From NCBI RefSeq assembly GCF_000007185.1, contig NC_003551.1, positions 870,001 through 902,000 of the forward strand: a stretch of 32,000 nt of DNA. The letters are read 5' to 3'. Positions 1-32,000 of this stretch are shown here, one piece after another. Both the position numbers and the translations under genes were made by a program. The stretch's first letter is position 1. Each line of letters opens with the position of its first letter. The notes under the pieces are model-generated. The model was not told the DNA's origin, searched no databases, and saw only the letters and a program-made list of their open reading frames with translations. The DNA comes from Methanopyrus kandleri AV19 (lineage in GTDB: Archaea > JAADCQ01 > Methanopyri > Methanopyrales > Methanopyraceae).

Positions 1-13
1 GTTAATAACTGTA

Positions 14-883
14 GTGGCCATCCTACCAGCACTGATGGCTCTAGCAATGCTGGGTAGAATCTACCCGGACTACCGCTGGAAGTTTTCGGGAATTACCGCC
101 ATTATTCTCTTCGGAGTTCAAACGTACCTACATGAGCTTCCAACAGCCTTAGCAACCCCAATAATACTATTTTCTTTACTTGTTCTCAAAAATTTTAACA
201 CTCATCTTGATAGGCGAATCTCAGTAAGATTAAACAGAGTCTCGAAACCACTGCGATTCCTAACTGCTTTAATGTTAGTCCTATTCTTCATCGTGATCTG
301 TAGCGTCCTCGCTACCCCACGTTTCGCCGTGGTAGGATACAAAGTAGTGGGGTCCAGGACGGGAATGGAATACATCATTTCCTCCGATCCGTGGTTCTCT
401 GAGTGCGTTAAGCGTGTGCTCTCCGGCCATCCAATCTGGAACACTCCCCTACCGACGGACCCTCATATGGGCCCCGCCTCCCTGCTAGGTTACGAACTAG
501 GAGATCCACGGGCCGTCCCTCCTCTCTATCCCACGAAGCAGCTCGAGGTCCAACCGAGAGTGGTAGCACCACTCATTTCTTCACCATCGAGCTGGGCCGA
601 AACCTCTCTTCACGCTCTTCAGCTGGCGGAGGCGGTCGCCTCACGTGGGGCCTCTGTCGGAGAACCTCGACTCAACACTCCCACCGAGATCCGCGGGTAC
701 GGGTTGGTGGGTCAGGTCTACGATCTCTGGTGGAAGGGAGGTACTCATAGGGGTCTTCTCCTGCAAGTAAACGGTCGGGCCGTTTACGAGCGACCTTCAG
801 CTTGGCCCTCAGTGGTTCTGACGCTGATGAGTATCGCAGTGGCGGCTATTGAGACGGCTAAGAGAAAGAGCGACACTGTGTAA
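14..883 (+). CDS. membrane protein, probably the 3' part of a longer gene cut by the window edge
   Basis: ORF track. The frame stays open back to nt 2, so GTG-14 may be internal. Hydrophobic helices in the first ~100 aa and a C-terminal hydrophobic anchor (VVLTLMSIAVAAI). The 5' part is AT-richer, like the neighbouring 739-aa gene. Confidence 0.5.
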   Translation: MAILPALMALAMLGRIYPDYRWKFSGITAIILFGVQTYLHELPTALATPIILFSLLVLKNFNTHLDRRISVRLNRVSKPLRFLTALMLVLFFIVICSVLATPRFAVVGYKVVGSRTGMEYIISSDPWFSECVKRVLSGHPIWNTPLPTDPHMGPASLLGYELGDPRAVPPLYPTKQLEVQPRVVAPLISSPSSWAETSLHALQLAEAVASRGASVGEPRLNTPTEIRGYGLVGQVYDLWWKGGTHRGLLLQVNGRAVYERPSAWPSVVLTLMSIAVAAIETAKRKSDTV

Positions 884-3003
884 GCTCGGCTTTGGTGTCG
901 TTCCCATGCCACGTAGTGTAGTGTGGTGTGTTTTCCGTCGGTCTTGACGAGCATGTAGGGGCCGATGGGACAGGTTTGACCCTCCCGACCGTCCACCGCC
1001 CAGAACGGAGCCCAAGCCCAAGGAACAACCACGAATCGATGACCCCGCGAATCCAACACGTACCTATCGTTCGACACCCGGTGTAGAGCGTCATGAATTG
1101 GGCTGAGCTTCACGCACGACTCCTTGACCAGTTTCTTGACTATTGGAGAGTGTAGCGGGTGGTGTACGGGACCTAGAACGTGGACGTGGTGTGTTATCCT
1201 CCTCAGTCGCCGCACTACCTTCGACGGGGGTTCAGCGTCGAAAGCCCTACTGGAGTAAACTACGATCACTTCTTTCGCTTCTTTTGCCAGCTTCTCAGTT
1301 TCAGGATAGCTCAGCGCCTCTGAGTCTACTATGAGTATATCTCCCGACCACGGTATTTGCTCGGCGGATAATGACTGCCCACGTTCTACATTATACGGTC
1401 GTATCAGCGGTATCATCGGAAAGTGTCCGGTGGGAGCACTTCTAACTAAGTTAAGCCACAAAAAGCTATAATCAGTGTATGATCCTATGTATATCACTTT
1501 GACACTTGTCATTGGAATTATATCCCACAATGACAGTGTTGGTTTTTGACTGAAAGTGAATCCAACGATGTCGGAGTAGCTTCTAATAGTCTTAATATCG
1601 GCTCCATAATCTACACTTGTTAGCGGTAAGAGAGTCAAAACTTTGCGTGCGATATCTTCATCAAAAAGGTGACGCTGACCTGGATGTGCTAGTTGTTCAC
1701 AGCATTCTCTACCGCCGCTATTGAGGAATAAAATAGAAGACAGTATTCGTGAGCTTACTTCGGAGCATCCTTGGTAAAATGCACCTCCTAAAATGTATGT
1801 TGGACGTTCAGATAATGTGCTTAATGGGCATGCTAATGAGAATAATCCTAAATGGGCATTGGATGCCCTATAATCATGCGAAACGATTGCAGGTGAGGAA
1901 AACTCGTATTCAACAACAATTGGAATCATTGGTGTGGGGCTTATAACTTTTAATATGATGCCTACGCTAACAAGAGCAAATATTGCAGAATATGTTGTGA
2001 GAGACAATTTTATCTTAGAGAATATTTTGGGGGTGATTACAATTATGAGTGTGCACGCTATTAGCGGCATTCTGTACATATCAAGTTGTGTTAATATCTT
2101 TGATATACTCAATATGATATAATGAATCTTAGGTGATAGAAATACTGCTAGTCCAAATAACGGAATTAATCCTATTGTTCCAATTACAAACTTCTTCTTG
2201 TGTGAAATATTAAGCAAGAGTAGTGATAAAAATGTCATTGAAGTGACGACTATAGTCGCTAGTATGGTATCGTACACGTCAAATATTGAAAAACCCATCG
2301 TTGTAGATTCAGGCAAATTATCGAATTCTAACTTACCTACACTACTAGCGAATAATAATACTGGAAAAGTCACTATTATAGGTAGGAAGAAAATGGGACT
2401 GTCTAAAATCCCAGCTACTATCAGAGGAGGAATAGAGTAAATGAAATTTGAATATAATGAAGCTGTCCATAGTACGAAACTAAACATTCTCTTAATTGGA
2501 TCTTTCAATTTTGAGTTCCATATAATAACTGCTATCGCTGCTAGTGAATAAGACATCGTAGTAGCTATTCTAATGTATTTAACCTCGTAAAGAATTGCGA
2601 TAGGATATAATGCTAAGTATGCTAGTAATGCGATAGTTGCCTCGGCAGAGTTGAGATTGAGTATTTGCAATATGATCCACGCGATTATCGGAGCTAATCG
2701 TAAAAGTTCTTCTCCAATACAAGTTGCTAGAAAGATATCCTTTACCAAAAATTTATGGATTACTACTGGCACCATGAATGGTAATATGGGGTAATTAGCT
2801 AAAGGTGGTCGTCCTAAATATGAATACGGATCCCAATCAGAACCACTTAATCCATATTTTTCTATCAGATATGATTTGAGTGATTGTATTGCTAAATCTA
2901 AGTAGATAATATGTTTGCCTAAATCTGGTGCCTCATATTCTACTATGAAATTAAGGATAATTATCATTACAATAGCCAGAATGGTTGTAATTCTGATTTC
3001 CAT
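784..3003 (-). CDS. 739-aa polytopic membrane protein with soluble C-terminal domain and terminal TM anchor (surface-glycan assembly role guessed from context only)
   Basis: Long uninterrupted ORF. The N-terminal ~370 aa is almost entirely hydrophobic helices, followed by a soluble domain and a final hydrophobic segment (VSLFLLAVSIAATAILISV). Last gene of a same-strand sugar-nucleotide/GtrA operon. No catalytic motif recognised. Confidence 0.7.
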   Translation of the reverse strand: MEIRITTILAIVMIIILNFIVEYEAPDLGKHIIYLDLAIQSLKSYLIEKYGLSGSDWDPYSYLGRPPLANYPILPFMVPVVIHKFLVKDIFLATCIGEELLRLAPIIAWIILQILNLNSAEATIALLAYLALYPIAILYEVKYIRIATTMSYSLAAIAVIIWNSKLKDPIKRMFSFVLWTASLYSNFIYSIPPLIVAGILDSPIFFLPIIVTFPVLLFASSVGKLEFDNLPESTTMGFSIFDVYDTILATIVVTSMTFLSLLLLNISHKKKFVIGTIGLIPLFGLAVFLSPKIHYIILSISKILTQLDMYRMPLIACTLIIVITPKIFSKIKLSLTTYSAIFALVSVGIILKVISPTPMIPIVVEYEFSSPAIVSHDYRASNAHLGLFSLACPLSTLSERPTYILGGAFYQGCSEVSSRILSSILFLNSGGRECCEQLAHPGQRHLFDEDIARKVLTLLPLTSVDYGADIKTIRSYSDIVGFTFSQKPTLSLWDIIPMTSVKVIYIGSYTDYSFLWLNLVRSAPTGHFPMIPLIRPYNVERGQSLSAEQIPWSGDILIVDSEALSYPETEKLAKEAKEVIVVYSSRAFDAEPPSKVVRRLRRITHHVHVLGPVHHPLHSPIVKKLVKESCVKLSPIHDALHRVSNDRYVLDSRGHRFVVVPWAWAPFWAVDGREGQTCPIGPYMLVKTDGKHTTLHYVAWERHQSRAYTVSLFLLAVSIAATAILISVRTTEGQAEGRS

Positions 3004-3563
3004 GTAAATACACCCGAGTATGCATTCTCGGGTAGCATACAGATTATGTTCCAGTTTCCTTGTATGAGTACTACTTCGATACCTTTAATTACTTCGCCTC
3101 TTCCTTTTGCTACTACGAGGCTATTACGTGTCGGAATTAAAAGTAAATCTTTTTCAATTTTAACAACATCTATGCAAGGGAATGATAAACAAATAGGGTT
3201 TGACGAAATACCATAGTAGGTGACAATCGGATTATCAGAGGATTTTGTTAAGTTGTCATAGTTTAGTGTAGGCAACATTGTAACAGGTGCGCCGATACTG
3301 ATCACTCCTACACGCTTCAAGCCATATAGCATTATTTGTCTACAGTTCACTACAGTTCGTGTTGGAAGATAAGTATTAATTGCAGGTCCTAGAACACTAG
3401 GGTACTGGAGTGTTTTAAGAAGATCATGTTCATCAAAATATGGGTATGTAACTTTCCCTTTTACTATTTGGTATCTCGGAATAGAGGCCGCGTAAGCGTT
3501 CACCAGTGCAAGTGTTGCGATCACCCCTGCGGCGATGGTTTTAATTTGTTTAGTACCCACCAT
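2967..3563 (-). CDS. small exported or membrane-anchored protein (start revised from ORF-track 3794)
   Basis: Internal ATG at 3563..3561 is preceded 5 nt upstream by GGAGGTGA. The product starts MVGTKQIKTIAAGVIATLALVNAYAA (N-terminal hydrophobic anchor). The upstream 77 codons of the track ORF overlap the preceding gene and look non-coding. Confidence 0.6.
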   Translation of the reverse strand: MVGTKQIKTIAAGVIATLALVNAYAASIPRYQIVKGKVTYPYFDEHDLLKTLQYPSVLGPAINTYLPTRTVVNCRQIMLYGLKRVGVISIGAPVTMLPTLNYDNLTKSSDNPIVTYYGISSNPICLSFPCIDVVKIEKDLLLIPTRNSLVVAKGRGEVIKGIEVVLIQGNWNIICMLPENAYSGVFTWKSELQPFWLL

Positions 3564-4090
3564 GCCGTCACCTCCAATGTTACTGCCGAAGCTACTGCGA
3601 CTGAGAATTGTAACGCTACGCTCGGCAGAGGTACGATAGGCCAGGCTTGATACTTGTACCAGGCGACGAGGGCGTTGATTGTTGCGGTGATGAGAGCCCC
3701 GGAGAGAACAGCTAGACGCGGTGACATCGGATCTATTAACGTCCGTAGGAGCCAGGCGACCGTAGTCGATGCCGAGTAGGCGACATCGGCCCACTGATCG
3801 ATCCCAACGAAGATCACCGCAAGAGCGGAACCGAGGGCGTACAGAACTATCAGTGCGTCCGTGACTCCGTATGCGAGGAAGATCGGGGCACCGGTGAAGT
3901 ACGCGTACAAGTTCCCTGGAACGGGTATCGCCAGCCCATATACTAGGACCGCTACGGGGGTAAGGTACCCGAGCGAGTACAGCTGAATGAGGGCTCTTGC
4001 CGGTCGCTTGGCGATCACGTAGATGGCGGCCAGAAAAGGTAAGCTGGTGATTATCGTGTTAATCGTCACCACGGTCTCGGGACTCAGCAT
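3521..4090 (-). CDS. multi-pass membrane protein
   Basis: ORF track. Several hydrophobic helices rich in A/L/V/G with GC-rich codon usage. Same strand and overlapping or abutting its operon neighbours. Confidence 0.6.
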   Translation of the reverse strand: MLSPETVVTINTIITSLPFLAAIYVIAKRPARALIQLYSLGYLTPVAVLVYGLAIPVPGNLYAYFTGAPIFLAYGVTDALIVLYALGSALAVIFVGIDQWADVAYSASTTVAWLLRTLIDPMSPRLAVLSGALITATINALVAWYKYQAWPIVPLPSVALQFSVAVASAVTLEVTAWWVLNKLKPSPQG

Positions 4091-4502
4091 ACAGCGGTCC
4101 TCCGGCGATTTTCTCCGTAATTTCCCGGATGCAAATCCGTAAGGCGCGACCCGTGTCGTCCTCTCGGAGTGCCTCCTCGAGTTCCTTCTCTCGGTCGAGC
4201 TTTAAGGACTTCCTCCTATGCCTCGCGAGGTTCTCGGCGATTTCTTTCAGCACCTTCTCGCCGGTGATCCGGTAAAGGGCTAGGAGGGCTGCTTCGGCGG
4301 CAAGGCTGAATTCCGGTGGCGTCCAAGGTATCTTGGCGAACACTAGTACGAACGCGAGGATTATCGTAAATAAGACGATGAGTGGAGCGAGCGTCAGCAC
4401 GATGGCTGCGATTAGCACGGGGAGGACGAAGAACAGGAAGAACAGATAGGCGAGGATTCTAACGGCCTCACCCGCTTCGATCTTCATGTTCAGATCACCC
4501 AC
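4059..4502 (-). CDS. membrane protein with charged helical C-terminal tail
   Basis: ORF track (GTG start at 4502). An alternative ATG at 4487 lies just after the upstream gene's TGA (4490-4492). Two long hydrophobic helices, then a K/E/R-rich tail. Confidence 0.55.
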   Translation of the reverse strand: MGDLNMKIEAGEAVRILAYLFFLFFVLPVLIAAIVLTLAPLIVLFTIILAFVLVFAKIPWTPPEFSLAAEAALLALYRITGEKVLKEIAENLARHRRKSLKLDREKELEEALREDDTGRALRICIREITEKIAGGPLYAESRDRGDD

Positions 4503-5560
4503 TCATCCTCGAGGTCCCGCTCGGCTTCCTTACCGGGAGCCACCCGAACACCCTTGAGGTTGCAACCACACACCTCGGCATCATGACCCAGCACACACCC
4601 GTCGAGCCGTGCGTTCTCGATCTTACACCCTTCGGCTACGATGGTGTTGCGGACCTCAGAGTCGATGATCTCTACATCGTCTAGGATGACGGAGTTCTCG
4701 ATTACTGATCCGTTAATTTCTGTCCTCTCACCCACGTACACGTACGGTCCGATCTCTGAGGATCGGAGCTCGGTCATCGGTGCGGCTACTACCGGTGGCT
4801 TCAAGTCGGTATCGGTGATCCGTGCTCCTACCACGGACTTCCCAGAACATTCATGCTCCATCAGAACGCGATGTGCTTCGAGGTAAGTTTCGGGGAGGCC
4901 CACGTCCACCCAGTATCCTTCGAACTTGAACCCGTATAGCAGGCCTTCCTCGGCGAGTTTCGGGAAGATCTCGCGCTCGATCGATACGGGGCGCCCTTCG
5001 GGTATGTAGTCCAGCACCTCCCGGTCCAGCACGTACGCGCCGGCATTGATGAGGTTCGAGGGAGCCTCCTCCGGCTCGGGCTTCTCGACGAAGTCGAGGA
5101 TGCGGTCGTCATCGTCCAGGTCCACTACACCGAAGCGTGAGACTTCGTCTTCGGGTACTGGATACAGGGCTATCGTGGCGATCCCGTCGTGCTCACGGTG
5201 GAACTTCAACATCTGGCGTACGTCGAGCGAGGAGACTATGTCCCCGTTGAACGCTACGAAGGCGTCGGCCGTGGAGTCTCGGCACGCGAACTTGATCGCA
5301 CCGGCGGTGTCGAGTGGCTTGGGTTCTACCTTCAGGTGAAGCTTCCTGGGGAGGGGATCGGACTCGACGTACCGCTCGAGCTTCTCGGAGCTGAAACCGG
5401 CGGCGATGTGAACGTGAACGACGTCACGGGGTAGGGAGCGGATCACCCACTCGATGAGCGGCTTACCCAGGATGGGAACCAGGGGTTTAGGCGTATCCCA
5501 GGTCAGGGGGCGCAGTCTTGTGCCGAACCCGCCCGCGAGCACCACCGCGTCCACGTTCAA
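4490..5560 (-). CDS. sugar-1-phosphate nucleotidyltransferase with C-terminal left-handed beta-helix domain (GlmU-like/archaeal bifunctional type)
   Basis: N-terminal LAGGFGTRLRPLTWDTPKPLVP pyrophosphorylase signature. The C-terminal region has hexapeptide-like repeats (VIENSVILDDVEIIDSEVRNTIVAEGCKIENARLDGCVLG). Confidence 0.85.
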   Translation of the reverse strand: MNVDAVVLAGGFGTRLRPLTWDTPKPLVPILGKPLIEWVIRSLPRDVVHVHIAAGFSSEKLERYVESDPLPRKLHLKVEPKPLDTAGAIKFACRDSTADAFVAFNGDIVSSLDVRQMLKFHREHDGIATIALYPVPEDEVSRFGVVDLDDDDRILDFVEKPEPEEAPSNLINAGAYVLDREVLDYIPEGRPVSIEREIFPKLAEEGLLYGFKFEGYWVDVGLPETYLEAHRVLMEHECSGKSVVGARITDTDLKPPVVAAPMTELRSSEIGPYVYVGERTEINGSVIENSVILDDVEIIDSEVRNTIVAEGCKIENARLDGCVLGHDAEVCGCNLKGVRVAPGKEAERDLEDEWVI

Positions 5561-5581
5561 CGTTCGACCTCCCCTGACGCG

Positions 5582-6508
5582 CTACACGTGGTTCCACCAG
5601 CTTCGTGCTTCCGTGGTGTCCACGGGACCGTAAGCCTCGTCGACCAGGAGGTACAGCACGGGGAGGGTCTCGACGGGCGCGTTCGGGTCTTCGGGATCGA
5701 CGTCGAGCCCGAGGTCCTCGGGCCGTACGACGGTGGCTTCGCCACCGGATCGCTCTTCGATCAAATCCGCGCCCTTCTCGTTCAGGCACAAGTAAAGCCT
5801 TTCGGAGTGATCACCGAAGAATCTACCGTGGAAGAGCTCGTCGGAGGTCGTCGCGAAGGCGTTCACGTCCCCTACCTCGATCGACTTTAGCGCGGCCTGC
5901 TCCGCGGCGACGTACAGGTACTTGTCACCGATGAAGAACACCTTCTCACGATCCCGCATCTCGAGAATTACGTCCTCCGGAACGCCGCGCTCCAGGCGGC
6001 GTTCCACCCTATCGGGGACGTCGGGGTCCACGAGGTCCTCGCCCGAGAGTTCCGAAGCGTAGGCGCACAACGCGAACATAGCCGACACGATGGTGCGGGT
6101 GTTGAGGAAACCTTCCTCGCGCTCTACCGGGAGGAGTAGCAGGTAGTCGGCGAGATCGGCCAGTGGAGAGTTCTCCTCACAGGTAACGGCCAGGATTTCG
6201 CAACCCAAGGCACGGGCGATCGAGTGGGAATCTTTACCCCCGGACATCGAAACTACGATCGCGAGATCGGCTCCATCAGCCCAAGCCGCCAGCCGTCCCG
6301 GATGCGATACCGTCGCGATGTTCAGCTCGTGGGTGAACAGTAGCGAGGCGTAGTGAGCCACGTGGTGACTACTACCTGAGCCCGTAGTAAGTATGAACTG
6401 ATAAGATGATAATCGGGGTAAATCCTCAAATCCTAGGGTGAGCACTGCCCTCAGATCATCCGGGGTTCTCTCCACGTCATCCCTCATGTGCTCGCTCAAG
6501 CAGTACAC
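5582..6508 (-). CDS. SIS-domain phosphosugar isomerase (GlmS isomerase-domain / GlmD-like, no glutaminase domain)
   Basis: 308 aa with SIS-type segments (ILTTGSGSSHHVAHYASLLF ... AIVVSMSGGKDS). No N-terminal Ntn glutaminase domain. Located between GtrA-like and nucleotidyltransferase genes. Confidence 0.7.
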   Translation of the reverse strand: MYCLSEHMRDDVERTPDDLRAVLTLGFEDLPRLSSYQFILTTGSGSSHHVAHYASLLFTHELNIATVSHPGRLAAWADGADLAIVVSMSGGKDSHSIARALGCEILAVTCEENSPLADLADYLLLLPVEREEGFLNTRTIVSAMFALCAYASELSGEDLVDPDVPDRVERRLERGVPEDVILEMRDREKVFFIGDKYLYVAAEQAALKSIEVGDVNAFATTSDELFHGRFFGDHSERLYLCLNEKGADLIEERSGGEATVVRPEDLGLDVDPEDPNAPVETLPVLYLLVDEAYGPVDTTEARSWWNHV

Positions 6509-6932
6509 CCCAGGTTACCCGATTATTCATCCAGTAATTCCAGAGTGTGGCGGCGGCGATACCGAAAAGGGCCGAAGCGATATAATAAATATGGAGAAGC
6601 TCGGTCAGCGTCCATAGGACCGCTGTGTTGATCACCAGACCGCCGGCACAGATGATGTTGAAGGCCGCGAGACGCTTTAGGAAGTTCAGCAGACCGGGGT
6701 CTCGACGGTCCCTCCACGTCCATAGATCGTTGAGGATGAAGTTCGATATTATGGAAACTTCAACGGCGATGATGTTCGACACGACGTAGTAGATCCCGAC
6801 GACCTCCGTGAGGAACCACAGGAGGCCTAAATTGACGAACACTCCGGAGAGACCGACGAGTGAGAACTTTAGGAACCTCTCCGGGCCGTCGACGCCCGGC
6901 GTTCGCTCCAGTATGCGGAACAGGATCTTCAA
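6477..6932 (-). CDS. GtrA-family membrane protein
   Basis: 151 aa with four hydrophobic helices and a GtrA-like pattern (KFSLVGLSGVFVNLGLLWFL ... ISNFILNDLWTWRD). TTG start at 6932 with GGTGAT 5 nt upstream. Confidence 0.8.
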   Translation of the reverse strand: MKILFRILERTPGVDGPERFLKFSLVGLSGVFVNLGLLWFLTEVVGIYYVVSNIIAVEVSIISNFILNDLWTWRDRRDPGLLNFLKRLAAFNIICAGGLVINTAVLWTLTELLHIYYIASALFGIAAATLWNYWMNNRVTWGVLLERAHEG

Positions 6933-6956
6933 AGCCCATCACCCGGGGGTCGATCG

Positions 6957-8327
6957 ATGGGGAAGTTGTTCGGCACTTTCGGAGTCCGGGGTGTTGTGGG
7001 CGAGGATCTCACTGAGGACGTCGCCCGAAGGTTGGGACTCGCGTTCGGAACGTACCTCGGAGGTGACGCGGAAGTCCTCGTCGGCGGTGACACCCGGACC
7101 AGCACCGACACTCTCAAGGATGCTCTGATCTCGGGGCTAACCGCCGCGGGCTGCGACGTCGTCGATGTGGGGATCGCACCGACTCCGGCCGTGCAGTACC
7201 TGGTGGACGCCGAGGGGTTCGACGCCGGCGCCGTGGTGACGGCGTCGCACAACCCGCCCGAGTTCAACGGTATCAAGCTGTTGGGCTCGGACGGGTGCGG
7301 ATTGTCCAGGGAAGATGAGCAGGAAATCGAGAGGATTTACTTCGAGGAGAACCCGGATCGGGCCTCGTGGGATCGTGTGGGTAACCGGGTTTCGGCGCCG
7401 GACCTGCTCCTGAACTTCGAGGAGGCCGTACTCGATTACGTGGGTGACTTCGACGGAGAGGGTCTGCGAGTCGTTGTCGACGCGGCGAACGGCGCGGCGT
7501 CGTCGGTCACGCCGCGACTCCTCTCGGAGCTCGGTGTCGAGGTGATCAGTGTCAACGCACATCCGGACGGGCGGTTCCCCGGACGTGAGCCCGAGCCGTC
7601 GGAGGAGAACCTGGAGACTACGATGAACATGGTGAGAGCGGCCGGCGCGGACTTCGGGTTAGCCCACGACGGGGATGCTGATCGACTGATTCTCATCACG
7701 GGTGACGGCGAGTTCGTCCCCGGGGACTACTCGCTGGCGATCGTGGCGGCGTGGGCGCTCGACGAGGGTAAGGGGAGTCAGGTAGTCACCCCGGTCAGCT
7801 CCTCGATGTGCGTACAGAAGGTGGTAGAGGACCGCGGTGGAGAGGTGATCTGGACGAAGGTGGGAGAGCCCGTCGTCGTGGAGGAGCTCAAGCGGGCGGA
7901 GGATCCCGCACTGGGTGGTGAGGAGAACGGTGGAATAATCTACCCGGACTTCCACCTCTCCCGGAACGGAATCATCACCGCCTTGCTGATCTGTAAGCTG
8001 GTCGCCGAGGTGGGATCGCTCGACGACCTACTGGCCGAGGTGCCCAAGTACCACCTGCACAAGACCGGTGTGGAGTGCCCCGACGATCTCAAGCCGAAGG
8101 TCATGGAGCGTGTCGAATCGCTGGTCGAAGAGGAGGAGTTGGAGGATGTCCTGACGATCGACGGCGTGAAGTTGTTCTACGAGGATGGTTGGGTGCTCGT
8201 ACGGCCTTCGGGCACGGAGCCTTTGATCAGGGTCTTCGGAGAAGCGCGAGATCGAGAGACCGCCATCAGGCGGGTGGAGCACTGGAAGGAACGCGTCGAG
8301 GAGATCGTCTCGGAGCTGAAGGGGTAG
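6957..8327 (+). CDS. glmM: phosphoglucosamine/phosphohexose mutase
   Basis: Alpha-D-phosphohexomutase signatures: GVRG near the N-terminus, active-site loop TASHNPPEFNGIK, metal-binding HDGDADR, and C-terminal RPSGTEP. Confidence 0.9.
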   Translation: MGKLFGTFGVRGVVGEDLTEDVARRLGLAFGTYLGGDAEVLVGGDTRTSTDTLKDALISGLTAAGCDVVDVGIAPTPAVQYLVDAEGFDAGAVVTASHNPPEFNGIKLLGSDGCGLSREDEQEIERIYFEENPDRASWDRVGNRVSAPDLLLNFEEAVLDYVGDFDGEGLRVVVDAANGAASSVTPRLLSELGVEVISVNAHPDGRFPGREPEPSEENLETTMNMVRAAGADFGLAHDGDADRLILITGDGEFVPGDYSLAIVAAWALDEGKGSQVVTPVSSSMCVQKVVEDRGGEVIWTKVGEPVVVEELKRAEDPALGGEENGGIIYPDFHLSRNGIITALLICKLVAEVGSLDDLLAEVPKYHLHKTGVECPDDLKPKVMERVESLVEEEELEDVLTIDGVKLFYEDGWVLVRPSGTEPLIRVFGEARDRETAIRRVEHWKERVEEIVSELKG

Positions 8328-8331
8328 CTGG

Positions 8332-9759
8332 ATGGAGCGGCTGGAATGGCGTGAATCCTCACCGGCGGAGTTCTTCGAGCGGAACCGCGAGATGCTCGGG
8401 TTCGACGGACCCATCAAGAGCATGGTGATGACCGTCCACGAGCTCGTCACCAACTCGATGGACGCGTGCCACCTGAACCGCATACGTCCCGACGTGCGGG
8501 TGGTGATCCGACGCGAGGAGGAGAACGTGTATCGGGTGCGAGTGATCGACAACGGGCCGGGGATCCCGCCGGAGCGCGTGCCGAAGGTGTTCGGTAAGTT
8601 CCTCGCGGGAGATAAGTTCGACCCCGTCTACGGGATCCAGTCGATGGGCCAGCAGGGGATCGGAGCCGCCGGCGTCGCCCTCTACGCCCTGATCACCACG
8701 GGCGAACCCGTGCGCGTGCTCACATCCACCGACGGTAGAACCGCGCACTACTTCGAGGTCAAGCCCGATCCCTCGACCAACGAGCCGGTGGTCGTCCGGC
8801 GGGAGAAGCGACCCGCGAGCCGCCGCGGGACGACGGTGGAGGTGACCATCGGGGACGCCGTCTACGAGTCGGGTCGCCGCGGTCCCCGGGAGTACCTTCG
8901 TAGGCTGCACGCGGTGAACCCCCACGCCCGGATCTCCCTCCGCGACCCCGACGGTAACGCGCACGTCTGGGAGCCGCTGGTCGAGGAACTCCCCGACCCA
9001 CCTCGAGTGCTGAAGCCTCATCCTCACGCCCTCGACGCCCACAAGCTCCTCCGGATCGCCGAGCGGACGTCCCGGAGGACCGTCCGAACGATGCTCGTCG
9101 GGGAGCTCTGCAGGTTCTCGGAGGCCCGGGTCGAAGAGCTCCGGGAGCGACTGGCGGGCCGTGTGGATCTGGAGAAGGACCCGAAGGAGTTGACCCGCGA
9201 GGAGGCCGAGCTCATCGTGAAGGCGCTGCACGAGATGGACTTCATGCGCCCGCCGTCCGACGTCGTTTCCCCGGTCGGAGAGTCGGCGCTGAAGGCCGCG
9301 CTGAAATCGGAGGGAGCTCGACTGGTCTCGGCGGTTTCTCGGCGGCCGCTCGTACTGCGCGATAACGTGATCCAGGTCGAGGTGGCCGTGGGTTACGGGG
9401 AGGAGGGGGATCTGTGGCGGTTCGCGAACAGGGCTCCGTTGATGTTCAGGGCGGGCGGTTGTTCCATCACCAAGGGCGTCGAGGAGGTGGATTTCGGCCG
9501 GTACGGTCTCGAGGAGGATCGGTTACTGATCCTGGTGAACGTGAACTCCCCGTTCGTTCCGTTCAGCGGGCCCGCTAAGCAGGAGATCGGTAGCGAATAC
9601 GTCGAAGAGGAAGTAAAGCGGGCGGTACAGCGGGCGTGTCGGGAGCTGGGTCGTGAGGTCCGACGGCGACGTCGGGCCCGTCTCGAGCGCCAGAAGATGA
9701 AAAGGATCGATAGGAACCTGAGAATCGTGAGGAAGAAGGCCATCGAGATACTCTCGTGA
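8332..9759 (+). CDS. top6B: DNA topoisomerase VI subunit B
   Basis: Bergerat/GHKL motifs: SPAEFFERN..., HELVTNSMDA (N box), VIDNGPGIP (G1 box), GQQGIGAAG (G2). Followed by helix-2-turn-helix and transducer-like regions. Starts 4 nt after the glmM stop. Confidence 0.9.
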   Translation: MERLEWRESSPAEFFERNREMLGFDGPIKSMVMTVHELVTNSMDACHLNRIRPDVRVVIRREEENVYRVRVIDNGPGIPPERVPKVFGKFLAGDKFDPVYGIQSMGQQGIGAAGVALYALITTGEPVRVLTSTDGRTAHYFEVKPDPSTNEPVVVRREKRPASRRGTTVEVTIGDAVYESGRRGPREYLRRLHAVNPHARISLRDPDGNAHVWEPLVEELPDPPRVLKPHPHALDAHKLLRIAERTSRRTVRTMLVGELCRFSEARVEELRERLAGRVDLEKDPKELTREEAELIVKALHEMDFMRPPSDVVSPVGESALKAALKSEGARLVSAVSRRPLVLRDNVIQVEVAVGYGEEGDLWRFANRAPLMFRAGGCSITKGVEEVDFGRYGLEEDRLLILVNVNSPFVPFSGPAKQEIGSEYVEEEVKRAVQRACRELGREVRRRRRARLERQKMKRIDRNLRIVRKKAIEILS

Positions 9760-9811
9760 TGAGCTCACGACGGGGAGACCTAGTCGGGATGATCGACCCC
9801 TAGCAGGCTGA
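9756..9811 (+). ncRNA. candidate C/D box sRNA (2'-O-methylation guide)
   Basis: GTGATGA (C box, 9756-9762), 12 nt, GAGA (degenerate D'), 10 nt, ATGATCG (degenerate C'), 12 nt, CTGA (D box, 9808-9811). The 56-nt length and 12-nt guide spacing fit archaeal C/D sRNAs. It overlaps the top6B stop codon. Confidence 0.35.
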
Positions 9812-10053
9812 AACGGCGCGGGTGGAGGTAGCCGGCGGGGAGCGCGGGCTTCAGACCCGAGCCGATGATCCGCCGGATGCCGCGACCGCGCCACACTTCC
9901 TTCTCCTATTGTTACGTATCTTGAAACGTTTCCGTGCGGGTCAGGGGCGGGAGTACTCTTCATCGGTCCGCGGCTTGCATGATCATCATCCCTGGTTCGA
10001 GGCGAATCTCCATCGATAAAACTTCGTCCCTCGTAGGGTCAGGAGGGCGTCAC

Positions 10054-11355
10054 TTGCCCGTCCACGCGGTCGTGGGCTTCGGGTACCCCAAGTACGACCC
10101 GGTGAGCTGGTTCGCGGAGCGTTCACTGATCGAGACACTGGAAGTGAAGACCGCGGAGTCCCGCTGCCTCGAGCTACGCGAGGGGTCGACTCTTCGCCTC
10201 GAGGCCCGGCGCCTCGGTAGGCGTGAGATGAGCGCGACCGCGCTGCTGGAACGCGTCGAAGAACCGGGAGAAGTCCACGTGTTCGCCTCGTCCTCGCTGA
10301 AGGGACAGACGGTCGATGGTGACACGGTGGAGGATCGTATGGGTGAGTACCTCGTCGATCCGTTGAACGATGTGGGGTTCGAGGTCGAGGTCCACTGGTC
10401 GTCGGCGTTCGATCCCCTGTCGCTCCTCCCCGAGCTCATCGACACCCTGACACGTCTCGACGATCGCGTGGTGCTGGATCTTACCCACGGTGTTCGTATC
10501 CAGCCCGCGATCTCGGCCGTGGCGGGAATGGCGGCCGCTCGATTGCCGGGCTCAGATATGGAGCTCGTTCCGGTGTACGGGGCCGCAGGGGTTGAGGTGA
10601 GGGAGGTCCTGAGGTGGTCGGACGGTGCGGACGGGTCTCGCGGGATCATCCTGGACATCCGTCGCCACTTGGAGTCCGCCATGGCGTTCAACAAGGTCGT
10701 CGATTACACCTTGGATCCCTCCCGAGAACACCTCGAAGAGCTGTGCGAGCTGACTGAAAGCGCGCTTCGAGAGTTGGACGTCCCCGATGATCGACTGGAG
10801 AGAGTTCGGGAGCTAGTGATCGATGAAGGGGCTCTGAGAGGCCTCGCCGACGCCCTCCGGTCCAACTACCCGCGGAAGGTCGTGAAGGAGGCGAGAAAGT
10901 GGGAACCGAAGTCGCCCGAGGACGTACTCGACAGGCTTCATATAGAAAGTTCCGGGAGGGAGCGGGCCGAGAAGTACCTCCGTGCGCTCTCGAACTTCTT
11001 AGCAAGGGCCCTGAATCCGTTCCTTCAGGGTCTTGACTTACCGAAGTCTCCTTGGAAGGCGGCCGTACAGCTCGCCGAGTGGCTGTGTGATCGCGGTTAC
11101 TACGCGGCCTCGGTTCTGCTGCTCCGAGAGCTCGTGTACCTCAGGACGGTCTACGAGTGGGCCGAGGAGCACGGCCACGGGGAGCTGAAGGAGGTCGTCG
11201 AAGAGTACCTCAGGGCCCTCATCGATCCGGACGCGAGAAAACCCAGGGGAGTCTACGACGAGTTGTGCAGCACCATCGAAGAGGTTACCGACGGGGAGGC
11301 CGGGGATCCCGACGATTTGGTCAGGAAGATCGAACGGGAGATACTCAACCGATGA
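10054..11355 (+). CDS. CRISPR-associated DxTHG-motif (CARF, Csx1-like) protein lacking a canonical HEPN R-x4-6-H motif
   Basis: VVLDLTHGVRIQP (D-x-T-H-G encoded at 10477-10491), preceded by a Rossmann-like beta-alpha N-terminal half and followed by a long helical C-terminal half. I place the start at TTG 10054, which has GGAGGG 6 nt upstream. The ORF-track start 9934 adds 40 unlikely residues. Confidence 0.65.
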   Translation: MPVHAVVGFGYPKYDPVSWFAERSLIETLEVKTAESRCLELREGSTLRLEARRLGRREMSATALLERVEEPGEVHVFASSSLKGQTVDGDTVEDRMGEYLVDPLNDVGFEVEVHWSSAFDPLSLLPELIDTLTRLDDRVVLDLTHGVRIQPAISAVAGMAAARLPGSDMELVPVYGAAGVEVREVLRWSDGADGSRGIILDIRRHLESAMAFNKVVDYTLDPSREHLEELCELTESALRELDVPDDRLERVRELVIDEGALRGLADALRSNYPRKVVKEARKWEPKSPEDVLDRLHIESSGRERAEKYLRALSNFLARALNPFLQGLDLPKSPWKAAVQLAEWLCDRGYYAASVLLLRELVYLRTVYEWAEEHGHGELKEVVEEYLRALIDPDARKPRGVYDELCSTIEEVTDGEAGDPDDLVRKIEREILNR

Positions 11356-11530
11356 TCTCTTTCACTTTCTTCACCAGATTCTGTGCCTTCTCGTCTGGCC
11401 TCCCAACGTCTTCCCTTACGTGTGCGAATGAGTTACGGACATCCCTGATTTCACACACCACCTCGATAAGCTCTCGCCGGTCGATCGAATAGTCGATTTC
11501 CCTTCTCTTCCCCCGGAAGAGACCGATCAC
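11345..11530 (-). CDS. 61-aa ORF carrying a Csx1/Csm6-type HEPN catalytic motif (possible gene fragment or minimal HEPN)
   Basis: Encodes ...CEIRDVRNSFAHVREDVG... The R-N-x-x-x-H motif lies at 11420-11437. GTG start, with an in-frame stop 6 codons upstream, so the ORF cannot be longer. Convergent with the CARF gene and overlapping it by 11 nt. Confidence 0.35.
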   Translation of the reverse strand: MIGLFRGKRREIDYSIDRRELIEVVCEIRDVRNSFAHVREDVGRPDEKAQNLVKKVKEIIG

Positions 11531-11698
11531 GGCCGGACCCCCGCGACGTCAGGCATCCTCGGCGTTAGACCCGCTTCGATCTTCGGAAGATACGACAGTG
11601 TGAGATGTGCTCGTTCGGCGTGGTTCGGGAGGTGGCTGTGAATGGGTTCACGACTCATCGGACCGGAATTGTTACAAATTTAATAACGATTTGGGATT

Positions 11699-11801
11699 TG
11701 GCGCCGCGGCCCGGACTTGAACCGGGGACCACGGGATATCTGCGGCCCTCTCTTCATCGGGCCTTAACAGTCCCGCGCTCTACCTACTGAGCTGCCGCGG
11801 C
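11699..11801 (-). tRNA. tRNA-Asn(GUU) with 27-nt intron at 37/38, encoded CCA, C at position 8
   Basis: Manual fold: acceptor GCCGCGG/CCGCGGC, D arm GCTC-AGTAGGTA-GAGC, anticodon arm CGGGA-CTGTTA[intron 11738-11764]A-TCCCG, T arm CCCGG-TTCAAGT-CCGGG, then G-CCA. The intron contains its own GGCCC/GGGCC helix. Position 8 (nt 11794) is C. Confidence 0.9.
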
Positions 11802-11834
11802 CTCAATCCCGAGCCATCTGGAAACCTCCCTTAC

Positions 11835-11845
11835 AAAAATATAAT
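11835..11845. promoter_or_regulatory. AT-rich TATA-like element shared by divergent tRNA-Asn and the 195-aa gene
   Basis: AAAAATATAAT is the only AT-rich block in the 62-bp spacer. It lies ~35 nt upstream of the tRNA 5' end (minus strand) and ~20-30 nt upstream of ATG 11864 (plus strand). Confidence 0.4.
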
Positions 11846-11863
11846 GCTTTCGGGGGGAGGTCC

Positions 11864-12451
11864 ATGGCCGACCCGAGGGTGAGAGTGAAAGTCGTAGGAG
11901 TGGAGAAAGAGGACGTCAGGAAGCGCCTTACATTGCTGCGCCCGGAGCGCGATGTCGACGTGATAGTGGATGGAGTGTCCGGAGTGATGCGTGTGACCTC
12001 GGGGACTACCCGCCTACGCGTCAACGCCGGCGGCTCCGCGTTCCTCTCGTGTTCGGGTAGGATCTCGGAGGATGCAGCGGCAGTGGCTTCAGTGCTCCTC
12101 TCGGAAATCGGCGCGGACCGGAAGGAGATTCCGAGGTTCCTTTCGGCGGCGGTGGAGCTGGGGAGAACTACACCGGGGGGATGCGAGCTGGCGGCGGTTC
12201 TGCGGGGTAAGGACGTGACCGTGAAGTTCCGGAGGGACCCCAAGTCCGGCCGATACGCGCTGAAATCTAGACACGGGGTGCTGGTCAGGCGGACCCGATC
12301 GACGTGTGAGGTGGAGATCCTCGTCACGGTAACGGATCTCGATCGGGTCGTCCGGAAGGCGGGAAGGATCTGGGGACAGCTGGAAGATTTGGCGGGTGGT
12401 GGAGATCCAGAATACGTCCTCCTAAACGTCCTCGACGCACTGGGGAGGTGA
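11864..12451 (+). CDS. hypothetical protein (195 aa)
   Basis: ATG preceded by GGGGGGAGGT. Balanced amino-acid composition, versus the S/T/R/P-rich antisense ORF 11803..12327. The stop overlaps the next gene's GTG (GTGA). Confidence 0.6.
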   Translation: MADPRVRVKVVGVEKEDVRKRLTLLRPERDVDVIVDGVSGVMRVTSGTTRLRVNAGGSAFLSCSGRISEDAAAVASVLLSEIGADRKEIPRFLSAAVELGRTTPGGCELAAVLRGKDVTVKFRRDPKSGRYALKSRHGVLVRRTRSTCEVEILVTVTDLDRVVRKAGRIWGQLEDLAGGGDPEYVLLNVLDALGR

Positions 12452-13326
12452 GGCGACTGAGTTGGGTCCTAGAGATGATCAGGACGCTTCTGTGCATGTA
12501 TGTAGGGGTTCTGATCGCGTCTTACTTAGGGTCCTCCGAAGCGTGTACCCGGTCGTTGCTCCGCGTACTGAAGCCTGTGGTCGGGTCCGGCCTCTACGGT
12601 CACGCCGCGTCGCTATCGGCCCTGAGTTCCTCTGTGGCGCTTTACGCGGCTCAGGACAAGGTGAACTCCACCAGAGAGGCCGTGGGTTTACTGCTCCTCC
12701 TGGCCTTCCCGACTTCCGTAGCGACGGTCCTTCAGTTTTACCTCCCCGTGGTCGTACCCGCCGTGGGCCCGGCGGGTCTCCTTATGATCGGCATATCGGT
12801 CGTGGGCGCCCTACTCACTTCCGCGTTCGGCCGTGTTCTACTACCTGGCCGTGAAGATGGTGATGGGCCGAGTAAGATCACGCTCGTGCGGAACCCTTGG
12901 CGCACTGCCCATAGTGTGTTCCTCAGGGTTGGGCCCGCCGTCGCCTTGGCGATGGTGGCGGTTAAGCTGGGTGAGGGGTACGGCGTGACGGAGTGGGTCG
13001 AGAGATTTCTTCACCCGTTGACTAGGTCCGTTGGACTCCCTTCGGACGCGTCTCTGGTGGTGTTCGGGTGTCTGATCAACGTGGCCGTAGGTGCCGCCTT
13101 AGGGGCAGATCTCTGGGCGTCCGGGAAGCTGCGGATGGAGGATCTGGCGCTCGCGTTGGCGTTCGGTAGGGCCCTTTCTTTGCCGAGGATTAACCTTCAG
13201 TTCCTGTTTCCTCCTGCCGTCACGTTCCTTGGCAAGAAGGGGTTGCTCGGGGCGACCGTCCGCACGCTCGTCGAGACCTTGGCGAACATATCGGTGGTAC
13301 TGGCACTAACGGCGTTTGTTCACTAG
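12448..13326 (+). CDS. polytopic membrane protein
   Basis: ORF track. Multiple A/L/V/G-rich hydrophobic helices. Translationally coupled to the upstream gene (GTGA overlap). Function not recognisable. Confidence 0.6.
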   Translation: MRRLSWVLEMIRTLLCMYVGVLIASYLGSSEACTRSLLRVLKPVVGSGLYGHAASLSALSSSVALYAAQDKVNSTREAVGLLLLLAFPTSVATVLQFYLPVVVPAVGPAGLLMIGISVVGALLTSAFGRVLLPGREDGDGPSKITLVRNPWRTAHSVFLRVGPAVALAMVAVKLGEGYGVTEWVERFLHPLTRSVGLPSDASLVVFGCLINVAVGAALGADLWASGKLRMEDLALALAFGRALSLPRINLQFLFPPAVTFLGKKGLLGATVRTLVETLANISVVLALTAFVH

Positions 13327-14197
13327 GGCCCTGTTTTTTCGTCGGGGTTTCCTTCGGCTCGTACCCGGCCGCCCAGATCAGGGCGCGCGCCAGTAGCTTC
13401 CAGGCTCCCGTGCGTTCGGTCAGTTCCGGGTGCACGCCCAGTAAGACGAACCGACCCCGTGGTTCCCACTTGTCGCCCTTCTTCACGTTGTACCAGCCGA
13501 GCACCATCGCCCAACCACTGACGAGTTCGACGTACTTTCCGAACCCCTGTACGTTGATCCTGACCTCTTTCCCGTCTAGCCAGCACACTTTGTACCATCT
13601 GTTGTCGGAGATGAACACCGACCCGTCTTCCGCGGCCATCCCGGGACCGTTCGCGTAGTAATACTCGTAGACCTTCCCCCAGGTGGACTGCGGGGTGATG
13701 GGGTTCTGCTGGATCAGCACGGAGACGTACCCGTTCCCCCGGTTGCCGTCGATCGCCGTTACGCCGTCCACCACGAGATCCTCGCCGATGGCTCCTCGGT
13801 GCGTCACTCCGGCGTGTAGGTACGCACCCGCGCAGATGCCGACGTACCCGATGCCGAGGTCGATCTGCGCGTGATATAGCAGGTCGATCCAGTCGGGATC
13901 CCAGTGCCACTCGGGATGGTACCCGCCCGGAACGTAGATCACGTCGATGTGGGTGCCTGTGTACGGATCTCGTCCGGTCTCCAGGACGGTCCTCCAGTCC
14001 GACGGTGATGCGTAGGTGATCACGTTAATGTGATAGGTGCCGGCGTAGTTCGCGTTCCAGTACTCGATGGCCCTCAGCGAGCTTTCCACGCAGTTGGACG
14101 CGGCTCCGTCTCCCGCCCACATGGCGACGTTCACCATCGTCGATGAGACAGGGGCTAGGAGCGTCACGATCGCCGTCAGTGCGGGGGTCCACCTCAC
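13220..14197 (-). CDS. exported class-I glutamine-amidotransferase-fold protein (peptidase C26/DJ-1-like) with intact Cys-His-Glu triad
   Basis: GTG start at 14197 with GGGGGTG 5 nt upstream. N-terminal signal-like MRWTPALTAIVTLLAPVSS. Nucleophile elbow YVGICAGAYL and downstream LLGVHPE (the GATase1 'HPE' signature). Confidence 0.7.
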   Translation of the reverse strand: MRWTPALTAIVTLLAPVSSTMVNVAMWAGDGAASNCVESSLRAIEYWNANYAGTYHINVITYASPSDWRTVLETGRDPYTGTHIDVIYVPGGYHPEWHWDPDWIDLLYHAQIDLGIGYVGICAGAYLHAGVTHRGAIGEDLVVDGVTAIDGNRGNGYVSVLIQQNPITPQSTWGKVYEYYYANGPGMAAEDGSVFISDNRWYKVCWLDGKEVRINVQGFGKYVELVSGWAMVLGWYNVKKGDKWEPRGRFVLLGVHPELTERTGAWKLLARALIWAAGYEPKETPTKKQGPSEQTPLVPVPPICSPRSRRACGRSPRATPSCQGT

Positions 14198-14274
14198 GTT
14201 AACACCCCCTCACTCCGCAGCCGGGATCGTTAATCAAACTACGGGAAACACGTTACACCGGTAGGGGACGTGTC

Positions 14275-15705
14275 GTGTCCTTGAGGTCGAAACTGGCCGA
14301 CTTGGCCGGACTCCTCGCGCTCAAGGCGGTTCGGTTCGGGCCCGGTATGGGGCGGAGCTTTCCCGGATGGACCGTGATCAAGGTCGGCGGCTTCGACGCC
14401 GTTCGCGAGCTCGCACGGCGGCCGGAGTACGGAGTGGTGCTGATTACAGGTACCAACGGTAAGACCACGACCACCAGACTCGCCTGTGCGCTCCTAGCCG
14501 AAGATGCGGAGGTTTCGTGCAACTACGATAGTAACACAATCAACGCCGTCACGACGGGCCTACTCAAGGGTAGGAAGGCCGAGCTCGTGGTGACGGAGTA
14601 CGGGATTCGCAGCCGTGAGTACGGGATTCCAGATACCGTCTGCGAGCTCGTGGACCCGCTGGCGATCGCGTACACAACTATCTCGAAGGAACACTTCCGG
14701 GAGAACGCGGACAAGAAGGACCCGTTCGGGGCGTACTTCGAGGCGAAGCGTCTCCTGGCGAGGCCCCTGAAGGACGGTGTGCTGGTGCTCAACGCGGATG
14801 ATCCTCGGGTCACCTACATCCGCGACGAGAAGCGCGGTGACCCCGTGGAGTACGTTTTCTACGGTTTGGAGGTTGAAATCGAGGATCTGACGCCACCGAC
14901 CGAAGAGCTCGAGTGTCCCGCGTGCGGCGGCGAGTTGGACTACGAGACCCGCTACTTTAACCATAAGGGACTGTACTCGTGTCGAGACTGCGAGTTCTCA
15001 CGGCCTGACCCGGACGTCGCCGTGGTAAGGCTAAAGGGCGGCCCGGACGAGTGGGAGGTCACGCTGTCGTACGATGTGACCAACGCCGTGATCGGAGAAC
15101 GACTGGAGGGAAAGGTCACCTATGAGCTACCGCTGCCCGGTCTCCATAACGTCTACAACAGCGTTTGCGCGATCTCCCTGTACCTCGCGGTTACCCCCCG
15201 GCCCGAGGACCCGGAGGGAACGATCCGACGGGTGATCGAAGGGTTGAACCCGCTCGAGTTCATTCCGTCGGGCAGGTTCGAGGTGCTGAACGTGGGTGGT
15301 AAGCCCGTCGGCGTCGGTCAGGGAGACAACGGGGACGCCTTCAAGGCCAACGCGAACCTGATGCTTTCGGTGGCGGGGGATGTAGGGGCCTGTGTGTATA
15401 CCACCCCGGACGAGGGTGAACATCCGATCTTCGAGATGCACAGGATTATCCTCCGAGCTCTCGAACCAGACGAGCTATACGTGTTTCCTGGTAGGGAGTC
15501 CGTGAAGGCCGCGGAAGAGTACTACGAGGAACTGACCGAGGAGTTCGACGCAGAGTTCTACCCTATCCCGCACGAGCGGATGCAGGAGAAAGTCGAGGAG
15601 ATGCGTAGGGTGTGTGAGGAGGCGGATGGTCCCGTGTTCGCCTCCGGGTGCGGGCCGGAGCGCGAGATGTGGGAAGCCCTGAAGAGGGAGCTCAGGGGCG
15701 GCTGA
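14275..15705 (+). CDS. Mur ligase family protein, MurT-like (with Cys4 zinc ribbon)
   Basis: P-loop VLITGTNGKTTTT typical of Mur ligases. CPACGGELDYETRYFNHKGLYSCRDCEF (CxxC-x20-CxxC) sits where bacterial MurT carries its zinc ribbon. C-terminal domain follows. Confidence 0.85.
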   Translation: MSLRSKLADLAGLLALKAVRFGPGMGRSFPGWTVIKVGGFDAVRELARRPEYGVVLITGTNGKTTTTRLACALLAEDAEVSCNYDSNTINAVTTGLLKGRKAELVVTEYGIRSREYGIPDTVCELVDPLAIAYTTISKEHFRENADKKDPFGAYFEAKRLLARPLKDGVLVLNADDPRVTYIRDEKRGDPVEYVFYGLEVEIEDLTPPTEELECPACGGELDYETRYFNHKGLYSCRDCEFSRPDPDVAVVRLKGGPDEWEVTLSYDVTNAVIGERLEGKVTYELPLPGLHNVYNSVCAISLYLAVTPRPEDPEGTIRRVIEGLNPLEFIPSGRFEVLNVGGKPVGVGQGDNGDAFKANANLMLSVAGDVGACVYTTPDEGEHPIFEMHRIILRALEPDELYVFPGRESVKAAEEYYEELTEEFDAEFYPIPHERMQEKVEEMRRVCEEADGPVFASGCGPEREMWEALKRELRGG

Positions 15706-16470
15706 ATGGGGCTGAGGCGCCTCCTGGGGCTAGTCGGGGTCGGGTTGATCGTTCTGTACTTCACTCTACTTTCCGCAGAGTATTCGGAGTTTCAACGCTT
15801 CCTCGGTGATCCGTGGGGAAGAGCCGTTTACGTCAAGTTACACAACCCGGACATCGCTCCGGGTACCCCGCACATCCGAACCCTGGTCGACTTCGCCAAA
15901 CAGCACGGGTACTCCAAGATCCTCGTGATCCACAACGCCGGGAAGATCGGATACAGTCACTTCTGGTATCACGGGATACTCATCATCCAGCTGGGGTGGT
16001 ACGACTACCGCACGGTCTTCGCACAACCCGAGTTGGGGTTGGTGATGGAGGACATCCTCTACGGTCAACGCCCTATGTTGGGTATCTGGATCGCGGATCG
16101 GCGTGAATACCGTAGTATGAGTGAAGCTGTAAACCACGTGCGCGACCTGGAGTCGGCCGTTCCCGGACGTACGATGGTGGTATGGCACGGATCGTGTCGT
16201 AACGGTAACCCACTTTGGAACCTCGGATGTGGTGCGGAACCGTACTTCTGGATCCTCTCGGCGTACGGTGGGCGTGTCCTCGCACTTACCTTCGCCGTTT
16301 TAGGTAACTTCGCCCCTATCGTCTTCTACGGGGATGCGGCGCTGGCGGAGCTCAGGAACTACGACAAGCTCCAGGCGCTGTACAACAGCGGGACCTTGAA
16401 CCGCTACGCCGTAGATCCTTACCTCCGCAAGAAGCCGATGCCGATGGGACCGCGGGGCGTGTACGACTGA
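15706..16470 (+). CDS. N-terminally membrane-anchored protein with Cys/His-containing extracytoplasmic domain
   Basis: The ATG directly abuts the Mur-ligase TGA (TGAATG). One N-terminal TM helix (LLGLVGVGLIVLYFTLL) and aromatic-rich domain containing VVWHGSCRNGNP. Confidence 0.65.
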   Translation: MGLRRLLGLVGVGLIVLYFTLLSAEYSEFQRFLGDPWGRAVYVKLHNPDIAPGTPHIRTLVDFAKQHGYSKILVIHNAGKIGYSHFWYHGILIIQLGWYDYRTVFAQPELGLVMEDILYGQRPMLGIWIADRREYRSMSEAVNHVRDLESAVPGRTMVVWHGSCRNGNPLWNLGCGAEPYFWILSAYGGRVLALTFAVLGNFAPIVFYGDAALAELRNYDKLQALYNSGTLNRYAVDPYLRKKPMPMGPRGVYD

Positions 16471-16476
16471 GAGGGG

Positions 16477-17508
16477 GTGAGGCCGGTGCTGGAGCCGCTC
16501 GCGGAATATCACTCGATCGATGACGATGAACTCGCGGCCCGGTTCATGGTAGCACGGACCCTCCCGGTCGAAACCACGGAGGGGGAGTTAGAGGACCTGT
16601 GGAAGGAGCACGAGGAAGCTATGGAGGAATTTCGCGCGAGGTGGGAGGAGCGTCCCGCACCCGGAGATATCGAGGAGACCTCGCCGAACCTCCTAGACTT
16701 GAAGCTGGAGATCGCTCGGAAGATCCTCCGTGAATGCACGTTCTGCGAGCGGAGGTGTCGGGTCGATCGAACCCGTGAGGACGGGTTCTGTCGGGTTCCG
16801 ATCAAACCCAGGATTTCCTCGGAGTTCCTGCATATGGGCGAAGAACGCGTGCTCGTGCCTTCTCACACAGTGTTCTTCTGCGGGTGTACGTTCCGATGTG
16901 TCTATTGTCAGAACTGGGACATAGCCTTCCGACCGACCAACGGGGTATACGTTAAACCGGAGTCACTCGCCCGGGTGATCCGGCATCGACGATCTCAAGG
17001 TGCCAAGAACGTGAACTGGGTCGGAGGAGACCCCACACCGAACATTCACTACATCCTGGAGGTGCTCAGGCGGCTCGACGTGAACGTCCCGCAGGTTTGG
17101 AACTCCAACATGTACTTGACCGAGGAGGCCATGAGGCTGTTAGACGGCGTTATCGACCTGTACCTGACGGATTTCAAGTACGGCAACGACGAGTGCGCGG
17201 AGAGGTACTCGAACGCCCCGAATTACTGGGAGATAGTGACCCGGAACCACCGTGAAGCGGATCGGCAGTGTGGCCTGATCGTGCGTCACCTCGTTTTACC
17301 CGGTAACGTGGAGTGCTGTACGTTTCCGATCCTGGAGTGGATCGCCGAAGAGCTGGGTACGGACACGCCGTTGAACGTGATGCCCCAGTATCGCCCGGAG
17401 CACCGCGCGTACGAGTACCCGGAGATAAACAGGCGACCGTCCGCGGACGAACTGGAAGAGGCGTGGGAGAAGGCGAGGGAGCTGGGGTTCCGATACTACC
17501 GGCTTTAG
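16477..17508 (+). CDS. radical SAM enzyme, PflX-like (pyruvate formate-lyase activase homologue family)
   Basis: [14 protein letters not shown] (CxxxCxxC), preceded by the Cys-rich [21 protein letters not shown] segment typical of COG1313/PflX. The start may be the second GTG (16486), which has better spacing to GGGGGTGAGG. Confidence 0.8.
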
Positions 17509-18422
17509 AGGGATTCGTGAACTTTACCCGGTTCCGGTAGGCCGAGCTCCTTCCGCTCCTCGATCTCCTTCTGGTTCTTGTTCTTCTTCACCTGGGCGAG
17601 CTTTTGAATGAGACCGAGACCTGGCTTGACCTCCTCGATGCTCTTAACCTCCAGCAGACCCTGCTCCACCATGTCGTCGAGGATCTCCTTGGCCTTCTCC
17701 GTCCGCACGATCACGGTGCTCCAGCCGTCCGGTGAACCCACCGAGCCGGCGGTTAGATCGGAGAGCTCGGCGCAGTAATCCGTGCACACGTGGCACGGTT
17801 CACCCTCGAAGGGGTGCGTTTCGTCGATCGGGATCGACTTCACCTCGCCGTCCTTCGTGTACACCCAGAACTTACCGTTACCGATGTCCATCTTGGTGAC
17901 CTCACGTATCCACACGCCGCAGAGCTGCTCGATGATGGTCTTCATACCCTCGTACGGGAAGTTCTCCATGCAGATGATCCCTATCAGTAGCTCGATCTTG
18001 TCCGGAACGTGCCTCATCCCGATCGGGCAGAGCTGTGCCTTACGGACGGCCCGGATCTGACACGGAGTCCCGACCATCGCTACTTTCTCGCAACCGTAGC
18101 TCCTCACGGCCTCCTTGAGGACGCTCACGTTGGGACAGTACGTGTACTTGGTTCCGGCTGCCTCCAGGACCTCGTCCGGGTCGGTGATGACCACTGGGCG
18201 TGGCTTCCAAGGCTCCTCGGGGTCGTCCGGGTCCGCGACGGCGGCGATCACGCCGTCGAACAGTCCCTCTTCAAGGCCGTAGATCATGACGGCGGAGGCG
18301 ATACCTCCGTCCTGGGTGACCTTCGTGACCTTGCGCTCGGTCGAGCGGGCCGTGAACACGCCGAGGTGGTCTCCCAGCAGCTCTGGATCGCCCTTAACCA
18401 TGATCTCATCCAACTTGCTCAT
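17505..18422 (-). CDS. fruB: F420-reducing hydrogenase beta subunit
   Basis: FrhB-type sequence (GVFTARS..., [31 protein letters not shown]..., [16 protein letters not shown]). Starts 2 nt after the gamma-subunit stop. Confidence 0.9.
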
Positions 18423-18424
18423 GG

Positions 18425-19117
18425 TTACTCACCCCCCATGATTAGCTCCTTGATGGCCTCGTCACCCGGCCAGATCGTCCTCGGGCACTGCGTGAAGCAC
18501 GCACCACACTTGATGCACCGGTTCTCGTTCACCACCGGTCTGCCGTCCACGATCTCGATCGCCCGCGTGGGGCAGGCCGCCGCGCAGGTGCCGCATCCCA
18601 TGCACATGCTCTTGTTCACCACGTGGTACATCAGGTCGCAGCCGCAGTACTCCGTCTTACCTTCCGCCAGCTTCGCGAACGGCTCGAGCAGCTCCTCTTT
18701 ACCCTCCAGAAGGAGCGTCAGGAACCGCTTGATAGCCTCGGGGGCTGGTGGACATCCCGGGACGGCGTAGTCGACGTCCGCCACCTCCGTGAGTGGCACG
18801 AACGCCTCGTGCGTGGGAGCCGCCTGCTGGTTCCCCCGCGAGAGTCGCATGAAGTTCCCCGTACTCGCGCACGCACCTAGTGCCACGATCGTGTCGGCGT
18901 GCTCCTCCAGCTCCTCCACTTCCTCCAGCATGTGCTCGTCGTTAAGGCACACCGCACCTTCTACTACGGCCACGTCGCACTCGGGGATCTCGCGCTCGTC
19001 CATGAGGGTCTGACAGTAGACCAGCTCGATGGAGTCCAGTATATCCAAAAGCCGCTCGTACGTGTCGGTTAACGACACCAGACACCCGCAGCATCCGGCC
19101 AGCTGCACGTAGGCCAC
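18425..19117 (-). CDS. fruG: F420-reducing hydrogenase gamma (small) subunit; start revised to GTG 19117
   Basis: The conserved small-subunit core starts at [17 protein letters not shown]-terminal 2x[4Fe-4S] motifs [12 protein letters not shown] and [12 protein letters not shown]. The 73 upstream codons of the track ORF (18425..19336) run through the fruA 3' UTR/SECIS and are P/F/G/R-rich low-complexity sequence. Confidence 0.8.
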
Positions 19118-19174
19118 ATCGCATGATGACCTCGGCGTACTCTTCGTTTTCGCCCTCGATAGCCTTCTCCACCA
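19116..19174. repeat. 59-bp perfect direct repeat, copy 1 (immediately upstream of fruG start)
   Basis: acatcgcatgatgacctcggcgtactcttcgttttcgccctcgatagccttctccacca is identical to 19450-19508. It extends to 63 bp with one mismatch (T19175 vs C19509). Confidence 0.9.
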
Positions 19175-19296
19175 TCGGACCAACCCAACACCCCCGAAGG
19201 GGAAGAAAGGTGGGAAGAACGGGAACGTCGGGAACGTAGGGTCAAGGGTGCCAAGGGTGAGGTGAGGAAACCGGCCCCCCACGTGGGGGGCGGTCG

Positions 19297-19331
19297 CGCC
19301 GCGGGTCCCCGTTTCGGGGTTCCCCGCGGCG
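19297..19331 (-). promoter_or_regulatory. archaeal-type SECIS element in fruA 3' UTR
   Basis: Minus-strand RNA 5'-CGCCGCGGG-GAA-CCCCG-AAA-CGGGG-A-CCCGCGGCG-3'. This gives a 9-bp GC helix, an asymmetric internal loop (GAA on the 5' side, A on the 3' side), a 5-bp helix and a 3-nt apical loop. It starts 19 nt after the TAA. Confidence 0.75.
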
Positions 19332-19350
19332 GTCATCCCGATAGTCGGTT

Positions 19351-20601
19351 TTAGGCGAGCTTAACTACCGACTCCCGGATCTTCTCCCGGGAGTCGGCGT
19401 CGCGGACTTCCTTCACCACGTGAGCGGCACACGATGCTCATATGTCGTAACATCGCATGATGACCTCGGCGTACTCTTCGTTTTCGCCCTCGATAGCCTT
19501 CTCCACCACCGGGAAGTTCCACGTGGAAGCCGCGATGATGCGATAGTCCTCGACGATACCCTTCTCGTTCACCTTAGCGATGTGCACGTTGGTGCCCCGT
19601 GGGGCCTCGTGAACTCCGATTCCGACTCCTGCCTTCGGCTCCCACTCGGCCAGGGTCTTGCCGCTGGTGTTGAGTTCATCCAGGATCGTCATCGCCCGGT
19701 CGATGGCCGCGAGTGTTTCCTGTGACCTTAACACGTGGATGTACAGGACTCCGCGTGGGTCCACCCCGTCGAAGAGTATGTACCTGGCTCTGGGTCCGAC
19801 TTCCACCGGAACACCGTCGTAAAGCGGGATCTGGCCCCGGTGCTGGTACGCGACTTCCTTGTGCTCCTCTCCGTAGTACTCGATCGGAAGCAGCTCCACC
19901 ACGCGGTCCATGTCCAGCCGGTCGGGATCCCCATAGGTGGGATGCGTCGCCAGGAACGGCTGGTCGTGTCTGCCGAACTCGTCGATGTCGAGGTCGTTCT
20001 CGTCGCCGAACCTCTCGACGATGTTCACCATGAACTCGTGCTGCTCCATCATCAGCTCGCGCGCCTCACGTAGCCTGCGGTAAAGCTTCCTACGCGCGGC
20101 TTCCGAGATGTTCTCGGCCATCCCTCCGATCCTGATGTTGGGTGGATGGATTCCCTCACCTCCGACCACGTCCACCACGTACTGTCCGATCCGCCTGATC
20201 TGCTGGATCCTCTTGACCGCCTCGACCTTCTCGCTCTCATCCTCAACGAAATCGTCCAGTACTAGCAACTGATGGAGCACGTGAGACTGAATCCTGTTAC
20301 CCAGGGCGCAGAGTTCCCGCAGGAGTTTCCCGTCCTTGGGAGGTTCGATGCCCATGGCCCGCTCGAAGGCCTCGGCGGATGCGGTTCCGTGCGTCGCCTG
20401 GCAGATTCCGCAGATCCTCATAACGGCCACCTGAACGAACTCCGCGGGCCTTCCCTTCGCCAGCGCTTCGAAGCCTCGGACCGCCGAAGTGTTCAGGTAA
20501 AACGCACGCTCCACGTAACCCTCGTCGTCGACATATAATACTAGCTTAGCGTGACCTTCATGTCTCGTGGTCGGTTGAATCTCCACGGCACCTTCCGCCA
20601 A
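19351..20601 (-). CDS. fruA: F420-reducing [NiFeSe] hydrogenase alpha subunit, selenocysteine at UGA 19438-19440
   Basis: TTG start with GGGGGTGAGG upstream. N-terminal Ni-site motif [10 protein letters not shown]. The track ORF ends ...[11 protein letters not shown]. Read-through gives U-ASC-AAH (DxUxxCxxH) plus a 22-aa tail and TAA at 19351-19353. SECIS lies just downstream. Confidence 0.85.
19450..19508. repeat. 59-bp perfect direct repeat, copy 2 (inside fruA, codons [19 protein letters not shown])
   Basis: Identical to 19116-19174, offset 334 bp. It ends 10 nt before the Sec codon. Confidence 0.9.
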
Positions 20602-20644
20602 CGCCTCACCCCCATCGGCCCGTCCCGACGGCCACGGAAGAAGA

Positions 20645-20653
20645 ACATAAAAC
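20645..20653. promoter_or_regulatory. TATA-like element in fruA / radical-SAM divergent spacer
   Basis: ACATAAAAC (minus strand GTTTTATGT) is the only AT-rich block in the 58-bp spacer. It lies ~45-50 nt upstream of the fruA TTG. It is too close to GTG 20660, which suggests the plus-strand gene starts further downstream. Confidence 0.35.
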
Positions 20654-20659
20654 TCGGGT

Positions 20660-22306
20660 GTGTTCAGTGATCGAGTAGAGGCACATTTAACGGTTGAATA
20701 CCCTGTCCGTCCGACGACGAGAGGGTTACGCGGATTGAGTCAAAGTGTCTTGATAGTAGACGCGCTGGGCGCAGGGAAGGGGTGGAGGACTAGATCCAGA
20801 GACGTTATCGGGGCGGGTCCTAGGACCGTCGCATCGCTACTGGAAAGTGATTATGAAGTATCGTTGATTACTTATGAAGATCTGCAGAAATTAGGACTAG
20901 ATAGTGTTATGGATTACGATACCGTAGGTGTCAGTATAATGACCGGCGACGAGCGGGCCGCCCGGAGGATGTTCGACCACACACGTTCTCGGACGTTTCG
21001 GTTCATCGGTGGTCCCGGAGCCGCCGATCCGAACGCACTCCTCAAGACTGGAGCCGACGCGGCCGTGATCGGTGAAGCCGAGGAGACCCTACCTGAACTC
21101 TTGGAGGAGCGTGGACCCGTCCGCGGCGTGTACTTCCGGAGGGGAACCGAGGTGGACTTTCCGGGTCCTAGGCCCATTTCCAGGCGATTCACCCGGGTCA
21201 ATCCGGAGTACATCCGTGCCTACGCACACCGATGGGCCGCACGCGTTTACGTCGAGATCGTCCGCGGGTGCAGCAACTCCTGCAGGACGACCTTCGAACT
21301 GCCCGACGGCCGCAAATGTTCGGGATGTGGGAACTGTCGGGAGGGTGAAGGTGGGGAGCGATGGGAATGTCCCGAAGGTATTCCACCGGGTTGCGGGTTC
21401 TGTTCGGTACCCTCGATCTTCGGGCCGACCAGGTCGAGACCGTTGAACGAAGTGGTGCGGGAAGTACGGGGGCTCGTCCGGGAGGGGATCCGTCGGGTAG
21501 TTCTCAGCGCCTCCGACGTACTGGATTACGGTCGGGGCGACTTACTGACTGATCCTCGGACTCCGCCCCCGAACGTCGAGGCCTTAAGGCGCCTCCTGCG
21601 ACGAACATCGAAGCATGTGGACGTGCTCTTCGTCGAGAACGTGAAAGCGTGCTTATTGAACCGTGAGATCGCGGAGCTCCTCGGTGAGTACTGCCGCGGT
21701 ACCTCGGTGAGCGTAGGTGTGGAGACGGGAGACCCGAGGCTGCTCCGCGCGATCGGGAAACCCTCCACGTTGAAGGAGGCGTTGCGTGCGATCCGTCTCC
21801 TGCGGAGGGCCGGTTTACGGCCTCATGCCTACTTCGTGTACGGACTACCCGGGCAGACGATGAAGTCCGCGAAACTCACGGCTAAAGCCATGAAACGAGC
21901 CGTCGAGATGGGAGCCGAGAAGATCACCGTGTACAGGTTCCGACCGATTCCCGCCTCGGCCTTCGGAGATTTCCCTCCGGGTCCCAGTCCACGTAACGAC
22001 GAGGCGAGCCGGCTCATTGCGGACACGGCGCGTCGTTTGAACGAGGCGCTGAAACGTAGGATGATCGGCAAGAGAATCCGCGTATACGTCGCCGAGCCCG
22101 ACCTACGCCGGCCTCGGGACGCGATAGGTTGGCCGGTGAAAGGTGGTCCGAAGGTTCGGCTTAAGGGAGCTCGGGAGTTAGTCGGCACGGAATGTGAGGT
22201 AGAAATCACGGGAGTAGTGTCGGACAAGGTGGTCTCGGGTAAAGTAGTGAGGATACTGGAAGAGATCGACGTGGAGGCGTTAGAGGGACGAGGGGTTCCT
22301 GGCTGA
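20660..22306 (+). CDS. radical SAM protein with N-terminal B12-binding-like domain and C-terminal TRAM-like domain; Cys-rich insertion inside the CxxxCxxC motif
   Basis: Rossmann-like N-terminus (VLIVDALGAG..., VGVSIMTG). VEIVRGCSNSC[37-aa insert]GFCSVPS. TIM-barrel-like middle region (VVLSASDV..., VSVGVETG). C-terminal IGKRIRVYVAE...GTECEVEITGV resembles TRAM. The true start is uncertain (possibly TTG 20750). Confidence 0.8.
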   Translation: MFSDRVEAHLTVEYPVRPTTRGLRGLSQSVLIVDALGAGKGWRTRSRDVIGAGPRTVASLLESDYEVSLITYEDLQKLGLDSVMDYDTVGVSIMTGDERAARRMFDHTRSRTFRFIGGPGAADPNALLKTGADAAVIGEAEETLPELLEERGPVRGVYFRRGTEVDFPGPRPISRRFTRVNPEYIRAYAHRWAARVYVEIVRGCSNSCRTTFELPDGRKCSGCGNCREGEGGERWECPEGIPPGCGFCSVPSIFGPTRSRPLNEVVREVRGLVREGIRRVVLSASDVLDYGRGDLLTDPRTPPPNVEALRRLLRRTSKHVDVLFVENVKACLLNREIAELLGEYCRGTSVSVGVETGDPRLLRAIGKPSTLKEALRAIRLLRRAGLRPHAYFVYGLPGQTMKSAKLTAKAMKRAVEMGAEKITVYRFRPIPASAFGDFPPGPSPRNDEASRLIADTARRLNEALKRRMIGKRIRVYVAEPDLRRPRDAIGWPVKGGPKVRLKGARELVGTECEVEITGVVSDKVVSGKVVRILEEIDVEALEGRGVPG

Positions 22307-22457
22307 AGTCGGGTAGTACGGGACGTAGGTGTACCACCGCGCGAGCCACCACAGATGGCAAGGTCCGCGTCCGGGTCTGCCCGGGCCACCGCGCCATCTG
22401 CCCCGTCCTCTCCACCTCATCGTTAGGTGCCCCTAATGGACGGGTTTCGGGAAAACG

Positions 22458-23501
22458 TTAAACGTTTCGGTCCTCGCCGCCCCCGGGCCGTGGTGAGAAT
22501 TCCTTTAGCCGACGCTCGGATGACGAGTACTCCCCAGGCCGAGCCTCCGTCGGACTCCAATCCCCCACGTCCGAACGCTCCATAGCGTACTCCGCTACCG
22601 CCTTGATGATCTCAGCGTAATCCACGGTATTCGAGCGTGTACCACACCGGGGACACACGAGCCTGACGGACTCGGGATCCTCTCCGTCGAGAGTGGGTGG
22701 ATTCCCGCACTCGGGACATCTCAGGTGTCGGACGAACCGGAACACCGGGCATCCCCGACCGCGCTCGCACCTCGTGCACAGGTGGTACTCCCGGGCGCAG
22801 GGTACCTCCGCGTTGAGAGCGGGCTCAAGGTCGACGGAGAGCCCCAGGTGGGGCTCGATCACCGCCGCGTCGACGTCCAACTCCCGGACGAACCACGGGT
22901 CGTAGGCGATCAAGTGCACGGGTACCACGATCCGAGGCTTCGCCTTCCGGCACAGCAGTTCCAAACCCACTCGGTCCAGGTGCCCGGGCACGCCGGAACA
23001 CTCCGAGATCAGAACGTCCGCCCGCGGTAGACGGGCGTCTAAGAACGTCTCGGGGCTCACATCACCCGTGAAGAGCACCCGGATACCGTCCAGTTCCACC
23101 AGGTACGCCACGGCGCCCGGACAGTGGCCGGTTTCCACGGTTTCCACCACGATCTCACACCGGTTCGGATCCTCGGGTCTGTAGTCAAACCTCCGCTCGA
23201 TTCTCTCGGCCGCACCGGGGTGCGCGAAGGGTTCCCCGTACTCGCCCCCGTGTTTGGCGTGATCCGTATGATGATGTGTGACCAGGGTGTAATCGGGATA
23301 GGGCTCCCCGAACCGTGAGAACAGGCCCGGTGCCGACTTCAGGTCCTCGGGTAGTTCGGCCCACGGAGGCACCCTTCTGTTGTACCCGGGACGCCAACCA
23401 CCCGGATCGAACAGGACCTCGATGTCCGTCAGAGAGATACCCACGACCGCACCCGGAGTAGCCCCGAACAACCGGACCGGTGACCAGATCTTGAGCTTCA
23501 T
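22458..23501 (-). CDS. metallo-beta-lactamase-fold protein with C-terminal zinc-ribbon region (start revised to ATG 23501)
   Basis: VTHHHTDH (HxHxDH) motif. C-terminal CTRC...C, CPEC and CPRC pairs. ATG 23501 (MKLKIWSPV) lies just after the ksgA stop (23506-23508), with GGTAGGTGG upstream. Confidence 0.75.
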   Translation of the reverse strand: MKLKIWSPVRLFGATPGAVVGISLTDIEVLFDPGGWRPGYNRRVPPWAELPEDLKSAPGLFSRFGEPYPDYTLVTHHHTDHAKHGGEYGEPFAHPGAAERIERRFDYRPEDPNRCEIVVETVETGHCPGAVAYLVELDGIRVLFTGDVSPETFLDARLPRADVLISECSGVPGHLDRVGLELLCRKAKPRIVVPVHLIAYDPWFVRELDVDAAVIEPHLGLSVDLEPALNAEVPCAREYHLCTRCERGRGCPVFRFVRHLRCPECGNPPTLDGEDPESVRLVCPRCGTRSNTVDYAEIIKAVAEYAMERSDVGDWSPTEARPGEYSSSERRLKEFSPRPGGGEDRNV

Positions 23502-23505
23502 CCAC

Positions 23506-25183
<1,678 letters not shown>

Positions 25184-25203
25184 CTACCACAGGGAGATTC
25201 GAG

Positions 25204-25467
25204 ATGCCGGAGCGCCTGTACGTTAGGGACTACATGGTCGTAGGTGTCGCTCAGGTCCGGATGACGGACACCGTACGAGACGCCGTTCGTGAGATGGCCC
25301 GGGCCGGCGTACATGGATTGGCCGTTGTGGGCCTTGACGGTGAGCTGGTCGGAGTGCTAGAAGAAGAGCACATAATGGATCTCGTGGTGGAGCGGAGGGG
25401 AGATTGGGCGGATATCCTCGAGACGCCTGTCGAGAAGGTGATGAACCCTGAACCGGCTATCGTGTAG
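25204..25467 (+). CDS. CBS-domain protein, as terminated by TAG (first CBS domain plus start of second)
   Basis: ORF track. Typical CBS pattern VRDYMVVGVAQVRMTDTVRDAVREMARAGVHGLAVVGLDGELVGVLEEEHI. Confidence 0.7.
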   Translation: MPERLYVRDYMVVGVAQVRMTDTVRDAVREMARAGVHGLAVVGLDGELVGVLEEEHIMDLVVERRGDWADILETPVEKVMNPEPAIV

Positions 25468-25605
25468 CCGGGCGACACTCTCCTCGACGCACTGGAGGAG
25501 ATGGAGCGCAAGAAGACCACTCGAGCTTTCGTGGTGAGCTGTGAAGGAACGCCCGTCGGCGTCATCAGTGTCACGGATATCCTGAGTGCGATCATTCAGA
25601 GCTGA
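25468..25605 (+). other. in-frame continuation encoding the rest of the second CBS domain after the TAG
   Basis: Same frame after TAG 25465-25467: PGDTLLDALEEMERKKTTRAFVVSCEGTPVGVISVTDILSAIIQS, then TGA 25603-25605. It completes a canonical CBS pair. Confidence 0.6.
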
Positions 25606-26863
25606 TTATCGGCAGTATACGCTCCTCCGCCATCTTCGCCACGGTGAGGTAGGTATCCAGCGACACGGGAAGCTCCGGTGCTGAGCCTAGCTGGCTGGGT
25701 ATCCGCGGGTGCTCCGGGGTCACCGGGTGCCGGTCGTGAATCTCCTCCCCGAGGGTCAAAGCTAGCTCTTCGACGCGCAGGCCCATCCTCCTAGTATCTT
25801 CTTCGAACACCTCCACCACCCTCACATCGGTGTCCTCCCGTACACACTCGGTTACCCAACCTTCGCATTCCTCACGCGTGCACAGCAGTATGACGTCCTC
25901 TACGCCTAATTTCTCGAAGGCCTCCATCTGCGTCCAGAAGACGTAGTGACACTCGCCCTTCTCGTCCTTCCAGAGTTTCCTCTTGGACCGCTTGGTCCGT
26001 CGCTGTAGGAACCACATGTACGAGAAATCGAACAAGGGTACGTTCAGGAGGGCCGACAAGAAGTGTGCGTACAAACTGCTCTGGATATCCACGTATCCCA
26101 CCGCGAGGTCTGAGCTCCTCCATCCTATCTCGGCCGTGATCCCGTCGACACCCCAAGCCATGACCCTTGGGAGGTACTTCCAGTTGAGCCACCACACTTT
26201 CACATCTTCCGGTATTTTCTTGAGCGAGATCACTCTGTTTGCGGGGATCGCATCGAGTTCGACGATCTCCCGGCCAACGCGCAGGTAAGGCGAAACGACG
26301 GTATCGGCTTCTACTTCCTCCACCAGGTTCGTTGGAGACGAAACCGCGTTCCTCGCGGCGCAAACCGTCGCTGTCTTGGCCAGTGCGAGCGCGAACAGTG
26401 CCCGTTTCAGTTCGGTACGGCCGAACACGTACGAGATGCGGCCCATCGAGTACTCCAGCTCGAGTAACGTGGGTGAGTCGACCTCGAAAATCGGTGGGAT
26501 CGCGACCTCCGACGGGGCCTCCTCGCGTCGGCTCGTCGAGACCGATAACTCACGAAGCCTGCGCCTGAACTCACGGACCGCGGACAGTAGGCGGTCCTCC
26601 AGTCCGCGCTCCGGCTCTTCTTCCCTCTCGACGTGGACCCGGATCTCCATCGGCCCTTCGGCAACCCGAGGTGAGATCGTTACGTTCTCTGGAACGTTAA
26701 GGCGGACTTCCATGGACTCGTCCTTCGAGAGTATCAGGAGATGTTCTCCGTGCCAGACGACTCGGCAACCCTCGGGTACCTTGATTTCGGCGGAGTCGAG
26801 AGAGTCAAAGGCGCGAGAGAGGCAGGCGACCAGATTAAGTACGGGGTTATCGGCCTCCTCCAT
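25592..26863 (-). CDS. hypothetical protein (423 aa), no recognisable domain
   Basis: Long ORF with balanced composition and GC3-rich codons. The antisense ORF 26376..27089 is an S/R-rich shadow. Confidence 0.65.
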   Translation of the reverse strand: MEEADNPVLNLVACLSRAFDSLDSAEIKVPEGCRVVWHGEHLLILSKDESMEVRLNVPENVTISPRVAEGPMEIRVHVEREEEPERGLEDRLLSAVREFRRRLRELSVSTSRREEAPSEVAIPPIFEVDSPTLLELEYSMGRISYVFGRTELKRALFALALAKTATVCAARNAVSSPTNLVEEVEADTVVSPYLRVGREIVELDAIPANRVISLKKIPEDVKVWWLNWKYLPRVMAWGVDGITAEIGWRSSDLAVGYVDIQSSLYAHFLSALLNVPLFDFSYMWFLQRRTKRSKRKLWKDEKGECHYVFWTQMEAFEKLGVEDVILLCTREECEGWVTECVREDTDVRVVEVFEEDTRRMGLRVEELALTLGEEIHDRHPVTPEHPRIPSQLGSAPELPVSLDTYLTVAKMAEERILPIISSE

Positions 26864-26884
26864 CCCTGAACAGCCCGGCCCTTA

Positions 26885-27475
26885 TCAACCCTTGATCAAT
26901 TTGACGACTTCGCCCACACGACGGCCGGTATTACGCGCCGTTTCGATACCCGTTTCATCCTCCTCCACGTCTCCGGGCTCGAGTCCTACGCCCGCACCAC
27001 CGAAGTGCGCCGTGGGGTCCGAGTCTCCGACCACGATCATGGCGTGGATCATGAAGAAGTTCTGGATGTCCCGTAGTGTGTGCTCCTGACCTCCGTTACG
27101 GGCACCTCCTATGGCGATGGCTCCCCCGACTTTGTCTTTCAACTCCCAATTTATCCTCAGTGGGCGTGTTCTATCTATCAGCGCCTTCAGTTGCGCACTC
27201 ACGCCGCCGTAGTACACGGGGGAGCCCACGATCATCCCGTCACACTCGCGCATCAGCTCGTAAACGTCCTGCATGTCGTCATCTATGGCGCACTCGCCCG
27301 TTTCCAGACACTCGCCACACGCTTCGCAGGGGGAGATATCCAGATCTCGCACGGTGATGAACTCCGTCTCCTCACCGGACACCTCCTCCGCGGCCTCGAG
27401 GGCGATCCTCACGAGGTACTCCGTGTTCCCTTCCCGCGGGCTCCCGGAGATGCCTAAAATCATCCTACGTCGCAC
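26885..27475 (-). CDS. isf: iron-sulfur flavoprotein (NADPH-dependent FMN reductase fold)
   Basis: [13 protein letters not shown] flavodoxin-like start. Compact cysteine motif [13 protein letters not shown] (CX2CX2CX5C). [15 protein letters not shown]. Confidence 0.8.
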
Positions 27476-27490
27476 CCCCGGGGTTTCGAG

Positions 27491-28330
27491 TTGAGACGCG
27501 TCGTGATACTATGGAACCCGGACGACCCAGCCTCTAAAAACATCGCGGAAAGCCTGACCGAGGACGCCGAAAAGCTCGATACCGAGGATCTCCAACACTA
27601 CACCGTCGAAACCTGGGAACGTGACGGTGTCCGCTTCCACCTGACCGCCGCCCTCGGCGATCTCATCGAGGAGGACGAGGCACGGGAACTCGCCCGTAAG
27701 TTCGACGTCATCGTGTTCGCCTCACGCCACGAGAGCAGGACGAAGAAGCCCTCACTCACCGTGCACGTACCCGGCAACCCGACCCCCGAGGCCAAGTTCG
27801 GTGGTAAGCCGCTGGAGGTCTGTACGGCCGATCCGGCGGGTATGAAGGCCGCCCTCCTCGAGCTCAAGCGTTTCCGGGACAAGCGTGGCCTGGATTACGA
27901 CGTCTGCTACGAGGTAACGCACCATGGACCCCGCGATCCGGGGGCTCCCTGCTTCTTCATCGAGATCGGTTCCGACGAGGAGCGCTGGACGGACGAAGAG
28001 GCCGGAGAGGCGTGCGCCCGCGCGATACTCGCGGCCGTCGATCCACCCGACGTCAAAGCCGTGGTCGGCTACGGCGGTGGACACTACGCTCCCGCCCATA
28101 CCGACGCGGCCCTCTCCAATCGGAAGCTCGCTTACGGTCACATAGTGCCGGACTACGCCGTCGATCACGACTACCTACGCGATCAGTTCCGCGAGGTGGT
28201 CGACAAAACCCCTAGAGCCCGCGAGATTATCGTCGACGACCGTAACCTCGATTCCGGGATCGTGGAGCGGCTCGAGGATCTCGTCCGCGATCGCGGTCTC
28301 CGTCTCCGTGACGTCGAGGAGGTGAAGTGA
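27491..28330 (+). CDS. dtdA: D-aminoacyl-tRNA deacylase, archaeal type
   Basis: [22 protein letters not shown] and EVTHHGP motifs characteristic of the archaeal DtdA family. TTG start. Confidence 0.8.
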
Positions 28331-28837
28331 GTGATCCGCCGCGGGCAGAACCTCGAGGGTCCGCCGGGCCGATACCGACGGATCGGTGCGGTCGTCCGAG
28401 TCGGTCCTTACGCCCTTTTCCTCACCGTCCGTGGCCCGAGACCCGCTCCTAAGAAGGTCCGCGTCGACGGGATCCGCTGTCCATTACTCCGCGAAGAACC
28501 CGGGCTCAACGTCGCCGTTTACGCCTTCGAGTTCCCCGAGATCGTCAAACCGGACGAGATCGCCGAACCCGAGCTCGGTGAGGCCACACTCGAAGCCGGG
28601 GACGAGTATCCCTGCCGTATCGAGGATGTCGACAGGAACAACCTCCGGATCACCATCCCCTCCTACCTCCCACGGCCCGGCGACGCCGGCGCCCCGATAG
28701 TCCAGAACGACCGCGTCGTCGGTATGCTCGCCTCCTATTGGCTCAACGATATGCTCGGAATGGGGCCCCGCGCCGACGTCGCCCTCCGCGAGATCGTCGA
28801 TTACCTCCGCCGTCGGACCCGCAGCTCCACCGCGTAG
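28331..28837 (+). CDS. small protein resembling the C-terminal barrel of a trypsin-like protease, with the catalytic Ser replaced (GDAGAP)
   Basis: The GTG start abuts the dtdA TGA. RPGDAGAPIVQNDRVVGMLAS parallels the GDSGGP...G..s motif of chymotrypsin-fold proteases but has Ala at the nucleophile position. Confidence 0.5.
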   Translation: MIRRGQNLEGPPGRYRRIGAVVRVGPYALFLTVRGPRPAPKKVRVDGIRCPLLREEPGLNVAVYAFEFPEIVKPDEIAEPELGEATLEAGDEYPCRIEDVDRNNLRITIPSYLPRPGDAGAPIVQNDRVVGMLASYWLNDMLGMGPRADVALREIVDYLRRRTRSSTA

Positions 28838-29631
28838 TGGTCCAACGCCGGGGAGAAACTCTTCACGCGCCGTACTTCCAGTACCTCGCCCTCAAAACCA
28901 TCCGGCAGCGCGTTCAGCACTTCTCGGGCCACCCGGTCCTCTCCCCATCGCTTCTGGAACACCTCGTGTACGACCAGGACTCCACCGTCCCGTACCGCCC
29001 GACACGCGTACGGCAAGAACTTCAGCGTCCCCTTCAGATACCCCATCAACACCCGGTCCGCCGCCCGCACGAACCGTGCCACCTCTCGACAGTCCCCTAA
29101 GAACACTCGTACCCGCCCTTCCACACCGTTCAGCCGCGCGTTCTCCACCAGGTACCGGCACGCCACGGGGTTCAGCTCTGCCGCTATCACCTCCGCCCCC
29201 GCCAGTGCCGCCGGTAGCGTGAAGTAACCGATCCCGGCGAACATGTCGAACACAAGCTTTCCTTCCAGGTCCGATTCCAGCAGCCGGCGGCGCTCCTCCA
29301 GGTTCCCCCGTGCGAACATCACCCGCGTCGGGTCCAACTTGAACCGGATTCCCAGCTCCCGGTGCACGGTTTCCGCGTTCCGATCCCCCGCTACGACCTC
29401 CCCAACCGGCTCTCGAAACGTTCCACTCACGCGGCGTAGCGCCACCACCGATCGCGCCCCGGTCACCTCACGGAGGATCCGTCCCACCTCCCGTCGGTAC
29501 GCCCACGCCCGCTCGTCGAACAACCGGATGACTACCACATCGCCCAGCTCCTGCCAACGGTGTGGTACCGAGTCCGCGACATCCGGCAGTTCCTCCTCCA
29601 GTCTCCGCGCGAACTCCTCGCGGGACAGCAC
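28801..29631 (-). CDS. trm5: tRNA (guanine37-N1)-methyltransferase Trm5 family (start revised to GTG 29631)
   Basis: FDMFAGIGYFTLPAA SAM-binding motif and AAELNP. GTG 29631 lies 1 nt after the upstream TGA, with GGGGGGAT upstream. The track start 29754 overlaps the upstream gene by 122 nt. Confidence 0.8.
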   Translation of the reverse strand: MLSREEFARRLEEELPDVADSVPHRWQELGDVVVIRLFDERAWAYRREVGRILREVTGARSVVALRRVSGTFREPVGEVVAGDRNAETVHRELGIRFKLDPTRVMFARGNLEERRRLLESDLEGKLVFDMFAGIGYFTLPAALAGAEVIAAELNPVACRYLVENARLNGVEGRVRVFLGDCREVARFVRAADRVLMGYLKGTLKFLPYACRAVRDGGVLVVHEVFQKRWGEDRVAREVLNALPDGFEGEVLEVRRVKSFSPALDHYAVELRVRRRR

Positions 29632-29632
29632 T

Positions 29633-30397
29633 TCATCCCCCCGCCAGCTCGGCCGCCAGTCGCAACGCCCGTGCGTAACCCGACGCCCGCTGCGCTCGTG
29701 AGGTATCCACGAACACCACACCTCGTTCGAGCGCCGCCAGCACCGGTGCCCCATGACTCCGGAAGCCCGCCACCAGCGACAGGCACCGGAACGTCAGGTT
29801 CCCCAGCACCCCGTTCACGAACAGTACGACGTCACGTTCCAGTGCTTCCTCCACCAGAATTCCGACGTGTTCCACCTCCATCCCGCGCTCCTTCAACAGC
29901 CGCGCGACCAACTCCCCGTCCGCCAACCACCTGTCGATCTCCGACCGCCTACCGAAGTCCTCCAGTCGTCCCGAGGACACCACTGCGACCGACGGTTCCC
30001 TCCGAGTCAGCCGTCGGTGGAACCTCGCGGCCAGCTCCCCTAACTTCACCAAGGATTCCACCTCCCATCCCTCGTCGATCCCCACCGGGGCCAGCAGCAC
30101 CCGTCGACCCTCCGCTTCGAGCACCGTCGACCGGCCCGTGAACGGTAGGTCCAGTGCGTCGACAAGCTCCCGTACACACCGTCCCGATACCGCCCCCCGC
30201 ACCGCCGCGTCCAACCTACCCTCGACGAGGTCCTCCACCAACGCCCGCCCCGGGTCCTTCGCGCGTACTTCCTCCACATCCGCGTCGAGCTCGACGTTGT
30301 GGTACACCACGACGTCCACGTCCGCGCGTTCCACGGCTTCCAGCACGCGCTCCGCGGCACCAGGCACGTCGCCGGACAGCGCTATCCCGACCCTCAT
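29633..30397 (-). CDS. phosphate acyl/acetyltransferase-fold protein (MtxX / methanogenesis-marker-4-like)
   Basis: PTA/PlsX-like C-terminal pattern DVVLFVNGVLGNLTFRCL. Start placed at ATG 30397 (MRVGIALSGD), with GGGGGTG 5 nt upstream. The track start is 30472. Confidence 0.55.
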   Translation of the reverse strand: MRVGIALSGDVPGAAERVLEAVERADVDVVVYHNVELDADVEEVRAKDPGRALVEDLVEGRLDAAVRGAVSGRCVRELVDALDLPFTGRSTVLEAEGRRVLLAPVGIDEGWEVESLVKLGELAARFHRRLTRREPSVAVVSSGRLEDFGRRSEIDRWLADGELVARLLKERGMEVEHVGILVEEALERDVVLFVNGVLGNLTFRCLSLVAGFRSHGAPVLAALERGVVFVDTSRAQRASGYARALRLAAELAGG

Positions 30398-30992
30398 ACG
30401 GACACCCCCGGCGACCTCCACCCCTCCCGGAGAACTTACCGTCCACGGTCCGACAGCGACCGGCTCGGGCACGCGACCGCGCTCCCTGATGACCGTCCGG
30501 GGCGCCCCTCCGACGCGTGGCTGAACGTCACACGTCTCCGTGCGTCACGACGGCATCGCTATTAACCGGCGGGCCCACCCGGGACCTCCCGGGAGGGTGA
30601 GGAGAGACGGCCCTGGCCGACGTCGATGAGGAGGCTCGGGCAATTCCGACGGCCTCGCCCTCTCGGATTCCCTCGAGAGGCGACGGTCGGTAGTACCACT
30701 TACGTACGGCTTCCGCACGGTCGTCGAAGGACCGTATGGTGGTCTACGTATTACCATCCGGCTATCGTCGTATAGTGGGTGCGATCTACCACTACGGTCT
30801 ACGTACGGCTCGCATACCGTCGGCGCATCGTCGTCCGACGGTTACGGGACGGTTGGGTCGGTGAAGGGCATCGCAGCGACCGCCCTGCCGACCGTCCGAA
30901 ACGCCACGTGTTTGGCGGAAAAGGAACCTGTTTCTGAAATCTATTCGCGTTGGAGCCGGTGTAGTCCCAGGATTGGCGGTACGATGAGTTCT

Positions 30993-31520
30993 TCAGAGGA
31001 TCTCCCAGCGTCGGTCGAACGCGTTCCACTGGAGATGAACGCGACGTCTTCGGGCTTTCCGGATGATCCGCTCGGTTTCTTCGGGCCCCTCGGTCTCGGC
31101 CGCGGTGGCCGCACCGTGGACCGCCCAACCGTCGCCGAACAGGGAACCGTCGGGAAGCGGTGTCGCACGGTACCGGGTTGCGAGACTCCAGAGTCGACCG
31201 AATGGATAGCGATCGGGTGGGTTACGAGCCACGACGGTGGGAATGCCCTCGGGACCGGTCAGCTCGAGGCCGAGCTCGACGGCCTTCATCACGGTCTCCG
31301 GCTCCACGTCGACGAGTAGCACGGCGGCTAGGAGCAGGCGGTGTCGGTACACCAGCATAGCGTGCGGTCGGAGGTCGAGGGTGAGACGGCGCTGGAGGAA
31401 GCGATCGAGGAACGTCGCCGCTACCCTTCGAGCTTCCGGCGGCGGTTCCCCCTCGATCCTGTCCCTCCAAACCCGGGAATCACGCCGCAGCAGGATTCGA
31501 AACAGGAGGGCTCCCCCCAC
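30993..31520 (-). CDS. hypothetical protein (175 aa)
   Basis: GC3-biased codon usage and balanced composition, in contrast to the overlapping plus-strand ORFs. Divergent from argG. No motif recognised. Confidence 0.45.
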
Positions 31521-31573
31521 GGAGCGGTGGACGTTTTAACGTCCGAGGTCACGGGGCGCCGGGGGTGCGTGCG

Positions 31574-32000
31574 ATGTCGCGGGTGGTTCTCGCGTATTCA
31601 GGAGGCTTGGATACCTCGGTTTGCATCGAGCTCCTGCGGGAGCGGTACGGGTACGACGAGGTGATCACGGTGACCGCGGACGTGGGTCAGCCGGAGGAGG
31701 AGCTGCGGGAGGCGGAGGAGAAGGCACGGAAGCTCGCGGATGAGCACTTCACGGTCGACTGTGTGGACGAGTTCGTGTGTGAGTACTGCTGGCGAGCCGT
31801 GAAGGCGAACGCGACGTACGAGGGGTACCCTCTGAGCACGGCGCTGGCCCGACCGCTGATCGCGCAGAAGGTCCTGGAAGTGGCGCGTGATGTGGACGCG
31901 GACGCGGTCGCACACGGGTGCACGGGGAAGGGCAACGACCAGTTCCGGTTCGAGTCGTATTTGCGGGCGCACGGCGGTGAGGAGTTCGAGATCGTGGCTC
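31574..32000 (+). CDS. argG: argininosuccinate synthase, 5' part (continues beyond window)
   Basis: Not in the ORF track because there is no stop in the window. ATG 31574 has GGGGGTG upstream. [16 protein letters not shown] (PP-loop) ... [16 protein letters not shown] ... [15 protein letters not shown]. Confidence 0.9.

What the first reader, a model, noticed from the sequence alone, without database searches (positions are those of the whole stretch)
13220..17508. MurT-like ligase operon without a GatD partner: candidate pseudomurein peptide-modification/cross-linking module
In bacteria the zinc-ribbon Mur ligase MurT works with the cytoplasmic amidotransferase GatD, encoded immediately downstream. 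Here a MurT-like ligase (14275-15705: GTNGKTTT P-loop, CxxC-x20-CxxC ribbon) is instead followed by two different genes. The first has zero spacer (TGAATG) and encodes a TM-anchored extracytoplasmic Cys/His protein (15706-16470). The second follows 6 nt later and encodes a PflX-type radical SAM enzyme (16477-17508). The only amidotransferase-fold gene is divergent (13220-14197) and carries a signal-like N-terminus, so it is unlikely to be a cytoplasmic GatD equivalent. In an organism inferred to make pseudomurein (gamma-Glu and epsilon-Lys isopeptide bonds, with poorly defined late steps), this four-gene arrangement is a plausible and, to my knowledge, uncharacterised wall-peptide module.
Basis: partly seen in the sequence, partly recalled or inferred. 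Interest (0 to 1): 0.7.

Follow-up and report, generated by a model that had tools for sequence, protein, structure and literature searches.

The report
Known orphan MurT-like ligase, lineage-specific neighbours
The region really does encode a MurT-like cell-wall-type ligase without its usual GatD partner, but this ligase clade was already described in 2025, and the three neighbouring genes stay next to it only in Methanopyrus relatives, so a four-gene pseudomurein module is not supported.

Summary
The sequence observation holds.

The ligase belongs to the "MurT-like" clade that Lupo et al. (2025) named and reported as GatD-less. That clade is restricted to the pseudomurein orders Methanopyrales and Methanobacteriales. 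It shares MurT's missing N-terminal domain and its zinc ribbon. It lacks MurT's GatD-docking domain (DUF1727) and has a C-terminal domain of its own.

The divergent gene encodes a confident class-I glutamine-amidotransferase fold with an invariant Cys and His-Pro-Glu behind a signal peptide. It is therefore not a cytoplasmic GatD substitute.

- Five Methanobacteriales loci carry the ligase alone.
- The 254-aa and 325-aa proteins were found only in Methanopyrales.
- The radical SAM enzyme belongs to a large archaeal family, with close relatives in Nanoarchaeota and Methanomassiliicoccales that sit in unrelated contexts.
- Tight spacing is normal in this window.

The block is conserved within Methanopyrales, across one inversion.

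Verdict: a known orphan ligase with lineage-specific neighbours. Interest is low to moderate.

The parts
12448..13326 (+). Gate-domain (PF07670) polytopic membrane protein. It is the fifth member of the block conserved in Methanopyrales. Its 3' end overlaps the 3' end of the next gene by 107 nt.
   Evidence: Pfam Gate 9.4e-10. Several hydrophobic segments. Present next to the block in L085, L086, L091 and L092, with convergent overlaps of 89-104 nt.
13220..14197 (-). Secreted class-I glutamine-amidotransferase-fold protein, 325 aa. Candidate nucleophile elbow GICAGA (Cys122, nt 13832-13834). Invariant His256-Pro-Glu258 (nt 13424-13432). Signal-peptide-like N-terminus and a disordered Pro-rich C-terminal tail.
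   Evidence: No Pfam hit. Found only in Methanopyrales, with two longer paralog groups. Invariant C122, H256, P257 and E258 in 17 sequences. AF2 pLDDT 82, pTM 0.81. Foldseek matches to class-I GATase domains at 2e-8 to 1e-4, including GatD.
14198..14274 (.). 77-bp divergent intergenic region between the amidotransferase-fold gene and the ligase gene. It must hold both promoters.
   Evidence: Sequence read directly. No archaeal promoter tool was available, so promoter positions are not determined.
14275..15705 (+). MurT-like Mur-family ligase, 476 aa. P-loop at nt 14449-14472. Cys4 zinc ribbon at nt 14914-14991. Family-specific C-terminal domain (residues about 300-476) with invariant GQGDNGDA (15316-15339), PGRES (15487-15501) and GCGPE (15646-15660).
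   Evidence: Pfam Mur_ligase_M 3.4e-18. NCBIfam pMurC 86 bits against a 560 cut-off, MurT 76 against 800. Orthologs only in Methanopyrus and Methanobacteriales. PDB profile hits: 6vr7 1.8e-30, MurT 4e-27 aligned from MurT residue 2. No DUF1727. Motif coordinates.
15706..16470 (+). Methanopyrales-only orphan protein, 254 aa, with one N-terminal transmembrane helix and a His-rich conserved domain of unknown fold.
   Evidence: No Pfam or NCBIfam hit. Only 5 homolog clusters, all from Methanopyrus or unnamed assemblies. Hydropathy peak 2.33 at residues 3-27. AF2 pLDDT 47. No PDB sequence or fold match.
16477..17508 (+). Activase-like radical SAM enzyme, 343 aa. CX3CX2C at nt 16885-16908. Additional N-terminal Cys motif C-x2-C-x3-C-x11-C at nt 16735-16791. 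Member of a large archaeal family.
   Evidence: Pfam Radical_SAM 8e-18 and Fer4_12 3.6e-9. Below every NCBIfam equivalog cut-off. 470 clusters at 50% identity with E<=1e-30. Named relatives in Nanoarchaeota and Methanomassiliicoccales. Different contexts elsewhere.

Best explanation
The core of the finding is a stand-alone MurT-like ligase. It belongs to the clade already named by Lupo et al. 2025.

**Shown**
- It is a two-domain Mur-family enzyme with a P-loop and a Cys4 zinc ribbon.
- Like MurT, it has no N-terminal nucleotide-binding domain.
- Its C-terminal domain is not MurT's GatD-docking domain.
- Its named orthologs occur only in the two pseudomurein-making orders.

**Inferred mechanism**
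- Like all Mur ligases, it probably uses ATP to turn a substrate carboxylate into an acyl-phosphate, which an amine then attacks.
- Because it lacks the UDP-binding domain, as MurT does, the substrate is probably a late or lipid-linked pseudomurein precursor.
- The most likely target is the free alpha-carboxyl of a gamma-linked Glu, the same chemical setting MurT acts on.
- Because there is no GatD and no docking domain, the nitrogen donor is not channelled glutamine-derived ammonia. It is either free ammonia or an amine or amino acid bound by the family-specific C-terminal domain.

**The neighbours**
The ligase needs no partner encoded next to it. The three neighbouring genes are lineage-specific neighbours kept by synteny in a very compact Methanopyrales genome. 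They are a secreted amidotransferase-fold Cys-His-Glu protein, a membrane-anchored orphan, and a broadly distributed activase-like radical SAM enzyme. They are not a conserved pseudomurein module.
For: **Ligase identity**
- best relatives are MurT and pMurC. FolC and cyanophycin synthetase score far lower.
- the family profile aligns with S. aureus MurT from MurT residue 2. In pMurC the match starts about 100 residues in.
- no DUF1727 or Mur_ligase_C signal in the C-domain.
- P-loop, four ribbon cysteines and C-domain motifs are invariant.

**Distribution**
- and PMC11915815: the clade is in Methanopyrales and Methanobacteriales only, and species with only MurT-like have no GatD.

**Ligase works alone**
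- five Methanobacteriales loci with unrelated neighbours.
- tblastn finds no partner homologs there.

**Neighbours**
- the two orphan proteins are Methanopyrales-only at this sensitivity.
- the radical SAM family is large, occurs in non-pseudomurein archaea, and is never beside a Mur ligase in the loci examined.
- 13 of 18 same-strand junctions are 24 nt or less (median 3 nt), and convergent genes overlap.
Against: - The five-gene block (Gate, GATase-like gene, ligase, 254-aa gene, radical SAM) is kept in all four additional Methanopyrales loci examined, representing three lineages beyond the window. Ligase identity falls to 68% and partner identity to 55-67%. The block survives an inversion relative to the Frh operon. 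Some lineage-specific functional link is therefore not excluded.
- Two of the neighbours are predicted envelope proteins, which fits a wall theme.
- The word-indexed homolog search could miss very divergent Methanobacteriales counterparts of the orphans.
- No biochemical data exist for any MurT-like enzyme, so both substrate and nucleophile are inferences.
Confidence: 0.6

Rival explanations
1. The ligase, the membrane-anchored 254-aa protein, the radical SAM enzyme and the divergent secreted amidotransferase-fold protein together form a lineage-specific pseudomurein peptide-modification or cross-linking module.
For: - The block is conserved in every Methanopyrales locus seen, including across an inversion.
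- The three plus-strand genes are tightly packed.
- Two members are predicted envelope proteins.
- The ligase clade is restricted to pseudomurein archaea.
Against: - No co-conservation outside Methanopyrales.
- The radical SAM family is common in non-pseudomurein archaea, in unrelated contexts.
- Tight spacing is the window norm.
- Paralogs of the amidotransferase-fold protein sit among housekeeping genes.
- Within-order synteny is expected by descent alone.
- The ligase would be cytoplasmic and two of the partners extracytoplasmic.
Confidence: 0.15
2. The MurT-like ligase is a fifth amino-acid-adding stem-peptide ligase. It could add a branch residue, or attach the peptide to the glycan. It would not be an amidation-type enzyme.
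For: - The C-terminal domain is strongly conserved and family-specific, with many invariant polar residues. That is the domain that binds the incoming amino acid in Mur ligases.
- The family profile scores slightly better against pMurC (6vr7, 1.8e-30, alignment extending to position 418) than against MurT.
- The pseudomurein stem needs more amide bonds than the four assigned pMur ligases make. This last point is from my own knowledge of the Hartmann and Koenig pathway as summarised in PMC10117817.
Against: - Lupo et al. report that Methanobacteriales may have only MurT/GatD, only MurT-like, or both. That patchiness fits a dispensable or interchangeable modification better than an essential stem-building step.
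- The enzyme lacks the N-terminal domain that the stem ligases use for the UDP-linked substrate.
Confidence: 0.25
3. The ligase has a non-wall role. It could modify a cofactor or other carboxylate, as the Mur-family enzyme CfbE does for F430. The radical SAM neighbour would then belong to the same cofactor-type pathway.
For: - There is precedent for a Mur-family ligase in cofactor synthesis (CfbE; PMC10117817).
- The block lies next to the Frh hydrogenase and a B12-radical SAM gene in Methanopyrales.
- In Methanothermobacter the ligase follows CobN-type chelatase genes.
Against: - The clade is absent from methanogens without pseudomurein (PMC11915815), which share those cofactors.
- The CfbE model scores only 15 bits.
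- The Frh and CobN adjacencies are not shared between orders.
Confidence: 0.1

Closest known systems
MurT-like clade of Lupo et al. 2025 (mSystems, PMC11915815)
   Same: A Mur-domain ligase nearest to MurT. It is found only in Methanopyrales and Methanobacteriales and has no GatD. Methanopyrales carry exactly one such gene. The window protein is 92% identical to a Methanopyrus sp. protein and 40-48% identical to Methanobacteriales orthologs.
   Different: Nothing in kind. The paper does not describe the gene neighbourhood: it never mentions radical SAM, and its genetic-environment section does not cover this locus. It also does not mention the missing DUF1727.
MurT/GatD lipid II isoglutaminyl synthase (S. 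aureus, S. pneumoniae; PDB 6gs2, 6fqb)
   Same: P-loop central domain, a Cys4 zinc ribbon inserted in it, and no N-terminal Mur domain. The alignment starts at MurT residue 2.
   Different: No DUF1727 C-domain. No GatD gene adjacent. Scores 76 bits against the 800-bit equivalog cut-off.
pMurC pseudomurein peptide ligase (Mfer336, PDB 6vr7; Subedi et al. 2021, PMC10117817)
   Same: An archaeal Mur ligase from pseudomurein organisms with the same zinc-ribbon insertion. It is the best profile hit in the PDB, 1.8e-30, with the alignment running into the C-domain.
   Different: pMurC has an extra N-terminal domain of about 100 residues. The window protein scores 86 bits against the 560-bit cut-off. 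[quoted passage not shown]
Class-I glutamine amidotransferase domains (CTP synthase, GuaA, HisH, GatD). From my own knowledge, also the related gamma-glutamyl hydrolase type of Cys hydrolase.
   Same: The 325-aa protein has the fold, a Cys at a strand-to-helix nucleophile elbow, and an invariant His-Pro-Glu.
   Different: It is secreted rather than cytoplasmic. It carries a large beta-rich insertion (residues about 146-253), giving TM-scores of only about 0.45. No Pfam GATase model detects it. It is restricted to Methanopyrales and has paralogs there.
Glycyl-radical-enzyme activases (PflA, NrdG) and the AmmeMemoRadiSam radical SAM enzyme
   Same: CX3CX2C motif, the Radical_SAM plus Fer4_12 architecture, and best PDB hits to PflA.
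   Different: It is below every equivalog cut-off, for example NrdG2 at 45 bits against 131. It has an extra N-terminal region of about 120 residues with a Cys motif. No candidate substrate enzyme is nearby.

Membership tests
MurT (lipid II isoglutaminyl synthase subunit) | Mur ligase central domain with an ATP-binding P-loop | tested here: met
   Pfam Mur_ligase_M 3.4e-18. GTNGKTTT at residues 59-66, invariant.
MurT (lipid II isoglutaminyl synthase subunit) | Cys4 zinc ribbon inserted in the central domain | tested here: met
   C214, C217, C236 and C239 are invariant. They align with the MurT ribbon cysteines.
MurT (lipid II isoglutaminyl synthase subunit) | No N-terminal Mur (UDP-binding) domain | tested here: met
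   Profile positions 6-270 align with 6gs2_B residues 2-267.
MurT (lipid II isoglutaminyl synthase subunit) | C-terminal DUF1727 domain that docks GatD | tested here: not met
   No DUF1727 hit in any of 17 members at E<=1. The C-domain alone has no Pfam or PDB match.
MurT (lipid II isoglutaminyl synthase subunit) | Adjacent or co-occurring GatD (CobQ-type glutaminase) | tested here: not met
   No such gene in the window. Lupo et al. report no GatD in species that have only MurT-like.
MurT (lipid II isoglutaminyl synthase subunit) | NCBIfam equivalog score cut-off | tested here: not met
   76.1 bits against an 800 cut-off.
MurT-like clade (Lupo et al. 2025) | Closest to MurT, confined to Methanopyrales and Methanobacteriales, without GatD | tested here: met
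   All named hits among the top 120 are Methanopyrus or Methanobacteriales. MurT is among the best PDB and NCBIfam relatives. No GatD in the window.
MurT-like clade (Lupo et al. 2025) | Placement inside the clade in a phylogenetic tree | not tested
   No tree was built. Membership is inferred from 92-40% identity to Methanopyrus and Methanobacteriales orthologs, and from the paper's statement that Methanopyrales have a single MurT-like gene.
pMurC pseudomurein ligase | NCBIfam equivalog cut-off and a three-domain architecture with an N-terminal domain | tested here: not met
   85.7 bits against a 560 cut-off. The match to 6vr7 starts at chain residue 102, so the N-terminal domain has no counterpart here.
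GatD / class-I glutamine amidotransferase (for the 325-aa protein) | Class-I GATase fold with a Cys nucleophile and His(-Glu) | tested here: met
   Foldseek 2e-8 to CTP synthase 2 glutaminase and 1.6e-5 to GatD 6fqb_E. C122, H256 and E258 are invariant. The triad geometry in the model was not inspected.
GatD / class-I glutamine amidotransferase (for the 325-aa protein) | Cytoplasmic location next to its synthase, and a recognisable GATase sequence model | tested here: not met
   Signal-peptide-like N-termini with AxA-type sites across the family. Paralogs have Big_1-like or TM C-termini. No Pfam GATase hit.
Glycyl-radical-enzyme activase (PflA/NrdG type) for the radical SAM protein | CX3CX2C radical SAM core with an activase-type Fer4_12 region | tested here: met
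   Pfam hits. CTFRCVYC at residues 137-144.
Glycyl-radical-enzyme activase (PflA/NrdG type) for the radical SAM protein | Equivalog-level match, or a cognate glycyl-radical enzyme nearby | tested here: not met
   All NCBIfam scores are far below cut-off. No glycyl-radical enzyme in the window.

The most novel reading that the evidence does not exclude
The secreted class-I amidotransferase-fold protein (invariant Cys122, His256, Glu258) is transcribed divergently from the MurT-like ligase and kept beside it throughout Methanopyrales. It could be an extracellular gamma-glutamyl hydrolase or transpeptidase acting on the gamma-Glu isopeptide bonds of pseudomurein. It would form a gamma-glutamyl thioester and pass the acyl group to water or to a Lys or Orn amine. 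Together with the ligase and the 254-aa membrane protein, it would be a Methanopyrales-specific wall-remodelling or cross-linking set, an alternative to the transglutaminases proposed for Methanobacteriales.
Probability: 0.08. Interest if true: 0.75.

Novelty: already known. Interest (0 to 1): 0.3.

Why it matters
The late and modifying steps of pseudomurein synthesis remain unassigned, and the MurT-like ligase is a legitimate candidate for one of them. Its biochemical function is still unknown. That point is already in the literature.

This analysis adds three things:
- The ligase has lost, or never had, MurT's GatD-docking domain, and has its own strongly conserved C-terminal domain.
- It works without any conserved neighbour.
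- The attractive four-gene operon is a Methanopyrales-only arrangement, so it should not be used to infer the ligase's function.

The secreted amidotransferase-fold family is a small lead of its own.

Tried and rejected
**Searches that led nowhere**
- Two genome-contig scans. The single-protein patterns found no relative. Neighbourhoods were taken from exact-protein contig look-ups instead.
- Literature searches for PflX plus radical SAM, and for pseudomurein with ornithine or amidation, added nothing beyond the two pseudomurein papers.

**The 254-aa protein**
- The AF2 model is unreliable (pLDDT 47).
- A PDB profile search and Foldseek on that model gave nothing significant. Weak tyrosine-phosphatase-like hits were dismissed: the model is poor and Cys164 is not conserved.

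**Ideas rejected**
- Radical SAM relatives of about 800 aa as informative fusions. They carry inteins, not extra functional domains.
- A MurJ-type flippase converging on the ligase in L089 as a shared neighbour. It is absent from the other loci.
- A shared small partner upstream of the radical SAM genes. No similarity was found.
- Paralog contexts of the amidotransferase-fold family as a wall-gene indicator. They sit among housekeeping genes.
- The divergent amidotransferase-fold protein as a GatD substitute. It is predicted to be secreted.


Full report
**1. Observation**

- **Ligase (14275-15705, 476 aa).** It carries GTNGKTTT at residues 59-66. The P-loop and all four cysteines are invariant in 17 orthologs.
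- **Junctions.** The ligase stop and the next start form TGAATG. The radical SAM GTG follows a 6-nt spacer.
- **254-aa protein.** It has one strong N-terminal hydrophobic helix.
- **Radical SAM protein.** It has CTFRCVYC at residues 137-144, plus an upstream C-x2-C-x3-C-x11-C motif. It hits Pfam Radical_SAM and Fer4_12.
- **Composition and origin.** The window is about 60% GC. It encodes the Frh F420-reducing hydrogenase next to the block. The closest proteins are from Methanopyrus.

**2. The ligase**

- **Family scores.** Pfam sees only the Mur ligase middle domain. NCBIfam ranks pMurC first (86 bits against a 560 cut-off) and MurT second (76 against 800). MurF, MurD, cyanophycin synthetase and FolC score far lower. 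It is therefore a MurT/pMurC-type enzyme but a certified member of neither family.
- **Solved relatives.** Single-sequence and profile searches find MurT of S. pneumoniae and S. aureus, and Mfer336 (6vr7). Mfer336 is the pseudomurein ligase pMurC, and its zinc-binding insertion is described in PMC10117817.
- **N-terminus.** The family profile aligns with S. aureus MurT from MurT residue 2. The match to pMurC starts about 100 residues into that chain. The protein therefore shares MurT's lack of an N-terminal domain.
- **C-terminus.** None of 17 family members hits DUF1727, MurT's GatD-docking domain. The C-terminal 177 residues searched alone match nothing in Pfam or the PDB. Yet that region is strongly conserved (GQGDNGDA, YTTPD, PGRxS, GCGxE).
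- **Distribution.** All named proteins among the best 120 homologs are from Methanopyrus, Methanothermobacter, Methanobacteriaceae or Methanobrevibacter.

**3. Literature**

Lupo et al. 2025 (PMC11915815) already split archaeal MurT homologs into MurT and "MurT-like". Their main points are:
- MurT travels with GatD and was acquired from Terrabacteria.
- MurT-like is composed of Methanopyrales and Methanobacteriales sequences and is basal to MurT.
- Methanopyrales have solely one MurT-like gene.
- The origin of MurT-like is "enigmatic".

The central observation of the finding is therefore published. The paper does not discuss the gene's neighbours. It never mentions radical SAM, and its gene-environment section does not cover this locus.

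**4. The neighbours**

*Divergent 325-aa protein*
- It has no Pfam hit.
- Its AF2 model is confident (pLDDT 82, pTM 0.81).
- The model matches class-I glutaminase domains: CTP synthase 2 at 2e-8, then GuaA, HisH, and GatD at 1.6e-5.
- Cys122, in a strand-GICAGA-helix elbow, and His256-Pro-Glu258 are invariant in 17 sequences.
- N-termini across the family look like signal peptides with AxA-type sites. Paralogs end in Ig-like (Big_1) or hydrophobic segments.
It has the amidotransferase fold, and it is unlikely to be a cytoplasmic GatD.
- The family was found only in Methanopyrales, in three paralog groups. The paralogs sit among housekeeping genes.

*254-aa protein*
- It has five homolog clusters: three named Methanopyrus, and two unnamed on the same contigs as Methanopyrales ligase orthologs.
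- It has no family or structure match and only a poor model.

*Radical SAM enzyme*
- It belongs to a large family: 470 clusters at 50% identity with E<=1e-30.
- Relatives at 48-57% identity carry the names Nanoarchaeota, Methanomassiliicoccales and "putative pyruvate formate lyase activating enzyme".
- Many relatives carry inteins inside the radical SAM domain.
- In the two outside lineages examined, it lies beside TldD/PmbA and a metallo-beta-lactamase-fold gene in one, and beside a class-I aminoacyl-tRNA synthetase gene and an AP endonuclease in the other. It is never beside a Mur ligase, and no partner is shared.

**5. Is it a module?**

*Within Methanopyrales*
- The block (Gate-domain membrane protein, amidotransferase-fold gene on the minus strand, ligase, 254-265-aa gene, radical SAM) is present in all four additional loci, L085, L086, L091 and L092.
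- Ligase identity falls to 68% and partner identity to 55-67%.
- In L085, L086 and L092 the block is inverted relative to the Frh operon and the B12-radical SAM gene. It has therefore survived at least one rearrangement intact.

*In Methanobacteriales*
- Five sampled loci carry the ligase alone, each with different neighbours. These are two Methanothermobacter loci, one Methanobrevibacter locus and two unnamed loci. The neighbours are:
  - CobN chelatase and MetRS;
  - Lon protease and ADP-ribosylglycohydrolase;
  - a TGT-domain gene;
  - a MurJ-like flippase plus a PMBR-transglutaminase.
- tblastn with the four neighbour proteins (the three partners and the Gate protein) finds nothing in those loci.

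*Gene spacing*
- 13 of 18 same-strand junctions in the window are 24 nt or less, with a median of 3 nt.
- The radical SAM gene even overlaps the convergent frhB by 4 nt.
- Zero and 6-nt spacers therefore carry little weight here.

It survives only as possible Methanopyrales-specific linkage.

**6. Mechanism**

*Shown*
- An ATP-binding Mur-type central domain with a zinc ribbon.
- No N-terminal domain and no GatD-docking domain.
- Restriction to pseudomurein orders.

*Inferred*
- Acyl-phosphate chemistry, as in all Mur ligases.
- A late or lipid-linked pseudomurein substrate, by analogy with MurT.
- The target is most plausibly the free alpha-carboxyl of a gamma-linked Glu.
- The nitrogen donor is either free ammonia or an amine or amino acid held by the family-specific C-domain.

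*Weighing the options*
- Lupo et al. report a patchy pattern: MurT/GatD only, MurT-like only, or both. This fits an interchangeable modification better than an essential stem-building step.
- I put about 0.6 on the overall reading that the ligase is a stand-alone wall-precursor ligase and its neighbours are not a conserved module.
- I lean roughly 45:30 towards an amidation-type modification over amino-acid addition.

**7. Verdict**

- The core feature is already known.
- The operon inference is not supported beyond one order.
- New details from this work are the missing DUF1727, the unique C-domain, and the secreted amidotransferase-fold family.
- Interest is low to moderate.

Noticed in passing
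window 784-3003 (-), low-GC stretch about 884-3520: A 739-aa polytopic membrane protein lies in a stretch of about 40% GC, with one 1-kb window at 33%, against about 61% for the rest of the window. It has no Pfam hit. It sits next to sugar-nucleotide genes, so it may be a horizontally acquired glycan polymerase or transferase-like gene.
   Followed up: partly
window 4490-8327: Sugar-nucleotide cluster: an NTP-transferase with a hexapeptide domain (GlmU-like), a SIS-domain protein, GtrA, and a PGM/PMM-type mutase (GlmM-like), followed by topoisomerase VI subunit B. Subedi et al. note that GlmM, GlmU and PGM associate in pseudomurein methanogens. The cluster lies 6-10 kb from the ligase and is also present in L091.
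   Followed up: partly
window 9934-11801: A Csx1/CARF-like DxTHG protein (9934-11355) and a 100-nt Rfam tRNA match (11702-11801, minus strand). ARAGORN does not call the tRNA, so it may contain an intron. This segment lies between topo VI-B and the block here. The syntenic locus L091 has only about 0.5 kb at that position, which suggests a strain-specific insertion.
   Followed up: no
window 13220-13326; L085 4941-5029; L091 6010-6104; L092 5883-5986: The 3' ends of the Gate-domain gene and the convergent amidotransferase-fold gene overlap by 89-107 nt in every Methanopyrales locus seen. The overlapped part encodes the low-confidence Pro- and Arg-rich tail of the secreted protein.
   Followed up: no
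P0145, P0149, P0160, P0166, P0173, P0174, P0183, P0206, P0216 (relatives of window 16477-17508): Many relatives of the radical SAM enzyme carry inteins inside the radical SAM domain, several with LAGLIDADG homing endonucleases. Their full lengths are 626-881 aa.
   Followed up: partly
window 17505-22306; L085, L091, L092: The FrhB, FrhG and FrhA genes and a B12-binding radical SAM gene (20660-22306) stay together across Methanopyrales. The ligase block is inverted relative to them in some lineages.
   Followed up: partly
L089 7426-11758; L081 and L087 about 12355-13422: In one Methanobacteriales lineage the MurT-like gene converges on a MurJ/Wzx-type flippase, with a PMBR plus transglutaminase-core protein 2.5 kb away. 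In Methanothermobacter a Glycos_transf_4 (MraY/GPT-type) gene lies 5 kb downstream and CobN-type chelatase genes lie upstream. None of these neighbours is shared between lineages.
   Followed up: partly

Follow-up and report, generated by a model that had tools for sequence, protein, structure and literature searches.

A 57-nucleotide insertion of fruA origin near the start of fruG in Methanopyrus kandleri AV19

Results

Organization of the fru locus

The window analysed here is a 32,000-nt stretch of the Methanopyrus kandleri AV19 genome (NC_003551.1, positions 870,001 to 902,000), and all coordinates below are window positions. It contains the fruA, fruG and fruB genes of an F420-reducing hydrogenase. 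The gene assignments made earlier from sequence alone were right: the products of the three genes score above all three curated equivalog cut-offs of NCBIfam (FruA against TIGR03295 frhA, 499.7 bits, cut-off 392.5; FruG against TIGR03294 FrhG, 413.2 bits, cut-off 245.5; FruB against TIGR03289 frhB, 420.3 bits, cut-off 331.5). The features of the locus, in the direction of transcription, are as follows.

19441..20601, minus strand: fruA, large subunit of the F420-reducing hydrogenase, with 387 codons between its TTG start (included) and the Sec codon (TIGR03295)
19452..19508, minus strand: source of the repeat, 57 nt of fruA coding sequence (copy 2 = 19450-19508), conserved as fruA coding sequence in all relatives
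19438..19440, minus strand: in-frame TGA, selenocysteine codon, at the first-Cys position of the C-terminal nickel-binding motif, YDI-U-ASCAAH
19351..19437, minus strand: fruA C-terminal tail, 28 residues and TAA stop, from the translation
19297..19331, minus strand: predicted archaeal SECIS hairpin, from the fold (9-bp GC basal stem, GAA/A asymmetric internal loop, 5-bp apical stem)
19189..19195, minus strand: fruG ribosome-binding site GGGGGTG, 5 nt 5′ of the TTG, conserved in relatives L001, L002, L019, L020 and L021
18425..19183, minus strand: fruG, 252 codons and stop from the conserved TTG, 19-codon insertion included (TIGR03294)
19173..19175, minus strand: ATG formed at the left insertion junction (CGA-TGG, the hyphen marking the junction), opening a 77-codon out-of-frame ORF (19175..18942)
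19118..19174, minus strand: 57-nt insertion (copy 1 = 19116-19174) between fruG codons 3 (CGA) and 4 (GTG), from the DNA of relatives and the protein alignment
19115..19117, minus strand: GTG, ancestral fruG codon 4 from the DNA of relatives, and start of the RefSeq 230-aa model WP_394296049.1
17505..18422, minus strand: fruB, F420-binding subunit (TIGR03289)

The predicted SECIS element (19331-19297) reads CGCCGCGGG-GAA-CCCCG-AAA-CGGGG-A-CCCGCGGCG. Its 5′ GAA lies opposite a single A in a kink-turn-like arrangement with G-C clamps on both sides, the defining motif of methanogen-type archaeal SECIS elements (PMC11881835), and it begins 19 nt 3′ of the fruA stop (19353-19351), in agreement with the expected placement in the 3′ untranslated region. 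Across five Methanopyrus-lineage sequences, pairing is maintained in 100% of the basal stem and 96% of the apical stem, with one compensatory pair, in L002; because most pairs are invariant across these five sequences, covariation support is weak. An Rfam scan of 18900-19700 returned only sub-threshold chance matches, and no Rfam family matched the archaeal SECIS.

A fruA segment repeated within fruG

Direct comparison reproduced the repeat noticed in the sequence-only reading. Positions 19116-19174 and 19450-19508 form a direct repeat identical at 59/59 nt with an offset of 334 nt, and the match can be extended to 63 nt with a single mismatch (19175 versus 19509). This is the sole direct repeat of at least 28 nt at >75% identity in the whole 32-kb window; by our own estimate, ~1e-27 perfect matches of 59 nt would be expected by chance in 32 kb. 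Copy 2 is fruA coding sequence, as had been stated, and is separated from the UGA (19440-19438) by 9 nt, not by 10. Copy 1 had been described as ending exactly at the GTG of the FruG core; its final two bases are in fact the G and T of that codon (19117-19115), and this terminal GT of the 59-nt repeat is a possible junction microhomology. The 275 nt between the copies had been equated precisely with the Sec codon, the tail and the SECIS. They hold more than that: another GC hairpin, 75 nt of pyrimidine-rich spacer, and the beginning of fruG with its ribosome-binding site and initial 9 nt.

Copy 1 had further been read as the fruG 5′ leader. A conserved ribosome-binding site and TTG lie upstream of it, however, and place it inside the fruG frame, between codons 3 and 4. 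The source in AV19 fruA is 19508-19452, and the net gain is 57 nt (19 codons) with no stop in the fruG frame. Of the four readings proposed earlier, that of a frameshifted FruG N-terminus came closest, but the change is an in-frame insertion without a frameshift. The 252-aa FruG predicted from the TTG at 19183 is identical to GenBank AAM02143.1.

The insertion is restricted to AV19

We read as DNA six other Methanopyrus-lineage loci and found the duplication in none of them (0/6). Five of these (L001, L002, L019, L020, L021) range from 94% to about 78% nucleotide identity; the closest insertion-free relative is only ~94% identical to AV19. Their junction is uninterrupted (TTG GTC CGA/G GTG GCC TAC, protein start MVRVAYVQL), strains KOL6 and SNP6 lack the insertion, and 12 FrhG proteins from other Methanopyrus-lineage genomes (233-235 aa) start with MVR[V/L/M]AYVQL or MVKLAYVQL and then run directly into the core. 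The empty site itself, CGA-GTG, is found in L019 and L021, and the AV19 insert is identical at 57/57 nt to the same-orientation template 334 nt upstream. Copy 1 agrees with AV19 fruA at positions where L020, L021, L001 and L002 differ; its template was therefore the fruA of AV19 itself, copied after the split from those lineages. The A at 19175 had been attributed to a mutation in the copied sequence, but L019 and L021 have it too, as the third base of codon CGA, and it is ancestral. It had been proposed that related genomes with the same junction and no duplication would point to a strain-specific accident, and this is the arrangement we find. In a metagenome scan, the matches were limited to distant methanogens and to the contigs from which L001 and L002 derive; no further AV19-like population appeared.

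The repeat is present in independent assemblies and read sets

The earlier reading had left room for an assembly artefact, and in one short-read contig, L015 (run ERR9765742), only a single copy is present: 334 bp are missing, and the remaining sequence encodes a 441-aa FruA-FruG chimera. An artefact of assembly or sequencing of the reference genome is nevertheless refuted by the other data, and we regard it as virtually excluded. Both copies, in identical flanking sequence, are found in the independent assembly GCA_013329715.1, which matches the window at all but 1 of 8918 bases. The copy-1/fruG junction is also present in short-read contigs of PRJEB52977 from three runs (ERR9765749, ERR9765747, ERR9765778). 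These three contigs start 30 nt (k-1) inside copy 1 and then run into fruG; a k-1 break inside a repeat is the pattern expected when both repeat exits exist. Public models of AV19 FrhG have 252, 230 and 303 aa, and the 252-aa and 303-aa forms, which come from two separate records, both contain the insertion; the 303-aa ORF is carried by GCA_013329715.1 only. The independent read sets represent essentially one strain (99.97-100% identity) and exclude an assembly error.

L015 is exactly the recombinant predicted if the two copies recombine, and it is otherwise identical to L014, including a shared difference at 22084. It could thus be taken to mean that part of the AV19 population lacks the 334 bp, with fruA destroyed, a 441-aa chimera in its place and the hydrogenase subject to a stochastic off-switch. 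We consider this very unlikely. The short reads behind L015 were assembled with a de Bruijn graph at k=31, in which the loop formed by a 59-nt repeat can be dropped during graph simplification, and seven other contigs of this project end at the repeat. The single copy in L015 is probably a k-mer assembly collapse. An exact look-up of the 387-aa truncated FruA gave no match, which fits short-read contigs breaking at copy 2.

Translation start of fruG

The arrangement GGGGGTG, 5-7 nt and a start codon recurs in the window, at fruA, fruG and fruB and at two further genes; at fruA, the ribosome-binding site GGGGGTGA precedes the TTG at 20601. The fruG GGGGGTG is predicted to pair at −12.5 kcal/mol with the 3′ end assumed for 16S rRNA. 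Upstream of the GTG at 19117, the only candidate is GAGGT, with a predicted −7.1 kcal/mol and a spacing of 10-11 nt. Predicted accessibility of the fruG ribosome-binding site at 95 °C is 0.48 with the insertion and 0.44 without it. To look for a role of the insertion in RNA structure, we folded the fruG 5′ region at 37 °C and 95 °C in its present form and with the insertion removed, and rejected such a role, as accessibility showed no meaningful shift at growth temperature. A Tat or other signal peptide in the insert was rejected by inspection: RR is present and a hydrophobic core is absent. An AlphaFold2 model of the 252-aa FruG from a 12-row alignment had a mean pLDDT of 37.6, too low for use. 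Literature searches found no account of the duplication, nor any mapping of transcript starts or N-termini for fruG of M. kandleri.

Discussion

Alternative readings of the repeat

The copies bracket the Sec codon, the tail and the SECIS, and the repeat had been suggested to be the scar of a recombination that installed or exchanged a selenocysteine cassette. The relatives refute this, and we give the idea almost no credence: the UGA and the tail are kept in all five relatives that cover the fruA 3′ end (matched SECIS in 4/5), and none of the six loci has the repeat. L001, L002, L020 and L021 share the Sec-codon TGA with AV19 and have the same tail and SECIS in place with the repeat absent. 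In Methanocaldococcus, too, fruA has its stop at the corresponding position and is followed by fruD. The interval between the copies includes the fruG ribosome-binding site and the first three fruG codons, which a cassette would lack.

Two further readings concern initiation at fruG. In line with the earlier leader idea, the start may have shifted to the GTG at 19117, using the GAGGT in copy 1 as part of a fruA-derived leader and yielding a near-native FruG (MAYVQL...). The position of GAGGT 10-11 nt upstream, the current RefSeq model (WP_394296049.1, equal to the 230-aa form) and the alignment of the TIGR03294 profile from residue 1 of that form all speak for it. Against it, fruG still has its strong, conserved ribosome-binding site and an in-frame TTG, both intact, upstream of this GTG; GAGGT is predicted to pair more weakly than GGGGGTG (−7.1 versus −12.5 kcal/mol), and it lies farther from its start codon than GGGGGTG does at the window's five clear sites. 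In L001 and L002, fruG codon 4 is CTC or CTG, not a start codon, and it is therefore not a conserved start. On balance we think this shift unlikely, although it deserves consideration. The ATG at 19175 and its 77-codon ORF (19175..18942) are both in the sequence as reported, and ATG is generally a stronger initiator than TTG, which counts for an upstream ORF that overlaps the fruG start out of frame and either modulates the translation of fruG or links it to the slow decoding of Sec in fruA. We judge such a role highly improbable, and the coupling of fruG to Sec decoding is unsupported. The ATG is absent from the loci of all six relatives (6/6), which excludes a conserved regulatory device, and it lies 12-13 nt from the ribosome-binding site (12 nt by the duplex measure, which gives 3-5 nt for the starts of fruA, fruG and fruB). 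The ORF runs 175 nt beyond the start of the fruG core, making reinitiation at fruG impossible, and its product matches no family and is absent from the protein collection. Its greatest effect would be to draw ribosomes away from the TTG.

In-frame copying of fruA sequence into fruG

We consider it very likely that the repeat arose in the AV19 lineage by in-frame copying of 57 nt of fruA into fruG between codons 3 and 4, and nothing points to a role of the repeat in Sec decoding. In such an event, 57 nt of the genome's own fruA (19508-19452) would have been copied and placed 334 nt downstream between the two codons. The junctions point to a possible microhomology-guided template switch or break repair: GT is matched at the right, and CCG is matched at the left with one mismatched base (A versus G) off the junction, matches of 2-3 nt that chance could also produce. 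The module that the copies enclose (Sec codon, tail and SECIS) is ancestral and took no part in the event.

As the insert comprises 19 codons and is stop-free in frame, fruG is still open from its native ribosome-binding site and TTG. Most likely, initiation occurs at this TTG and FruG is made with 19 extra basic residues at its extreme N-terminus, after MVR. An insertion would be both in frame and stop-free by chance with a probability of ~0.2 (1/3 × ~0.6), and its being so is therefore weak evidence of selection for the TTG frame. We infer that the insertion is tolerated and not useful. It is highly doubtful that the copies serve as an irreversible off-switch, with the Sec codon, tail, SECIS and fruG start lost together, or that the basic extension alters the assembly or location of FruG.

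Comparison with known systems

The Methanopyrus locus resembles the selenium-dependent [NiFeSe] fru operon of the Methanococcales in its FruA, FruG and FruB families, in the use of UGA for the first Cys of the nickel motif, and in a GAA/A kink-turn-like SECIS 3′ of the fruA stop. The gene order in Methanocaldococcus (L003) is fruA-fruD-fruG-fruB, whereas Methanopyrus has no fruD between fruA and fruG, and its SECIS therefore lies in the fruA-fruG intercistronic region. Compared with the Methanococcales operon, a 57-nt fruA fragment inside fruG is found in AV19 alone. The event is similar to microhomology-flanked templated insertions in being a short, perfect, same-orientation copy from a few hundred bases away, and in its lineage specificity; 2-3 nt are also shared at or near the junctions, a length that chance could give, and the left homology differs from the usual pattern in being offset by one mismatched base.

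A useful comparison is FrhG of Methanothermobacter marburgensis, which was misannotated with 275 aa and has its real start at a GTG at Val39. As in AV19, the models of the N-terminus conflict and N-terminal residues fall outside the ordered structure. Unlike the M. marburgensis case, the ambiguity in AV19 stems from a real insertion 3′ of the conserved start, and not just from an upstream open frame. In the cryo-EM map of M. marburgensis FrhG, the first seven residues are unresolved (PMC3591093). The extreme N-terminus of FruG corresponds to this unresolved region of the solved Frh complex.

Implications

The main value of these results lies in annotation and data hygiene. The insertion explains the three conflicting models of AV19 FrhG; of these, the 252-aa form is favoured, since it begins at the conserved TTG behind the conserved ribosome-binding site. 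The short-read contig with a probably collapsed repeat can be flagged as the source of a false 441-aa FruA-FruG chimera. It was tempting, but wrong, to tie the repeat to the way in which the selenocysteine module arose or is decoded. As read from the TTG, FruG of the type strain differs by a 19-residue N-terminal insertion from that of all other sampled Methanopyrus, which is relevant to the expression and modelling of this protein.

A selenocysteine-type fru operon in Methanopyrus kandleri AV19

Three genes on the minus strand pass the curated NCBIfam thresholds for FrhA, FrhG and FrhB, and exact-sequence look-up identified the FrhB and FrhG of the window as AAM02142.1 and AAM02143.1 of M. 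kandleri AV19. The fruA frame carries Sec at the position of the first Cys in the C-terminal nickel-binding motif. Three elements lie between fruA and the fruG ribosome-binding site:

19331-19297, minus: SECIS hairpin CGCCGCGGG-GAA-CCCCG-AAA-CGGGG-A-CCCGCGGCG, 19 nt past the fruA stop
19271-19292, minus: second GC-rich hairpin CGCCCCCC-ACGT-GGGGGGCCGG, 4 nt past the SECIS and followed by TTTCCTC
19196-19270, minus: 75-nt spacer running from the SECIS region to the fruG ribosome-binding site, 81% C+T, with short CACCCTTG / CGTTCCCG-like units

The first hairpin has a GAA/A kink-turn-like motif flanked by G-C clamps, the arrangement by which methanogen SECIS elements are defined (PMC11881835). 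It is nearly invariant across Methanopyrus-lineage sequences (n = 5), the most distant of which has one compensatory pair, and a search of Rfam gave no significant match for it. Overall, AV19 has an ordinary Sec-type fru operon, and its SECIS is of the canonical archaeal form. Equivalents of the second hairpin, which could stabilise the transcript, act like a terminator or extend the SECIS, are found in the related loci L001, L002, L020 and L021. The spacer holds several CCTC/CACCTC strings resembling the 16S rRNA 3′ end, and is likewise pyrimidine-rich with internal repeats in L001 (5879-5976) and L002. In Methanocaldococcus, fruD is located between fruA and fruG (L003 5439-5990; TIGR00130, 220.9 bits), whereas the Methanopyrus lineage has no fruD at that position (compared with window 19184-19350), so its maturation protease must be encoded elsewhere.

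A 57-nt segment of fruA interrupts fruG

The 59-nt perfect direct repeat described in the sequence-only reading was borne out by comparison of the copies: minus-strand 19174-19116 (copy 1, start of fruG) matches 19508-19450 (copy 2, within fruA) at 59/59 positions with an offset of 334 nt, lengthening to 63 nt with one mismatch (19175 versus 19509). The 32-kb window contains no second direct repeat of similar length or identity, which excludes chance as the origin of the match. Two boundaries need correction. Copy 2 ends 9 nt, not 10 nt, before the UGA (19440-19438), and copy 1 does not end exactly at the fruG GTG (19117-19115) but shares two bases with it. The 275 nt between the copies do hold the Sec codon, the tail and the SECIS, though not these alone:

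YDI codons, Sec codon, 28-codon tail and TAA stop of fruA
SECIS, second GC-rich hairpin and 75-nt pyrimidine-rich spacer
fruG ribosome-binding site and the first 9 nt of fruG

Loci of relatives were recovered by a genome-collection scan and exact-protein look-ups.

Methanopyrus-lineage fru loci compared with AV19
L019, M. kandleri-labelled MAG: about 94% nucleotide identity
L021, strain KOL6: about 91% nucleotide identity
L020, MAG: about 90% nucleotide identity
L001, MAG: about 82% nucleotide identity, 89% FruG amino acid identity
L002, Methanopyri MAG: about 78% nucleotide identity, 77% FruG amino acid identity

The duplication is absent from all five. In each, fruG starts with a G-rich ribosome-binding site (GGGGGTG), 5-7 nt and then TTG; the closest relatives read TTG GTC CGA/G GTG GCC TAC GTx CAG (MVRVAYVQ). 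AV19 keeps both the GGGGGTG site (19195-19189) and the TTG (19183-19181), and reads TTG GTC CGA (57 nt) GTG GCC TAC GTG CAG. Given the uninterrupted CGA/G GTG junction of the closest relatives, copy 1 is an insertion of exactly 57 nt (19174-19118) separating fruG codons 3 and 4. A19175, previously taken for a mutated copy of the source G, is then the third base of the ancestral CGA codon, as in L019 and L021, and the GT that closes the repeat comes from the ancestral GTG codon and represents junction microhomology. FrhG proteins from other Methanopyrus-lineage genomes (n = 12) are 233-235 aa long with MVR or MVK directly before the conserved core; the 19 extra residues occur in AV19 only. The L019 contig opens (1-60) with a string of low complexity, rich in A (GAGAAAAAAAAAAAAACAAAAAAAGAGG...), directly before the fruG spacer; it is probably assembly junk, occupying the place expected for the GC-rich SECIS region.

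Every relative keeps the copy 2 stretch as conserved coding sequence of fruA, which makes copy 2 the source. Over these 59 nt, L020 fruA has 3 differences from AV19 fruA, and the fruA genes of L021, L001 and L002 have more; copy 1 agrees with AV19 fruA at every one of these, so it was copied from AV19's own gene after the lineages split. The lack of any divergence between the copies since then indicates a probably recent event. A metagenome scan found no closer population, either with or without the insertion. The repeat is a lineage-specific templated insertion, probably flanked by microhomology, which is a known kind of mutation; literature searches found no earlier description of this fruA-to-fruG duplication. 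The suggestion that it is a scar of Sec/SECIS cassette installation is refuted, as the UGA, tail and SECIS are present in all compared relatives' loci that reach the fruA 3′ end, without the repeat.

The duplication in independent assemblies

An assembly artefact is ruled out by two sets of data. The independent assembly GCA_013329715.1 (L014), which matches the window except for 1 base in 8918, has each copy in place with the same flanks. In three runs, Logan short-read contigs (L016-L018) begin exactly 30 nt inside copy 1 and run on into fruG; as 30 nt is the k-1 overlap of a k = 31 graph branching at the repeat, they directly confirm the copy-1/fruG junction. There are four further similar Logan contigs; the sequence comparison rests on L016-L018. 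The runs come from the mock-community benchmark PRJEB52977 (PMC9652401), the DNA of which, judging by the near-identical contigs, includes AV19.

One contig of this project, L015 (DNBSEQ-G400 run), joins the fruA flank to fruG by only one copy and is missing the 334 bp. Its gene call at 2156-3481 is a 441-aa FruA-FruG chimera, with a truncated fruG call of 192 aa. L015 is otherwise the same as L014, including a common difference from the reference at 22084. Because seven other PRJEB52977 contigs end at the repeat, and because the segment that would loop out is rich in GC and strongly structured, we read L015 as a graph-simplification collapse, with a real deletion sub-population in AV19 as the unlikely alternative. 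Recombination between the copies, as had been predicted, would delete the Sec module, and L015 shows the form of that product, real or artefactual. At 22084 (gene-sense orientation) the window has T and both L014 and L015 have G, either a reference error or a change fixed in the strain stock.

The fruG start codon

Public models of AV19 FrhG (18425-19336, minus) use three different starts:

TTG 19183: 252 aa, GenBank/UniProt Q8TWV1
GTG 19117: 230 aa, current RefSeq
ATG 19336: 303 aa, TPA record; begins a little upstream of the SECIS hairpin, with the reading frame passing through it

The arrangement of GGGGGTG, 5-7 nt and a start codon is repeated across the window: it occurs at fruA (TTG 20601), fruG (TTG 19183), fruB (ATG 18422) and no fewer than two further genes (recorded positions 20601, 19183, 16486, 14197, 18422). 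In this GGGGGTG(A) site, G replaces A of the canonical GGAGGTGA, and the start is often TTG or GTG; both fruA and fruG start with TTG. Pairing was calculated with an archaeal 16S rRNA 3′ end that we take to be AUCACCUCCU.

Predicted 16S pairing at candidate fruG starts, with the assumed 16S end
TTG 19183: -12.5 kcal/mol, spacing 4 nt
ATG 19175, same ribosome-binding site: -12.3 kcal/mol, spacing 12 nt
GTG 19117, via GAGGT in the insert: -7.1 kcal/mol, spacing 10 nt

In the fruG frame the insert adds 19 stop-free codons (encoded residues, pI about 11.6), so the TTG frame is open and would yield the 252-aa protein annotated originally in GenBank. About 60% of 57-nt fruA windows are stop-free in off frames, giving a roughly 0.2 probability that an insert is in frame and open by chance; this would fit filtering by selection without proving it. 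At 95 °C the ribosome-binding site and TTG are predicted to be as accessible with the insertion as without it (0.48 vs 0.44). TTG 19183 is probably the main start, and a substantial contribution of GTG 19117 to initiation seems rather unlikely.

Coupling of fruG translation through an upstream ORF from ATG 19175 is unsupported: this ATG is a by-product of the junction, is missing from the relatives and is poorly spaced. Its ORF extends 175 nt beyond the fruG core start, so at most it would compete with the TTG. The proposal of a frameshifted fruG N-terminus holds in part, in that the N-terminus is altered and fruA-derived sequence is read in a different frame, while the insertion itself is in frame. 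In the cryo-EM structure of M. marburgensis Frh, FrhG in fact begins a few residues ahead of the core, and its first seven residues could not be resolved (PMC3591093); by analogy, a flexible N-terminal extension of FruG is plausibly tolerated. Structure prediction of FruG was too poor in quality to inform.

For the fruG ribosome-binding site, the predicted unpaired probability rises from 0.23 at 37 °C to 0.48 at 95 °C. A potential CCCC-UUCG-GGGG hairpin (19191-19202, minus) overlaps it, and in all five relatives a run of C, a loop of 4-8 nt and a run of G occupy this position; it may be a conserved structure masking the site.

Artefactual proteins like the L015 chimera can enter large assembly-derived protein collections. 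The insertion has little general interest, and is useful in practice as a caution on k-mer assemblies around short repeats and in start-codon annotation, with the FruG of the type strain now known to be atypical.
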